A DNA stretch of 64,000 nucleotides from an uncultured Synergistaceae bacterium (GTDB taxonomy: Bacteria > Synergistota > Synergistia > Synergistales > Synergistaceae): assembly GCA_964450835.1 (NCBI GenBank), contig CAYVEQ010000001.1, positions 3,722 through 67,721 of the forward strand, in the 5' to 3' direction. Below the pieces are notes generated by a model. That model had not been told where the DNA came from. It saw nothing but the letters and a program-made list of their open reading frames with translations, and ran no database searches. Numbering within the stretch: the first letter of the stretch is position 1; every line of letters begins with the position of its first letter. Below are positions 1 through 64,000 of the stretch, piece after piece. Position numbers and translations under genes: made by a program.

Positions 1-1
1 C

Positions 2-709
2 GGCAAGCAGTATCGAGAGCGCAAACCACCACTTGCCGGTTGAAGTGAATAGTTTTATGTTTTCGTTGTAGGCGCTTATCTCGCGATTTATCCGCCGCGC
101 CGTGCGAAGGAGATATTCAGACTTCAAAAGGCCGATTTTGTTTATCCATATGAGGGCAGCGTTGACCCAATGTTTTATCCAGCCGGGGCGTGCTATGCTG
201 ATGACGATGAGGGCAGCGGCGCCGGCTATGAACAGGCCGACGTAGCAGGCGTACCATCGCAGGTATGAGTATCTTTGAAGTATATCCGGGTCCGCTAACA
301 TAGAGAAGGGCACGGCGAGAGCCAGCAGCAAGATCACCTGAAATGTGCGCACAAGCGTTATGGCTACGGATTTTCCGAGCGACACGCCGTTTCTGTAGAG
401 CAGGTATATCTGGAAGGGGCCGCCGCCGCTCTGCATCGGAGTTATGGCGCTGCCGAAATAGTTGATCCATACGACGGCGAGCGTGCAGCGGAGAGAGAGT
501 TTTTCTCCGGCGGCGAGTGCGAGAACTTTGAATTTCAGCGCGTCGAGCAGCCACATAAGGACGACGAAAGCAACCGCGGCGCCAAGCAGAGCGAGGTTGG
601 CGCTGTCAAGCATCGCGAAGGTCGAAGCGTCAATACTGAAAAAAAGGACTCCGGCTATTGAAACGGCGACGATTATCAGAAATATCGAAAAGCTTTTCTT
701 TACGCTCAT
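2..709 (-). CDS. Lysylphosphatidylglycerol-synthase TM / flippase-like membrane protein (UPF0104 family), 3' end runs off the window
   Basis: Not in the ORF track because it has no stop in the window. Translated by hand from ATG at 709 (SD GGAGGA upstream): MSVKKSFSIFLIIVAVSIAGVLFFSID...WINYFGSAITPMQSGGGPFQIYLLYRNG. Open to the window edge, hydrophobic, and the TPxxxGGxP motif is typical of this family. Confidence 0.8.
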   Translation of the reverse strand, partial: MSVKKSFSIFLIIVAVSIAGVLFFSIDASTFAMLDSANLALLGAAVAFVVLMWLLDALKFKVLALAAGEKLSLRCTLAVVWINYFGSAITPMQSGGGPFQIYLLYRNGVSLGKSVAITLVRTFQVILLLALAVPFSMLADPDILQRYSYLRWYACYVGLFIAGAAALIVISIARPGWIKHWVNAALIWINKIGLLKSEYLLRTARRINREISAYNENIKLFTSTGKWWFALSILLA

Positions 710-754
710 TATGTCCTCCAATAGCTACGACGGACGCACATCAACAGCATTTTA

Positions 755-1444
755 TTATTCTAACATAGCTTCGGCGTAAGATATGGAATAAAAATCCTCC
801 GAAATCTGAGGAAGTCCTTCCCGCCACGCAAGAACGGCCGCTTTTGTGCGGTCTGTCAGCTCCAGTTTTTTCAAAATGCGGCTCACGTGGTTTTTTACCG
901 TCTTTTCGGAGAGAATCATTTTTTTCGCGATTTCTTTATTTGTCAGCCCGAGCGCGAGCCAGTAGAGGACTTCACGCTCGCGCGCCGTCAGTCCGCCGAG
1001 CGGGTCGCTGAGACGCGCCACAATCTTTTTTTCGCCTGACGACGCGAGCACTTTGGGGCTTATATAGCGCTCGCCGCGGGCAAGCGAACGCAGAGCCGAT
1101 ATCAGTTCCTCGATTCCCGCGTCCGCTGACATCACGCCTATCGCGGAGCTTTCAAAAGCGAGCGAGAGCAGCTCGCCCGTCGACTCTTTTACTATCAGGA
1201 GCGCACGCATGTTTTTTTTATCACGCCTGCCCTCTCTCAGTATGTGTATGGTCTCGGCATCCGGTATTTCTCTGTGTATCACGACAATGCCCCGCCCGCG
1301 CCCAAAAGCTTCTCGCAGCGCCGAGGCTCCGCCGCCGCGGACCGTCCAGACGATGAAATCACCGGCAGCGCCGAGTGCAACGCGTAGCGCGTCGGTAAAA
1401 AGAGACTCCGCGTCTGCAAGAATTATCTCAATTTTTTTCGTCAC
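755..1444 (-). CDS. NarL/LuxR-family response regulator with an atypical receiver domain
   Basis: C-terminal LuxR HTH (LTAREREVLYWLALGLTNKEIAKKMILSEKTVKNHVSRILKKL); N-terminal receiver-like fold; GTG start with SD GGAGGT. Confidence 0.9.
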   Translation of the reverse strand: MTKKIEIILADAESLFTDALRVALGAAGDFIVWTVRGGGASALREAFGRGRGIVVIHREIPDAETIHILREGRRDKKNMRALLIVKESTGELLSLAFESSAIGVMSADAGIEELISALRSLARGERYISPKVLASSGEKKIVARLSDPLGGLTAREREVLYWLALGLTNKEIAKKMILSEKTVKNHVSRILKKLELTDRTKAAVLAWREGLPQISEDFYSISYAEAMLE

Positions 1445-1504
1445 AGTGCACCTCCGGTAAGTTCTGTGTTAGCATTATATTATATCTGCGAAGAGGGAGC
1501 GGTC

Positions 1505-2263
1505 ATGCTGAAAGATTTTGAGGAACTTTATCCGATCTCAAAAAAAATATCCCGCTTCGTCGGAGAAGCCATAAGGGATTATAGCATGATACGGGCCGGC
1601 GACGGCGTTATGATCGGACTTTCCGGGGGAAAAGACAGCCTGCTTCTTTCGCTCGCCCTCGCTTCGCTGAGAAAACGCAGCCCCGTGAAATTCAGACTGC
1701 GCGCCTGCCTGATAGACCAGTCGGGCGGCTCTATGGAAACAGTTCCGCTGCTCGAATTTATGAACATTCTCGGCATTCCGGTCACGGTCATGAACCACCC
1801 GACCTACAGGATTATGACGGAGCGCGCGGAGCGTTCGCCCTGCAGTCTGTGCGCCAATATGAGGCGGGGGATGCTCGCGAACGCTGCGCGCGCCGGAGAC
1901 TGCGGCGTGCTTGCCCTCGGCCACCATAAGGACGACGCGGCGGAGACTGTGCTGATGAATCTCTTTTACGGCGGGCGCTTCAAATGTTTCCACCCGCATC
2001 TTTATATGAGCAGGACGCGCATTCGCGTCATACGTCCGCTGATTTACGTGGAGGAGCGCAGAATACGCCTCGAAAGCGAGCGGCTTGCGCTGCCAGTTGC
2101 CGCTTCCTGCTGCCCTTTCGGCGGGGGCACGAAACGCGACGAGGCTAAAAAAACGCTCGCGCGTCTGATTGAGGCGACGCCCGAGCTGAAAAGCAATATC
2201 ATCCACGCTTTGAAAAATATGCGCGAAAGGGAGGGATGGCCCAAAGGAATGCTTAATGAATAG
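1505..2263 (+). CDS. ttcA: tRNA 2-thiocytidine biosynthesis protein TtcA family
   Basis: PP-loop SGGKDS, CSLC motif, GHHKDD, IRPL. Start moved from 1466 to the ATG at 1505 behind GAGGGAG. Confidence 0.85.
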   Translation: MLKDFEELYPISKKISRFVGEAIRDYSMIRAGDGVMIGLSGGKDSLLLSLALASLRKRSPVKFRLRACLIDQSGGSMETVPLLEFMNILGIPVTVMNHPTYRIMTERAERSPCSLCANMRRGMLANAARAGDCGVLALGHHKDDAAETVLMNLFYGGRFKCFHPHLYMSRTRIRVIRPLIYVEERRIRLESERLALPVAASCCPFGGGTKRDEAKKTLARLIEATPELKSNIIHALKNMREREGWPKGMLNE

Positions 2264-2341
2264 CCTCTGGCGCGGACATACGGCCTTGCCATCTTTGAGG
2301 CCGCGCATACGCCCGCGCAACGGATTGAGCCGTCCGCGCTG

Positions 2342-3073
2342 TTATACAGTCTTGCCCTCTTTGATGTAATGCCACAGCGTTTCGCGGCGGACTGATATAA
2401 ATTCACCAATGGGCAGTTTTTCCAGTGTGAGATAGCCTATCTTTCTACGCAGCAACCGTCGCACATCGTTGCCGAGAGCGCGAGCCATAAGGCGTATCTC
2501 GCGCTTTATTCCCTCGCCGAGAACAACCTCGAACCAGCACCGCATGGGGTTTCGCGCGAGCCGGCGCACGGACAGGGGTTTAAGAAAAATCTCCCCTTCT
2601 GCGACAACGCCGCGCGTCCATTGTATAAGAGCCGACTCGTCCATCGGGCGGCGGAGCTGCACCTCGTAGGTTTTCGTGAAGCCGCTGCCCGGATGTATCA
2701 GCTCCTGGGAGAAAATTCCGTCGTTCGTAAGGATTATCAGCCCTTCGCTGTCGCGGTCAAGCCTCCCCACGGGAAAGAGACGCAGTCTGTTCATGGAGGG
2801 CGGCAGTATATCAGTGACCGTGCGCCCGCGTGAATCCTCAACTGCCGAGAGGACGCCTTTCGGTTTGTTGAGAATCAGGTAGGTAGGCTCAACCGGGGAG
2901 AGTTCTTTGCCGTCGAGCGCCACAGCGTCCCCGCGCGCGACCCGGCGGGCCGGTTCGAGCACCGTTTCGCCGTTTACACTGACGCGTCCCGCCGTTATAT
3001 ATTCCTCAACCTTGCGCCTCGCACCGGTGCCGCACATGGCAAGATACCTGTTAAGCCGGATTGTTTCACTCAT
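2342..3073 (-). CDS. rluB: 23S rRNA pseudouridine synthase, RluB/RsuA family
   Basis: S4-like N-terminus (RLNRYLAMCG...RRKVEEYI), catalytic GRLDRDSEG motif, typical position after scpAB. Confidence 0.88.
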   Translation of the reverse strand: MSETIRLNRYLAMCGTGARRKVEEYITAGRVSVNGETVLEPARRVARGDAVALDGKELSPVEPTYLILNKPKGVLSAVEDSRGRTVTDILPPSMNRLRLFPVGRLDRDSEGLIILTNDGIFSQELIHPGSGFTKTYEVQLRRPMDESALIQWTRGVVAEGEIFLKPLSVRRLARNPMRCWFEVVLGEGIKREIRLMARALGNDVRRLLRRKIGYLTLEKLPIGEFISVRRETLWHYIKEGKTV

Positions 3074-3701
3074 CGGGATTTATTTCCCCGCGTTCTTTGC
3101 TTTCATCGGCTCCGTCCGACGGTTCGTCCCCATCGTCCTCGTCTTCTACGCGCAGCTCTTCCAGAGTCGGGAGCGCGCTTATGCTCGAAAGACCGAAAAT
3201 TTCAAGGAATTTGCCGGTCGTGCGGTAGCGCCTCATCGATTTTTTGCGGCCGCCGGTTCGCGGTCTGTCTATCAGTCCGTGTTTCAGCAGCGTTTCTACG
3301 ACCCTGTCGCAGCGCACGGAACGGATTTCTTCTATCTCAGACATTGTTATGGGCTGGTTGTAGGCGATTACGGAAAGCGTCTCCAATGCGGCGCGGGAAA
3401 GCCTTATGCGCTGTGTGGAAAGAAAAGAGGCGAAGCTCTCGACAATGTCCGAAAATTCAGGCGCGGAGGCCATCTGCCAGCCTCCCGCGATGTGCAGCAG
3501 CGTTATCCCCCGCCCCTTCCCGTACTGGGCGCGCAGGGTCTTTATCGCGCTCTCGGCCCGTTCGGCCGATATGCCGAGGTGAACCGCCAAGGTTTCGGCG
3601 GGGACAGGCTGAGGCGAAACGAAAAGCAGCGCCTCAATCTGGCACTCGATAAGCCCCGGCGCGGGAATATCGTCAGCAGGCGGCAATTTCAACACCTCCA
3701 A
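3066..3701 (-). CDS. scpB: SMC-Scp complex subunit ScpB
   Basis: IEALLFVS, LSRAALETLSVIAYNQPIT, YRTTGKFLEIFGL motifs. Confidence 0.93.
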   Translation of the reverse strand: MEVLKLPPADDIPAPGLIECQIEALLFVSPQPVPAETLAVHLGISAERAESAIKTLRAQYGKGRGITLLHIAGGWQMASAPEFSDIVESFASFLSTQRIRLSRAALETLSVIAYNQPITMSEIEEIRSVRCDRVVETLLKHGLIDRPRTGGRKKSMRRYRTTGKFLEIFGLSSISALPTLEELRVEDEDDGDEPSDGADESKERGEINPDE

Positions 3702-4467
3702 GCGTCTCCGTCTGAATTATATGCACCATGCCAAGGCGCGAAAGTTCAAGCAGCGCAAGCAGGGTCACAATGAGCGTTTTTCTGTTCCGCTCCGAAAGCA
3801 ACTCGGCGAGCGCAAGCCTGCCGCCGGCCACCGCGCGCATGAGTTCGTCCATGCGCTCCTCAATCTGCCGCTCCTCAGGCACGGCGTCGGGAATTTCCTC
3901 CCAAAGCAGCTGTTCTTCGTCATATCGCGCCGCGGCGCGGCTTTCCTCCATACGCGCCTCTATCTCCCACCATTTGGAAGCCAGCATATCGAGATCGCCT
4001 ATATCGTAATAATAATCGTCCTCCTCATCGGCTACTCTTATGAAAGAGCGTTCGCGCTCCGCCTTGGCGTCGGCGAGCCAGCGCGCGGCGGCTCTGTAAG
4101 GACGGTAACGGCCTATCATAAATTGAAGTTCCTCCTCGGAAATGACGGCCTCCTCCGGGGCCGTTTCTTCCACGGCGGGGGCGCGGTCGGGAAAGAGCGA
4201 ATCCACTTTTCGCAGGAGGAGCCTGCTGGCAAAAGAAAAAAAGTCAGCGAGCTCGTTCAGCGTCGCTCCTTTGACACGCGCAAGAAAATCTATATATTGC
4301 GATACAAGCTCCGTAAGATTCAGCTTCACGGCGTCCATTTCGCGCGACTCGACAAGATGGCAAAGCAGGTCAAGCGGCCCGGCAAAGCTGCCGAGGCGGA
4401 CTTCAAAGGCTGTCGCCGCAGTGTTCTCCGCTTGTGCCGCCTGCTGCGGCGCGCTGTTATCCGCCAA
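3673..4467 (-). CDS. scpA: Segregation and condensation protein ScpA (kleisin)
   Basis: FAGPLDLLCHLV N-terminal motif; C-terminal LLALLELSRLG...Q; adjacent to scpB. Confidence 0.92.
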   Translation of the reverse strand: MADNSAPQQAAQAENTAATAFEVRLGSFAGPLDLLCHLVESREMDAVKLNLTELVSQYIDFLARVKGATLNELADFFSFASRLLLRKVDSLFPDRAPAVEETAPEEAVISEEELQFMIGRYRPYRAAARWLADAKAERERSFIRVADEEDDYYYDIGDLDMLASKWWEIEARMEESRAAARYDEEQLLWEEIPDAVPEERQIEERMDELMRAVAGGRLALAELLSERNRKTLIVTLLALLELSRLGMVHIIQTETLGGVEIAAC

Positions 4468-5239
4468 AATTCTCTCCTTCTCCGCCGCACTCGGCCGTTG
4501 TCACATAAAGCCCCGTCTCTTCGGCGACAATCGCGGCAAGTGCCGGCATCGAAAAACGCTCCATCTCGCCGTGGTCGCAGACAGCAACCGCAAGCCCGGC
4601 ATCTAAGGCTTCTTCCCGGGGGTGATATGTAACGTCCGCCGTTATAAAGCACTGAACGCCACTCGACGCCGCCTCGGGCCACAAATCCATGCAGGCGCCT
4701 CCGCCTATGGCAACGCGCCGTACATCACGCCCCCTGTCGCCGTAAAGAGAAACCGCGCTCAGCTTCCATTTCTCGCGAAGAAACTCGCAAAGCGCGCCCG
4801 GGCTGAGGGCGCGCGGAAGATTTCCGGCTGCGCCGAGTCCCCATGCGCCGTTTCCCGAAGGGACAAGCGGCGCAATGCCGGAAAGGCCGAGTGCGCCGGC
4901 GAGTATAAAGTTCACCCCTTCGGGCGAGGAATCCCAGTTCGTATGAACGGCATAGAGAGCAACTCCCTTCTCTATCGCATCAATGATGGCGCGTCCGGCG
5001 AGGCTTTCGTCGGAAAGAGATTTAATCGGTCTGAAAATAACAGGGTGGTGAGTGACCAGCAGCCCGCAGCCAAGTTCCGCCGCGCGCGCCACCGCTGCGG
5101 GAGTCGCGTCAAGCGCGACGGCTATCCGCTCCGCGTCGGCGGCTGTGCGGCCCGCAAGAAGTCCTGGGTTGTCCCACGGCTCGGCCCAGCTTTTAGGGAT
5201 TCTCTTTTCTATTCTCGCGACAATCTCGGAAATCCGCAT
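4457..5239 (-). CDS. Nif3-like dinuclear metal-centre protein
   Basis: WDNPGL, THHPVIF, HTNWD and DHGEME motifs. Start set at ATG 5239 behind GAGGTG. Confidence 0.9.
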   Translation of the reverse strand: MRISEIVARIEKRIPKSWAEPWDNPGLLAGRTAADAERIAVALDATPAAVARAAELGCGLLVTHHPVIFRPIKSLSDESLAGRAIIDAIEKGVALYAVHTNWDSSPEGVNFILAGALGLSGIAPLVPSGNGAWGLGAAGNLPRALSPGALCEFLREKWKLSAVSLYGDRGRDVRRVAIGGGACMDLWPEAASSGVQCFITADVTYHPREEALDAGLAVAVCDHGEMERFSMPALAAIVAEETGLYVTTAECGGEGENFGG

Positions 5240-5269
5240 TAAGACACCTCGCAAACTGTCCGTAATAAA

Positions 5270-5298
5270 ATTTTATAACGGCGGCGCCGCGCCGTCAA
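5270..5298 (-). promoter_or_regulatory. Sigma70-type promoter of the nif3-scpA-scpB-rluB operon
   Basis: TTGACG-N17-TAAAAT on the minus strand. Confidence 0.7.
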
Positions 5299-5470
5299 AA
5301 ACCAAAAACACCGCGCCATTTAATAAAAAACCGGTAAGATTCACGCCGCGAAGCGCAAACCGCAATCCATGCACACGCGATGTTTCGCTGTCCGTGGCGC
5401 GACCGGCGGCATAGCAGCGGCTTGCGCAGGTACAGTTAAGCCGCGAACGGAGCTATCCTTCGCGGCTTAT

Positions 5471-5817
5471 AAACAGAGCACCCGCTAAGCCGGGTTTTGT
5501 AGGGGGCATGCCCCGCCAGCCATTTATCTGATCCCGCGCTTGCACGCGAGCATAAGCGGTCGCACCCGGGAGTCGGCGGGCCGCCTCATCCTCCCCTATT
5601 CGACCTTGCTCCTGATGGGGTTTGCCTGGCCCGCGGGTTCCCCTCGCGGCCGGTGGGCTCTTACCCCGCCTTTTCATCCTTGCCGCTCGCGCGGCGGTTT
5701 GCTTTTCTGCGGCACTTTCCCTGGGTTCGCACCCGCAGGAATTTCTCCTGCATCACGCCCTGCGGAGCCCGGACTTTCCTCCGGCGGCAGACCGGCGGCT
5801 GGCTCGGATACTCTGCC
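5471..5817 (-). ncRNA. rnpB: RNase P RNA (type A)
   Basis: Minus strand contains GAGGAAAGTCCGGGCTCC, GGGAAAGTGCCGCAGAAA, GGTAAGAGCCCAC, CAAACCCC...GAGCAAG and ACAAAACCCGGCTTA. The ends GGCAGAGTATCC / GGGTGCTCTGTT pair as P1. Confidence 0.96.
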
Positions 5818-5821
5818 GTTT

Positions 5822-5830
5822 ATTATAACA
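5822..5830 (-). promoter_or_regulatory. Extended -10 promoter of rnpB
   Basis: TGTTATAAT 5-6 nt upstream of the predicted RNA 5' end. Confidence 0.7.
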
Positions 5831-6067
5831 TAGCGATCGTGAATCGCTTTTCCGTCGCTCACGCGCACCGCGAAAGCGGCTTCGATCTCTTGCTTCAGGC
5901 TGACCGTGCCTCTCGTGTCTGCCGCGCCCGACGCGCTTGCCTGTCTCACGGCTGTCCGTTTTCTCTTTGCCGCGCTTGCGTCTGGCCGTGATGATGAAAA
6001 ACCCGCCTTGCTGTCTCCCCGCACGGCGGACGGATTCAAACTCCGGCGGCGTTCCCGAGGGTCTGTG

Positions 6068-6104
6068 AAAAAAAACGGCGCCGCCGGATTTCGCGACGGC
6101 GTTT
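6068..6104 (-). terminator. Intrinsic terminator (second of three stacked upstream of rnpB)
   Basis: GCCGTCG-loop-CGGCGGC stem followed by GCCG and T8 on the minus strand. Confidence 0.6.
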
Positions 6105-6222
6105 ATTTCCGTTTGGCGGCGCTGCACGAACTCACTTTCAAGAGCTTTACCGGAACGGGCATTGATACGTTACGTTCTCTCCGGCACAGAAACTGCCGCG
6201 CTTCCCGGGTTCGCGTTTACAG

Positions 6223-6266
6223 AATAAAAAATCGCAGAGAAAGCAGAAACTTTATGCTTTCTCCGC
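6223..6266 (-). terminator. Intrinsic terminator of the accessory operon
   Basis: GCGGAGAAAGCA / TGCTTTCTCTGC 12-bp stem (one G-U) followed by GATTTTTTATT, starting 34 nt after the transporter stop. Confidence 0.75.
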
Positions 6267-6299
6267 AATTACAAATATAAAAGTGTCTTCGTTTCGGAT

Positions 6300-7550
6300 T
6301 TATATCACAATGTTGTAGATGCCGAGGATCGCCATAATCGTCAGCACCGCAAGCGCGATGAATGAAACGGCAAAGAGCTCCACAAAGAGGCGGTTCTGCG
6401 GAAAACGGGTTTCTGCGTCTTTCTGCTGGGCAACGCCTGCCATTATGAGAGCACCTGTGGTAGAGATCGGCGTGAAGCCCACGATCGTTCCGCCGATGAC
6501 AACCATAGCCACCAGCCGGGATCCGTCAACTCCGATGCTTGCGGCAAGACCTCCGGCGACGGGAATCAGCGTCGGGAAGACCACGCCGAGGCCGGAGCTG
6601 AATAAGGACATAACGCCGGAGGCGATGGCCATGATGGGAGCGGCGCTGCCCGGGCCAATGACCTTCTCAAGGGCAGCTACCATAATATCTATGCCGCCGG
6701 AGAGCGAGATGACGTTCATAAGCATCCCAACGCCGAGCACCATGAAAATGACGCCCCAGGGGATGCCCGCGACGGCCTTCTTCTCATTGCCGCAGCCCAG
6801 GGCAACCAGTACAGTGCCGATGAGGAAACCTGTGAGCCCCACATTGAAAGAGAAGAAGAGTACGCCGATTGCCAGAATGACCAGGCCGGCGAGAGAGAGT
6901 AGCTGCTGCCAGGTGAACGGGGGCAGTTTTTCCTTTTCGGCCGAGGCTTCCGCAAGGCGCCAGCCCCTATAGTACAGATAGACCAGCGCGAGTACGATGA
7001 GAGCGGTAATAATCAAGCAGAACATAATGGGGATGGTATCGCCCACCATACCGTGCTCCTCCATCAGATTGCGGACGACGGCCGCCTCCGGAGTCAGCGG
7101 GCTCATGCGTCCGGACATGACGCCGAGGTCTCCGATAATGGCTGTCATAATAGGGTTGATGCCGGCGGAGACAGCCACGGGGATGGCAATAACGGGAATG
7201 ATGGTCAGCGAGGGGATGGCGCCGGGACCGGAGGCCGAGATTGCCATGCCGATGATGTACATCACGAATGGAATGGCTCTTGCCGGGACGAGGTTGACAA
7301 TCTTCTTTGCCATGAGTTCCAGAGTGCCGTTACCGTTGATAATGGCAAAGAGATATGTGACGCCCGCCATCTGAATGAACAGCGAAGTGCCGAAGCCCGC
7401 CACCACTTTCTTGGCTGGAATCACATCCCCGTAGAGCAGCGACAGAATCATCGCGAAGCCTATGCAGAGAATGCCGACGTTGGTGTTGCGGGCAAAGCCG
7501 ATAATGATGGCCGCCAGCAGAAGGATAAGAGAAAGCAGACCCAGGTTCAT
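6300..7550 (-). CDS. Ion-transporter superfamily di/tricarboxylate carrier (MatC/SLC13-like)
   Basis: 416 aa, about 11-12 hydrophobic segments, two-repeat architecture with GRMSPLT and GFTPISTTG re-entrant motifs. Confidence 0.75.
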   Translation of the reverse strand: MNLGLLSLILLLAAIIIGFARNTNVGILCIGFAMILSLLYGDVIPAKKVVAGFGTSLFIQMAGVTYLFAIINGNGTLELMAKKIVNLVPARAIPFVMYIIGMAISASGPGAIPSLTIIPVIAIPVAVSAGINPIMTAIIGDLGVMSGRMSPLTPEAAVVRNLMEEHGMVGDTIPIMFCLIITALIVLALVYLYYRGWRLAEASAEKEKLPPFTWQQLLSLAGLVILAIGVLFFSFNVGLTGFLIGTVLVALGCGNEKKAVAGIPWGVIFMVLGVGMLMNVISLSGGIDIMVAALEKVIGPGSAAPIMAIASGVMSLFSSGLGVVFPTLIPVAGGLAASIGVDGSRLVAMVVIGGTIVGFTPISTTGALIMAGVAQQKDAETRFPQNRLFVELFAVSFIALAVLTIMAILGIYNIVI

Positions 7551-7553
7551 GGT

Positions 7554-8600
7554 TCAGACCTCCTGAAATACGATGCACACGGGGCTACCGGTGCGGACGA
7601 TGTTAAGAGTCGGCGTGAGCTGCCCGGTGACAGAATCAAAGTCAAACTCGATGATTGTGTCGCTGTCCTCGTTCGCCACATAGCACTTGCCGTTCGGAGC
7701 AAAGCAGAAGAAGCGCGGCGTCTTGCCCAGGCATGGGAAGAAACCTGTATTGCGGAGATAGCCGGTAACAGGATCGATACGGTAGGCAGCCAAGCTGTCT
7801 GTGTAGCGGTTGGATACAAGGACATAGCGTCCTGCTGGGTCAACCATGACCTCGCTGGCGTCGGAGTAGCCCGTGACTGTTTCGGGAACAGTGGTCAGCT
7901 CCTGAAGCGCCTCAAACTTGCCTGTCTTGTCGTCAAAGCGGAAGTAGAGGACTTTGTTGCCCTTCTCCTCGCACATATAAAGCCAGCGGTTGTTGGGGTG
8001 CATGGCGGCGTGACGCGGCTCGTCCCATGTCCTTGACAGGAAGCGGTCCGTTTCCGTGAACCGGCCGGTCTCGTGATCGTACTTGAGAGCTCTCATCTGG
8101 CCATAGCCGTTGACGCGGCCCTGAGCGCAGGCGAAGAGATAATTCTTTGTCCGATCCCACAAACACTGGTGGATTGTCGAAACCTTGCCCTCCGATTTCC
8201 CTTCATAGGTGTATGTGGCTACAACCTCTCCCAGGGAGCCGTCTTCGTTACGCGCGATGGTGTAGAGCGTGCCGCCCTGGAGGGTAGCCACGACGATGTT
8301 GCGGTTGGCCTTATCCACAGTGACATCGACGGGGTTGCGGCCGCCTATGTCGACGGTATTCAAATGTTCAAGGGTACGGTCGGGAAGAATCTTGTAGCTG
8401 GACACTTTAGTAAAGTCGCCGTGAACCGAATAGAGATACCTGCCTTCGCGATCCAGAGTCTGATAGGACGGGTTGGCCTCTGTGTAGAGGCACTGCAGCT
8501 CCTTCCACTCTCCGGAGGGCAGGATACGGTAGGTTTTCAGACCCTCGCCCCGGGCATTGCGCTCCTTGGTAGTCCTGCATCCGACATATGCGTACAACAT
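7554..8600 (-). CDS. 7-bladed beta-propeller lactonase (6-phosphogluconolactonase / cycloisomerase family)
   Basis: AYVGCRT, NPSY, GGRNP, EPRHAAMHP and TPRFF motifs; no signal peptide; SD AGGAGG. Confidence 0.85.
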   Translation of the reverse strand: MLYAYVGCRTTKERNARGEGLKTYRILPSGEWKELQCLYTEANPSYQTLDREGRYLYSVHGDFTKVSSYKILPDRTLEHLNTVDIGGRNPVDVTVDKANRNIVVATLQGGTLYTIARNEDGSLGEVVATYTYEGKSEGKVSTIHQCLWDRTKNYLFACAQGRVNGYGQMRALKYDHETGRFTETDRFLSRTWDEPRHAAMHPNNRWLYMCEEKGNKVLYFRFDDKTGKFEALQELTTVPETVTGYSDASEVMVDPAGRYVLVSNRYTDSLAAYRIDPVTGYLRNTGFFPCLGKTPRFFCFAPNGKCYVANEDSDTIIEFDFDSVTGQLTPTLNIVRTGSPVCIVFQEV

Positions 8601-8640
8601 AGTTTTACCTCCTGTTCTCTTCCCGGAATTCCGGGGATTT

Positions 8641-9552
8641 TTATTTTTTTGATTTTTGCGCGGAACCGTTGCCGCCTTTTCCGCCGTTTTTCTCCATTTC
8701 CTGTTCGATATAGAGAATAAATTCCTTCAACGCTTTAGATTTGTGTCCCCCCTGAAGATAGGTGAACCAGGTGTTTCGGAAGATCGGGCTCCCGTCCTTA
8801 TGAAGCATCGGCATACGGAAGAGATTCACGGAGGCGGCTGCGTCCCGCGGCAGAAAACAGCAGACATAGCCCACTCCTTCGGACGCCATCTGCCAAGCCA
8901 CATCAACATAGCCGATGACCATGTTGGCCGGCGGCTCCATATCAAACTGCTCCCTGTACCAGTTGTCCATCAAATCCCGGGATTTGGCGTTGGTGCGGTA
9001 GGCCAGACGCTGCATCCCGGGCAGGTCGGCCAGTTCCGCAGGTTCACGCGTCAGAACATAGGCGGGGGTTTTCTCTACGAAGACTTTCTTCACCGGTCCC
9101 TCGTAATCTCCTCTGACAAAGGCCACGTCCACGGTGCCGTCCAACAGATAGCGAAAGAGGGTATCGCTCGGCTCGTTGAGCACGTTGAAATCAACGTCGG
9201 GGTGAAGATCCCTGTATTTCATCAGAAGGCCAGAGAGGCTGTACTTGCTGAATGTGTATGATGAACCGATCGTTATGACGCTGTCGCGGCAGGAGCGCAT
9301 CTGTTCAACGGTTCTCTTGGTCTCCTCAAGAAATTTCAGGTATATCTCCGCCTGCTGCCCAAGGTAGCGGCCCTCGGCCGTGAAAATCAGCCCGCGCGAC
9401 AGACGGTTGACAATTGAGACGCCAAACTCCTCCTCCATGTGCTGGAGCCGTTTGGTGAGCGAGGGCTGGGTCATATAGAGCAAATTGGCCACTCTCGTCA
9501 GGTTAGGAGTCTTGTAGAGTTCATACAGGATTTTCCAATCTGAATCTTTCAC
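8641..9552 (-). CDS. LysR-family transcriptional regulator
   Basis: N-terminal HTH (NLTRVANLLYMTQPSLTKRLQHMEEEFG...R..RG..FT.EG); 303 aa; GTG start with SD GGAGGAG. Confidence 0.95.
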   Translation of the reverse strand: MKDSDWKILYELYKTPNLTRVANLLYMTQPSLTKRLQHMEEEFGVSIVNRLSRGLIFTAEGRYLGQQAEIYLKFLEETKRTVEQMRSCRDSVITIGSSYTFSKYSLSGLLMKYRDLHPDVDFNVLNEPSDTLFRYLLDGTVDVAFVRGDYEGPVKKVFVEKTPAYVLTREPAELADLPGMQRLAYRTNAKSRDLMDNWYREQFDMEPPANMVIGYVDVAWQMASEGVGYVCCFLPRDAAASVNLFRMPMLHKDGSPIFRNTWFTYLQGGHKSKALKEFILYIEQEMEKNGGKGGNGSAQKSKK

Positions 9553-9584
9553 GCCGGCTCCTCCTTTCCGTCAGGCGTCTTATA

Positions 9585-11552
9585 TCAGCCCTGCCGCTTC
9601 TCCATCTCGGCCAGTTGATTCTTTAGGAAGCGGAGCTGGCCGCCCTGAAGTATGACCTCCACCTCGTTGTCGGTCAGGTCAAGCCGTACATCAAACTCAA
9701 AATGTTTGGTGACGTTGCGCACCGTAACACGCCGCGTCGGGATCTGATCGAGCAGATTGTCTATTTCCAGCTCGTCCATCTGGTCGATGCTGTCATAGGC
9801 GGCCGGGTCTTCAAAGAGCATGGGGATGACGCCGTGATTGACCAAATTGCCCTTGTGTATGCGGGCGATGCTCTTCGCGATGACGCACTTAATGCCCAGG
9901 TACATGGGGTTGATGGCGGCATGTTCACGGGAGGAACCCTGGCCGTAGTTCTCGCCCCCGACGATGATGCTGCTCCCCATCTCCTTGGCCCGCGCGGCAA
10001 AGGCGGGGTCGTAGCGGGTATAGCAGTACTGGCTCATCAGAGGAATATTGGACCGCATGGAGGAAAATTCCGCGCTGGCCGGCGTGATGTCGTCGGTGGA
10101 AACATTGTCGCGGGTCTTCAGGCTGACTCCGGCCTTCATGTACTGCTGAGGAACGTCGGGTATCGGCAGAAACTTGATGTTGGGGCCGCGGACGATTTCC
10201 ACCTTGGCAGATTCCTCAGGAGGCAGCGGCGGAATCAGCAGCGAATCGTCGCAAATGTAGGCAGCGGGTTCGGTAACCTGCCCGAGTTTGGCAACGTCGT
10301 ACCCCATGACGTCGCGGGCGGAGGCGAAGGTTCCCGCCACGGCTGTGGCGGCCGCGCTTTCCGGGGAGACAAGATAGATTTCGGCTGTGGGGTTGCCCGC
10401 GCGGCCTTTGAAATTACGGTTGGATGTGCGCACGGCCACACCGTTGGTCGGGGGCGTCTGACCGATGGCGCAGCAGGGGCCGCATGAAATTTCCAGCAGC
10501 CGGACGCCTGCGTCCGTCAGCATGTCGATGTAACCGTCGCGGAGCAGCTCCTTGTATGTCTGACGCGAAGCGATACCGCAGGTGCAGCTCACGTCCTCGT
10601 GGACGTGCCTGCCTTGGAATACAAGAGCCGCTTTGGCTATGTCGGCGTAGCTGGCGTTTGTGCATGAGCCGATGAATACCTGCTGAACCGGCTTCTTCTC
10701 CACCTGGCTCAGGAGCTTCACATTGTCCGGCAGATGCGGACATGCGACGAGCGGCTCAAGCGATCCGAGATCCAATGTCATCTCTTCGTCGTACTCCGCG
10801 TCCTCGTCGGGCAGAAGCTCCGTGTAGTCCTGAGAACGGCCCTGGGCGGTCAGGAATTTCTTTACCTCTTCGTCGGCCGGGAAGATCGAGGTCGTCGCTC
10901 CCATTTCGGCGCCCATATTTGCGATGGTGGCGCGCTGCGGAATCTCCAGGCTTGCGGCGCCCGGCCCCACATACTCGTAAACTTTGCCCAGACCGCCCTT
11001 GACCGACTCACGGCGAAGCATTTCCAAGATGACTTCCTTCGCGTTGACGCCGGGTTTAAGACGGCCGGTGAGATAGACCTTGACCACCTTGGGCATTTTC
11101 AGGCGCATCGGCACGCCCGTCATCGCTGTGGCTACGTCCATACCTCCCACACCGATGGAAAGCATTCCGACCGCTCCGCTGTGAGGGGTATGGCTGTCGC
11201 CTCCCATCAGCACCTGTCCGGGAACGGCGAAACGGGAAGTCTGAACGGTATGGCAGATGCCGTTGCCTGGCCGCGAGAGCCAGACTCCGTGTCTCTTCGC
11301 CACAGACTGGAGGTAAATGTGGTCATCAGGGGTCATGCTGTTGACATAGAGCAGATTGTGATCCAGATAGCTGACGCTGCATTTGACCCTGGTCCGGTCG
11401 ATGCCGATTGCCTCGAAGGCAAGATAGGTCATAACGGCGTTCACGTCGTGCGTCAATGTCTGATCAACCCTGATGAACACTTCCTCTCCGGGAACCATAC
11501 TGCCGGAGACGAAATGCGACTCGATTATTTTTCTTGTCAGAGATTTTTTCAT
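9585..11552 (-). CDS. Aconitase-family [4Fe-4S] hydratase (single-chain, 655 aa); substrate uncertain
   Basis: DHN, GNGICH, DSHT, IGSCTN, CGPC, RNFKGR and GQGSSREHA motifs; swivel domain fused at the C-terminus. Confidence 0.9.
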   Translation of the reverse strand: MKKSLTRKIIESHFVSGSMVPGEEVFIRVDQTLTHDVNAVMTYLAFEAIGIDRTRVKCSVSYLDHNLLYVNSMTPDDHIYLQSVAKRHGVWLSRPGNGICHTVQTSRFAVPGQVLMGGDSHTPHSGAVGMLSIGVGGMDVATAMTGVPMRLKMPKVVKVYLTGRLKPGVNAKEVILEMLRRESVKGGLGKVYEYVGPGAASLEIPQRATIANMGAEMGATTSIFPADEEVKKFLTAQGRSQDYTELLPDEDAEYDEEMTLDLGSLEPLVACPHLPDNVKLLSQVEKKPVQQVFIGSCTNASYADIAKAALVFQGRHVHEDVSCTCGIASRQTYKELLRDGYIDMLTDAGVRLLEISCGPCCAIGQTPPTNGVAVRTSNRNFKGRAGNPTAEIYLVSPESAAATAVAGTFASARDVMGYDVAKLGQVTEPAAYICDDSLLIPPLPPEESAKVEIVRGPNIKFLPIPDVPQQYMKAGVSLKTRDNVSTDDITPASAEFSSMRSNIPLMSQYCYTRYDPAFAARAKEMGSSIIVGGENYGQGSSREHAAINPMYLGIKCVIAKSIARIHKGNLVNHGVIPMLFEDPAAYDSIDQMDELEIDNLLDQIPTRRVTVRNVTKHFEFDVRLDLTDNEVEVILQGGQLRFLKNQLAEMEKRQG

Positions 11553-11570
11553 TCTTCTACACCCTCCTGT

Positions 11571-12245
11571 TCAGATAATTTCGCAGTCAATCTCACGGAG
11601 CTTCTCTGCCACCCAGGGGCGGGTGAATGTGCCTGAGGCGATTTTCTCCAGTGATTTTTTCTCTTTGTCCCCAACGACCAAGGCGGCCTCGGCAACCTGA
11701 GACGCAATTTCCGGCGAGATAAATATTATGCCGTCCGCGTCTCCCACAACAATGTCACCGGGGCGAACCACCCTGCCTCCGATAACCACGGGAACGTTGA
11801 TCTCTCCCGGGCCGTTCTTATAGGGGCCGTTGGGCGTAAAGCCGCGGGCATAAACGTGGAAATCCTCCACAGCCTCAATGCCCTCTTTGTCGCGGACCGC
11901 ACCGTCGCAGACAATGCCCTTAATGCCGCGCGCCTTGGAGTAGATGACAAGCAGGTCTCCGAACATAGCCCGCTCGGTCCGCCCTCCGGCATCCACCACA
12001 ATGACGTCTCCCGGCTTTGCTATATCCAGCGCCGCGTGGAACATGAGGTTATCCCCTTCTGGCACCTTCACAGTGAAAGCGCAGCCCAGCAACTGGCCCT
12101 TGTTGAGAGGCCGGATTGCCGCGTCCGCCGCCGCCGTGCGTCCCATGCAGTCGTCCAGGTCGGATACCGGAATGCCCCTGAAGCGCTCCACCAGCGCCGT
12201 ATCTGGTCTGTGAAAGTCGCGGATGATTTTGCATCCGATTGCCAT
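11571..12245 (-). CDS. RraA/HMG-CHA aldolase family protein (class II pyruvate aldolase-like)
   Basis: AFTVK...GDNL...A...PGDVIVVD, GDLL, DGAVRD, PGDIVVGDADG motifs. Start at ATG 12245 behind GGAAGGAGG. Confidence 0.88.
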   Translation of the reverse strand: MAIGCKIIRDFHRPDTALVERFRGIPVSDLDDCMGRTAAADAAIRPLNKGQLLGCAFTVKVPEGDNLMFHAALDIAKPGDVIVVDAGGRTERAMFGDLLVIYSKARGIKGIVCDGAVRDKEGIEAVEDFHVYARGFTPNGPYKNGPGEINVPVVIGGRVVRPGDIVVGDADGIIFISPEIASQVAEAALVVGDKEKKSLEKIASGTFTRPWVAEKLREIDCEII

Positions 12246-12311
12246 ATCTCTGCCTCCTTCCAATTTTTACAGCGGGGAAATGCCATATCAACTTTTTTAT
12301 CTTTCTTTTTT

Positions 12312-12340
12312 ATCTTAGATTAGAGGCGGGTGAATGTAAA
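12312..12340 (-). promoter_or_regulatory. Promoter of the accessory operon
   Basis: TTTACA-N17-TAAGAT on the minus strand. Confidence 0.65.
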
Positions 12341-12359
12341 ATTGTATTATTCTATTGCC

Positions 12360-12378
12360 ATATTCCCAAAGAGAATAT
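12360..12378. promoter_or_regulatory. Putative LysR recognition site
   Basis: Perfect inverted repeat ATATTC-N7-GAATAT containing T-N11-A, centred about 64 nt upstream of the predicted start site. Confidence 0.6.
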
Positions 12379-12509
12379 CGAAAATGTACGGCGCGCTGTC
12401 ATGCCGCATACGTCACTGTTTTTTCTTCCGCACGCCGCGCTTTTGCCGCGCGGGATATGAATGTCAGCACTGCCGCTGTTCAGACTGCGAAACGATCCGG
12501 CGAACGGAC

Positions 12510-12539
12510 AAAAAAAGCGGCGCGCCCTGCGGCGCGCCG
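12510..12539 (-). terminator. Intrinsic terminator of the V-ATPase operon
   Basis: CGGCGCGCC / GGCGCGCCG 9-bp stem followed by T7 on the minus strand. Confidence 0.85.
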
Positions 12540-12560
12540 TACAAGAAAACTGCATAGCTT

Positions 12561-13187
12561 CTAGTGGTTTCTCACGATTTCCTTGATGACCATAAGTCTG
12601 CTCAGAGTACTCCGTTCCATCTCTTCGAGCTTCATAGAGATAGAGCGTATCGCCTCTGTGAACGACGGGATCATTACGTGCTCGAGCGCGTTGACGCGGC
12701 GGCGCGTGCGCTCTATTTCAAGCGCCATGGCGCGGATAGCCTTCTCCTCAGCCGCGAGGCGGACGAGCTTCGGCATGACTTCCAGGAATTTCTCAAGCGC
12801 GACATCAAGGCTTCCGGGCGAGGCGGCGAGGCCGTAGTTGAGCTCCGAACGCTGCTCGGGGAATTCAAATTCCGGAACGCGGACGCTCATTACGTTCCTG
12901 TGCTCGACGCTTACCCGAAGGTCGCCGCCCGCCGTCATCAGAGTCTGTTCAAGAACCTGCGGGAGAGTCTGCGCGCGAGCGAGGAGAAAGCCGCCGTAAC
13001 ATTCGCCAAGCTCTCGCTCTACACTCTGCCGCAGTCCGTAGGTGGCTCTGGCTCTGACAAGAAATTCCTTGACGAGCGCGTCCTGCTTGTCTTTGAGCAG
13101 TTTGTGGCCCCGTTTCGCGACTACAAGCTGACGTTTCAGCCGCGATAACTCCATTCTGTTGGGGTTGACGTTAAGCGCCTTTGCCAT
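12561..13187 (-). CDS. ntpD: V-type ATP synthase subunit D
   Basis: NPNRMEL...RGHKLLKDK; EIERTRRRVNALEH. Confidence 0.95.
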   Translation of the reverse strand: MAKALNVNPNRMELSRLKRQLVVAKRGHKLLKDKQDALVKEFLVRARATYGLRQSVERELGECYGGFLLARAQTLPQVLEQTLMTAGGDLRVSVEHRNVMSVRVPEFEFPEQRSELNYGLAASPGSLDVALEKFLEVMPKLVRLAAEEKAIRAMALEIERTRRRVNALEHVMIPSFTEAIRSISMKLEEMERSTLSRLMVIKEIVRNH

Positions 13188-13203
13188 TGAAGGTCACCCC
13201 TCC

Positions 13204-14619
13204 CTACTGTTCCTGCTGCGCGAGTTCCTCTTGTGCCTCTAAGAGCGGCTTAAGGTACTTCTCTATATACTCGTCTCTGATACGTTTGAGTTCTCTGACA
13301 GGCACTATTGTGAGCAGGTCCCAGCCGAGCTGAAGCGTGTCTTCTATGCTGCGGTTGTCGTACTCGCCCTGACGCACGTATTTGTCCTCAAACTCGTCGG
13401 AAAATTTGGCAAACGCCTTGTCTTCTTCGGAGAGCGCGCCTTCGCCGAGGATAACGGCAAGCTCTTTCGCCTCTTTGCCGCGCGAGTAGGCGGCGAAGAG
13501 CTGGTTCATAAGGTCGGCGTGGTCTTCGCGTGTCTTGCCCTTGCCTATGCCTTTGTCTTTGAGTCGTGAAAGCGACGGCATGACATCGACCGGCGGATAG
13601 ATTCCCTTGCGGTGCAGCGTGCGCGAAAGAATTATCTGCCCTTCCGTGATGTAGCCCGTAAGGTCGGGAATCGGGTGCGTTTTGTCGTCTTCGGGCATTG
13701 TCAGGATCGGGATTTGCGTGATGGAGCCTATTTTGCCGCGCAAACGTCCTGCGCGCTCGTACATGGTGGCGAGGTCAGTATAGAGATAACCCGGGTAGCC
13801 GCGGCGTCCGGGGACTTCCTTCCTTGCCGCCGAAATTTCGCGGAGAGCTTCGCAGTAGTTTGTAAGGTCCGTCAGAATGACAAGGACGTGCATTCCTTTT
13901 TCGAAGGCGAGATATTCCGCCGCAGTCAAAGCAAGGCGAGGCGTGGATATACGCTCAATCGCCGGGTCGTCCGCGAGGTTGACGTACATGACAGTACGCT
14001 GCAGCGCGCCTGTCTTGCGGAAATCTTCCATGAAGAAGGATGCTTCCTCAAATGTGATGCCCATTGCCGCGAAGACAACGGCGAAGTCGGAGTGGCCGCT
14101 TATGACTGTCGCCTGTCTGGCGATCTGAGCCGCCATTCTGTTGTGCGGCATACCGCTTCCGGAAAATATCGGGAGCTTTTGTCCGCGGACGAGCGGATTC
14201 ATGCCGTCGATAGTCGAGACACCTGTCTGTATGAATTCAGACGGGTAGTCGCGCGAGAAGGGGTTCATCGGGTTGCCGTTGACGTCAAGCGTCGTCTCCG
14301 GAATGATTGCAGGGCCTCCGTCAATGGGGTCGCCCCGTCCGTTGAATATACGGCCGAGCATATCGCGCGATACCGGAAGCCGCAGAACGTCTCCGAGGAA
14401 TCTAATCTGCGTTGTGTTCACGTCTATTCCGCTGCTTCCCTCATAGACCTGCACAAGGGCGCGATCTCCGCTGATTTCGAGCACGCGGCCGCGGCGGCGC
14501 TCTCCGTTTGAAAGCGTTATTTCGGCAAGTTCGTCATAGCTGACGTCGCTCACCTTATTGACCATCATCAGAGGGCCGGAAAGGTTGGAGATAGTCTTAT
14601 ATTCCTCAGGCAACATCAT
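13204..14619 (-). CDS. ntpB: V-type ATP synthase subunit B
   Basis: [49 protein letters not shown]. Start at ATG 14619 behind GGGAGGTG. Confidence 0.96.
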
Positions 14620-16405
14620 TGCGTTCACCTCCCATTGCAAGCAGTTTGCCGAGTTCGGCTTTTATTTTTGTCTCAAGCTCGTCAAGCTTGGCCAGTTCGT
14701 TTTCTTCGGTGTAGCGCATACGTGAGATTTCTTCGCGTATCGGCAGATCGAAAACCGAACTCATTGTGCCGCCGCGCTTCAGCACCTGCATGCCGAGCGC
14801 GTGGAAGGTCAGTATGTTGCGAAGCATCTTGAACTGCTTGTCCATCGACGCGTAGGTATCAATCTCGTGGAATGAATTCTGGTGCAGGAAGTCCTCGCGT
14901 ATTGACTTCGATGTTTCAAGCACCATGCGTTCTTCTTTCGAGAGCGCGTCAATGCCGACGAGGCGGACGATTTCTTTCAGTTTGTCCTCGTCCTCCAGCA
15001 GCGACATGGCTTCCGTGCGGTACACGCTCCATTCGCCGTCATAGAAGTTGTCCCAGTATTCGCCGAGCTTCTGCGCGTAAAGGGAATAACTGTTGAGCCA
15101 GTTGATTGCCGGGAAGTGGCGCTGATAGGCAAGCTGCGAGTCAAGCCCCCAGAATACCTTTGTGACGCGAAGCGTGTTCTGCGTCACGGGCTCCGAGAGG
15201 TCCCCGCCGGGAGGCGATACCGCGCCGATTACGGAAACAGCGCCCTCGCGGCCGTCCTTGCCGAAGCATATCGCGCGTCCCGCTCTTTCGTAGAAAGAGG
15301 CAAGGCGCGTACCGAGGTAAGCCGGATATCCCTCTTCGCCGGGCATTTCTTCAAGGCGTCCGGACATCTCGCGCAGAGCTTCCGCCCAGCGCGACGTGGA
15401 GTCCGCCATAAGAGCTACGGAATACCCCATGTCGCGGAAATATTCAGCTATCGTGATGCCCGTGTATATTGAGGCTTCGCGGGCCGCGACGGGCATATTC
15501 GAGGTGTTGGCTATAAGCAGCGTCCTCTTCATAAGTGGCTGGCCCGAACGCGGGTCCTCAAGTTCCGGGAATTCAAGAAGAACGTCTGTCATCTCATTGC
15601 CACGTTCGCCGCAGCCGATGTAGACAACGATCTCCGCGTCCGCCCACTTGGCGAGCTGGTGCTGTATAACGGTTTTTCCTGAACCGAAGGGGCCGGGAAC
15701 ACAGGCCGTGCCGCCGCGCGCTATTGGGAAGAATGTGTCGACGACGCGCTGTCCGGTTGTAAGAGGCACTTCAGGCGGAAGGCGTTTGACGACCGGGCGC
15801 GGTGAACGCACGGGCCAGCGCTGAAGCAGTTTAATCTCATGATCCTGCCCCTTCGCGTCCGTTACGACAGCGACAGTTTCCTCGACTGTAAATTCGCCTA
15901 TCTTAATTTCTTTGATTTTTCCGGCCACCCCGTGAGGAACCATTATTCTGTGCTCTACAAGAACCGTCTCGTTTACGATTCCGATGATATCGCCCGGGGC
16001 CACTTCGTCTCCTACCTCAGCCTTAGGCTCAAAGGCCCATTTGCGTGTGCGGCTCACTGCGGGAACGCTGATCCCCCTGAGGATATAAGGACTCTGCGCC
16101 TTGTCCTGAATCGCTTCGAGCGGACGCTGTATGCCGTCAAAAAATTCTTCTATCATTCCCGGGGCGAGTTCAACGGAAAGAGGCTCTCCTGTGCTGACGA
16201 CAGGCTCTCCGGGGGCAAGCCCGGACGTTTCCTCATAAACCTGTACTGACGCCTGATCGTCTTTGAGTTCTATTATTTCTCCGACGAGGCCGGCCCTGCC
16301 GACTTTAACGACGTCGAACATGCAGGCTCCGGCCATGCCGCCGGCTATTACAAGCGGGCCGGATATTTTTTCAATATATCCGGTAACGGTGTTAGGTGTG
16401 GTCAA
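14606..16405 (-). CDS. ntpA: V-type ATP synthase subunit A
   Basis: Walker [39 protein letters not shown]; TTG start with SD GGAGG. Confidence 0.96.
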
Positions 16406-16429
16406 ATTAAATCGCCTCCGTCACAATCA

Positions 16430-16771
16430 TCATTTATCACCGAATATGTCCATGCCGACCGCGCGTTCGACGTTGCGGCGTATCGACAGAAGACCGACGT
16501 TCATCGACCCTGTCTGATTGGGCACAGGGATTATACTTATATCGGAATATTCGTTTATCTCGTCGACGGCCTCTCTGAACTCGGAGTACAGCGGCTCTTC
16601 GAGGAAGAGCGCGGCATACCCGGAGCGGGCGAATCTGCTCAGCGTCTGAGGAACTGACGAGCGGTTCTCATCTGTGACAACTACCACATCAAGTCCTATC
16701 GCCTTAAAAGGCAGAATGCTCTCGTAATTTCCGACTGCCGCCATCGGGGCTCTCTGTTTATGCGTTGACAT
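16430..16771 (-). CDS. V-type ATP synthase subunit F
   Basis: AAVGNYESILPFKAIG; IIPVP...G...IRRNVERAVGMDI; position in the operon. Confidence 0.88.
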   Translation of the reverse strand: MSTHKQRAPMAAVGNYESILPFKAIGLDVVVVTDENRSSVPQTLSRFARSGYAALFLEEPLYSEFREAVDEINEYSDISIIPVPNQTGSMNVGLLSIRRNVERAVGMDIFGDK

Positions 16772-17774
16772 TGCGCAGAAGCCTCCTTATCTGACCGCCG
16801 TCTTTGCCTGTCGCCTTGGATACGGCGATCATGCGTATGTTCTTGACCTCAAGCTCTTTGGCCCACAGATACGCCACCAGGTTGCCCGGAGCGCTGGAAC
16901 TGAAGCGGCTGCCGGAGATGGCGTGCAGGTAAAAGTCGTCAAGCGCTTTTTCCAAGTCCATCATAACATCGGCAAAAGGAGCGGCTGCGTCTGTTCCGGC
17001 GAAAAGCCCGGCGATGTCGGCATAGGCTATCATACGTCCCCATGTTTCAAAAGGCTCTGAAATCATCGGCGCAAGTGTGTTGATATCCAAGTTGCCGCCT
17101 TCGTGGAGGAAAGCCGCTGCGCGCGAAGCGTCAAAGCCGAAACGCTTGAGTCTGAGCAGCGAGCGGATGTTTTCTCCGTCTATCCTGAGCCTCACCCAAG
17201 ATGAAATTTCAGGGACAGACAATCCGTCGGCCTCTTCACTCATAACGGCGTACAGCTGCCCGTCAAGCGCCCGTTCGACTTCCAATACGTCATGGTTCTG
17301 CTCCCACGCGGAAAGGCATTTCGGAAAGAGTGCAGCCAGACCGAAAGGCAAAAGCCGATAGTCTTCCGCCTCTATCTCGGAAATCAGCTTGTCAACAGGA
17401 TAAGAGGCAAGCGACGTGAGAAGATCCCATCTTTTTCTGCCGCCGCTTCTTGCGCTGAAGATGCTTTTCAGCATAACCTTGACATTGCTGAAGTCATACG
17501 GCAGACGAAGCAGTGTGACCAGCTCTTTCTGAGGAGCGAAGGAATTCACCTCTTCGTAGGTATCGTGCAGCACTGTTTCCAGAACTTTGTCGAACCCTCC
17601 GCTGCCGGAAACCGACGCGAGCGCTGCCGCGTAAGAGGTTTCTCCGAGAATTTTCATGACGGAGGGCGTGTCTTCGGCGTCGAGCATCCTCGTGAAAACC
17701 GAGGCGTCAAGAAGGCGCAGCTCCATAGCGCGTATACGCGCCACGGCATATCCGTAAGCCTCCTTATATGACAT
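16758..17774 (-). CDS. ntpC: V-type ATP synthase subunit C
   Basis: YGYAVARIRAMELRLL; AYLWAKELEVKNIRMI; position in the operon. Confidence 0.9.
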   Translation of the reverse strand: MSYKEAYGYAVARIRAMELRLLDASVFTRMLDAEDTPSVMKILGETSYAAALASVSGSGGFDKVLETVLHDTYEEVNSFAPQKELVTLLRLPYDFSNVKVMLKSIFSARSGGRKRWDLLTSLASYPVDKLISEIEAEDYRLLPFGLAALFPKCLSAWEQNHDVLEVERALDGQLYAVMSEEADGLSVPEISSWVRLRIDGENIRSLLRLKRFGFDASRAAAFLHEGGNLDINTLAPMISEPFETWGRMIAYADIAGLFAGTDAAAPFADVMMDLEKALDDFYLHAISGSRFSSSAPGNLVAYLWAKELEVKNIRMIAVSKATGKDGGQIRRLLRNVNA

Positions 17775-17790
17775 CAGGGCACCTCCTTCT

Positions 17791-18375
17791 TCACGCGGCC
17801 GGGAACAAACGCTTTACAACGTCAGATTCCTGTTTTTCCTGAGAGACTTTAAGAAGCATCTCCCAAGAGCAATTTACGCTGATTCTTCCTCTGCGGAGAA
17901 TAAAACCTCCCGCTATATCGGCTCTCTCACCGGAGAGAGTAAGAGCGGAACCGTGGGACGAGTTGTAAGCGTCAAGCCACGCGGCGTCAATGTACTTTTC
18001 TTCCGAGCCGATTACGACCTCTTCGTCCTTGGAGGAAACCCCGCCGTCAAGAAGATTCGTGCAGAAAGCGAGATATTCGTCCTTAGGAAGAGCTTTCATC
18101 TTATCGAGAGCGCCGCTGTATACACGCTCAATCAGCTCGCGTTTCGCGCTGAGCATCATTTTGCTTATATCTATGTCCGCGACAATCTCTCTGCGTTTTA
18201 TTATTTCAGGGCGTTCAGCTTCAAAACGGGCGTCGAATCCCTCCTGTATATCGCGGCATTCTTTGTCGGCCTTGGCCGCAAGGGCCTCTGCCTGCGATTT
18301 AGCCTTCGCGAGGATTTCGTCCGCCTCTTTCTGAGCGTCGTTCCTGATTTTTTCAGTAATCTGAGCTAAAGACAT
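17791..18375 (-). CDS. ntpE: V-type ATP synthase subunit E
   Basis: Coiled-coil N-terminus, GGFIL...I.VNCS; position in the operon. Confidence 0.9.
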   Translation of the reverse strand: MSLAQITEKIRNDAQKEADEILAKAKSQAEALAAKADKECRDIQEGFDARFEAERPEIIKRREIVADIDISKMMLSAKRELIERVYSGALDKMKALPKDEYLAFCTNLLDGGVSSKDEEVVIGSEEKYIDAAWLDAYNSSHGSALTLSGERADIAGGFILRRGRISVNCSWEMLLKVSQEKQESDVVKRLFPAA

Positions 18376-18393
18376 GACACTCAGTCTTCTTTG

Positions 18394-18891
18394 CTATAAT
18401 TTGATCCCGTTGAGCAGCAGGATGCTGACCAGCAGACCGAAAACCGCGTAAGTTTCGCACATGGCCGGGAGAATGACCGCCTTACCGATTTCTTCGGGGC
18501 GCTTCGCAATCATAAGGATTGTCGCGGCGGACGACTTGCCCTGCCAAATAGCCGAATAGAAGCCGACTATCGCAATCGGCAGGCAGGCGAAGCAGATGCC
18601 GAGACCCTGCCAGACAGTTACGACCGTATCCCCGCCGAGGAGGCCGGACTTCTGCATAGCGAGAACCGCGACAAGCAGTCCGTAAATGCCCTGTGTGCCG
18701 GGAAGGGCCAGAAGAACGAGCGCGTAGCCGAATTTCTTGGGGTCCTCCGTCATGATTCCCGCAGCGGCTTCGTTAGCGAGGCCGATGCCCCACGCGGAAC
18801 CGGAACCCGCGAAGCCGACCGCGAGAGCCGCGCCAAGAATAACTAGCATCTGTCCAAGCTGATCACCGATTGTTGCGATAATTGTTTCCAT
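18394..18891 (-). CDS. ntpK: V-type ATP synthase subunit K (four-helix c subunit, Na+-type signature)
   Basis: LPGTQGIYG, WQGK and MCETYAV motifs; 165 aa. Confidence 0.95.
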   Translation of the reverse strand: METIIATIGDQLGQMLVILGAALAVGFAGSGSAWGIGLANEAAAGIMTEDPKKFGYALVLLALPGTQGIYGLLVAVLAMQKSGLLGGDTVVTVWQGLGICFACLPIAIVGFYSAIWQGKSSAATILMIAKRPEEIGKAVILPAMCETYAVFGLLVSILLLNGIKL

Positions 18892-18936
18892 AATAAAAAT
18901 TTACCTCCTTTAAAAATTGTGCCGCGTATACGCGTT

Positions 18937-20952
18937 TTAGTTTGCCGAAGATTCTTCCGTGATGCTGGAATACTGCGCCGCGTTGCAGAGCGGTTCAAAA
19001 TTGCGGCCGGTAGCTTCATAGAACTTGCCGAAGAATTCGACATACTGAAGTCTCAGCGGATGTATGAAAGCTCCCAGTATGTTGACCGCTATGCTGAACA
19101 GATGTCCCAGCACAAACAGCAATACAGCCAGCACAATGCCTACATATGGCACCCCTGAGACCAGTCCCGCGAGAAGGTTGATAACCATCCCGACCGCGGC
19201 GGAACCCAAGCCGAGCGCAAGCAGGCGGCTGTAGCTCAGAACATCTCCGAGATAACCTGTGACGTTGTAAAGGCTCATGACGCCGGAGAAGAGTTTCCCG
19301 AACAGGTTCTTCTTTTCCCTGCCTTGCGTCGCGACCAGAATGGCGGCTCCGGCTATCGCTACGATTTTGCCCGGCAGAGCAAGCGAGGGAGCAACGGCTC
19401 CTCCCGTGGAGCACCCGAAGAGCACAAGCCCGCAGAGGAAGAGTATCCAGCCGCCCTGGTCGGCGCAGGCCGCCAGTTTATCTCCCGCCTTCCAGTTCTG
19501 GTAAAAGGCAAGAAGCAGACCGTACATCAGCTGGACAAACCCGAGCGCGAGCGAGATCAAAAGCATTGTTATCGGGTCTCCCATCGGGTTTAAGAGCCGT
19601 ATCTTTGAAGCGACATGTTCGACGCCTGCAAGGAACGGGAACGCGGTAAGCGCGTCGCCGAACCACGACGTCGTTATGGCGCCGAAAGCGACAGCCACCA
19701 ACATACCGACAACCATCATCACGAAAAATTTGCGAAGCGTCGGCTGAAGCTGATAGCGTACCAGAAAATATCCGAGAAGCGCCGCGACAATCAAGCCGTA
19801 GCCCGCGTCGCCAAGACATATGCCCATAAACAGGAAAAAGAACGGGGCCATATGAGTAGTCGGGTCGACCTTGCCGTATGTAGGCGTGCCGTACATGACA
19901 GTGAGCGGCTCAAGGCATGAGGACCACGACGGGTTATGCAGAAAGGTCGGCGGAACCTCTCCGGTCTCTGGCTCCACTTCGGCAAATTCAGTAAACTTTT
20001 CGTATTTGGATACCGCTGTCTTCACTCTGTCAATTTCCGACTTCGGCACCCACAGTTCCCAGATAAGCACTTCTTCGGTCGGCTCGCCGGACTCCATAGC
20101 GTTGAGCCTGCGGCTGACTATGTTCCAGTAGTCGCTGTGGTCGCGCGCGGCCGCAAGCCCTGCGTCGGCGTGCTCCGCGAGTCTGTCTGACAGTTCCCTT
20201 TCCTTTTTCTCGAAAGAGGCAATGCCGGCGCTGAGCTTTGCCTTTTCCTCCGAAGAGGTGAGAATGAAATCTTTGGGAACTTCAACGCGTGTCGCCCCGG
20301 AATTAGCGAGCGCCGCCTGGAGACGTTCAGAATCGCATTTGCGATAGAGCACGGCAAACACAGTCTCCGGGTCCTTGTCCGCCCCTAGTATTTCCTGGAT
20401 ATCAGCCATATCCGCCAGTTCCGCCGTTATTTTCTCGCGCAGATCCGCGGCGGTGTCTTTTGAAACGCTGTAAATCGCACCGCTGACTGTTTCGGTTCCG
20501 GCAGTAAAAAATTCGAGCGGATATTTAATTTTTTCCAGCAAAACGGCCTGACTCATAAGTCCTTTCAGCCGCGAAATCTCGGCCCGCGTCTCCGTGAGGC
20601 TTTTCTCTATTTCTCTGAGTGAAGACGTGAGTTCCGCAAATTTCTGTCCATCGATCTTAGCCGCCAGTTCGCCAAACGACACAGAGGGCGCGCCGCTCAG
20701 CATTCTTTCCAAACCGCCCTCTTTGGTCTCGTATGGCTCCAAAAGGCGTATCACAAACTTCGCATCGCCGATCTGCTCGTCGATGCGGCGTTTTTTCTCG
20801 CGAAGCGGTTCGGCCGCTCCGGTATGCCGGGCGGGTTCGCCGGTTTTGCCTGAGAACTCGCAGCATCCCAGCGACTGAAGGCTGGCCGCTAAATCATCGG
20901 CGACGGATTTATGGACGGCAATCCGCGCCTTGCACATTTCAGCGAGAGCCAT
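18937..20952 (-). CDS. ntpI: V-type ATP synthase subunit I (a)
   Basis: YGTPTYGKVDPT, GDAGYG, GDVLSYSRLLALGL, HPLRLQYVEFFGKFY. Confidence 0.95.
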   Translation of the reverse strand: MALAEMCKARIAVHKSVADDLAASLQSLGCCEFSGKTGEPARHTGAAEPLREKKRRIDEQIGDAKFVIRLLEPYETKEGGLERMLSGAPSVSFGELAAKIDGQKFAELTSSLREIEKSLTETRAEISRLKGLMSQAVLLEKIKYPLEFFTAGTETVSGAIYSVSKDTAADLREKITAELADMADIQEILGADKDPETVFAVLYRKCDSERLQAALANSGATRVEVPKDFILTSSEEKAKLSAGIASFEKKERELSDRLAEHADAGLAAARDHSDYWNIVSRRLNAMESGEPTEEVLIWELWVPKSEIDRVKTAVSKYEKFTEFAEVEPETGEVPPTFLHNPSWSSCLEPLTVMYGTPTYGKVDPTTHMAPFFFLFMGICLGDAGYGLIVAALLGYFLVRYQLQPTLRKFFVMMVVGMLVAVAFGAITTSWFGDALTAFPFLAGVEHVASKIRLLNPMGDPITMLLISLALGFVQLMYGLLLAFYQNWKAGDKLAACADQGGWILFLCGLVLFGCSTGGAVAPSLALPGKIVAIAGAAILVATQGREKKNLFGKLFSGVMSLYNVTGYLGDVLSYSRLLALGLGSAAVGMVINLLAGLVSGVPYVGIVLAVLLFVLGHLFSIAVNILGAFIHPLRLQYVEFFGKFYEATGRNFEPLCNAAQYSSITEESSAN

Positions 20953-21265
20953 AAGACGCCATCACCTCTCTTACAAGCCAGTCTGCGACCTCGTCTGTGT
21001 CTTTCTTCTTACTTTCGTAAAACGCATTGGCATCTATTTCGCCCTGTTTGACCATTTCAAGAGCTTTGGACTCGGCCTCTTTCTCGGCTTCCGCCACCCT
21101 TTCGCGCCACTGCCTGTGGCATCGCTGTTTTGTGCTCTTAACGCACTGTTCAGCGTCAGACTGAGCGGCGGCGACAATTCTCGCGGCCTCAGCCTTAGCT
21201 TCGGAGACAATGTCCTTAGCCATAGCCTCCTGCTCACGAATTTCCTGCGCGATATTATCCGACAA
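20939..21265 (-). CDS. V-type ATP synthase peripheral-stalk subunit G/H
   Basis: Short coiled-coil protein leading the operon; probable TTG start at 21265 behind GGAGGTGA. Confidence 0.75.
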   Translation of the reverse strand: MSDNIAQEIREQEAMAKDIVSEAKAEAARIVAAAQSDAEQCVKSTKQRCHRQWRERVAEAEKEAESKALEMVKQGEIDANAFYESKKKDTDEVADWLVREVMASYGSR

Positions 21266-21327
21266 TGAAGTCACCTCCTCCCGTGGTATCGTTAAAATTT
21301 GGTATGAACCTTACAATACAGTAGTAG

Positions 21328-21356
21328 ATTTTACTTGCAATCTTAAATTGCGTCAA
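21328..21356 (-). promoter_or_regulatory. Promoter of the V-ATPase operon
   Basis: TTGACG-N17-TAAAAT. Confidence 0.7.
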
Positions 21357-21760
21357 TTTTCATACTTTAATATAAAATATACACATCCCTCCGGTCGGCG
21401 GCTCTCGCCAAATATTTTTCATCCGCAGCAGTGCGGATACATTTAAAACCGGCCTTTCGGGTCAAATTTTCTCTGCGGGTTATTTATCTATTCTGCTTAA
21501 TTATATCAACATATATTCTAACATTTGTTTTTTGAGTCTTAAACAATAAAAATTTTTTTGATGTAAAAATTTATCGCGCACCGCAAGACGACACGGCGAC
21601 TCTTTTTATTCATGGGGCTTTCAAAGACGAATTCCGCTTTTTCCACAGAATGAAGGTTCTTATGCTCAACTGTGAAAATATTTTCGCTGCAGAGGGTTTT
21701 CTGATGGGAATGTCTGCTTTATATGCTTCTCGGGCGAGAGGGCATCGCGCTTAAATAACC

Positions 21761-21795
21761 GAAACGGGAAACGCCTAAGCGGCGCTCCCCGTTTC
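21761..21795 (-). terminator. Terminator downstream of the tRNA pair
   Basis: GAAACGGGGAGCGCC / GGCGTTTCCCGTTTC stem with G-U pairs, then GGTTATTT. Confidence 0.7.
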
Positions 21796-21805
21796 AGCTT
21801 TTATT

Positions 21806-21881
21806 TGGCAGTCCCTAGGAGATTCGAACTCCTGTTAACGGGCTGAGAACCCGCCGTCCTGGGCCCCTAGACGAAGGGACC
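21806..21881 (-). tRNA. tRNA-Glu (anticodon CTC)
   Basis: Cloverleaf: GGTCCCT/AGGGACT acceptor, GCGGG-TTCTCAG-CCCGT anticodon arm, AGGAG-TTCGAAT-CTCCT T arm, encoded CCA; 76 nt. Confidence 0.95.
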
Positions 21882-21894
21882 GTCTCGCAAAAAA

Positions 21895-21968
21895 TGGCTG
21901 GGGTACAAGGATTTGAACCTCGATTACCTGATCCAGAGTCAGGCGTGCTGCCGTTGCACCATACCCCA
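21895..21968 (-). tRNA. tRNA-Gln (anticodon CTG)
   Basis: TGGGGTA/TACCCCA acceptor with U1-A72, CCTGA-CTCTGGA-TCAGG anticodon arm, encoded CCA; 74 nt. Confidence 0.95.
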
Positions 21969-21987
21969 ATCGGGCCGGACAGAGGCT

Positions 21988-22015
21988 ATTATATATGAAT
22001 CGGTCATTATGTCAA
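21988..22015 (-). promoter_or_regulatory. Consensus promoter of the tRNA pair
   Basis: TTGACA-N16-TATAAT, as expected for a stable-RNA promoter. Confidence 0.85.
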
Positions 22016-22124
22016 CCGCGCACGCGCGAAAATTTCCATGCTCTTTTCATGAGCCCGCCGCCCATGACCTTTGCCGTTTGCGGACGGAACTTCCTCGCGC
22101 GCCGTCAAACGCCCCGTTTGCCAA

Positions 22125-22937
22125 TCAGCTTCGCGTCTGTTGATCTTGAATTTTTCTAACGCTCCTTGCCCACTCGAACATCGCGAGCGCCGCTGCGACA
22201 GAGACGTTAAGAGAGCCGGTCTTCCCGCGCATCGGGATAAAACGAACATCGTCGCAGGCTTTCGCCGCGGCCAGGCCAAGTCCGCTCCCCTCCGCGCCGA
22301 CTACTATCGCGCTGCGCCGCGGCAAGTCTTCGCGAAAGAGCGTATCGCGCCCCTCCATGTCAAGGCCGGTAACCCAGAAGCCTGCCTCTTGAAGCCTGCG
22401 CACTGTCTGCGCGACATTGCCGATAAGCGCCAGAGGCACGCGAAGCGCGGCTCCGGCGCTCGTCTTGACCACCGTTCCGTTTGGGAGACAGCCGCCGCGC
22501 TTTGTCACAAGCACCGCCGAGGCGCCAGCGGCCTCCGCGCTTCGCGTCATCGCGCCGAGGTTGCGCGGGTCCTGCACATGGTCGCAGAGAAGCACCATCG
22601 CGGGGTTCGGCGGAACGGGGAGAGCGGCGATGAGTTCTTCGGCGTTCCACAGTTTCACCGGCGTTATGAAAGCGACCGCTCCTTGATGGTTTTCCCCGGA
22701 AGTCACGCGGCTGAGCGCCTCAGGCGCGCCGAACTGAAAGACAACGCCGGCCTCGCGGCAGAGCGACGTTATTTTGCTTTTTACGTGCGGCTGAATAGTT
22801 TCCGAAATCAGGACTTTCATGCAGCGTTCCGGACTTTCCTCAAGAAGAGATATTATCGGGTTGCGCCCCCAGCAGAGTTCTCCGGGCTGAGCGGCTTCTT
22901 CCGCGCGCGGTTTTCCCGTTTTTTTTCTTTTTTCCAT
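22125..22937 (-). CDS. rlmB: 23S rRNA Gm2251 2'-O-methyltransferase (SpoU family)
   Basis: HQG, DHVQDPRNLGA..RSA, VGAEGSG, IPMRG...SLNVSVAA. Confidence 0.92.
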   Translation of the reverse strand: MEKRKKTGKPRAEEAAQPGELCWGRNPIISLLEESPERCMKVLISETIQPHVKSKITSLCREAGVVFQFGAPEALSRVTSGENHQGAVAFITPVKLWNAEELIAALPVPPNPAMVLLCDHVQDPRNLGAMTRSAEAAGASAVLVTKRGGCLPNGTVVKTSAGAALRVPLALIGNVAQTVRRLQEAGFWVTGLDMEGRDTLFREDLPRRSAIVVGAEGSGLGLAAAKACDDVRFIPMRGKTGSLNVSVAAALAMFEWARSVRKIQDQQTRS

Positions 22938-22940
22938 TTT

Positions 22941-25760
22941 TTATTGTCCTCTTTTAATTTCTTCCAAGAAACGCGCGAGATATTTCGACGTCGGGCCGTT
23001 AGCGCGCGCTATTTCTTCCGGCGTGCCCTTGGCCGTGAGTTTCCCGCCGCCTTTTCCGCCATCCGGCCCGAGTTCCATTATGTAATCGGCCGAGGCCAGC
23101 ACGTCCAGATTATGTTCTATCGCGAGCACGGAATTTCCCTGTTCTACCAGCTTGTGCAAAAGCACCAGCAGTTTTCTCACATCGGTATAGTGCAGTCCCG
23201 TCGTAGGCTCGTCAAGCAGGTAAAGCGTATTGCCGCGGAATTTTTTGCCCAGCTCCGTCGCAAGCTTGACGCGCTGCGCCTCACCGCCCGACAGAGTGGT
23301 GGCCGGCTGCCCCAGGCGGATGTAGCCAAGGCCCGCTTCCTGTATGGTTTTAAGCTTATTGGCTATACGCGGCACCGCGCCGAAAAACTCCGCGGCTTCG
23401 TCCACGGTCAGTTCAAGAACGTCGGCGATAGAGAGCCCCTTATATTTTACTTCGAGAGTTTCTCTGTTGTAGCGCCGCCCTTTGCAGACGTCGCATTTCA
23501 CGTACACGTCGGGGAGGAAGAGCATTGAAACTTTTATGACACCGTCGCCGTTGCAGGCCTCGCACCGCCCGCCTTTGACGTTGAAGCTGAAACGGCCCGG
23601 CCTGTAGCCGCGCAGTTTAGACTCCTGCAATTCGGAGAAAAATTCTCTGATATAGGTAAAAAGGCCGGTGTATGTGGCGGGATTGGAACGCGGTGTGCGC
23701 CCTATGGGACTCTGGTCGACGAGCACAATGTTGCGCAGCGGCTCAAAGCCGGCGATGCTTTCAAATTTTCCGGGGCGTTCGCGAAATTCGCGGTCGAATT
23801 TGCCGCGCAGCCCCTTGTAGAGTATTTCGTAAAGCAGCGTACTTTTGCCTGAGCCCGAAACTCCCGACAGACAGGCGAATGTGTTCAGCGGGATGTCTAT
23901 ATTCAGTTTTTTCAGGTTGTTTTCGCTCGCGCCGCGCACTTTGACGAATGAAGAGGGTTTTCTGCGGCTGCCGCGTGGAATATATGTGCCGTCCGCTTCA
24001 CCCCGCAGATAAAGCGCCGTGCTGGAATTTCCGCGTTTTATTTCATCCGCGCCGCCTCCCGCGATAAGCTCTCCCCCTCGCTCCCCCGCTCCCGGGCCGA
24101 GCTCCAGTATGTAATCCGCGGCCAACATCGTGTCGCGGTCATGTTCCACCACAATTACAGTGTTGCCGATGTCGCGGATGGCGCGCAGAGTGTCAAGCAG
24201 TCTGTTTGTGTCGCGGGGGTGAAGGCCGATAGTCGGCTCGTCAAGCACGTAAAGCACTCCTGTGAGCTGCGAGCCTATTTGAGAGGCGAGGCGTATCCTC
24301 TGACTCTCGCCGCCGCTTAAAGTATCGGCGCGCCGTGAGAGACTCAGGTAGCCGGCGCCGACGTCGTTAAGGAAGGCGAGGCGCTTTTTTATCTCAATGA
24401 GCGCGACGCCTACGATTTTCTGCTCGCGCGCGCCGAGCTTCAGGCCGTCCAGAACTTTCAGCAGCTCATCTACCGGCATTTCGGTAAGCCGCTTTATATT
24501 ATAGCCGCCGAGCGTCACCGCGAGGGCCTCCGGTTTCAGCCGCGATCCTTTGCACGATGAACAGACGTCTTCCACGCGGTATCTGTCAAGCTCCGCTTTG
24601 TAATTTTCGGATTCGGTTTCGTTGTAGCGCTTTTCTATCCAGGGTATGAGGCCGATGTATTTCCCGTTGTATTCCCAGTCGCCCTGACGGTCGGTGAATA
24701 TCAGCGGAAGCACTTCGTCGGAACCGTAAAGCAGCTCATCTTTCGCCTCGTCCGGAAGAGATTTGAAGGGCATGCTCAAATCCCAGCCCTTGCGTTCCGC
24801 GAGCTTTTCCGCTTTCTGCAGCATGTGCTTCATTGCCTTCCACGGGATAAAGCCGCCGTCGGCCACCGGCAGCTCCGGGTTTACCGCAAGCTCCGGCGAA
24901 AAATGCGTATGAAAGCCGAGGCCGCCACAGTCAGGGCAGGCGCCGTCCGGCGCGTTGAACGAGAACAGCCGCGGCTCAATCTCCGGCAGGCTTATTTCGC
25001 ACACGGGACAGACATATTTCTCCGTCAGCTCGTTGTCCGCCATTCCGTCCGAGACCAGCAGCACCAGCCCGTCCGAAAGCTTGAGCGCCATCTCGACAGC
25101 TTCGCTCAGGCGCAGGCGGTTTTCCTTGCGCACTTTCATCCTGTCAATAAGACATTCTATGGTGTGGCGGCGTTTTTTATCCAGCTCGACACTTTCTTCG
25201 AGCCAATAGAGTGTGCCGTCGACACGCGCCCGCATGTAACCCTGCCGATGCAGTTTCAGCAGGAGATTTTTGTATTCGCCCTTCTTGCCTTTCACGACAG
25301 GGGAATATATTTCAAGCGGACGGCCGTCGTATTCTTTGAAGATCAGATCGATTATTTCGTCTACGCTGTACCTGTGCACCTCGCGTCCGCACTTGGGACA
25401 GTGAGGTGTCCCGGCCCGTCCGAAGAGGAGACGGAGATAGTCGTATATTTCCGTGACTGTGCCGACGGTCGAGCGCGGGTTGTGCCCCGTGCCTTTCTGT
25501 TCTATCGAAATCGCCGGCGAAAGTCCCGTTATATCGTCCACGTCCGGCTTGTCGGACATGCCGAGGAACTGGCGCGCGTAAGAGGAGAGCGATTCGACAT
25601 AGCGCCTCTGGCCCTCGGCGTAGATCGTGTCGAAAGCAAGAGACGACTTGCCGGAGCCGGAGGGTCCCGTGACTACGACGAGTTTATTTTTTGGAATATT
25701 TACGCTTATGTTTTTTAAGTTGTGCTGCCTTGCTCCGGTAATTTTTATTTCCTGTTCCAA
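22941..25760 (-). CDS. uvrA: Excinuclease ABC subunit A
   Basis: GARQHNLKN, two Walker A motifs ([16 protein letters not shown]), LSGGE signatures, zinc-finger cysteines. Confidence 0.97.
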
Positions 25761-27735
25761 TCGCGCTTCCGCCTTTCAGTTTGCAGATGTCGTCCCTGAG
25801 CTGCGCCGCGGTTTCAAAATCCAGCCTCTCGACAGCCTCCCACATCCTGCGTTCCATTTCCGCTATGTTCTCCGCGCGTTCCGCAGCGGGGGAAGCCGCC
25901 CTCATGCCGGCGTAATGTTCTTCGCCGCCTGATGCCAGCTCATCAGGCAAAAGATTTCTGACAGATTTGATGATTGTCTTCGGTTCTATATGATGCTCCT
26001 TGTTGAACGCGGTCTGGGCCTCGCGCCGCCGTTCTGTCTCCTTTATGGCGAGCGATATGCTGTCGGTGATAACGTCCGCGTAGAGAATAACTTTCCCCGC
26101 GCTGTTGCGCGCCGCGCGTCCGATCATCTGTATCAGAGAGCGGTGCGCGCGCAGGTAGCCTTCGCGATCCGCGTCCAGTATCGCGACCAGCGAAACCTCC
26201 GGAAGATCTATTCCCTCGCGCAGCAGATTGACTCCCACAAGGACGGAAAAAACGCCGAGCCTGAGGTCGCGCAGCAGTTCCGCGCGTTCGAACGTATCAA
26301 GCTCCGAATGTATGTAGCGGACTTTTATACCGAGATCGGCCATATATTCCGCGAGGTCTTCCGCCGAACGCTTCGTGAGCGTCGAGACAAGCACGCGTTC
26401 GCCGCTGTCGATTATCGGCCGTATCTCGGCGAGCAGGTCGTCGACCTGCCCGGCCGCGCCGTGGACTTCCACTTCGGGGTCCGGTATCCCGGTGGGTCTG
26501 ATTAACTGCTCGACGACATGATCCGAGTGGGCGAATTCATAATCCCCCGGCGTCGCCGAGATAAAAAGAGCGTTTTTCATCAGCGGCTCAAACTCGGCCC
26601 ATTTAAGCGGCCTGTTGTCAAGACAGGAAGGAAGCCTGAATCCGTGCTCAACCAGTATCTCTTTACGGGCTCTGTCACCGTTGAACATGCCGCGCACCTG
26701 CGGCAGGGTCATATGCGACTCGTCGATGAAAAAAAGCGCGTCCTTCGGAAAGAAGTCAAGAAGCGTGCCAGGCGGGTCGCCGGCCTCGCGCCCGTCAAGA
26801 TAGCGCGAGTAGTTTTCAATGCCGGAGCAGTACCCTACTTCGAGCAGCATCTCCAGATCATATTTGGTGCGCATCTTCAGCCGCTCGGCTTCGAGATATT
26901 TTCCCTCGCCGGCAAAGCGGACGCAGCATTCTTCCATTTCTCTTTCGATGGCGCCCGCCGCATGTCTGATGGCGTCCGCGCTCGTGATATAGTGCTTTGA
27001 CGGGAATATGCCGGCTTTCTCTTTGCGCGCGAGGCTGCTGCCGCTCACAGGGTCTATTTCGTCTATGCGCTCTATCTCGTCGTCGAAGAAATATATGCGC
27101 AAAGCAGTGTCGCTGTACGACGGGAAAATTTCCATCGTTTCCCCTCTGCTCCTGAATGTGCCCGGCACAAGCGACATGTCGTTGCGCTCATAGTAGTTGG
27201 CAAGCAGGCGCATCATGAAATCACGCCGCGCCCAGCGTTCACCGCAGGCGAAACGGAAGATTGCCTCTTCGTAGCTTTTCCGCTTGCCGAGGCCGTATAT
27301 GCACGAGACGCTCGCCACAACCACAACATCGCGCCGTTCAAGAAGCGACTTCGTCGTCGCGAGCCGCAGTTTCTCTATGCGCTCATTGACGGAGGCGTCC
27401 TTTTCGATATAAACGTCCGAGGCCGGGATATACGCCTCCGGCTGGTAGTAGTCGTAATAACTTACAAAGTAATTCACTGAGTTTTCCGGGAAAAATTCTT
27501 TGAATTCGCTGTACAGCTGCGCGGCGAGAGTTTTGTTATGAGCCATAACGAGGGTCGGGCGGTTGAGCCTTGCAATGACGTTGGCCATTGTGAAGGTTTT
27601 CCCGCTGCCCGTAACTCCGAGGAGCGTCTGGCGCGTCCCGTCCTTTTCCATGAAACCGCGCGCAAGTTTTTCGACGGCCTGCGGCTGGTCGCCTGAGAGG
27701 CCGAAGGGCGCGGTCAGCTTAAATTTGTCTTCCAT
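25684..27735 (-). CDS. uvrB: Excinuclease ABC subunit B
   Basis: [44 protein letters not shown]. Start at ATG 27735. Confidence 0.97.
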
Positions 27736-27813
27736 TCCGTCGTTTGCGCACAACCTCCGCAATATGACAATAACTGTTAGATTTTAGCACAAACGGCGCG
27801 GCTGCGCGGAAGC

Positions 27814-27847
27814 ATAAAACAAGGGCCGCCTCTCGGAAAAGCGGCCC
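27814..27847 (-). terminator. Terminator after ftsH
   Basis: GGGCCGC / GCGGCCC stem followed by TTGTTTTAT. Confidence 0.7.
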
Positions 27848-27872
27848 GCAATCTTTGCTTATTTGCTTTTTA

Positions 27873-29813
27873 TCAATCGGAGCCGAGCTTTTTTTCGTCC
27901 TCGGCTTCGCTGTCAGAGGTCTCAAGCGCGGAGGGTTCGCCGCCCGCGTTTTCAGCCGGCTCCTCGCCGTCGCCTTTTTCTTCCCGCGCGGGAGGAGTCT
28001 GCTCTTTTTTCGGATAGCCGAGCAGATCGTCAAGCTCGTCGCCCTCGAGCACCTCGGCTTCAAGCAGCTTCTTCGTTATCAGTTCAAGGCGTTCGCGGTT
28101 CTCCGTAAGTATCTCCCGCGCCTTATCCATGCAGGAGTCGATTATCGAGCGGATCTCCACGTCTATGAGGTGCGCGATTTCCTCGCTGTAATTCCGGTCT
28201 TCGACAATATCGTGGCCGAGGAATATTTCGTGCTGTTTGCGCCCCAGCGTCACAAGGCCGAGTTTTTCGCTCATACCGAACTGAGTGACCATCTGGCGGG
28301 CAATCTGCGTCGCGCGCTCAAGGTCGTTGGAGGCTCCGGTCGTCACATCGCCGTAGCGGATCATCTCGGCCACGCGTCCGCCCAAGAGCACGCATATCCT
28401 ACCTGAAAGCTCTTGTTTTGAGATAAGGAACCTGTCCTCTTCCGGAAGCTGGAGCGTGTAGCCAAGCGCCATATGCCCTCGGGGAATTATAGAGATTTTA
28501 TGGACGGGGTCTGCGCCTTCTGTTTTAGCGGCCACAAGCGCGTGACCGGCTTCGTGGTATGCGATTATCTCGCGCTCTTTGGCGCTGATTACGCGGCTCT
28601 TGCGCTCCGGTCCGGCCATGACACGGTCGATGGCCTCCTCAAACTCCGGCATTTCGAGCTTTTCCTTATCGCGGCGGGCGGAAAGCAGCGCCGCTTCGTT
28701 GACGAGGTTCGCGAGGTCGGCTCCTACGAATCCGGGCGTCCTGCGTGCAATTACGTCAATATCCACGTCGTCTGCTATTTTTTTGTCTCTCAGGTGGACT
28801 TTCAGGATGTCGCGTCTTCCGTTGACATCGGGGCGGTCGACGACTACCTGCCTGTCAAACCGGCCGGGACGCAGAAGCGCTGGGTCAAGGATATCGGGAC
28901 GGTTGGTCGCGGCGATGAGAATTATGCCGTCGCCGGCCTCAAAGCCGTCCATCTCGACAAGCAGCTGGTTCAGCGTCTGCTCGCGCTCGTCGTGGCCGCC
29001 GCCGAGTCCGGCTCCGCGGTGGCGCCCCACCGCGTCGATTTCGTCGATGAAGATTATACATGGCTGGTATTTGCGTGCCTGTTCAAAAAGGTCGCGCACA
29101 CGGGCCGCGCCGACGCCGACGAACATTTCCACGAAGTCGGAGCCGCTGATGCTGAAGAACGGCACATCCGCTTCTCCCGCGACGGCCCGCGAAAGCAGTG
29201 TCTTGCCTGTTCCCGGCGCGCCGAGAAGAAGCACGCCGCGCGGGACTCTGGCGCCGAGCTTTGTGAATTTCGCGGGGTCTTTGAGAAACTGCACGACCTC
29301 TTCCAGCTCCTCTTTTGACTCGTCGCACCCTGCGACATCCGCGAATGTGACTTTGGGGCGATTGTCAAGGAAGAGCTTCGCTTTGCTTTTCGCGAACCCC
29401 ATCACCTTGCTGCCTCCGCCCTGCATATTGTAGATGAAGTATATCCAGACTCCTATCAGCAGGAGGGTCGGAAGCAGCGACGTGAGCAGCGCCGTCAGCC
29501 ATGAATTTTTCGGCGGCGGAACGATCTCGACCTCGACGCCTTTTGAGGCGAGCAGCGAAGGAAGAGAATCGGCGTCGAGTATAAAAGTGCGGAACTCTCC
29601 CCCGTTCTTCATCGTGCCGGTGAGCTCTTCGCGATCTATAAGCACTTTAGCGACGTTGCCGCCGCTGACCTCTTTCAGCATTTCGCTGTACGGCATGACG
29701 TTTGTCTGAGTTGATTTCTGACTGCCGTCCGGTGTGAGGAACACATTGACCAGACTGACTACAAGCACAATCAGGATAATGTACATCCCCACGTTCTTAG
29801 AAATTTTCTTCAA
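27873..29813 (-). CDS. ftsH: ATP-dependent zinc metalloprotease FtsH
   Basis: Two TM segments, [25 protein letters not shown]. Confidence 0.97.
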
Positions 29814-29853
29814 GCTGAATTATCCTCCCTTTCCTCTTCATCCCTTTAAGAAA

Positions 29854-30390
29854 TCAGTCAACCGGTTCGGCCACATGCACGGAAGGAAGATGCCGGAAGT
29901 GTCCGCCGTAGTCAAGCCCGTAGCCTATGACAAATTCGTCCGGAATCACGAAGCCGGTATATTTGACGTTAACAGGCTGCTTGCGGCGATCCACCTTGTC
30001 AAGCAGAACGCATATCTCAACAGAGGCGGGGCCTCGGCCGCACAGAAGTTCGCTTATATAATTGAGCGACAGTCCCGTATCCAGAATATCTTCGACGACT
30101 ATGACGTTTTTGCCGTGTATATCGGTGCTGAGGTCTTTTAGTATTTTCACCGCGCCGCTGCTCTTCGTAGACTCGCCGTACGACGCTATGGCCAGGAAGT
30201 CCACCTGCGCGTCGATGCCGGGCCCCATTTCCCGTATCAAATCCGAGAAGAATATAACCGCGCCGTTCAGCACGCAGACAAAGATGACCTGCTTGCCCGC
30301 GTAATCTTCGCGTATACGCGCTCCGAGTTCTTTTACCTTTTCTCTTATTGCTTCTTCTGATATGAGCGTTCTGCCTATTTTATATTCCAC
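29854..30390 (-). CDS. hpt: Hypoxanthine phosphoribosyltransferase
   Basis: VEDILDTGLSL PRPP motif, FVIGYGLDY; tilS-hpt-ftsH gene order; probable GTG start at 30390. Confidence 0.93.
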   Translation of the reverse strand: MEYKIGRTLISEEAIREKVKELGARIREDYAGKQVIFVCVLNGAVIFFSDLIREMGPGIDAQVDFLAIASYGESTKSSGAVKILKDLSTDIHGKNVIVVEDILDTGLSLNYISELLCGRGPASVEICVLLDKVDRRKQPVNVKYTGFVIPDEFVIGYGLDYGGHFRHLPSVHVAEPVD

Positions 30391-30454
30391 TGCCAAGCAC
30401 TCCCCGCGGAAGAAATTCAATGTGCAACAATAGAGAATAATACCACACTTTTAA

Positions 30455-31516
30455 TTATCCCGCCCACCACGGCAGAGAATTTTCGCCGGCGCTTTTTCCG
30501 CGCGAGCGCGCGCGCTCGACATCGGCGCGCCTGAGCCAGCCGACGCCGCGTTTTGAATAGCAGACTTCGATGTCGCGCGCCCACTGAAAACGCCAGAAGC
30601 CCCCGCGCCTTATAAGTCCTGCAAGCTCCTCCGTGCGCTTTCGCGAAAGCGCGGGCAGAAGAAGCATCGCCCCCTGAAGCCGCAGCATTTCGCAAAGAGC
30701 CGCGCAAGAAATTTCGGGGAGCGAAGCCGTTTTCCACGCGGCAAGCGCGGGCGGCACGGAGAAAGAAACAAGCTCGACGGCGCGGCGCGCGGCGGCTCTC
30801 CGCTCCTTCTCCTCCTCCGACAGTTGTCTTGCCAGCCCGATCATGACATTTTCAAATCCAGGGTTCAAATTCTCTTTTATCCAGGGAATCAGGATATTGC
30901 GGACTTTATTGCGTGTGTAGCAGGATTCGTCGTTAGTCTCGTCGTCATGCCACGGCACGTTGTTTTGTTTAAGAATCTCGCGCAGCTCGGCGCGTGTAAA
31001 ATCTATGACGGGACGGATAATATTGCCGCGGCGCTCCGGAATGCCGCGAAGGCCGGCAAGCCCCGCGCCGCGGGCGAGATTCATCAGCTGCGTTTCAACC
31101 ACGTCGTCGGCGTTATGCCCGACCGCGATAAAAGGCAGAGCGTATCTTCGCGCCGTTTCCTCAAAATGTTCGTATCTCGCGCGGCGGCCGGACATTTCAA
31201 AAGATTCCCCTTTTTCGCGGCGTTCGCGCACATCAACGACTTTGACGGCGCAGTCTATTCCCCAGCTTTCGCAAAGGCCGCGCGCGAACTCGGCGTCGGC
31301 GTGCGAGGCTCCGTCGCGCGTGCAGTGATCGAGATGAGCCGCTACAATCCGTCCGCTGAAAAATTCTTTAAGCATCCACAGCGCCGCGACAGAATCCCCG
31401 CCGCCCGACAAGGCGCAGACAACGCCGTCCGCGCCAGCCCAGCCCTGACGGTTTGCCGCTGCGAGAAATCTTTTCCGGCAGTCAATCAGCGACGGAGCCG
31501 TTCGCCTTTTGTCCAA
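30455..31516 (-). CDS. tilS: tRNA(Ile)-lysidine synthetase (short form)
   Basis: ALSGGGDSVA, AHLDH, ARYEHF, GHNADDVVET, RNKVR. Start is approximate. Confidence 0.9.
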   Translation of the reverse strand: MDKRRTAPSLIDCRKRFLAAANRQGWAGADGVVCALSGGGDSVAALWMLKEFFSGRIVAAHLDHCTRDGASHADAEFARGLCESWGIDCAVKVVDVRERREKGESFEMSGRRARYEHFEETARRYALPFIAVGHNADDVVETQLMNLARGAGLAGLRGIPERRGNIIRPVIDFTRAELREILKQNNVPWHDDETNDESCYTRNKVRNILIPWIKENLNPGFENVMIGLARQLSEEEKERRAAARRAVELVSFSVPPALAAWKTASLPEISCAALCEMLRLQGAMLLLPALSRKRTEELAGLIRRGGFWRFQWARDIEVCYSKRGVGWLRRADVERARSRGKSAGENSLPWWAG

Positions 31517-32171
31517 ACCGGCACCACCGTATCAGAGGACACTCGCCGCAGCGCGGCTTCCTCGCGCCGCACAGGCCGCGTCCGTGCTCCAGAAAATTCA
31601 GATGTCCTCCCCGGAAACGCTCTTTAGGAAGTTCCGCTTCGAGAATTTGCTGAATTTTGTCGGGCGGGAATTTTTCGCCGGCCCAGCCGAAACGTTTGCT
31701 GAGGCGCGTGATATGCGTATCGACAGGGAACCCCGGCATATCGAGGTCAAAACATTCGACTATCGCGGATGTCTTAGGCCCCACTCCGGGCAATGATGTG
31801 AGGTAGGCGCGCACGTCCGGCTGTTCCCATTCGCGCAGTTCCTTTATGGAATACCGGCCGAAGCGTTCCCTGATCTCGGCGAGTATCCGCTGAATGCGCT
31901 GCGGCTTCGTGCCGCTCATTCCGGCGACGCGCAAAACTTCCTTCAGCTCTTCAATATCCGCCCCTGCGACATCCTCCCACGATTTATAGCGGCTCTTCAT
32001 GTTGGCGAAGGCCTTGTCGCGCAGCTTGTCGTTGGTATTCTGGGAAAGTATCGTCAATATCAGGTCGTCAAGCGGCTCCTCACAACAGAAGTCGCTCGCG
32101 GGCCGTTTTTCGTTCCCGTAAAGAGCTTCCAGAGCGTCAAGAATTTCTTTCGCGTTTTTAAGCGCCATCAT
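31482..32171 (-). CDS. nth: Endonuclease III-family DNA glycosylase
   Basis: LSQNT, HhH motif LPGVGPKT, VDTH, 4Fe-4S motif C-x6-C-x2-C-x5-C. Confidence 0.85.
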   Translation of the reverse strand: MMALKNAKEILDALEALYGNEKRPASDFCCEEPLDDLILTILSQNTNDKLRDKAFANMKSRYKSWEDVAGADIEELKEVLRVAGMSGTKPQRIQRILAEIRERFGRYSIKELREWEQPDVRAYLTSLPGVGPKTSAIVECFDLDMPGFPVDTHITRLSKRFGWAGEKFPPDKIQQILEAELPKERFRGGHLNFLEHGRGLCGARKPRCGECPLIRWCRFGQKANGSVAD

Positions 32172-34696
32172 TCGGCCTCTTTCAGATTGTCTTCCTGCGG
32201 AATCTCCGCCGCGGCTTTTTTTGAGCCTCTCTTTTTTTTAGGCGGGTCTACTCTGTCGTTCATCACCTTTTTATACCGGTACGAGCGCTCAAGCCACTCT
32301 TCAAGCGCTGCCTGCACCCTGCCGTGAACGCTCTCTTTCGGAAATTCACCGCTCGCGTCGGGCGTCCCTGCCGGTATGCCGGTAAGTATCTCGATCCCCT
32401 CGTCTATCGTGGATATGCTCCATATATGGAATTTTCCCTTTTTAACGGCCTCCGTGACTTCGTGGCACAGCATCAGGTGCCGGACATTCTGCGCCGGAAT
32501 CATAACGCCTTGGCGTCCGGTCAGTCCGTTGTGCCTGCAGTAATTAAAGAAGCCTTCGATTTTTTCGTTGACGCCGCCGATGGGCTGTATGTTGCCGCGC
32601 TGATCCACGGAACCGGTAACGGCTATGCCCTGATTCAAAGGTATTTCGGAAATGGCGGAAAGCAGGCAGTAAAGCTCGGTCGAAGAGGCGCTGTCTCCCT
32701 CTATGCCTCCGTAAGTCTGCTCGAAAGCCAGCCTCGCGCTGATTGAAAGCGGGAATTTTTTAGCGTACATGCGGCAAAGATAGCTTGAAAGAGTCATAAG
32801 ACCCTTGTTGTGTATCGGCCCTGTCATGCGCGCTTCGCGCTCGATGTTCACCACCCCTTCCGTTCCCATGAAGACGTTCGCCGTTATGCGCACAGGGGAA
32901 CCGAAGGAATGATCTATCAGCTGCGAGACTGTGAGGCCGTTTATCTGCCCGACCTCAAATCCGTCCGTGTCGATTCGTATCACGCCGTTTCTGTATTCGT
33001 CAAAAACTTTTTCTTCCCACAAATCCCGGCGGAAAATTTTCTCGGAGAGCGCCTTTCTTACCTGCCCTATGCCCACAAGACGTTTGCCCGAAACCTTGGC
33101 CTGCGCCGTCGATTCGACAAGAATTTCAGCGATTTTGTTCAACTGGGTGGAAAGTTTATTCTTGTCCTCAACAAGGCGGGACGCCCATTCTATTACTTCT
33201 CCGACCGCGGCCGCGGTAAAGTGCAGCTTGCCTTCGCGCTCCACAAATCCCGCGACAAAACGCGCGATCTGCATTTCGCTCTCGTCCGTGCGCTGCATTT
33301 CCGCGTCAAACTCCGCCTTGACTTTAAAAACTTTGGAAAATTCCGGGTCGTATATGTTCAGCAGATAATAAATGTAGGGCGTTCCGACCGCGACTACTTT
33401 CATATCGACAGGGATAGGCTCAGGGCGCAGCGATGAAACGGGGATATAGCCGAGCTGCTCCGCGAGGTTTTCGATGGCCAGTTCGCGGTAGCGCAGCACG
33501 CGTTTCAGCACGTCCCAGGACATAAACTGCCGCAGGAGTTCGTTGGCGTCAAGCAGGAGATAGCCGCCGTTGGCTCTGTGCATGGCGCCGGGCGTTATGC
33601 GGCGGAAGTCTGTGTAAAGATTTCCCTGCTTGTTCTCGTAATCGACTTTGCCGACGAGGTTATAGTAAATCGGGTTCGTTTCGCATATGACAGGGACACC
33701 GTCGTTAGGATTGTTGCTGACAAAGGCGTTTACTTCGTAGCGCGAAAAATCGACGTCGGCCTGGTCGTCGCGGACGGCGGCAAGAAACAAGTTGAAGTTA
33801 GCGATAATATCTTCCGAGAAATCGTCAAGCCACCGCTCCAGTTTGCCGTTCGGCCGATATTTCGCGCGCAATTCCGACATGACAGGCGCTATCGCGCCGC
33901 GGCATATCTGACCCTCAAGTTCGTGAATCTTCTCTTTCAGATCTTTTTCACGCTCGCGTATCAGGCGCAGTTTTTCAAGAGTTTTCTGCGAAATCTCCTC
34001 CGAAGCCTTTTGGAGCTTGGCCTGCTCCTCCGCGGAGAGTTTCTCAAATTCCTCCTGCTGCATCTCGCGCAGCGCGGCTTCGCCTTCAGGCGGCGCTTCG
34101 CCGTCTGACTGTTCACGCGGCGCGGCGGGCGGAGCCGTTATCAAAGGAAGGTTTACGAACCCCTGCGGAGTGCGCTTGATAGCGAAATTTTTCGACTCGG
34201 CCCATTTGCGCAGCTCTTCCATTATCGAATTGACTTCGTCCTGAAATGCCTTCACCAGATGCGCCTTGCTGTCTTCAAACTCGTTATTGTCAAACGCTTT
34301 GGAGAGAGTCGTCTTTAATTCCTCGACAGCGTCGGAGGCGTCCTTCGCAAGCTCCCGCCCTTTGCCTGCGGGCAGGTTAATCGCGAGCGGAACGCTCGGG
34401 TCGTCGAAATTATACACATATATCCAGTCGTCCGGGGCTGGCATCGAGGCGGCGGCGCGTTTCAGCTCGCCGATCGCGTATGACGTGCGGCCGCATCCGG
34501 GCTCTCCGACCATGAAAATATTGTAGCCCTTGTTTTGCACGGACAGGCCGAAGCTGACGGAGCGCACCGCGCGCTCCTGCCCGATCAGCCCGGAGAGCCG
34601 GTCAAGCCCCTTGGTTGTCCTGAATCCCAGAGCTTTCAGATTCGCCGGACGGCGCAGGCTGTTTGCCGAAAGTTTTTTATCTTCTGTAAGGGACAT
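32168..34696 (-). CDS. LonC-like (AAA_32 + Lon_C) protease
   Basis: LIGQERA, GAMHRANGGYLLLDA, catalytic GDSAS and GGVNEKIEG dyad, long coiled-coil inserts. Start at ATG 34696 behind GGGAGGAG. Confidence 0.88.
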   Translation of the reverse strand: MSLTEDKKLSANSLRRPANLKALGFRTTKGLDRLSGLIGQERAVRSVSFGLSVQNKGYNIFMVGEPGCGRTSYAIGELKRAAASMPAPDDWIYVYNFDDPSVPLAINLPAGKGRELAKDASDAVEELKTTLSKAFDNNEFEDSKAHLVKAFQDEVNSIMEELRKWAESKNFAIKRTPQGFVNLPLITAPPAAPREQSDGEAPPEGEAALREMQQEEFEKLSAEEQAKLQKASEEISQKTLEKLRLIREREKDLKEKIHELEGQICRGAIAPVMSELRAKYRPNGKLERWLDDFSEDIIANFNLFLAAVRDDQADVDFSRYEVNAFVSNNPNDGVPVICETNPIYYNLVGKVDYENKQGNLYTDFRRITPGAMHRANGGYLLLDANELLRQFMSWDVLKRVLRYRELAIENLAEQLGYIPVSSLRPEPIPVDMKVVAVGTPYIYYLLNIYDPEFSKVFKVKAEFDAEMQRTDESEMQIARFVAGFVEREGKLHFTAAAVGEVIEWASRLVEDKNKLSTQLNKIAEILVESTAQAKVSGKRLVGIGQVRKALSEKIFRRDLWEEKVFDEYRNGVIRIDTDGFEVGQINGLTVSQLIDHSFGSPVRITANVFMGTEGVVNIEREARMTGPIHNKGLMTLSSYLCRMYAKKFPLSISARLAFEQTYGGIEGDSASSTELYCLLSAISEIPLNQGIAVTGSVDQRGNIQPIGGVNEKIEGFFNYCRHNGLTGRQGVMIPAQNVRHLMLCHEVTEAVKKGKFHIWSISTIDEGIEILTGIPAGTPDASGEFPKESVHGRVQAALEEWLERSYRYKKVMNDRVDPPKKKRGSKKAAAEIPQEDNLKEAE

Positions 34697-34731
34697 TAAG
34701 CTCCTCCCGATAACGCCTTGAAGGCGGTAAA

Positions 34732-34762
34732 AGTTAATATTAGTCAGATGTCGATTATAGCA
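34732..34762 (-). promoter_or_regulatory. Extended -10 promoter of the lonC-like operon with an overlapping CtsR-like direct repeat
   Basis: TGCTATAAT (34762-34754); AGTTAAT-ATT-AGTCAGA on the plus strand at 34732-34748. Confidence 0.55.
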
Positions 34763-34815
34763 CAACGCGATAATGTTTGGGATGGCTTTCTTGCTTCCTT
34801 AAAAAACCGGCCGGT

Positions 34816-34848
34816 AAAAAAACGAGGGAGAACGCGAACGCTCTCCCT
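34816..34848 (-). terminator. Terminator after the cold-shock gene
   Basis: GGGAGAGCG-TTCG-CGTTCTCCC stem followed by TCG and T7. Confidence 0.85.
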
Positions 34849-34911
34849 TTCAATCCGATTTCTTTATATCTTTATATAAATACGAAAGAAATATTGGTGA
34901 TGGAGTAAAGC

Positions 34912-35115
34912 TTATAATTTTTCCACGTTGGAAGCCTGGGGGCCTTTGCTTCCCTGCGTGATTTCAAAGCTTACTTTCTGACCTTCGTCGAGGGTTTTGA
35001 AGCCCTCTCCCTGAATTGCGCTGAAGTGCACGAATACATCGTTCCCTTCATCGGTGCTGATAAATCCGTAACCCTTCGTCGCGTTGAACCATTTTACTGT
35101 ACCTTTGCTCTTCAA
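34912..35115 (-). CDS. cspA: Cold-shock protein (CspA family)
   Basis: [16 protein letters not shown] (RNP1), DVFVHFSAI (RNP2); TTG start at 35115 behind GGGAGG; 67 aa. Confidence 0.95.
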
Positions 35116-35378
35116 GGTGTTGCCTCCCAACAAGGAATATTATCTCATCGGCATGCACCGACAACTAAACATTATACTTTTATTTTCAGCTTGTCAAGAC
35201 AATTTTGTCAATTTTTGATTTTTTTCGTTATTTTTTTCCGGTGAGATATTTTATAACAGATCTGAAAATAAATTCAACGCCGGAGCGGAAGTCCTCGCTG
35301 TCGGATAAAAACAGTTCCGCAGGCTCGCAGAAACCGGCAGAATTTGCGGGGTGCCGTTTGTATTTTTTCAAAAAAGTA

Positions 35379-35445
35379 TTGTTTGATATTCGTTGATGTA
35401 CTATAATATCAGCGTTAAGTCAGTATTGGTTAAATACAATCTGAC
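35379..35445 (+). promoter_or_regulatory. clpB promoter with a CtsR-like direct repeat
   Basis: TTGTTT-N17-TATAAT (-10 at 35402-35407), then AGTCAGT-ATT-GGTTAAA at 35418-35434. Confidence 0.55.
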
Positions 35446-35458
35446 AGGAGGAATAGAA

Positions 35459-38089
35459 ATGGATATGAATAAATTTACACAGAAGTCGCAGGAGGCGATT
35501 TACGAAGCGCAGAATTCGGCCGTCCGCCTCGGCCATCAGGAGGTCGACGCGGAAAATATCGCGCTTGCGCTGATAAGGCAGGAGAACGGCCTCATCCCGC
35601 GTCTTCTCGAAAGAATGAACACTCCCGCGGAGAATATCGCGGGAGCGATTGAAAACGAGCTGAACCGCAAGCCCAAAGTGTCGGGCGCGAATCGTGAAAG
35701 CGGCAAAATTTATATATCGCAGCGCTTTTCGAAAATACTGGTAAGGGCGCAGGACGAGGCGAACAGCCTTAAGGACGAGTATATATCGGTGGAACATGTT
35801 TTCCTCGCCATACTGTACGAGACGAAGGGAAGCCCGCTCGGCCGGATTTTTGAGACATTCGGCGTAACGCCGGAGAATTTTCTGAAGACTCTCTCCGAGG
35901 TGCGCGGGAACCAGCGCGTGACCAGCGACAACCCCGAGGATAAGTACGACGCGCTCGAAAAATACGGACGCGACCTTGTAAAAGCCGCGCGCGAAAACAA
36001 GCTCGATCCCGTAATCGGGCGTGACGAGGAGATTCGCCGCACTATACGCATCCTCAGCAGAAAGACAAAGAACAATCCCGTGCTTATCGGCGAGCCCGGC
36101 GTGGGAAAGACCGCGATAGCAGAGGGGCTCGCGATGAGAATCATGCGCGGAGACGTGCCGGAAAATCTCAAAGACCGCGTAATTTTTGCCCTTGACATGG
36201 GTTCTCTCATAGCCGGAGCGAAGTTCCGGGGCGAATTTGAAGAACGGCTGAAAGCAGTCCTCGATGAAGTAAAGAAAAGCGACGGACGCATAATACTTTT
36301 TATAGACGAGCTGCACACCATAGTCGGGGCAGGCAAGACAGACGGCGCGCTTGACGCGGGCAATATGCTGAAGCCTCTGCTGGCGAGGGGCGAGCTTCAC
36401 TGCATAGGCGCCACGACTCTTGAGGAGTACCGCCAGTACATAGAAAAGGACGCCGCGCTCGAAAGGCGTTTCCAGCCGGTGCTTGTCGAACCGCCAAGCG
36501 TCGAGGACACTGTTTCGATACTGCGCGGCCTCAAAGAACGCTTTCAGGTTCATCACGGCGTGCGCATTAAGGACAGCGCGCTGGTGGCGGCCTCCGTGCT
36601 TTCCAACCGCTACATCACGGACAGATTCCTGCCGGACAAGGCGATAGATCTCATCGACGAAGCCTGCGCGATGATACGCACGGACATAGACTCGCTTCCC
36701 GCAGAGTTGGACACGGCGAACAGGCGCGTGATGCAGCTTGAAATAGAAGAAGCGGCGCTGAAACTCGAAAAAGACAAGGCAAGCATAGAACGCCTTGAAC
36801 ACCTGCAGAAAGAGCTGGCGGACGCGAAAGAGCTGGCGCACACGCTGCGCGCGCAGTACGAGACCGAGAAGCAGGAAATCTCAAAAATCCGAAGCCTTCG
36901 CGAAGAGATAGAAAAAGTCCGCCATCAGATAGAGGACGCGGAACGCGGCTACGATCTTAACCTCGCCGCGCAGCTTCGCTACGGCACTCTGAACAGGCTG
37001 GAGGCAGAGCTTAAAGACGAGGAGCGGAAGTCTCAGCAGGCGGACGGCGGCAGGCAGAAACTTCTCCGCGAAGAGGTCACGGAGGACGAGATCGCGGAAA
37101 TTGTGTCGAAATGGACGGGAATCCCTGTCTCGCGCCTCGTTGAAGGAGAGAGGGAGAAGCTTCTGCATCTCGACGGTATTCTGCACAGGCGGGTCGTCGG
37201 GCAGGACGAAGCGGTGAGTCTGGTGGCCGACGCCGTTCTCCGCGCCAGATCCGGCATCAAAGACCCGAAACGGCCTATCGGCTCTTTCATCTTCCTCGGC
37301 CCCACAGGAGTGGGCAAGACGGAGCTTGCCCGCGCGCTCGCCGAAGCGCTCTTTGACTCCGAGGAGAACATAGTAAGGATAGATATGTCTGAGTACATGG
37401 AAAAGCACACTGTTTCGCGCCTTGTTGGGGCGCCTCCGGGATATGTCGGATACGAGGAGGGCGGCCAGCTGACCGAGGCTGTACGGCGTCACCCGTATTC
37501 CGTAGTGCTCTTTGACGAGATCGAGAAAGCGCATCCGGACGTATTCAACATCATGCTGCAGATACTCGACGACGGGCGCGTGACAGACAGCCACGGCCGC
37601 ACCGTAAGCTTCAAAAACTGCGTGATTATCATGACCAGCAACATCGGGGCTCAGATACTGATAGAGGGCATGAACGACGCGGGAGAACTGCCGAAAAGCT
37701 CCGTTGACGAGGTAATGTCCGTAATGCGCTCGAAGTTCCGCCCGGAGTTCTTAAACCGCGTGGACGAGGTAATCTGTTTCAAGCCGCTGACGCTTGAAAA
37801 CCTGCGCGAAATAGTCAGGCTCATTCTGCGCCAGCTGAAGCAGCGCCTCGAAGATCAGGACATCGCGTTAGACGTTGCGGACGGCGCGCTCAACCTGTGC
37901 GCGAGAAACGGCTACGACCCGGTCTACGGCGCGCGCCCTCTCAAACGCTACATACAGAAAGCGCTTGAAACGCGCATAGCCCGCGCCATCATCGCCGGCG
38001 ACGTTCGCGGGGGAGGCACGATACATATCGACGACATCGACGGCAGGCTGGAGATGACCTTCGACAACGCCGAGGGCGAAAAAATTTAA
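35459..38089 (+). CDS. clpB: Chaperone/disaggregase ClpB
   Basis: Clp N-domain, GEPGVGKT and GPTGVGKT Walker A motifs, long middle coiled coil, [16 protein letters not shown]. Start at ATG 35459 behind AGGAGG. Confidence 0.96.
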
Positions 38090-38116
38090 GCGGCGTTGCG
38101 CCGCGAGCTGGAATAT

Positions 38117-38148
38117 CCGGACGGCGCAATTGCTCCGTCCGGTTTTTT
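38117..38148 (+). terminator. Terminator after clpB
   Basis: CCGGACGG / CCGTCCGG stem followed by T6. Confidence 0.85.
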
Positions 38149-38225
38149 ACCGCGCGAAGAGAATGTGTAAAAAAAGATTTATATTTATAATGTACAACTG
38201 AAAGATTTCGGAAAGGAAGATATCA

Positions 38226-40100
38226 ATGGCCGAGAGAATGGAATTTCAAAGCGAAGCTAAACAGGTGCTGGAGCTGATGGTCAACTCCGTCTACTCAAAT
38301 CCGGATATATTTGTGCGCGAGCTGGTTTCGAACGCCTCTGACGCGCTCGACAAATTGCGCATAGAGAGCCTGAAAGACCAGAGGCTCGCCGAGTACGCAA
38401 AGGGCGGACGCATTGACATCACGATAGACAAAAAGAGGGGGACTCTGACATTTTCCGACAACGGCATCGGAATGAGCCGCGACGATCTTGTCTCCTATCT
38501 CGGCACTATCGCGCGCTCAGGCACAGGCGAATTCATAAAGGCGCTGAATGAGGCAAAAAGCGGCGCGGCGGGCGACCTTATCGGACAATTCGGCGTCGGC
38601 TTCTACTCCAGCTTCATAGCGGCGGACAAAGTAACGGTCGATACGCGCAAGGCCGGCTCATCCGAAAGCTGGAAATGGGAATCCGAGGGCGACGGCACGT
38701 ACACAATAGACAGCGGGAGCCGCGATACAAACGGCACGACAATAACGCTTCACATAAAACCTGCGGGAAAAGATAACGCGGAAGCCAAAGATTACCTTTC
38801 CGAATGGACAATCCGCGGCGTCATAAAAGAATACTCAGACTTCGTAACGTACCCCGTCTATGTAAAAGTCGCCGACGAAAGCGGGAAAGACGAAAAAGAA
38901 GAGCCGGTCAACTCGATGAAGGCGATTTGGACACGGCCTCAGAAAGAGATAACGGACGAAGAATTCAACGAATTCTACCGCCACATATCGCACGACTGGG
39001 AAGACCCGCTTGACCGCGTAAGCTACAAGGCGGAGGGGGTTAGCGAGTTCCGCGCTCTGCTTTTCATACCCTCTCACCCGCCGATGGATCTTTTCTATCC
39101 GGAGGGCAAACACGGCGTGCAGCTCTACATCAGACGCGTGTTCATAATGAACGACTGCAAAGAGCTGATCCCGGAATATATGCGCTTCGTCAAAGGCGTA
39201 GTGGACTCGGAAGACCTCTCTCTCAACATATCGCGCGAAATGCTCCAGCAGGATCGCCACACCGCGCAGATAAAGAACAGCCTTACGAAAAAAATACTCG
39301 ACTCTCTCTCGAAGCTGCGCGCGGACAAGCCGGAAACATACGCGAAATTCTGGCGGGCCTTCGGCGCCGTGCTGAAGGAGGGCATAATATCGGACGCAAA
39401 CCGCCGCGAGGAGATAATGAAACTCTGCTCCTTTGAGACTTCGGGCGGCGAAAAGACAACGCTTGAAGATTACATAATAAAAATGCCGGCGGGGCAGGAC
39501 AAAATATATTATCTCGCGGGCGCATCTCTTGACAACCTTCGCAATTCCCCGAAACTCGAAGCCTTCAAAAAACGCGGGGTAAACGTGCTCCTCCTCTGCG
39601 ACCCCGTAGACGAAATATGGGTGAACAACGTCCGCAAATTCGACAAATACAACTTTATCTCAGCCTCTTCCGAAAGCGCGGAGCTTCCGAAAGTTTCGGA
39701 GGAAAGAGACGGAAAAGAGGCGGAGGATATCGAAAAGAGCGGACTTGTCAAAAAACTGAAAGACGCTCTCGGAAAGCTCGTCGAGGAAGTAAAGCTTTCC
39801 GACCGTCTGGTGGACTCCCCCGTCTGCTTTGTGCAGAAAGGAGAAGAAATCTCGCCGCAGATGCGTAATTTCTTCAAAGCCATGGGACAGGAAGTTCCGG
39901 AGGAAAAGCGCGTAATGGAGATAAACCCGAACCACGCGCTCATAAAGAAAATAGCCGAAGAATCGGAAAAGCCGGATTTCAACGCGGACGACTGGTCAAG
40001 CCTCCTTATGGGGCTCGCCTCAATAGCCGACGGCCAGCCGGTGCCGGAGGGCAGAAAATTCACGGCGCTTATCAGCAGAATGCTGGAAAAACAAGTCTAA
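38226..40100 (+). CDS. htpG: Hsp90 chaperone HtpG
   Basis: FQSE, YSN...[35 protein letters not shown]. Confidence 0.96.
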
Positions 40101-40145
40101 CAAAACACAACCGCGGAGAGGCGGCGGCTCCGCCGCCTCTCCGCG
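40101..40145 (-). terminator. Strong hairpin between the convergent htpG and MFS genes
   Basis: Perfect 15-bp stem CGCGGAGAGGCGGCG / CGCCGCCTCTCCGCG; U-rich tail on the minus strand. A second 10-bp stem lies at 40196-40219. Confidence 0.7.
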
Positions 40146-40278
40146 AGATTGAGAAAAACTTTCAGAACGGGGCGAAGCTCCCGCTCCAAACCGCGCGCGG
40201 GCAGGACGGCCTGCCCGCGGGGAAATCACCCAAATTCACAAAAAGCGAACAGAGCAAAACTGAAGGCCGGCCTTTTCG

Positions 40279-41442
40279 CTATGAGCGGGGCGCGGCCGCG
40301 CCCGTGAGAAACTTCCGCCAGTACATCATATGGACCGCCGTCGCGGCCGCGAAGACAAGCAGGCCGTTGAAGCGGTATGTGCTGCTCGCGCCCAACAACG
40401 GCGACAGGCAGCCGTACATCAGGGGGCTTATAATCCATCCGACGTCAAGCACAAGCAAAATAAGTCCGGCCGCCTTCGGACGGTACTGCTGCGGCATGAG
40501 ATCGCCGACGAGAGACAGCATCGCCGGATAGGCGATCCCTACTCCAAGGCCGTAGAGAATCCCGAAAAAGGCGAACAACGCCGCGGACGAACTGAAAGCG
40601 AGGCCGAAGAGAGCAAAGCCCATTATCGCGACGGAGGGCGCGGCTATGGCGATTCGCGGCGCTTTCGCGACGAGATTGAAGCCGAGCGTGCGTATTATAA
40701 CGGCGGAGAATGTGGCCGCGGCCATAAAATATGAAACGGAAACGCCGCGCTCTTCCGCGAGCGAGGCTGCGGTCAGAGTGCCGGCGTCCGCAAACGACAT
40801 GATAATCACGGTAAAGAGCAGCATGGAAAAGCCTTTTACACCGAACAGCCCGCCGTAGCTCCCCCACCGGCTCTTCGACGCGCCGGCATAGTTGAGGTTC
40901 TTTACCTGCAGGCTTACGGCGGCGCATATCAAAGAGAGGGCGACAGGCGTCCATACGTAGAGCGCGGCGTGACCGCCGTCAATCAGCCATTCGCAGAACG
41001 GCACAACAGTGGCCAGCGGGAGCATAGATCCCGTTGTGAAGAGGGCAAATCCCGCGCCGCGCTCCTTTTCGTCAAGAAGTACGGACTGCGCCGCGACAGT
41101 CGCAACAATAAATATGCTGAAAAAAACGCCGCTCAGGGCGCGGAAGACCAAAAGGACAACGCCGCCGCGCAAGGTAAGCGCTATTCCGGCGGCGGAAGCC
41201 GCGCAGAGCAGCGAACTTCCGATAAGGGTCCACCGTATGTCAAGCCGTTCCGTTACCATACTGCCGAGAGGGCGGCAGAACAGCGTAACCATGTAGAAAA
41301 CGCTGAGGAACAGCCCCGCCCTCTGCGGCGCGGCGCCAAGTCCCTCATAAAAGGGGCCGAAGAGAAAATAGGCGTTGGAAACGCAGGTCATTCCGTAATA
41401 AGCCAGGAAAATAAGAAAAATCTGCCCGTGCTTCTTATTCAT
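40279..41442 (-). CDS. MFS transporter, substrate unknown
   Basis: About 12 hydrophobic segments; RPLGSMVTERL (motif A-like) and ERGAGFA. Start at ATG 41442. Confidence 0.85.
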   Translation of the reverse strand: MNKKHGQIFLIFLAYYGMTCVSNAYFLFGPFYEGLGAAPQRAGLFLSVFYMVTLFCRPLGSMVTERLDIRWTLIGSSLLCAASAAGIALTLRGGVVLLVFRALSGVFFSIFIVATVAAQSVLLDEKERGAGFALFTTGSMLPLATVVPFCEWLIDGGHAALYVWTPVALSLICAAVSLQVKNLNYAGASKSRWGSYGGLFGVKGFSMLLFTVIIMSFADAGTLTAASLAEERGVSVSYFMAAATFSAVIIRTLGFNLVAKAPRIAIAAPSVAIMGFALFGLAFSSSAALFAFFGILYGLGVGIAYPAMLSLVGDLMPQQYRPKAAGLILLVLDVGWIISPLMYGCLSPLLGASSTYRFNGLLVFAAATAVHMMYWRKFLTGAAAPRS

Positions 41443-41456
41443 GTTTCTGCCTTTCA

Positions 41457-41487
41457 AATTAAAACTCCCGGCTCGGCGGCCGGGAGT
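41457..41487 (-). terminator. Terminator after the EF-G paralogue
   Basis: ACTCCCGG / CCGGGAGT stem followed by TTTAATTT. Confidence 0.75.
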
Positions 41488-41541
41488 CCGCGTAAAACAA
41501 AAATATCCTTTTGTGACGGCGCCTCGGAGGGGCGGCGAAGG

Positions 41542-43629
41542 TTATTCTTCTTCGTCCTTGCGCTCCTGGGCGGCCTGTTCGATGACTTTCTTCGCTATAT
41601 CGCCGGGAACTTCCTCATAGTGGCTGTACTCCATCGAGAAAGAGCCGCGTCCAGATGTCATCGAGCGAAGGACGATAGCGTAGCGGAACATTTCGGAGAG
41701 CGGGCACTGCGCCTTGACTATCTGGAGTTTGCCTTCGCTGTCGATGCCCATTATGCGCCCGCGGCGGCTGTTGAAGTCTCCCATAACGTCGCCGAGGCAC
41801 TCCTCCGGCACGGTGACTTCGACATTCATTACAGGTTCCATGAGTACCGGGTTAGCCTGTTCCATGCATTTCTTAAAAGCGATAGACGCCGCGATTTTGA
41901 AGGCCATTTCCGACGAGTCCACCTCATGATAAGAGCCGTCAAAGATAGCGCAGGAGAAGTCCGTGGCGGGATAACCTGCGAGGAATCCCCTCTGCGCCGC
42001 CTCGCGCAGCCCCTTCTCCGCCGCCGGGATGTAGTTCTTGGGCACCGCGCCGCCGACCACCCTGTCTATAAACTCTATTCCGGAGTTCTTCTCGAGCGGG
42101 GCAAGCTCAAACCAGACGTCGCCGTACTGCCCGCGTCCGCCGGACTGTTTCTTGTGCTTGCCCTGGGCGCTCGCCTTTTTCTTTATCGTCTCGCGGTAAG
42201 GCACCTTCGGCGTGCGCGTGTCAAGGTCGACTTTATAGCGTTCCTTAATCTTGGAAAGCACTATATCAAGGTGCATGTCTCCCATTCCGGAAAGTACGGC
42301 GTCATTCGTTTCCGGGTTCTTCTCGTAGGACAATGTGCGGTCTTCTTTCAGCATCTTCGTGATGGCGTTGCCGAGCTTGTCCTCGTCGGCGCGACTCTTG
42401 GGGAAGACCGCGACGCTGTAAACGGGCTTCGGGAAATGTATCGGCCGGAACTTCAAGGTTTCGCCCCTCGCGCCCAGAGTATCGCCGGCGATGGTGCTTT
42501 CGAGCTTCGGTATCGCGACAATGTCGCCCAGTATTATCTCCTTGCCCTCTGTGCTCTCCTTGCCGCGCATGAAGCGGAAGGTGCTGATACGTTCTTCCTG
42601 CTCCTCGTTGACATTGTAAACGGTCTGGTCGCTCGTCAGTTTCCCGGAGAATACCTTGACGAAGGAAAGTTTGCCGACGTAGGGGTCGACCATGACCTTA
42701 AAGACAAAAGCAAGGAACTTTCCGTTCTCGTCGGGCGGGATATTGACCAGCTCGTCTCCGTTCAGAGCGGCGCGCTGGAGCATATCCTTCGGCGACGGCA
42801 TATAATCGCAGACAGTATCCATAAGCTGCACTACGCCGATGTTCAGCGTGGCGGAGCCGGGAACGATCGGGAAGAGAGCGCGGGTGCAGACGGCTTTGCG
42901 CAGCACGCCGAGAAGGTCCTCCAGAGGCAGCTCCTCGCCGTCGAGGTAGCGCATCATAAGTTCGTCGTCGGCTTCCACCGCGCGCTCGATGAGCGTTTCG
43001 CGCGCGGACGCCACCGCGCCGGCCATCTCCGCCGGAGTTTCGCCTTCGGTAAAGTTCCTGCTTCCGTCGCCTTTATACATATAGGCCCTGCCCGTAAGCA
43101 CGTTGACAAGGCCTTTGAAGTTCTGCTGGCTCCCTATCGGGAGATAAAGCGGGACAGCCTTATCCGAGATGTTCTCCTGTATATCCGCAACGACGCTGTC
43201 AAAGTCGGTATGTTCCCTGTCAAGTTTGCTGATGAAGAAAATTGCCGGAGTCTCAAATGTCTCCGCGAATTCCCATACGTTGTAGGTCTGGACTTCAACG
43301 CCCGATGTCGCGTTGACGAGAACCACCGCGCCGTCGGAAACGCGCATCGCTGAGCGCTGTTCGCCGACGAAGTCCGCGAAGCCCGGCGTGTCCAAAACAT
43401 AAAAAGTCTTGCCGTTATAAGGAACTGTCGAAAGAGAGGTGCTGATGGAAATACCGCGCTTCTGCTCTTCCGAGTCGAAGTCGGAGACGGTGTTCCTGTC
43501 CTCGACTCTGCCGATACGGCTTATAAGCCCGGCGTCGAAGAGAATTGTCTCGTTAAGAGTGGTTTTCCCAGCACCTCCGTGTGAAATGAGCGCAATACTG
43601 CGGATGTCTTCAGGTTTGCGTGTCCCCAT
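41542..43629 (-). CDS. fusA2: Elongation factor G paralogue (EF-G2-like)
   Basis: GGAGKTT, RGISI, DTPGF, SKLD; domain III-V motifs (VPYRETI, KQSGGRGQYG, DSSEMAFKIA, LMEPVM). Start at ATG 43629. Confidence 0.9.
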   Translation of the reverse strand: MGTRKPEDIRSIALISHGGAGKTTLNETILFDAGLISRIGRVEDRNTVSDFDSEEQKRGISISTSLSTVPYNGKTFYVLDTPGFADFVGEQRSAMRVSDGAVVLVNATSGVEVQTYNVWEFAETFETPAIFFISKLDREHTDFDSVVADIQENISDKAVPLYLPIGSQQNFKGLVNVLTGRAYMYKGDGSRNFTEGETPAEMAGAVASARETLIERAVEADDELMMRYLDGEELPLEDLLGVLRKAVCTRALFPIVPGSATLNIGVVQLMDTVCDYMPSPKDMLQRAALNGDELVNIPPDENGKFLAFVFKVMVDPYVGKLSFVKVFSGKLTSDQTVYNVNEEQEERISTFRFMRGKESTEGKEIILGDIVAIPKLESTIAGDTLGARGETLKFRPIHFPKPVYSVAVFPKSRADEDKLGNAITKMLKEDRTLSYEKNPETNDAVLSGMGDMHLDIVLSKIKERYKVDLDTRTPKVPYRETIKKKASAQGKHKKQSGGRGQYGDVWFELAPLEKNSGIEFIDRVVGGAVPKNYIPAAEKGLREAAQRGFLAGYPATDFSCAIFDGSYHEVDSSEMAFKIAASIAFKKCMEQANPVLMEPVMNVEVTVPEECLGDVMGDFNSRRGRIMGIDSEGKLQIVKAQCPLSEMFRYAIVLRSMTSGRGSFSMEYSHYEEVPGDIAKKVIEQAAQERKDEEE

Positions 43630-43692
43630 TACTTTCACTCCTTCTGTGTCTTGAAGCACAAGATAGCTAGTTTGACTAATGACTTGACTGAG

Positions 43693-43721
43693 ATAATACT
43701 TGCATTGAGGGGTTACGTCAA
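43693..43721 (-). promoter_or_regulatory. Promoter of fusA2
   Basis: TTGACG-N17-TATTAT. Confidence 0.7.
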
Positions 43722-43800
43722 GAAACCGCGCCGGCAAAAAGGGAAAGTCAAATTTTATAAGGTTCTCCGGCCTAAGGCGCGCATCGCCGCGAGAAACGCG

Positions 43801-43834
43801 AAAAAAACCGGGAGTCTGTCTCCCGGGATTTTTT
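43801..43834. terminator. Bidirectional-type terminator after gatB
   Basis: A7-CCGGGAG-loop-CTCCCGG-GA-T6. Confidence 0.8.
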
Positions 43835-43855
43835 CGTCCGCTTCGCGGCCGCTGT

Positions 43856-45313
43856 TTATTTGAGACGTTCAGCTATCATCACTGCGGCTTCCGCGGGATC
43901 CGCGCTGCCGCGCGTTTCCCTCATTACCAGCCCCTGCAGGAATTTCGCCTTCGCGCCTTTTTTGTCCGCGCCTTTTTTGATTGTCTCGACCGCGCCGGGC
44001 TGCCCGGCCAGCACTTTGTCAATGACAGCCGCGAGAGCCTCGCCCGTTACGCGCCCGCCGGCCGCGCCGCATTTTTTCATCGCGGCGTCGAGCGAAAGTT
44101 TTTCTTCGATCATAGCGGCCAGCACGTCTTTTGCCTGTGTGTTGGAAAGCTCTTTCTTTTCGACTTTCGCGACGAGCGTTCCGAGTTCGTTCGCCGCAAC
44201 CTGAAATTCCGTTATATCCAGCGCTTCGTCGCGCAGAAGGCGCTGCACCTCCGTGCGCAGCCAGTTGGCGGCCTTCGCCGCGGGCGCGCCGGCATTTATC
44301 ATTTTCTCGTAATAGTCCGCAGTCTCGCGCTGTTCTGTTATCTGCTGCGCCTCCTCGAGCGTGAGGCCGTACTGCTTCATGAAGCGGTCGCGCCTGTCCC
44401 ACGGCATTTCTGGAAGAGCGGCCCGTATTTTTTCGACATAATCGGGCTTGGCGTCTATCGGCGCGAGGTCCATTTCCACATAATAGCGGTAGTCGCGCGC
44501 TCCTTCTTTGCCGCGCATCGGGCGCGTGACTCCCGCCGCGTCGTCCCAGAGTCGCGTTTCCTGGACGAGCGCGCCGCCTTCGTCAAGCACGCGGTTCTGG
44601 CGCGCGATTTCATATTCGAGCGCCCGCTCGATGGATTTCAGCGAGTTTATATTTTTCAGCTCCACCCGCGTGCCGAACGATCCGTCCGGGTTGCAGAGCG
44701 AAACGTTGACGTCCACGCGCAGAGAACCCGATTCCATCTCGCCGTCGGAAACGTCGAGATAGCGCGCGAGCTGACGTATCTGTGTTATGTAGGCGATTGC
44801 CTCGGCCGGCGAGTTCATGTCTGGCATGGAAACAATCTCGGAAAGAGGCATCCCGGCGCGGTTGTAGTCAACCAGCGAATAAGCGGCTCCCGAGAGGCGT
44901 CCGTCCGCCGTCGGGTGTACAAGCTTGCCCGCGTCCTCTTCCAGATGCAGATGGTCAAGGCGCACGCGCTTCGGCCTGCCGTCTGCGATTATGTCGACAT
45001 AGCCGCCCTGAGCTATCGCGTGCTCGTACTGCGTGATCTGATATGCTTTGGGGAGGTCCGCGTAGAAATAATGTTTGCGGTGGAAGCGCGCGCCGTCCTG
45101 TATCTCGCAGTGCAGGCCCAGTCCCATTCTCACGGCGAGGTCGACGGCGCGGTCGTTTATGACGGGGAGCGTGCCGGGCACGGCAAGGCAGACCGGGCAG
45201 ACGTTGGTGTTCGGCGTCGCTCCTATGTAATCCGTCGAACAGCCGCAGAAGAGTTTTGTTCTGGTTTTAAGCTGGAGGTGTATTTCAAGTCCGATGACTA
45301 CTTTTCTTTTCAT
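43856..45313 (-). CDS. gatB: Asp/Glu-tRNA amidotransferase subunit B
   Basis: IGLEIHLQL, RKHYFYADLPK, HLEEDAGK, EGARDYRYY. Confidence 0.96.
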   Translation of the reverse strand: MKRKVVIGLEIHLQLKTRTKLFCGCSTDYIGATPNTNVCPVCLAVPGTLPVINDRAVDLAVRMGLGLHCEIQDGARFHRKHYFYADLPKAYQITQYEHAIAQGGYVDIIADGRPKRVRLDHLHLEEDAGKLVHPTADGRLSGAAYSLVDYNRAGMPLSEIVSMPDMNSPAEAIAYITQIRQLARYLDVSDGEMESGSLRVDVNVSLCNPDGSFGTRVELKNINSLKSIERALEYEIARQNRVLDEGGALVQETRLWDDAAGVTRPMRGKEGARDYRYYVEMDLAPIDAKPDYVEKIRAALPEMPWDRRDRFMKQYGLTLEEAQQITEQRETADYYEKMINAGAPAAKAANWLRTEVQRLLRDEALDITEFQVAANELGTLVAKVEKKELSNTQAKDVLAAMIEEKLSLDAAMKKCGAAGGRVTGEALAAVIDKVLAGQPGAVETIKKGADKKGAKAKFLQGLVMRETRGSADPAEAAVMIAERLK

Positions 45314-45331
45314 CTTTCGTGCCTCCTGTCT

Positions 45332-46789
45332 TCAGCACGCGGCTTCCGGCGAGCCGGCGGCCTTTTCTATCACCGACGCGCAGGCGAGCAGCCCGTCGTC
45401 GCCGAAGCGCGGCGCCAGAATCTGAACATTCGTCGGCAGGCCTTCGGGGGTGAAACCGAGGTTGAGGCTTATGCTCGGCAGCCCCGCGAGGTTGGCTATC
45501 GTTGTAAAGACGTCGCCGAGATACATTCTGACGGGGTCTTTCTCGCCGAGACCGCGCTTATAGGCGAGGGCCGGAGTTATAGGGCAGATGAGGAAATCGG
45601 CGGAGCGGAAGAGCTCTTTGAATTCGTCGGAAATGAGCTGGCGCACCTTAGTCGCGGGAACGAAATAATTTTCGTAGTAGCCGCGCGTAAGTATGCAGGT
45701 GCCGACAAGTATGCGCTTGCGGACCTCTTCGCCGAAGCCCTCCATGCGGCTTTTTTTGTACATCTCCGAGAGGTTGCGGCCGTCGGCGTGATGCCCGTAG
45801 CGCATTCCGTCGTAGCAGGCGAGTTTTGAGCTGGCGTCGCCGAGAGCGACCATATAGTAGCAGGCTACTGTATGCTCCATTGTAATAGGCAGCGCGGCTT
45901 CAAATGTTTCCGCTCCCGCCTCGCGGCATATCTCCGCGGCGCGGTCTATCGCGCCGGCAAGCGGGGCTTCTATGCTGTTTCTATCGTAGCCCGCTAGAAC
46001 CGCGATCTTTTTGCCCGAAAGCGCAGCGCCTTCCAGAGCTCCGCTGAATGAGGGACGGTCGTAGGCGTCGCAGGTCGTGTCGTTCGGATCTTCTTTCGCG
46101 AGCGCGTCCATCATGACGGCAAGGTCGCCGACGCTGCGCGCTATCGGGCCGACCTGATCCAGCGACGAGGCGTAAGCTACGATTCCGTAACGGCTTATCT
46201 GTCCGTAGGAGGGCTTCATGCCCTGCACGCCGCAGAAGGCGGCGGGCTGCCGCACCGAGCCGCCCGTGTCGCTGCCGAGAGCCGCGGGAACAAAGCCGGC
46301 CGCGACTGCCGCGGCGCTTCCGCCCGAGCTTCCGCCCGGAACCCGTCCGGTATCGCGCGGGTTGAGCGTCGGGCCGAAGATCGAGCTTTCCGTCGTGCTG
46401 CCCATGGCAAACTCGTCCATGTTCGTTTTCCCGAGGAGTACGGCTCCGGCGTCCTTCATATTTTTTACCGCCGTCGCGTCGCGCAGCGGCACCCAGCCTT
46501 TCAGCATATTGCTGCAGCACGTGGTCTCTATTCCGGCCGTGCAGAAATTGTCTTTTACGACAAACGGAACTCCGGCGAGCGGCCCCGGGTCTTCGCCGCG
46601 CGCGACGGCTTCGTCGACGCGGCGCGCGGCCGCTATCGCCTCTTTCCCGCAAAGCGTGACGACAGAATTGTATTTTTTATCCAGAGCTCTGATCCGTTCC
46701 ACGGAGGCAAGCGCCGCCTCCTCCGCGGTGAAGAGCTTTTCTTTCACGCCGCGCGCTATATCGCGGGCCGAAAGTTTGTGAATTTCCAT
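45332..46789 (-). CDS. gatA: Asp/Glu-tRNA amidotransferase subunit A
   Basis: Amidase signature GKTNMDEFAMGS, PGGSSGGSAAA, GSDTGGSVRQPA. Confidence 0.96.
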   Translation of the reverse strand: MEIHKLSARDIARGVKEKLFTAEEAALASVERIRALDKKYNSVVTLCGKEAIAAARRVDEAVARGEDPGPLAGVPFVVKDNFCTAGIETTCCSNMLKGWVPLRDATAVKNMKDAGAVLLGKTNMDEFAMGSTTESSIFGPTLNPRDTGRVPGGSSGGSAAAVAAGFVPAALGSDTGGSVRQPAAFCGVQGMKPSYGQISRYGIVAYASSLDQVGPIARSVGDLAVMMDALAKEDPNDTTCDAYDRPSFSGALEGAALSGKKIAVLAGYDRNSIEAPLAGAIDRAAEICREAGAETFEAALPITMEHTVACYYMVALGDASSKLACYDGMRYGHHADGRNLSEMYKKSRMEGFGEEVRKRILVGTCILTRGYYENYFVPATKVRQLISDEFKELFRSADFLICPITPALAYKRGLGEKDPVRMYLGDVFTTIANLAGLPSISLNLGFTPEGLPTNVQILAPRFGDDGLLACASVIEKAAGSPEAAC

Positions 46790-46792
46790 CGG

Positions 46793-47110
46793 CTATTCCT
46801 CCTCGTCATCAAGCGCTATTATGCGCGGCACGCGGAAGAAATCGCCGTCGCGCACCGGCGCCTGCCCGAGAAAGGCGTCGCGGCCATCCCACTTCACGGG
46901 TTCGTCCTTACGTCTTGACGGGGCTTTTTTTACGTCCCATTCAAAGGGCGGCACATCTTCACCGGCAAGTTCCTGCATCTTGTCGCACATTCTCAGAATC
47001 TCGTTTACACGGTCGAGCACTTCCTGATATTTTTCTTCCGGCAGACCGATGCGCGACAGTGTGAGCACCTCGCGCAGCCGTTCTCTGTCCATCTCCATAT
47101 TTTTTATCAT
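46793..47110 (-). CDS. gatC: Asp/Glu-tRNA amidotransferase subunit C
   Basis: Small protein ending FFRVPRII, directly upstream of gatA. Confidence 0.85.
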   Translation of the reverse strand: MIKNMEMDRERLREVLTLSRIGLPEEKYQEVLDRVNEILRMCDKMQELAGEDVPPFEWDVKKAPSRRKDEPVKWDGRDAFLGQAPVRDGDFFRVPRIIALDDEEE

Positions 47111-47136
47111 CCGCTGACCCCCTCGGGAGTAATTGT

Positions 47137-49197
<2,061 letters not shown>

Positions 49198-50715
49198 CTA
49201 TTCTTTGGGTTTCATCGTCGGGAAGAGAATGACGTCGCGGATGCTCTTTGAGTCGGTAAGCAGCATTACGAGGCGGTCAATGCCTATTCCCATGCCTCCG
49301 GTCGGCGGCAGTCCGTATTCGAGAGCGTTTATGAAATCCTCGTCGAATGGGTGCGACTCGTCGTCGCCCTCCGCCTTCTTGCGGGCCTGATCAAGGAAAC
49401 GCCCGCGCTGGTCAAGCGGGTCGTTGAGTTCGCTGAAAGCGTTCGCGATTTCCCACGCGTTGATGTAAAGCTCGAAACGGTCGGTTATATCGGGGTTCTC
49501 TTTGTTGCGCTTGGAAAGCGGGGAAATAACGGTCGGGTGGCCTACGACAAAAGTCGGCTGAATGAGATTTTCTTCCGCATATTCCTCGAAAAAGAGCGGA
49601 AGTATGTCAAAGCGCGAGAATGCGGGCTTGATTTCCATTCCGCGAAGCGCCGCCTGACGGCGCGCCTCTTCGTCTGTTATGCTCATGAAGTCGATGCCGG
49701 CATATTCCTCTACCAGCTCCGCCATTGTCGCGCGGCGGAAGGGCGGGGCAAGGCTGATTTCAGTTCCCTGATAACTGATGACGCGGCTGCCGAACTCGTC
49801 CGCGCATGCGACTATCAGCTCTTCCGCGAGGTTCATCATATCTTCGTAATTGCCGTAGGGCCAGTAGACCTCCATTGAGGTAAATTCAGGGTTGTGATGC
49901 AGATCCATGCCTTCGTTGCGGAACTGCTTGCCTATTTCGTATACGCGCCCCAGCATCCCGACGACAAGGCGTTTAAGATGAAGCTCCGTCGCTATGCGGA
50001 GGTACATGTCGATATCAAGCGTGTTGTGGTGTGTAACGAACGGGCGCGCGTTTGCACCTCCCGCTATCGTCGAAAGTATCGGTGTCTCGACTTCGAGTGT
50101 GCCGTGGCTGTCAAGCACGCGGCGGAATGTCTGGATTATCTTCGTGCGTTTGCGGAAAACGTCGCGCACTTCTGGATTTGCTATGAGATCAGCATAGCGC
50201 TGGCGGTAGCGCACCTCCATGTCTTTTAAGCCGTGGTACTTTTCCGGCATCGGACGCAGAGCCTTGGAAAGCAGCGTAAAGCCGCGCACGGAGAGAGTCA
50301 GCTCGCCGCGCTGCGTGCGGAACGGCACGCCGACAAGACCGATGAAATCTCCGGCGTCGACCCATTTTTTGAAGAAGGTGTAATCTTTTTCCCCGAGCAC
50401 ATCGAACTGGAAGCAGAGCTGGAGTCTGTCGAAGCCGTCCTCAAATGTGGCGAAAGCGGTTTTCCCGTGGCGGCGCAGGACTATAATGCGTCCCGCCGTC
50501 TGTATCTCGTCTTCGGACCATTCTTCGGGTTTGAGAGAGGCGTATTTTTCTTTCACGTAGCCGAGCGTCTGCCTTACCTCATAATGATCCTGCCTGAAAG
50601 GATCGTAGCCCTCCTCGGCGCGGAGACGCGCCAGCTTGTCTTTGCGCTGGCGAAAAATCTCTTCTTCCGGCATTACGTTCTGCCGCTCCGGCGCCTTCTT
50701 CTTTTCGTCTGCCAA
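49198..50715 (-). CDS. lysS: Lysyl-tRNA synthetase (class II)
   Basis: OB-fold, RYRQRYADL, FRNEG, ELNDP, GMGIGIDRL; probable TTG start at 50715. Confidence 0.96.
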   Translation of the reverse strand: MADEKKKAPERQNVMPEEEIFRQRKDKLARLRAEEGYDPFRQDHYEVRQTLGYVKEKYASLKPEEWSEDEIQTAGRIIVLRRHGKTAFATFEDGFDRLQLCFQFDVLGEKDYTFFKKWVDAGDFIGLVGVPFRTQRGELTLSVRGFTLLSKALRPMPEKYHGLKDMEVRYRQRYADLIANPEVRDVFRKRTKIIQTFRRVLDSHGTLEVETPILSTIAGGANARPFVTHHNTLDIDMYLRIATELHLKRLVVGMLGRVYEIGKQFRNEGMDLHHNPEFTSMEVYWPYGNYEDMMNLAEELIVACADEFGSRVISYQGTEISLAPPFRRATMAELVEEYAGIDFMSITDEEARRQAALRGMEIKPAFSRFDILPLFFEEYAEENLIQPTFVVGHPTVISPLSKRNKENPDITDRFELYINAWEIANAFSELNDPLDQRGRFLDQARKKAEGDDESHPFDEDFINALEYGLPPTGGMGIGIDRLVMLLTDSKSIRDVILFPTMKPKE

Positions 50716-50765
50716 TTGAATCACTTCTCCCGTGTTTTTATTAAAACTTCGTAACAGCAAATTAT

Positions 50766-51806
50766 TTACTGCGGCGGCTCTCCCTCTCCATGCCGCCCGT
50801 CGAAGCCGCGGCTCAGCAGATTTTCCATATCCGCCCATTTTTTCGCCGAGGCGCCCTCGCGCCTGAGCTTCGGCGCTCCCGCAAAGCCTTTGAAAAGCGC
50901 CCCGAGCATTCTCTTGGCAATCATCAGAGCAAGCGGCTCTCCTTCGGTATTATAGATGTTTCTGCCGAGTTCGAGAAGGATTTCCGCCTGCGCGGCCGGA
51001 TCGGCGGAGCAAAAAACCGCCGGAACAGGAGCGCCGAGAAGGCTGAGAGCGCGCGGCACAAGCAGCGCGTCGCGGAGAAGGCCGCGCGCCGCGAGTACCG
51101 CGGCGCAGCCGAGAGCCAGGTATTCCTGAAAATTTTCCGGCGTGTAGCAGTCGCCGCTGCCGCCTATCATTCCCGGAAAGCGGGACGCCACGCGGCCGAC
51201 CTCTTCCCGCGAAGCGGAGCCTTCGTATCTTTGCGCGGGCGTGCGGCCGTGGACAAAGATAAAAGAAGCTCCGGCGTTAAAGAGCTTTTCGCAGAACTCC
51301 GCGGTGGACATGGGCGAACCCGGAGGCATTATCCGCGCTTTAGCCCACGCCGGAATGCCGAAGCTTTTGAGAGCGCGCATAATTTCCGCCGCTTCGTCTG
51401 GAAATTCCATCAGCTTCGCGCCGGCGCCTTTTTTCGTGACCTTCGGCATGGGACAGGCCATGTTGACCTCGACCGCGTCAAAGCTCCGTATCGAAAGAGC
51501 GATCTCGGCGCCCTTCGCTATATCCGCCGCGTTTGAGCCGAAAAGCTGGAGCGCGCACGGGCGCTCGTCGTCGGCGCCGTAAAGCAGTTCCTTTGTTTTG
51601 CGCCCTTTATGTATAAGTCCGAGCGCGCTCACCATTTCCGTATGGACGAGTCCCGCGCCCAATGAGCGGTGAAATCGGCGGAAAGAGCCGAAAGTTATCC
51701 CTGCGAGAGGCGCGAGCCAAATCGGGTTGCGCACATCTACCCCGCCGACTCTCCTGGGCCAGCCCGGCGGAGTGAACCGCTCCTCCGCTGCCGGATTATT
51801 TTCCAA
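50766..51806 (-). CDS. dusB: tRNA-dihydrouridine synthase (DusB-like)
   Basis: LAPLAGIT, LQLFGS, NMACP, VHGRT, AARG. Confidence 0.88.
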   Translation of the reverse strand: MENNPAAEERFTPPGWPRRVGGVDVRNPIWLAPLAGITFGSFRRFHRSLGAGLVHTEMVSALGLIHKGRKTKELLYGADDERPCALQLFGSNAADIAKGAEIALSIRSFDAVEVNMACPMPKVTKKGAGAKLMEFPDEAAEIMRALKSFGIPAWAKARIMPPGSPMSTAEFCEKLFNAGASFIFVHGRTPAQRYEGSASREEVGRVASRFPGMIGGSGDCYTPENFQEYLALGCAAVLAARGLLRDALLVPRALSLLGAPVPAVFCSADPAAQAEILLELGRNIYNTEGEPLALMIAKRMLGALFKGFAGAPKLRREGASAKKWADMENLLSRGFDGRHGEGEPPQ

Positions 51807-52566
51807 GAAGATTCCTTTCGTAGATAATCCGCAGGCCGTCGAGCGTCAGCCACTGGTCTACTGTGTCGATACGGTTTGAATATTTCGCTATGAGCGGCGC
51901 GTGTCCGCCTGTCGCGACCACGCGGCAGGGGCCGCCGAGTTCTTTGAAAATGCCCTTGATTATCTTGTCGGCCATTCCGACAGTGCCGTAGATTATCCCG
52001 GACTGTATCGCCTCCACGGTGTTGCCGCCGATGACGTGTTCCGGCGCCGCGAGGTCTATCTGCGGCAGTTTCGCTGTCCGGGAGAACAGCGACTCCATCC
52101 CCAGCTCCATGCCGGGCGCGATAGCGCCTCCGATGTAAGCTCCTTCCGCAGACAGAACGTCAAAAGTTATAGCCGTTCCGAGGTCGACGATGATAAGAGG
52201 AGCGCCGTACTTCTCAAGCCCGGCTACGGCGTTTACGATGCGGTCGGCTCCTATTCCGGTCGGGTTTTTCATCTTTATTGTCAGCCCGGTGTTGAGTTTA
52301 GCGGTGACGCGAACGCATTCGATGCCTATATATTTTTTCACGCCGCCGCGAATCATTTCGTCGAGCGGAGGTACAACACTGCCGAATATGGCGCCGTCTA
52401 TCGCCTTTTTATCTATGCCGAAAGAAGAAAGCATGCCTTGGATCATAAAACCGACCTCGTCGGCCGTGCGTTTACGCGAAGTCAGCCGCCAGTGGCCGAC
52501 GAGATTATCGCCGTCGAATATGCCCATAACCGTGTTCGTGTTCCCGATGTCAAAGACGAGAAGCAT
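51796..52566 (-). CDS. coaX: Type III pantothenate kinase
   Basis: LVFDIGNTN, IGADR, VDLGTAITFD, GGAIAPG, VATGG. Start at ATG 52566. Confidence 0.93.
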   Translation of the reverse strand: MLLVFDIGNTNTVMGIFDGDNLVGHWRLTSRKRTADEVGFMIQGMLSSFGIDKKAIDGAIFGSVVPPLDEMIRGGVKKYIGIECVRVTAKLNTGLTIKMKNPTGIGADRIVNAVAGLEKYGAPLIIVDLGTAITFDVLSAEGAYIGGAIAPGMELGMESLFSRTAKLPQIDLAAPEHVIGGNTVEAIQSGIIYGTVGMADKIIKGIFKELGGPCRVVATGGHAPLIAKYSNRIDTVDQWLTLDGLRIIYERNLLGK

Positions 52567-52604
52567 TCGCCTTTTCCCTCCCCAAGAGATGCGATTTCTA
52601 TATT

Positions 52605-54038
52605 CTACAACACCGCGCGCAAATATAGCAGGAAAGAGAGCGAAAAGAGTACGATGAACGGCACGCGGCGAGGCGGGACACCGCAGCGAAGCGCGCAGGC
52701 GCAACAGAATACGGCGCAGGCGAAGGCAAAGAGCGGCGTTGAAAATCCGATTCCGGCGGGAAAGAACGAAGCCGCCGCCGACAAGGCGTCCTGAGAAAAG
52801 CGCAGGACGGTTTCGCAAACACTGGCAGGCAGTTCGGCAAACGGAAGGCCGATCAGCGAAGGAACGCAGAGCGCCAATACAAGAGGAAAGAGAATCGCGA
52901 AATAAGGAACGGCAAAGATGTTGAGAAGCAGCCCCGCGGCCGGAACCTCAGAGAAAACATCGGCCGCGACAGGCGCGGTTACAAACCAGACGAGCACCGA
53001 GAGCGCCGCTCCGCAGAGGACGCCGCGCCCCGCGAATTTTGCCCCGGCAGTGATGAAAAGCGCCGCGATCACGGAGAGACGCCAGCCGACGTCAAAGAAG
53101 CTCCACGGGTTGTACAGAAGCATGAGAGAGGCGGCCGCGCTCACGTTGTTGAATGAGGAGTAAGGACGTCCGAGCACCGCGGCTGCAATACACATCTGCG
53201 CCATGATTCCGGCGCGCACTCCTCCGGGAGGGAAACCGACAAAAGCTATATAGAGCCACATGATCAGCGAAACGGCGGCGCCGCGCACAGCCCATCCGCG
53301 GAAGATGAAAAAGAGCAGCCAGACAAGGATTCCGACATGAAAGCCCGATACGGAAAGCAGGTGGAGAGTGCCTGCCCTTTCATGTACGGCTTCGACCGAC
53401 TTGTCGCGCCTCCCTGTCGTAAGCACCGACATATAGGCAGCGCTCAGCGGATAGAGACGGGTACGGAAAAGAGCTTCGAGCCTGTTTCTCCACGCGGCGA
53501 GTCCGGAGGGCGGAGCCGTCACGCGAATTTCAAACAGTTCGAGCCTTTTGAGCGCTCCTTTGCCGCGCCAGAAGAGTTTTTCGTCAAAGTCACCGCGGCG
53601 CGCCGCTCTGCGGAAATCAAACGATGCGCCCCGCAATTTGACGGAGGCGCCTTCGGGCAGATTTTCGCTCGTATAGGCGGCGACTCGTCCTTCGGGAGTC
53701 TCTATTATGAGCGCGCGTCTTTTGCCCCATTCACGGGAGAGGAGTATCCGCCCGTGAGTTTCTATATTGTCCGGAAATATTATTTCTTTCCGCATTCGCG
53801 CGGCGGAGAAAAAAGAAAGAACGAGAGAGAGTAAGATTACAAGGCAGAAAGTGCTCCGCCATCCGCCTGTGATTTCGCCTGTCCCGGCAAGCAGAGCGGA
53901 GGCGGGGAAAAGCGCGGAAACCGCGGCCGCGGCGGCAAGCGGCGCGCTCGTCAGCGCTCCGAGAGAGATTGAGAGACAAAGCGCCGCAAATATAAAGAAT
54001 GCCGGAGCTGCGGCGAGCGGTCCCTCTTTAATAGCCAA
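52605..54038 (-). CDS. comEC: ComEC/Rec2 competence membrane protein lacking the C-terminal metallo-beta-lactamase domain
   Basis: HLLSVSGFHV, RAGIMA, DVGWRLS motifs; polytopic; adjacent to comEA. Confidence 0.82.
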   Translation of the reverse strand: MAIKEGPLAAAPAFFIFAALCLSISLGALTSAPLAAAAAVSALFPASALLAGTGEITGGWRSTFCLVILLSLVLSFFSAARMRKEIIFPDNIETHGRILLSREWGKRRALIIETPEGRVAAYTSENLPEGASVKLRGASFDFRRAARRGDFDEKLFWRGKGALKRLELFEIRVTAPPSGLAAWRNRLEALFRTRLYPLSAAYMSVLTTGRRDKSVEAVHERAGTLHLLSVSGFHVGILVWLLFFIFRGWAVRGAAVSLIMWLYIAFVGFPPGGVRAGIMAQMCIAAAVLGRPYSSFNNVSAAASLMLLYNPWSFFDVGWRLSVIAALFITAGAKFAGRGVLCGAALSVLVWFVTAPVAADVFSEVPAAGLLLNIFAVPYFAILFPLVLALCVPSLIGLPFAELPASVCETVLRFSQDALSAAASFFPAGIGFSTPLFAFACAVFCCACALRCGVPPRRVPFIVLFSLSFLLYLRAVL

Positions 54039-54726
54039 TAGTAATTTTGTCCTTTATGGCGTCAAATTTTTTCGGCCCTATCCCTTTTACTTCCATGAGA
54101 TCCTCGGCGCGCCTGAAGATCCCGTTCGACTCGCGGTACGAGATTATCGCCTCCGCGGTCTTCGGCCCGATTCCTTTAAGGCTGTCAAGCTCGCTTAATG
54201 TCGCGGTGTTGATGTTGACCCTGCCCGATACAGGCACTCTGCGCGCCGGCGCGCCGGAAGACGGGGCCTGAGCCGCCGCGGGAGGCGCAGCGGGCGCGGG
54301 GCGGGCCGTCCCGCCTTTGCGCGGGAAAATGATATGCGCGCCGTCTTGCAGCGGCGCGGCCAGGTTGACCATCTCCTGATCGGCGTCGGGGGTAAATCCT
54401 CCGGCCGCCTTCAGCGCCACGTAGATGCGGGAAGACGGGGCGACCTCGTAAACGCCGGGGTTACGGACGGCGCCGGTCACGTAGACAATCCACGAGGCGG
54501 CGGGCGCGCCGGGCGGAGCCGCGGCAAGACGCTGCGTACCGGACGATGCCGGTGCCTGCGCGTCCGGCGTTACGTCAATCGTATCTTCCATATCGGGCAT
54601 ATCGAATTGCTGTCCGGCCGTATCTTTGCCGAACTCTCCCCTGAAGGCGCTGAGCAGGAGAAAAGCCGCGGCGAAACATAAAATCCCCGACGCAATCAGC
54701 AGTTTGCCGGATGAACGGAAATTCAC
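54028..54726 (-). CDS. comEA: ComEA DNA-binding/uptake protein
   Basis: N-terminal TM, SLBB domain (VYVTGAVRNPGVY), HhH pair (ININTA..LDSLKGIGPKTA..II.YR..NG.F...EDL.EVKGIG). Confidence 0.92.
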   Translation of the reverse strand: MNFRSSGKLLIASGILCFAAAFLLLSAFRGEFGKDTAGQQFDMPDMEDTIDVTPDAQAPASSGTQRLAAAPPGAPAASWIVYVTGAVRNPGVYEVAPSSRIYVALKAAGGFTPDADQEMVNLAAPLQDGAHIIFPRKGGTARPAPAAPPAAAQAPSSGAPARRVPVSGRVNINTATLSELDSLKGIGPKTAEAIISYRESNGIFRRAEDLMEVKGIGPKKFDAIKDKITIGY

Positions 54727-56045
54727 CGCCCCGCTCTCCTTTCGCCCTCAAGCGACCAGTGACTCGCCCGGGTAATCGTAACCGGAATAGTTTTCCCGAA
54801 ATCTTCTTCTCCGCCGTCAATGATGACTACCTTATCCGTCATGCTGCGTCCCTGTATTTTGCCGCAGCCGCGCGGCGCCCAGCCGTCAGCGAGTATCTCA
54901 AAGGAACGCCCGACGTACCGTTCGTTTGAACTCAGAGCAACAGAGGCCTGAAGCGCGTTTATCTCGTTGAGGCGCGCCGCCTTGACGCGGTTGTCTATCT
55001 GGCAGTCCATCGCGGCCGCGCGCGTTCCTTCGCGCGGGGAATAGGCCGCTGTATGGACGATATCGAATCTGACCTTTTCAAGCAGCTCATAAGAGTCACG
55101 GAAATCACGCTCACTCTCTCCCGGGAAGCCGACTATCAGATCCGTCGTAAGGCTCACGTCGGGGAGAGCATTTTTTATGCGCTCCACAAGGTCAAGATAC
55201 TGCCCGGAGGTGTAGCCTCTGTTCATCTCGCGCAGTATTCTGTCGCTGCCGGACTGAACGGGAAGATTTATCGCGCGGCATATGGAAGGGCTTTCGCGCA
55301 TAACGTCAAGAATATCCGCGTCGAAATCTTTCGGGTGCGATGTGGCAAAGCGCAGACGCTCAAGCCCCGGCAGCGCCGAAGCCTTCGAGAGCAGCGCGGC
55401 GAAGCCGAATCCGTCTTTTCTGTCTTTGCCGTAAGCGTCGACATTCTGGCCGACAAGGGTTATTTCACGCACTCCGCATTCTATGAGAGTCCTCATCTCG
55501 CTCAGAATATCATCCGGCGCGCGCGACTGGAGCCTGCCGCGCACAAAGGGAACCACGCAGTATGAGCAGAAGCGGTCGCAACCGTAAGTTATCGTGACGT
55601 AGGCTTTGAAAGGGTTCGTAAGCGCCGTCGGCACGACTTCAAGGTCGATGAGCGAGCGGGGGTCGTCGTCCATAAAAAAGCGGGCCGGGGCGTCGCTGGT
55701 TATTTCAGCCGCCGCCTGAGGGACGAGGCCGAGATGCCGAGGCCCAGCGACGAGCTTGACGCAAGGAAATTTTTTCGCGATTTCGCGGCCGACGCGCTGC
55801 GCCATGCAGCCGACAAGCACGACCGAAGGACGGCCGGTTCTGCGGCGCCTGAGATCGTACCTGCCGATTTCGCTCGCCGCTTTCTGCTCCGCCTTCTCGC
55901 GAATACTGCACGTCACGAGCACAACAACATCGGCTTCGCTCTCCGGCGACTCTGTCCACCCCATATGGTTCATAGCGGTGCGCAGTCTGTCCCCGTCGTA
56001 GGAATTCATCTGGCAGCCGAAAACTCTGATAAAAAATTTCCGCAA
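54723..56045 (-). CDS. miaB: tRNA methylthiotransferase MiaB
   Basis: FGCQMNSYD, TCSIREKAE, radical-SAM CDRFCSYC, TRAM domain. Confidence 0.94.
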   Translation of the reverse strand: MRKFFIRVFGCQMNSYDGDRLRTAMNHMGWTESPESEADVVVLVTCSIREKAEQKAASEIGRYDLRRRRTGRPSVVLVGCMAQRVGREIAKKFPCVKLVAGPRHLGLVPQAAAEITSDAPARFFMDDDPRSLIDLEVVPTALTNPFKAYVTITYGCDRFCSYCVVPFVRGRLQSRAPDDILSEMRTLIECGVREITLVGQNVDAYGKDRKDGFGFAALLSKASALPGLERLRFATSHPKDFDADILDVMRESPSICRAINLPVQSGSDRILREMNRGYTSGQYLDLVERIKNALPDVSLTTDLIVGFPGESERDFRDSYELLEKVRFDIVHTAAYSPREGTRAAAMDCQIDNRVKAARLNEINALQASVALSSNERYVGRSFEILADGWAPRGCGKIQGRSMTDKVVIIDGGEEDFGKTIPVTITRASHWSLEGERRAGR

Positions 56046-56240
56046 AGGCCGCTGCTCCTTCGTTCGCCGTTATTTCGCGCCGCGTTTCGCGCGAGAGCGC
56101 GGACGTCGCAATCCATAATTATTTTAACACATCACGATTTCTCCGTGCGCGGCGCGCGCGAATGACGCCGAGATTGCGCTCATGCCGCGTCAGGCGCTAT
56201 ACTTTATGCCGCGAAGAAAAATCTGCGGAGGTAAATACGG

Positions 56241-56705
56241 ATGTACAGAAAAATAATCCCCGCTGCGGCCGTCCTGCTTCTCACGGCTTTTCAGGCGCGG
56301 GCCGCGACGCTGCCTGAAATAAACGGATGGACAAACGGCGAGCTACGCGAGACAAAGCTTGAAACAATATCGGGGAACCACGGCGACTGGCAGGAACGCG
56401 AATACAGAACCTCAGGCGGCGCGAAATTTCTCGCGGTATGGATGGAGGGCGCCGGGCCGAAACTGTGGCGCCGGACCGCCGAGACCGGCGAGGCAAGAGG
56501 AGAAGAGAGCGCCAAGACAGTCGCGGTCGCCGGACGCGACGCAACGCTCGAAAGCCGCCCAGTGCTTGGACTGAGCCTCGTCGTCAAAGTCGGAACCGAC
56601 GGCGTGCTGACGCTTGAATCACAGTCGGTGAACGAAGATGAGCTTACAGAGGCGGCGGAAATTTTGATTTCCGCGCTGGAGAACCGGGAGGAAACGCCGC
56701 GATAA
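56241..56705 (+). CDS. Hypothetical exported protein
   Basis: SD GGAGGT, ATG start, Sec signal peptide (MYRKIIPAAAVLLLTAFQARA); fills the gap between miaB and addA. Confidence 0.7.
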   Translation: MYRKIIPAAAVLLLTAFQARAATLPEINGWTNGELRETKLETISGNHGDWQEREYRTSGGAKFLAVWMEGAGPKLWRRTAETGEARGEESAKTVAVAGRDATLESRPVLGLSLVVKVGTDGVLTLESQSVNEDELTEAAEILISALENREETPR

Positions 56706-56715
56706 ACCGCGAAGA

Positions 56716-56757
56716 TAAAATCACGCGGCGGTCTTTTTTCAGAGAATCCGCCGCGTG
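56716..56757 (-). terminator. Terminator hairpin between the hypothetical gene and addA
   Basis: CACGCGGCGG / CCGCCGCGTG 10-bp stem; ATTTTAT follows on the minus strand. Confidence 0.7.
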
Positions 56758-56796
56758 CGTCTGTTTTCCGGGGCAACCCCCGCGCCAAGTGCGCCG

Positions 56797-59700
56797 CTAC
56801 TCAGCGACTTGTTCTTTGCGCGGGCGTTCCGGACAAGCCCCGCGCCAGGGGCATTGCGGACAGCGCCCGCTCAGGCCGCGGAAGTCTCCCGTGACCGCCC
56901 GCACCGCCGCGTTCTCTATCTCTTTTTCGATCTTTTCAAAATCTCCCGCGCCGGCGTCGTAGGCGCGCATATCCCCCCGCTCGCCGGTATCGAGATATAT
57001 GAGAGCCGAGTCTATCGGAGTCTTCGCCTTTCCCTTGGCGGCAAGGCAGCGGTTGAGCGCGCAGGCGTAAAATTCAAGCTGTTTCTCGTAGTAGAAGCGC
57101 GGCGCGGATTCTTCCGGCGCGCTCTTCCAGTCGCGAAGGTGAAACCCGTGTTCGTCGTTCCAGAAAATATCCGTTGTTCCGACGAGCGTCGTTCCGTTAA
57201 GCGGCACGCGGAAACGCGTCTCTCTCCGCAAAGTTCCTTTTTCTTCCGCGAGGCGCAGGCGCGAGCACTCTTCCGTCTCCGCGAAGCGTTCAAGCATTGA
57301 GCGCAGCCTCGCGCGCGCTTCGTCTGACGCATATTCGCCGCGAAGTTCCGCCGGCAGCCGCAGCAGCATCCCGTTAAATTCTTCGCCGCGCGCGGCAGGC
57401 AGGACAGCTTTCACGCTTTCTTTGTCAAAGTTCCAGCGCGAGAGCAGAAAGTGCGCCATCACTCCGAAGTTTGTGCCGCCGCCGCCTCCTTTCACAGTCC
57501 AACCGGAGAAAAGCCCCTGCCGGTAAATCATTCTGTATGCCGCGGGACACCACGAAATCACGGTGTAGGCGGAGGCGGAAAGACGCGCGAGTCTGGCGGG
57601 GCCGGCGGCTTTCAGCTCAAGCTCGGCGCCTGACGGCGCGGCGGCGGGCGCCGCGTATAACCGCTGTTCTTTGCCGTCCTCCGTCAATTCCGTATAGCTT
57701 TCGCAGATTCCGCTTTCTATTATGCCTCCGAGGAAGTCCTGTTTCGCGCCGTTTTTCTTCTTATTCTTCTGTTCTTTCGGTTTTTTGTACGTGCCGCAGA
57801 GTATCAAACGGTCGCGGGCGCGCGTGCAGCCCACGTAAAGCAGCCGGTCCGACTCTTCCCGCTCGGCGGCACGCTCCGATGACATTTCCCATCTGTACGC
57901 GGCGGTATGTCCGTCATCGGGGGCCTCTTCCGCGTCTTTATCTTTAAGAAAGTCGGGATAATTATTCGCGGCTGCTCCGTATTTCTTTGAGACTATAACA
58001 GAAGGAAGCCCGCGGCTTTTCCCTTCTGACACAGCCAGGGCGACAACGGGAAATTCAAGTCCTTTCGCTGCGTGGACAGTCATTACGCGCACGGCCTCCA
58101 CTTCGTCGCCGAAAATATCCGGCTCTTCCTGCGCGTTTTCCTGCGACGACGCGATACGCAGGTAATCGGCGCAGCCGTGGAGGGACTTGTCCTCGGAGCG
58201 TTCATACTCCGAGGCGATGTTGGCGAGAAACGCTATGTTCGCGTTGACGCGAAGCCTGCGCCTGCCGTCGAAATTTTCAAGGAACCGCGGCTCTTTGAGG
58301 AACGAAAGCAGAGCTTCCGACACTCCGCAGAGCAGCGCGCGGCGGCGCAGTCCGTCAAGGCGCTCCATAATGTCGGGACGTTTCTCCCATACCGCCTCGG
58401 CGAGAGGAAGAGGCTCGTTTCTCTTTTTTCTCGCGAGGGCGCTTGCTATAAGCTCATCGGCTTCACCGCTTTCCGTCCCGCTGAAGGGCGAGGCAAGCCA
58501 CCCGGCGAGCCGCATAGGGTCGTCCGGAGCGTCGAGCAGCGAAACCAGGTTTACAAGGTCGCCTGTTTCGCCGCGCCCGAAATAATCCTTGCTTGTCAAA
58601 AGCACGCAGGGCAGCCCTAGCCGTTCGAAGGCGCGCTCGATTCCGGAATATTCCGTGCGCGCCCTCACCAGAACGGCGAAGTCGCTCCATTTCACGGGAC
58701 GGAAATCCTTCTTATCCTTATCCCATACCGGGGCTTCTGACTTGACCATTTCACAAAATTCACGCCCCACAGCGGAGTAGAGCATGAGCGACAAATCGTC
58801 CTTTTTTTTGCCGTCCGCATAGGAAGAGCAGGCGCGTATGATTTCAAAACGTTTGTACGGAACTTCGGCAGTGTCGCGGCGCGCCGCCGCCTCGTTGTTT
58901 TCGGGAGCGGCGAGCGATTCGTACATGACCGGCGAGCCGCTTTTCCCCCACATATTGCCGAAGACCGCGTTGAACTTCTCAAGAAGCGCTCCGGCCGTAC
59001 GGAAGTTCTGCCCTAACGGGATATATTTCGCCTCGCCGTCGTCCATAGCCCGCCTAGTGTAGTCGCGGAAGAGCGAGAGGTCGGCGTTGCGGAAACGGTA
59101 GATAGACTGTTTCTGGTCGCCGACGATAAAGAGCGTAGCCTTTCCCTCTTTCCGGAGAGACTCTATCAGCGCGTTCTGCAGCGGATCGGTGTCCTGAAAC
59201 TCGTCGACCAATATGTGCTTGAATTTTGTTTTGTACTTCGGCGAGGAGCTGACCGCTTTCGAGGCGTAACAGATAAGATCCGACTGAGTTAGCAGATTCT
59301 CCTGTCTGCGGAAATTGTCCCAGCAGGCCCAGCCGACTGCGCAGATTTTGCAAAGCAGCGTGTTCACGCGCTTTTCGGCGGGCGTCGGCGGCTCGGCCAT
59401 AGCTAGCTGCTTTACATATTCGTCGCGCCATTCCGCAAGCGGGGAGCCGAGGAGCGACTCTATCTCGGTTTTTACCCGCCCCTGCGGCAGGGGTTTCAGC
59501 GTCTCCGAAAAGAGTTCTTCGCAGAATGCGGCGAGCTTATCGTCATCTGTCTCGTCAAGTCTGCTCCAGTTTTCATATAAACAGGAAAATTTCCACTGCG
59601 CCCCGTTTATGTCGCAGCTCCCCCCAAGAACGCGGCGTGAGTTCAGCTCCAGGATTATTTTGCCTATCCACAGTTTGTACAGTTCGCGGCGCACAGAGCG

Positions 59701-60390
59701 CGCCGAGGCGACGTCTTTCTCCAGAGCCGAGCCGTCGCAGTTCCACAGTTCTTCCGCGCTCTGCCCCGCGCAGTAGAGCTTTTCCGCGCAGATGCACGCC
59801 GCCTTGGCAATCTCTTTCGGCGTGAGCGCGTTGACTGTATCCGTAAAATCGCGCTCGGCGAAGAGCCCGCCTGAGCGCTCGCGCCATTCCTCGGGCAGCA
59901 GGGATTTTATTTTTTCGAATGACGAGGAGGAAAGCGCCGACTCAAACTCATTCCACCATATGGCTTTCTTCGGCTCAGGCATTATGACCGAGGCCGGGTC
60001 TATATCAAGCGCGAGGCCTGACTCTCTTATCAGCCTCATCGAAAAGGCGTGTATCGTCGAAATATAGGCGTCGTCCAGGCCCTCTATGCGATCTTTCAGG
60101 TGGGCCAGGTCAGCCGGATATTTCTCGTACCACCGCTCAAGAGTCTTTTTTATTCTGTCGAGCATCTCCGCCGCGGCCTTTTTTGTAAATGTAAGCACCA
60201 GTATCTCGTTTACCCCGCAGGCCGGGTCCGACGCCAGCAGCCACGCGAAGCGCTGCGAGAGAGTCTGGGTTTTCCCAGTGCCGGCTCCCGCGCTTACAAC
60301 GGTGAGTTTCGCGCCGCTTTTCAGAGCCGCGATTTGGCTCTCCGTGCCTTCTATCAGTGAATGCCATTCCGGCAAGCCGTTACCTGTCAT
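56797..60390 (-). CDS. addA: AddA-like UvrD helicase with C-terminal PD-(D/E)XK nuclease
   Basis: AGAGTGKT, LTFTKKAA, LVDEFQD, VGDQKQSIYRFR, MTVHAAKGLEF, LYVGCTRA; nuclease G..D...DWKS. Confidence 0.9.
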   Translation of the reverse strand: MTGNGLPEWHSLIEGTESQIAALKSGAKLTVVSAGAGTGKTQTLSQRFAWLLASDPACGVNEILVLTFTKKAAAEMLDRIKKTLERWYEKYPADLAHLKDRIEGLDDAYISTIHAFSMRLIRESGLALDIDPASVIMPEPKKAIWWNEFESALSSSSFEKIKSLLPEEWRERSGGLFAERDFTDTVNALTPKEIAKAACICAEKLYCAGQSAEELWNCDGSALEKDVASARSVRRELYKLWIGKIILELNSRRVLGGSCDINGAQWKFSCLYENWSRLDETDDDKLAAFCEELFSETLKPLPQGRVKTEIESLLGSPLAEWRDEYVKQLAMAEPPTPAEKRVNTLLCKICAVGWACWDNFRRQENLLTQSDLICYASKAVSSSPKYKTKFKHILVDEFQDTDPLQNALIESLRKEGKATLFIVGDQKQSIYRFRNADLSLFRDYTRRAMDDGEAKYIPLGQNFRTAGALLEKFNAVFGNMWGKSGSPVMYESLAAPENNEAAARRDTAEVPYKRFEIIRACSSYADGKKKDDLSLMLYSAVGREFCEMVKSEAPVWDKDKKDFRPVKWSDFAVLVRARTEYSGIERAFERLGLPCVLLTSKDYFGRGETGDLVNLVSLLDAPDDPMRLAGWLASPFSGTESGEADELIASALARKKRNEPLPLAEAVWEKRPDIMERLDGLRRRALLCGVSEALLSFLKEPRFLENFDGRRRLRVNANIAFLANIASEYERSEDKSLHGCADYLRIASSQENAQEEPDIFGDEVEAVRVMTVHAAKGLEFPVVALAVSEGKSRGLPSVIVSKKYGAAANNYPDFLKDKDAEEAPDDGHTAAYRWEMSSERAAEREESDRLLYVGCTRARDRLILCGTYKKPKEQKNKKKNGAKQDFLGGIIESGICESYTELTEDGKEQRLYAAPAAAPSGAELELKAAGPARLARLSASAYTVISWCPAAYRMIYRQGLFSGWTVKGGGGGTNFGVMAHFLLSRWNFDKESVKAVLPAARGEEFNGMLLRLPAELRGEYASDEARARLRSMLERFAETEECSRLRLAEEKGTLRRETRFRVPLNGTTLVGTTDIFWNDEHGFHLRDWKSAPEESAPRFYYEKQLEFYACALNRCLAAKGKAKTPIDSALIYLDTGERGDMRAYDAGAGDFEKIEKEIENAAVRAVTGDFRGLSGRCPQCPWRGACPERPRKEQVAE

Positions 60391-63247
60391 CGCCCTCGCC
60401 CTCCTCCGTCAGAGTTTCTGTATAGGCGCGGATTTCACGCTTGCGGCAGAGAGTGAAAAAACAGCATCTCCTGCATATTTCGCTTTTGAAGTCGTACTTA
60501 GGGGGATATTCGCCGGCGCGCGCTGAGGCCGCCATTTTTTCCATGACGGAAAGAGCCTCGTCAACGCGGCTTTGAACGGTCTCTCTCTTTTTCGCTGTCC
60601 CTTCAAAAGCGTAGAGAGGAAAATATTCTTTTGTAAAATAGCCGCCGAGAGAGGGGCCGGTGTGGCCGAGCCACCCGAAGCCGAGAGTTTCCCCGCCGGT
60701 GCTCAGCCCCAAAATCAAGCTGTAAGCCGCGGCCTGAAGTTCTTTTTCATGCGTCCGGCTCCTGCCCAGCTTGTAGTCGAGCACGACAAAGCCGTTCTCA
60801 AAGTAGTCGACCCTGTCTATCCTGCCGGTGAAGATCGCTCCGGCGAATTCATAGTCGTCCAGCTTGATTTCAGTCTCAGTTTTTATTTTATGAGCCTTGG
60901 CGAGGCGCGCTTCAAGCTCGTCCTGCTTCGCGGCCATGTCGAAGATTTGGCGGCTGAGCATATTTTCGTGCCGCGCGAGACGCGGATCTGTATCCAGCTC
61001 GCGGTATTCATCGCCCTTGAAGCGCGTCCAGTTGTCCATAACGTATCCCTGTATCGAGATTTTCCCGTCCTCTGCCTTGGCGCGGAAAGCGTCGTTCCAC
61101 ACCCTGTGAGCGAGATTCCCCGCCTTTCTTCTGTCATAGAGGGACGCCTGCGCCGTTTCAAAGCCGAGGATGCGCTCGCACCAGTACATATAGGGGCAGG
61201 CGTTCCATCTGTCTATGTCGCTGACGCGGATTTTCGGCAGTTCCTCCCGCGTCGCGCGCCCGATTTTTGTTGTATCTCCCCGTTCGGGGAACTCGGGTGA
61301 GCGAAGCACTTCCGCCTGAGGAAACCACGGCTTAACGCCGTCCGGCAAAGCGCTCTCAGCTTCGTAGAGCACGGTTTTCGCCTGTTTCCATGAACGCTCC
61401 CCGCCGCTTTCCAGCACGGACTGTAAGAAATGCGACTCGTTGCATTCTTTTCCCTCTTCGTTGTAGACGGCGCGTGTGACGACCGCGCCAAACCTCCCCG
61501 TCGCGAGGACGCGGCGGAATACCGCCTCTTTCTGCTCGCGCTCCTCGCGCAGCTCCGGCAGGTGCGACGGCTCTTCCGATTTCGCCGAAATCTCGTTGAA
61601 GCGCGCTTTTTTGTCGTCCCCCAACAACATCGACTCGCGAAGCACGCCGGGCCAGCTGTTCGCGTCCACTCCCGTCATTATCCAGCAGCCGTGAGTCGCG
61701 AGCGTCGGCGGCGGACCGGCGTAGACCGTCACGGAACCGCTCTGCGGAAGCTGCACGGGGAGCGTGGCCGTCCCGCTCCATTCGGCGATGAAGGAGACCG
61801 CCTCCGCGTCTTTCAGAATAATTCCTGACGCCGGGCCTATATTCTTGGCGTCGTCGGAAAATTTTTCGATTTTCTTGTCAAGCTCGCCGATAGCCGCCGC
61901 GACCTGCCTGACCCTGCTGTCAAGAGTGTCCAGCGCTCCTGCCGTTTCAGCCGCTCTCTCCGCCGCGCGGGCGTCTTTCAGGAAATCGCGCCACAACGCA
62001 AGAGCCATCCCTGGCGTCACGCCGCGTTGAAAGTCGCGGCACAGCCCGTCCGCGCGCAAAAGCGTCTTCGACGCCTCCTCCGGAAGCGCGGCCAGCCACG
62101 AAGCCAGCCCCTCCGGCAGCGATTCGGCTTTATATTCCGGCATCCGCCCGCCGCTGCCGAAGAGCAGCGTGCTTGAAAGCAGCAGCGTTGTCTCGCGATT
62201 GCCCCAGCCGGAGCGGTGCGCGCGCCAGACTGCCTGCGGCAGGCTGCCGAGCTGCGTATCCCCGGCCGTTCCTCCCTCCTGGAGATTGTATGGAATTTTA
62301 TATCGCGAAAGGGCGTATTCGGCTATGTGAATCTTTTCGGGACGCACAGACAGTCCTACGGAGCCGTAGCCTGGAAACCCGCCGAGCGACGTAAGCGCGC
62401 CTTCGCCGCAGGCCCACAGAGCGAGTTCGCGCGCGGTCGCCTCAATCTCCAGCTGCGGGCCGGCCGCCTCTATCTTTACCACGGGAACGCTCCATTTGGC
62501 TCTGTCGTCGTATAATTCGTTCAGCTGCAATATCCCGTCGTGAAAGCTGCCAAGCCCCGTTTCCGGCTGGAACATATCAAGCTCGGCAAATTCGCTCAAA
62601 GTTTTTATAAGTTTCAGCTGCGACGATGCAAATGAGAGAAATCCGGCAAAGACAATTTTTTCTATGCCGGCAACGAAGCGCCGCCCCTCTTCCGTGAGCA
62701 CTTTCCGGCGGGCAGCGGTAAATACCTGAGCCGCGTCAATGAGGCGGTACTTGTCAAGATAGTTTATATAGCGTTCGTAAAGCTCCGCAAGCACGGCTTC
62801 CGGCGAAAAGCGACCGCCGGCGCCGACGGCCGCGCGCAGGGAATCGGGCGAAACTTCCTCGGCGAGCAGGTCTTTTATATTCGCGCCCAGAACGGAGACA
62901 AAACCGCGGTGTCTGTAGCCCGGCTCAAGTTCCCCGCCTTCTTTCGCGGCTTCTTCGAGAAACCCTGAGATCAGGTGTTTCAGTATAAGCCTATGGTCGG
63001 GCGGATCTATTTTGCGTTCAAAAAGGCCCGTAACGCGCTGAAGTTCTGAGAGCAGCTCCGACGCCGTCCATATGGAAGGGCCGGCGCCGAAATACGGGGT
63101 CTCTCCGCATATCAGCTTCATCATGACGTCGCGGTCAAGCCGCACAGGGACAATGAACAGCGCCTTCTCCCCGTGCTCCGCGTAAATCTCTGATAAAGCC
63201 TCTTTTTCATCCGCGATGTTGAAGTAACTGTGAACCGTCAGCGGCAT
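60380..63247 (-). CDS. addB: AddB-like inactive-helicase/nuclease subunit
   Basis: C-terminal GRIDRVD...LDYK nuclease with Cys motifs; translationally coupled to addA. Start at ATG 63247 behind GGAGGTG. Confidence 0.82.
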   Translation of the reverse strand: MPLTVHSYFNIADEKEALSEIYAEHGEKALFIVPVRLDRDVMMKLICGETPYFGAGPSIWTASELLSELQRVTGLFERKIDPPDHRLILKHLISGFLEEAAKEGGELEPGYRHRGFVSVLGANIKDLLAEEVSPDSLRAAVGAGGRFSPEAVLAELYERYINYLDKYRLIDAAQVFTAARRKVLTEEGRRFVAGIEKIVFAGFLSFASSQLKLIKTLSEFAELDMFQPETGLGSFHDGILQLNELYDDRAKWSVPVVKIEAAGPQLEIEATARELALWACGEGALTSLGGFPGYGSVGLSVRPEKIHIAEYALSRYKIPYNLQEGGTAGDTQLGSLPQAVWRAHRSGWGNRETTLLLSSTLLFGSGGRMPEYKAESLPEGLASWLAALPEEASKTLLRADGLCRDFQRGVTPGMALALWRDFLKDARAAERAAETAGALDTLDSRVRQVAAAIGELDKKIEKFSDDAKNIGPASGIILKDAEAVSFIAEWSGTATLPVQLPQSGSVTVYAGPPPTLATHGCWIMTGVDANSWPGVLRESMLLGDDKKARFNEISAKSEEPSHLPELREEREQKEAVFRRVLATGRFGAVVTRAVYNEEGKECNESHFLQSVLESGGERSWKQAKTVLYEAESALPDGVKPWFPQAEVLRSPEFPERGDTTKIGRATREELPKIRVSDIDRWNACPYMYWCERILGFETAQASLYDRRKAGNLAHRVWNDAFRAKAEDGKISIQGYVMDNWTRFKGDEYRELDTDPRLARHENMLSRQIFDMAAKQDELEARLAKAHKIKTETEIKLDDYEFAGAIFTGRIDRVDYFENGFVVLDYKLGRSRTHEKELQAAAYSLILGLSTGGETLGFGWLGHTGPSLGGYFTKEYFPLYAFEGTAKKRETVQSRVDEALSVMEKMAASARAGEYPPKYDFKSEICRRCCFFTLCRKREIRAYTETLTEEGEGDDR

Positions 63248-63390
63248 ATTACACCTCCGTCCTCCTCGCGCGCGTCGCCGCGGCACGGTTTTTGCCGCGC
63301 TTTCGCGCGACGGCGCTTTCTGCTTTTTTGTTCGCCGCGTATCCGTCAGCCCGTCGCCTCTTTGCCGCGGGAACGGGCGCATGTTAATCT

Positions 63391-63419
63391 ATTATAAGAC
63401 AGCCGGCCGCTCACGTCAG
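63391..63419 (-). promoter_or_regulatory. Probable addBA promoter
   Basis: CTGACG-N17-TATAAT. Confidence 0.5.
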
Positions 63420-63860
63420 CATTCACGCGTCAAACGGGTGAATGCATGCGCGCGTACGCCTTATACAAAAGCGCACGCGCCCTCCCTCCCCCGGCGGCAA
63501 GTTTCGCAGCCGCGACACGCCGCCGAAAGAACGCGCGGCTTTGCCTGCCGCGCGGACTTGCCCCACGCACCGGCGTTGTGCGATATAATATAGAAAGAAG
63601 CGGCCGCGCACAGAAAGGTGAAAAAAACGGAAAGAGAAAAAACAATCGGCAAAAGGTACAGGAACGGCAAAGCCTCAAGTCCCGGCCGGAATTGCCGGCA
63701 GAGAGCAAAAAACTGCCCTCGCCGTCGGCGGGCAGCGTTCGGGACAATTCGGGGGCAAAAATACATTCGCGGCATTATCGGAGCTTCAAACTTCTGCGGA
63801 ACTGCTGCCGAGGCTTAACCGCCCGCGGCAATTACAAGACTTAAAAACGGAGGAACACAA

Positions 63861-64000
63861 ATGAAAAGAAAAGCACTGAAAATAATCATCGCGTCGGCTC
63901 TGATGGCGGCTGTCGCGGGCGCCGCCGGCGCGGAGGAGTGGCCTCTCTTTAAAAACAACGCCGAACGAAACGGCTGCCGCGCCTCCGCCGGCGCAAGCCG
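63861..64000 (+). CDS. Exported protein, likely PQQ-like beta-propeller (5' part only)
   Basis: SD GGAGGA, MKRKALKIIIASALMAAVAGAAGA signal peptide, then EEWPLFKNNAERNG, which resembles the W-P-x-F...R-x-G start of PQQ-like propeller proteins. Truncated by the window. Confidence 0.55.
   Translation, partial: MKRKALKIIIASALMAAVAGAAGAEEWPLFKNNAERNGCRASAGAS

Follow-up and report, generated by a model that had tools for sequence, protein, structure and literature searches.

The stretch of DNA analyzed here (the window, 64 kb) belongs to the genome of a chicken-gut Synergistaceae bacterium and carries an island of five co-oriented genes, all on the minus strand and separated by gaps of 18, 32, 40, and 3 nt (Table 1). 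In the direction of reading, they encode an RraA-like protein, an aconitase, a LysR-family regulator, a β-propeller lactonase, and a carboxylate carrier, and they share one promoter region. For the RraA-like gene, the ATG at 12245, which has a GGAGG ahead of it, was preferred over an upstream TTG at 12263. An earlier note on this DNA had described five co-oriented genes with gaps of 3–40 nt, inserted between rnpB and the V-ATPase operon and equipped with one promoter, a LysR-type site, and a closing terminator: All of these elements were located, and the identity of V-ATPase D, B, and A was verified. The strong closing hairpin was missed by a simple terminator scan because its loop comprises 9 nt. 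The terminator of the V-ATPase operon forms the upstream edge of the island.

Table 1. Features of the island and its boundaries in the window.
Feature	Position	Strand	Characteristics
rnpB	5471-5814	-	boundary beyond carrier end
Closing intrinsic terminator	about 6222-6270	-	16-bp hairpin and U-run; dG -22.6 kcal/mol, z -3.7
MatC_N/CitMHS-type di/tricarboxylate carrier, 416 aa	6300-7550	-	MatC_N + CitMHS
7-bladed β-propeller lactonase-family enzyme, 348 aa	7554-8600	-	PF10282 Lactonase, 221 bits
LysR-family regulator, encoded within operon	8641-9552	-	HTH_1 + LysR_substrate
Lactonase-linked aconitase paralog, 655 aa, Fe-S hydro-lyase	9585-11552	-	PF00330 + PF00694
RraA-like class II pyruvate aldolase/β-keto-acid decarboxylase, 224 aa	11571-12245	-	PF03737, 157 bits
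AT-rich promoter region	12263-12402	-	four overlapping sigma-70-like hexamer pairs
Predicted LysR-type box TATTC-N7-GAATA	12361-12377		palindrome; contains T-N11-A
Intrinsic terminator of upstream V-ATPase operon	12518-12539	-	9-bp all-GC stem, then T-run

The promoter region has a GC content of 0.47 compared to 0.57 for the genome, and nine sigma-70-like sites were found around it where 3.2 are expected. The palindromic box occurs once in the window (0.02 expected), and the homologous operon of the sister species Ca. Caccocola faecigallinarum is preceded by an identical ATTC-N7-GAAT layout. The distance from V-ATPase D to rnpB amounts to 6.7 kb in the window but only to 0.6–1.2 kb in four congeners, which identifies the five-gene block as an insertion of about 6 kb; the block is missing from four of five congeners.

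Recurrence of the core and its genomic neighbors

The core of aconitase, LysR regulator, lactonase, and carrier recurs in 83 GTDB species, mostly Clostridia, with a lactonase identity of 75–86%; the homologs of the lactonase form more than 1000 clusters, the top ones being 73–86% identical. Within 8 kb of the lactonase, we found the carrier, which adjoins it, at 65 of the 83 loci, the aconitase at 59, and the LysR regulator at 48, and the gene order of the aconitase with lactonase and carrier is maintained across phyla. Gut bacteria of chickens, ruminants, and humans frequently contain the cluster, as do oral bacteria. Conservation thus applies to a carrier/lactonase core with or without aconitase and LysR regulator and not to a fixed set of five genes, since the RraA-like gene is present at 21/83 loci only and the sister species uses a different paralog. 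Locus L106 comprises carrier, lactonase, and citrate lyase and lacks the aconitase, Enterocloster loci comprise carrier, lactonase, and LysR regulator only, whereas self-contained four-gene operons of lactonase, carrier, aconitase, and RraA-like protein occur in Anaerosphaera, Acidaminobacter, and Faecalispora, all of which are amino-acid fermenters. Further versions are found in Acidaminococcus (L107), where PrpF and a YbhJ-type hydratase accompany the cluster, and in Klebsiella spallanzanii (L099). A literature search for a characterized operon of this kind found none, so that the operon seems to be unstudied, in line with the earlier proposal of a conserved but uncharacterized organic-acid/lactone catabolic system.

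The neighboring genes narrow down the chemistry. A dehydrogenase (Iso_dh) that retains the isocitrate-type S-x-N γ-carboxylate motif is encoded at 39/83 loci, a YbhJ-type hydratase at 25/83, the citrate lyase CitDEF at about 21/83, PrpF at 12/83, PrpD at 11/83, and a LarA-like protein at 6/83. The tie to citrate lyase extends to the genome level: Of ten carrier genomes whose clusters lack CitDEF, nine encode citF at another site, among them the window genome with CitDEF on another contig, compared to 4 of 150 random Oscillospirales. Citrate lyase, Iso_dh, and the other tricarboxylate neighbors point to citrate, isocitrate, or hydroxycitrate chemistry. Isocitrate or hydroxycitrate lactone, which the earlier note had listed as alternative substrates, consequently fit better than its main scheme.

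Enzymes of the operon

The aconitase scores 838 bits against NF005558 (cutoff 612) and retains the three Cys ligands, the catalytic Asp, His, and Ser residues, and four carboxylate-binding Arg residues, which argues for a citrate-like tricarboxylate as its substrate. The pocket, however, has diverged from the canonical one: The equivalent of pig Gln72 is a His, and the motifs TDD.TPAS and CGPCCAIGQ are altered. The lactonase-linked enzymes form a clade of their own, apart from the housekeeping copies, and among 61 relatives this type is limited to the three genomes that have the lactonase, one of which also has a housekeeping copy. As judged from its sequence, the aconitase is therefore a distinct paralog, as the term "variant aconitase" had anticipated.

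This bears on the conservative explanation that a plain citrate/isocitrate aconitase and a CcpC-like regulator serve glutamate synthesis next to three unrelated genes. While the aconitase exceeds the cutoff of the NCBI "aconitate hydratase" equivalog and the citrate-sensing CcpC is the best NCBIfam model for the LysR protein, the latter match reaches 114 bits, far under the cutoff of 400. Moreover, genome G043 encodes the lactonase-linked aconitase in addition to a separate housekeeping aconitase-IDH pair. Together with the insertion of the block, its absence from most congeners, and the cross-phylum gene order with lactonase and carrier, this renders a housekeeping role highly improbable.

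The RraA-like protein passes NF004850 (258 bits, cutoff 231) and matches the HMG/CHA aldolase of P. putida with 119 bits (E 2e-33). Its FGDLL and DGAVRD segments align with Asp102, Arg123, and Asp124 of that enzyme (3NOJ), which also decarboxylates oxaloacetate, so that the motifs pointed out earlier, GD(LL) and GAVRD, are indeed present and the catalytic residues of an aldolase/decarboxylase are retained. The protein groups with Synergistaceae paralogs, whereas the copy of the sister species is of the Clostridial type. Judging by this grouping, the window gene was recruited from a Synergistaceae paralog, and RraA-like genes entered such loci independently at least twice, which points to the activity being functionally required. 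In one relative, an HpaI/GarL-type aldolase takes the place of the RraA-like protein; a pyruvate aldolase of either type is thus a recurrent partner of the core.

The earlier note had proposed an anaerobic counterpart of the lower protocatechuate/gallate route, in which the lactonase would open 2-pyrone-4,6-dicarboxylate (PDC), the aconitase would hydrate oxalomesaconate to CHA, and the RraA-like protein would cleave CHA to pyruvate and oxaloacetate. The similarity to the HMG/CHA aldolase speaks for it, as does the occurrence of PrpF-family proteins and an HpaI-type aldolase in related clusters, the gallate-pathway tautomerase GalD being a PrpF family member; since CHA is formally a 4-oxo-homocitrate, an aconitase-family hydratase would also be chemically conceivable. 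Yet the protein falls below the LigK and PcmE equivalog cutoffs (142 vs 304 and 161 vs 179) and is missing from three quarters of the loci, LigI, LigJ, and ring-cleavage genes are all absent, and anoxic guts offer no evident supply of PDC or oxalomesaconate. With citrate lyase in almost all carrier genomes and a neighborhood dominated by this enzyme and the isocitrate-type dehydrogenase, accompanied by YbhJ-type, PrpF, PrpD, and LarA-like proteins, we regard this scheme as very improbable.

The structure model of the lactonase (pLDDT 88) shows TM values of 0.83–0.87 to putative 6-phosphogluconolactonases, PpgL, YbhE, and CMLE. In both sequence and modeled fold, the protein is nearest to hydrolytic sugar-acid lactonases. 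The fungal lactonizing enzyme CMLE shares the fold (TM 0.83), which would be compatible with a non-hydrolytic propeller protein, e.g., a cycloisomerase or isomerase, in a route on which an aconitate/isocitrate stereoisomer such as trans-aconitate is fermented by way of citrate, oxaloacetate, and pyruvate. Such a route would match the fermentation known physiologically in Acidaminococcus fermentans, for whose genome pairs of MatC-carrier and aconitase genes are listed for trans-aconitate/citrate fermentation (PMC3035267), and it is favored by the gene combination at L107, by the PrpF-family isomerases at 12 loci, and by the abundance of trans-aconitate in grasses and cereals (PMC4945632). However, the propeller sequence is far closer to hydrolytic lactonases than to CMLE, with which phmmer gave no match, and the window genome has no PrpF homolog; moreover, PrpF and the propeller protein co-occur, so that neither replaces the other. 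We consider an aconitate-centered route improbable.

Proposed route and its main competitor

Our tentative first choice, to which we assign somewhat less than an even chance, is a horizontally acquired, LysR-controlled operon for the use of a lactonized hydroxy-tricarboxylic acid, most likely isocitrate lactone or a near stereo- or hydroxy-analogue. The MatC/CitMHS carrier would import the lactone, a dicarboxylate, and the lactonase would open its ring to the tricarboxylate. The specialized Fe-S aconitase paralog would then dehydrate and rehydrate this compound to citrate, CitDEF would split citrate into acetate and oxaloacetate, and the RraA-like protein, acting as a decarboxylase rather than as an aldolase, would convert oxaloacetate to pyruvate. 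Such a module probably lets many gut and mouth anaerobes ferment the lactone of a citrate-like plant acid. Several findings count against this route: At the loci lacking the aconitase, the lactonase product may not require this enzyme; G043 contains the cluster, yet citF was not found there; and paralogs of the window RraA-like protein share their operons with genes for an aspartate-type aminotransferase and a dehydrogenase resembling glyoxylate reductase, a context that fits a 4-hydroxy-2-oxoglutarate aldolase equally well as an oxaloacetate decarboxylase. A diverged aconitase is, furthermore, not obviously required for a plain isocitrate-to-citrate step.

The pocket divergence would be expected if the γ arm of the substrate bore an extra OH group. 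In that case, the lactonase would open a lactone of hydroxycitrate, either hibiscus or garcinia acid, the aconitase paralog would act as a tartrate-dehydratase-like Fe-S dehydratase to give the enol of oxalosuccinate, and the RraA-like protein would decarboxylate oxalosuccinate, a 3-substituted oxaloacetate, to 2-oxoglutarate, which the amino-acid fermenter would then consume; in other genomes, Iso_dh or an HpaI-type enzyme would take over the decarboxylation. The three variable partners share a common chemistry, namely metal-assisted β-keto-acid decarboxylation or pyruvate-aldol reactions. The self-contained four-gene operons of amino-acid fermenters agree with this route, and nearby LarA-like epimerases would suit a substrate with several stereoisomers. 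Isocitrate dehydrogenase is reported to be active on Garcinia hydroxycitrate, and a bacterial enzyme converting hydroxycitrate to 2-oxoglutarate is reported as an orphan whose gene is not known (PMC4945632). Hydroxycitrate, however, is abundant in few plants only while the cluster is common in gut and oral bacteria, the genome-level tie to citrate lyase would be left unexplained, and dehydration of hydroxycitrate lacks direct precedent for any aconitase, which makes this route rather unlikely.

Relation to known systems

Citrate fermentation clusters (carrier, CitCDEFXG, oxaloacetate decarboxylase; e.g., in Klebsiella and Lactococcus) have in common with the island a carboxylate carrier, citrate lyase, here in cis or elsewhere in the genome, and an oxaloacetate-decarboxylating step to pyruvate. 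They differ in that a MatC-type carrier and a β-propeller lactonase form the invariant pair of the present system, usually plus a dedicated aconitase paralog, that a soluble RraA-like candidate stands in place of a biotin Na+ pump or a malic-enzyme-type CitM, and that LysR regulation replaces CitAB or CitI. With the protocatechuate 4,5-cleavage/gallate lower pathway (LigI, LigJ/GalB, GalD, LigK/GalC), the island shares the order of chemical steps, i.e., lactone opening, (de)hydration, and an RraA-fold enzyme acting on a 2-oxo acid, as well as PrpF-family members in some related clusters; a β-propeller lactonase and an Fe-S aconitase, however, take the place of amidohydrolases, the neighbors are citrate-/isocitrate-type, and the hosts are strict anaerobes.

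In E. coli, pgl(ybhE)-ybhD-ybhH-ybhI-ybhJ places a gene of the β-propeller lactonase family next to genes for a LysR regulator, an isomerase of the PrpF family, a transporter for carboxylates, and an aconitase-family hydratase of the YbhJ type, YbhE being an established 6-phosphogluconolactonase. This locus mirrors the K. spallanzanii version of the cluster, but YbhE is just distantly similar to the island lactonase (45 bits), the transporter is of the DASS type, and both the 650-aa aconitase and the RraA-like gene are lacking; ybhDHIJ have been called uncharacterized (PMC9068703). The 2-methylcitrate cycle (AcnD/PrpF and PrpD) likewise combines an aconitase-family dehydratase with PrpF/PrpD proteins acting on a substituted citrate, whereas the island has no methylcitrate synthase or lyase and is led by lactonase and carrier. 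Finally, Pseudomonas PA0880, the 2-hydroxyparaconate lactonase of an itaconate cluster, opens a lactone whose parent compound is a tertiary hydroxy acid resembling citrate ahead of further catabolism, for which an aconitase-like dehydration has been speculated; unlike the island lactonase, it is a 127-aa glyoxalase-fold protein with a C5 dicarboxylate derivative as its substrate in a CoA-dependent pathway (PMC9875883).

Anatomy and placement of the five-gene block

The five minus-strand genes of the cluster, listed below with their surroundings, are separated by gaps of 18, 32, 40 and 3 nt, and by sequence all five encoded proteins can be firmly assigned to families. While RNase P RNA forms the downstream boundary of the block, the V-ATPase D, B and A genes form the other, and the AT-rich stretch after the V-ATPase terminator carries four predicted sigma-70-like sites. 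The layout ATTC-N7-GAAT of the predicted LysR box also precedes the homologous operon of the sister species Candidatus Caccocola faecigallinarum, a member of the same Synergistaceae genus as the genome carrying the window (1.8 Mb in 92 contigs). A 16-bp hairpin followed by a U-run (dG −22.6 kcal/mol, z −3.7) lies 3' of the carrier gene. The architecture described in the earlier note, namely five co-oriented genes with gaps of 3-40 nt, a promoter with a LysR-type site, a terminator and a placement between rnpB and the V-ATPase operon, is confirmed in every particular.

Features of the five-gene block and other elements of the window
Feature	Position	Strand	Remarks
RNase P RNA	5471-5814		downstream boundary of the block
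Second terminator-like hairpin	6079-6101	-	8 bp, 7 GC, T-run; between the cluster terminator and rnpB
Carrier gene	6300-7550	-	MatC_N and CitMHS domains
Lactonase gene	7554-8600	-	PF10282 Lactonase, full length
LysR gene	8641-9552	-	HTH_1 and LysR_substrate domains
Aconitase gene	9585-11552	-	PF00330 and PF00694; NF005558
RraA-like gene	11571-12245	-	start best set at the ATG behind GGAGG; PF03737
Predicted LysR box	12361-12377		palindrome TATTC-N7-GAATA, T-N11-A; 1 occurrence in 64 kb against 0.02 expected
GC-rich terminator	12518-12539		closes the V-ATPase operon
Two tRNA genes side by side	21809-21968	-	Rfam RF00005

The block is an insertion: The distance from V-ATPase D to rnpB is 0.6-1.2 kb in four congeners versus 6.7 kb in the window. 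Among the congeners, only the sister species has the lactonase, and there the module occupies a different genomic place, with synteny confined to the carrier, lactonase, LysR and aconitase genes. Its in-operon LysR gene (locus L016, 9934-10833) gives a tblastn match of 284 aa at a longest open reading frame of 217 aa, which may reflect a different start or a disruption. Base composition gives no sign of recent transfer, as the GC content of the cluster is 0.570 versus 0.573 for the genome and its GC3 is like that of its neighbors.

The aconitase paralog, the lactonase and the regulator

By its sequence, the aconitase is a specialised paralog. It scores above the curated cutoffs of NF005558 (838 bits, cutoff 612) and TIGR01342 (762 bits, cutoff 719). 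Alignment of the 54 cluster-linked copies to pig aconitase (1ACO) demonstrates that the three cysteine ligands of the 4Fe-4S cluster are kept, as are the equivalents of D100, H101, H147, D165, S166, H167, N258, E262, N446, R447, R452, R580, S642, S643 and R644; all four carboxylate-binding arginines are retained in the window protein. Several pocket motifs are nevertheless consistently unlike those of housekeeping copies: Instead of TLTQDATGTMA, TDHIMPAGA, CGACIGMGFAP and Gln72, the cluster-linked enzymes carry TLTHD(I/V)NAVMT, TDDITPASAEFSSMRSN, CGPCCAIGQTP and a histidine at the position equivalent to Gln72. This histidine was rejected as proof of a new substrate, since one housekeeping copy has it too and true aconitases also differ from one another elsewhere in the pocket. 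Taken together, the retained residues and the altered pocket are evidence for a citrate-like tricarboxylate substrate and an altered specificity, and they are no proof of a new reaction.

Among 61 relatives, this aconitase type is found only in the three genomes with the lactonase (75% and 61% identity). Other Synergistales encode their full-length aconitases, which share 46-50% identity with it, in Acn-IDH-CitDEF operons; a full-length aconitase is lacking in four congeners. In the aconitase tree, the window protein falls into a clade of 48 lactonase-linked copies (SH-aLRT 92), where a Faecousia (Oscillospiraceae) protein with 84% identity is its nearest relative. Orthology with the housekeeping aconitase of the relatives is contradicted by this separate clade and by one relative, G043, which has both types. 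The designation as a variant aconitase has held up, and a pure housekeeping role is excluded, the block being an insertion with a patchy distribution and the enzyme a paralog.

The lactonase matches PF10282 over its full length with 221 bits, and its AlphaFold model is a 7-bladed propeller (pLDDT 88) that superimposes on 3SCY, 4QRJ, 6IGB, 1RI6 and 1JOF with TM scores of 0.83-0.87. Closest are putative 6-phosphogluconolactonases of Bacteroides, the P. aeruginosa gluconolactonase PpgL and E. coli YbhE; the fungal carboxymuconate lactonizing enzyme is slightly less similar. The protein stays far below the equivalog cutoff for YbhE/Pgl-type 6-phosphogluconolactonases (NF008258, 77 versus 370 bits). 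Lactone hydrolysis would be the simplest reading; hydrolase and cycloisomerase types both match in the fold search (TM ~0.83-0.87), so that a cycloisomerase is compatible with the modeled fold. The regulator has an N-terminal HTH_1 domain, a LysR substrate-binding domain and a predicted T-N11-A box at the promoter, as expected for the LysR type. It remains below the cutoff (114 versus 400 bits) for CcpC, the citrate-responsive LysR regulator of Bacillus.

Neighborhoods of the lactonase and the link to citrate lyase

Lactonase homologs form more than 1000 clusters at E < 1e-30, and the best of them (73-86% identity) belong to Oscillospiraceae, Lachnospiraceae, Stomatobaculum, Butyricicoccus, Coprococcus and Lawsonibacter. 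For the census we combined 80 loci from a scan of one genome per GTDB species with loci fetched separately, which yielded 83 lactonase-carrying loci; neighborhoods were annotated by ORF clustering and tblastn, and 44 loci have at least 6 kb on both sides of the lactonase.

Genes within 8 kb of the lactonase
Neighbor	All loci (83)	Subset with at least 6 kb on both sides (44)
MatC-type carrier	65	36
650-aa aconitase	59	38
LysR	48	28
Iso_dh-family dehydrogenase	39	21
750-aa YbhJ-type hydratase (NF008503)	25	22
Citrate lyase CitD / CitE / CitF	22 / 21 / 16	14 / 14 / 13
RraA-like	21	13
PrpF	12	7
MmgE/PrpD	11	8
LarA-like racemase	6	5
DUF6282	6	5
TRAP-TAXI transporter	6	6
HpaI/GarL-type aldolase	1	1

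The supposition that the five genes form a fixed set does not survive these varying counts: Carrier and lactonase are the invariant pair, aconitase and LysR are usual, and the neighborhood of tricarboxylate enzymes is variable. Hosts include Clostridia, Veillonella, Acidaminococcus, Olsenella, Bulleidia, Synergistaceae and Klebsiella spallanzanii, with the reservation that several metagenomic bins have doubtful taxon labels. The module is present in at least 83 species representatives of Clostridia, Negativicutes, Actinomycetota, Synergistota and Enterobacteriaceae from the mouth and from human, chicken and ruminant guts, and it spreads horizontally at high sequence identity. A plasmid collection contained only distant homologs (≤39% identity), for example a lactonase and MFS transporter pair on a Ralstonia megaplasmid, and these give no hint of the substrate.

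Two variant neighborhoods may be mentioned. In Lacrimispora, Ventrimonas and Lawsonibacter (L051, L057, L059, L091 and L102) the lactonase is flanked by a TRAP-TAXI transporter, MmgE/PrpD, two DUF6282 genes and a LarA-like nickel-pincer racemase, and these loci also hold aconitase, RraA and PrpF genes. In one Oscillospiraceae genome (L025-L027, 1-6955) the module ends in an HpaI/GarL-type aldolase. The divergent operon next to it encodes a DASS transporter and a MOFRL glycerate kinase together with an FAD oxidoreductase and a tartronate-semialdehyde-reductase-like dehydrogenase; here, glyoxylate or tartronate semialdehyde may be the aldolase product. The HpcH_HpaI neighbor was discarded as a CitE-like lyase, as it matches HpaI/GarL aldolase models and not citE.

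Several neighbors point to citrate chemistry. The Iso_dh neighbor is closest to NAD-isocitrate dehydrogenases and has kept the Ser-x-Asn motif, which binds the γ-carboxylate of isocitrate. Citrate lyase is encoded in cis at about a quarter of the loci. Nine of ten tested carrier genomes without a nearby citrate lyase, including the one studied here, have citF elsewhere (eight above the curated cutoff), an enrichment that is best supported for six Bacillota genomes (6/6), the background rate of citF being higher in Synergistales. A random draw of 150 Oscillospirales contained citF in 4 and the lactonase in 0 genomes. In the genome carrying the window, citF is located on contig C2 (648 bits, cutoff 501) with CitE and CitD adjacent. 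This contig harbors a second tricarboxylate locus (~10000-19100; L114, 1038-10077), in which a GntR-type regulator gene and two split aconitase-family pairs in tandem (LeuC/LeuD- or homoaconitase-like) are followed by an IDH/homoisocitrate-dehydrogenase-like gene and then by CitD, CitE and CitF; in other Synergistales, a fused aconitase-IDH-CitDEF operon is found in an equivalent role.

The RraA-like protein and candidate routes

The RraA-like protein covers profile positions 3-151 of 152 of PF03737 with 157 bits. Among solved structures, it is most similar to 3NOJ (E 2e-33), the HMG/CHA aldolase/oxaloacetate decarboxylase of P. putida. In that enzyme, Arg123 is catalytic and Asp124 and Asp102 belong to the metal site. 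The motifs FGDLL and DGAVRD align to D102, R123 and D124; the alignment does not resolve an equivalent of Glu199'. The protein remains below the LigK-type equivalog cutoffs (TIGR02798 ligK_PcmE, 141.9 versus 304.5; NF006731, 161.4 versus 179) and passes NF004850, a "hypothetical protein" subfamily (257.8 versus 231 bits). Of the earlier call as an HMG/CHA aldolase, the fold and the three residues stand, while the LigK-type cutoffs are missed. The RraA and PrpF families lend some appeal to the associated scheme, in which 2-pyrone-4,6-dicarboxylate would be converted via oxalomesaconate and CHA to pyruvate and oxaloacetate. However, LigI, LigJ, GalB, GalD and ring-cleavage dioxygenases are absent from the window cluster and the 83 loci, PrpF-family genes in 12 of them excepted. 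With the LigK cutoffs failed and citrate-type neighbors, with which it conflicts, dominating, this protocatechuate-like scheme is very unlikely.

The RraA tree places the window copy with Synergistaceae paralogs (SH-aLRT 99), including one on contig C74 of the same genome, and outside the Clostridial RraA clade found with the module elsewhere, the sister species included. Two different RraA paralogs and one HpaI-type aldolase have joined the module independently, a clear case of convergent pathway assembly and an argument for a downstream need for such an activity. The paralogs on C74 (L020, 537-4697) and in the relative G005 (L018) are 59-62% identical to the window copy and belong to a conserved Synergistaceae operon. 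This operon also encodes an aspartate-type aminotransferase, a Na+/dicarboxylate symporter and a 2-hydroxyacid dehydrogenase of the glyoxylate/hydroxypyruvate-reductase-like kind. This looks like a pathway for cleavage or decarboxylation of an amino-acid-derived 2-oxo acid (from aspartate or 4-hydroxyglutamate), a context that fits either an oxaloacetate decarboxylase or a 4-hydroxy-2-oxoglutarate aldolase.

We tentatively read the system as a tricarboxylate fermentation built around an undescribed module of lactonase, carrier and aconitase. The MatC-type carrier would import a lactonised hydroxy-tricarboxylate, itself a dicarboxylate, which the lactonase would open; the aconitase paralog would turn the product into citrate, citrate lyase would split it, and the RraA-like enzyme would decarboxylate the oxaloacetate. 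The candidate substrate is named from gene context, isocitrate lactone being the simplest choice.

We consider it unlikely that the module, with an RraA-like, Iso_dh or HpaI-type partner, is the genetic basis of bacterial hydroxycitrate catabolism. Here, hibiscus or garcinia acid lactone would be opened to hydroxycitrate, Fe-S-dependent dehydration would give oxalosuccinate, a 3-substituted oxaloacetate, and one of these partners would decarboxylate it to 2-oxoglutarate. To our knowledge, the biochemical report of such an activity is decades old and was never tied to genes. PMC4945632 cites this orphan activity in bacteria ("hydroxycitrate to 2-oxoglutarate"), and the route would match it. The route would also explain why amino-acid fermenters have self-contained four-gene operons, why the aconitase pocket has diverged and why epimerases are among the neighbors, but it leaves both the citrate lyase link and the wide host range unexplained. 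If true, anaerobes common in gut and mouth would break down a plant acid that is also a widely used dietary supplement, and an Fe-S aconitase would be in new use as a tartrate-dehydratase-like enzyme. The PrpF neighbors suggest an aconitate-centered route, as does Acidaminococcus, which ferments trans-aconitate and for which the genome paper (PMC3035267) names gene pairs of MatC and aconitase; against this route, no PrpF homolog was found in the genome carrying the window.

Full-text searches of the literature yielded no published characterisation of the module; they covered RraA/aconitase/lactonase, ybhDHIJ, the lactones of isocitrate and hydroxycitrate, and trans-aconitate in combination with citrate lyase. 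The earlier note likewise knew of no characterised operon with this gene combination. Naming the substrate would assign a function to a large uncharacterised propeller-lactonase branch and a distinct aconitase clade, would likely illuminate the long-unassigned E. coli ybhDHIJ genes, and would reveal the way in which lactonised tricarboxylic acids of plants, such as derivatives of isocitrate, hydroxycitrate and aconitate, are exploited by anaerobes in the gut. These E. coli genes resemble part of the extended cluster. Among the enterobacterial versions, the K. spallanzanii locus L099 has LysR and then, divergently, lactonase, MatC, aconitase, PrpF, a YbhJ-type hydratase and Iso_dh, an order that we take to resemble the E. 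coli pgl(ybhE)-ybhD-ybhH-ybhI-ybhJ region. If this likeness holds, the ybh genes, of which ybhDHIJ are treated as uncharacterised (PMC9068703), may be a remnant of the same system.
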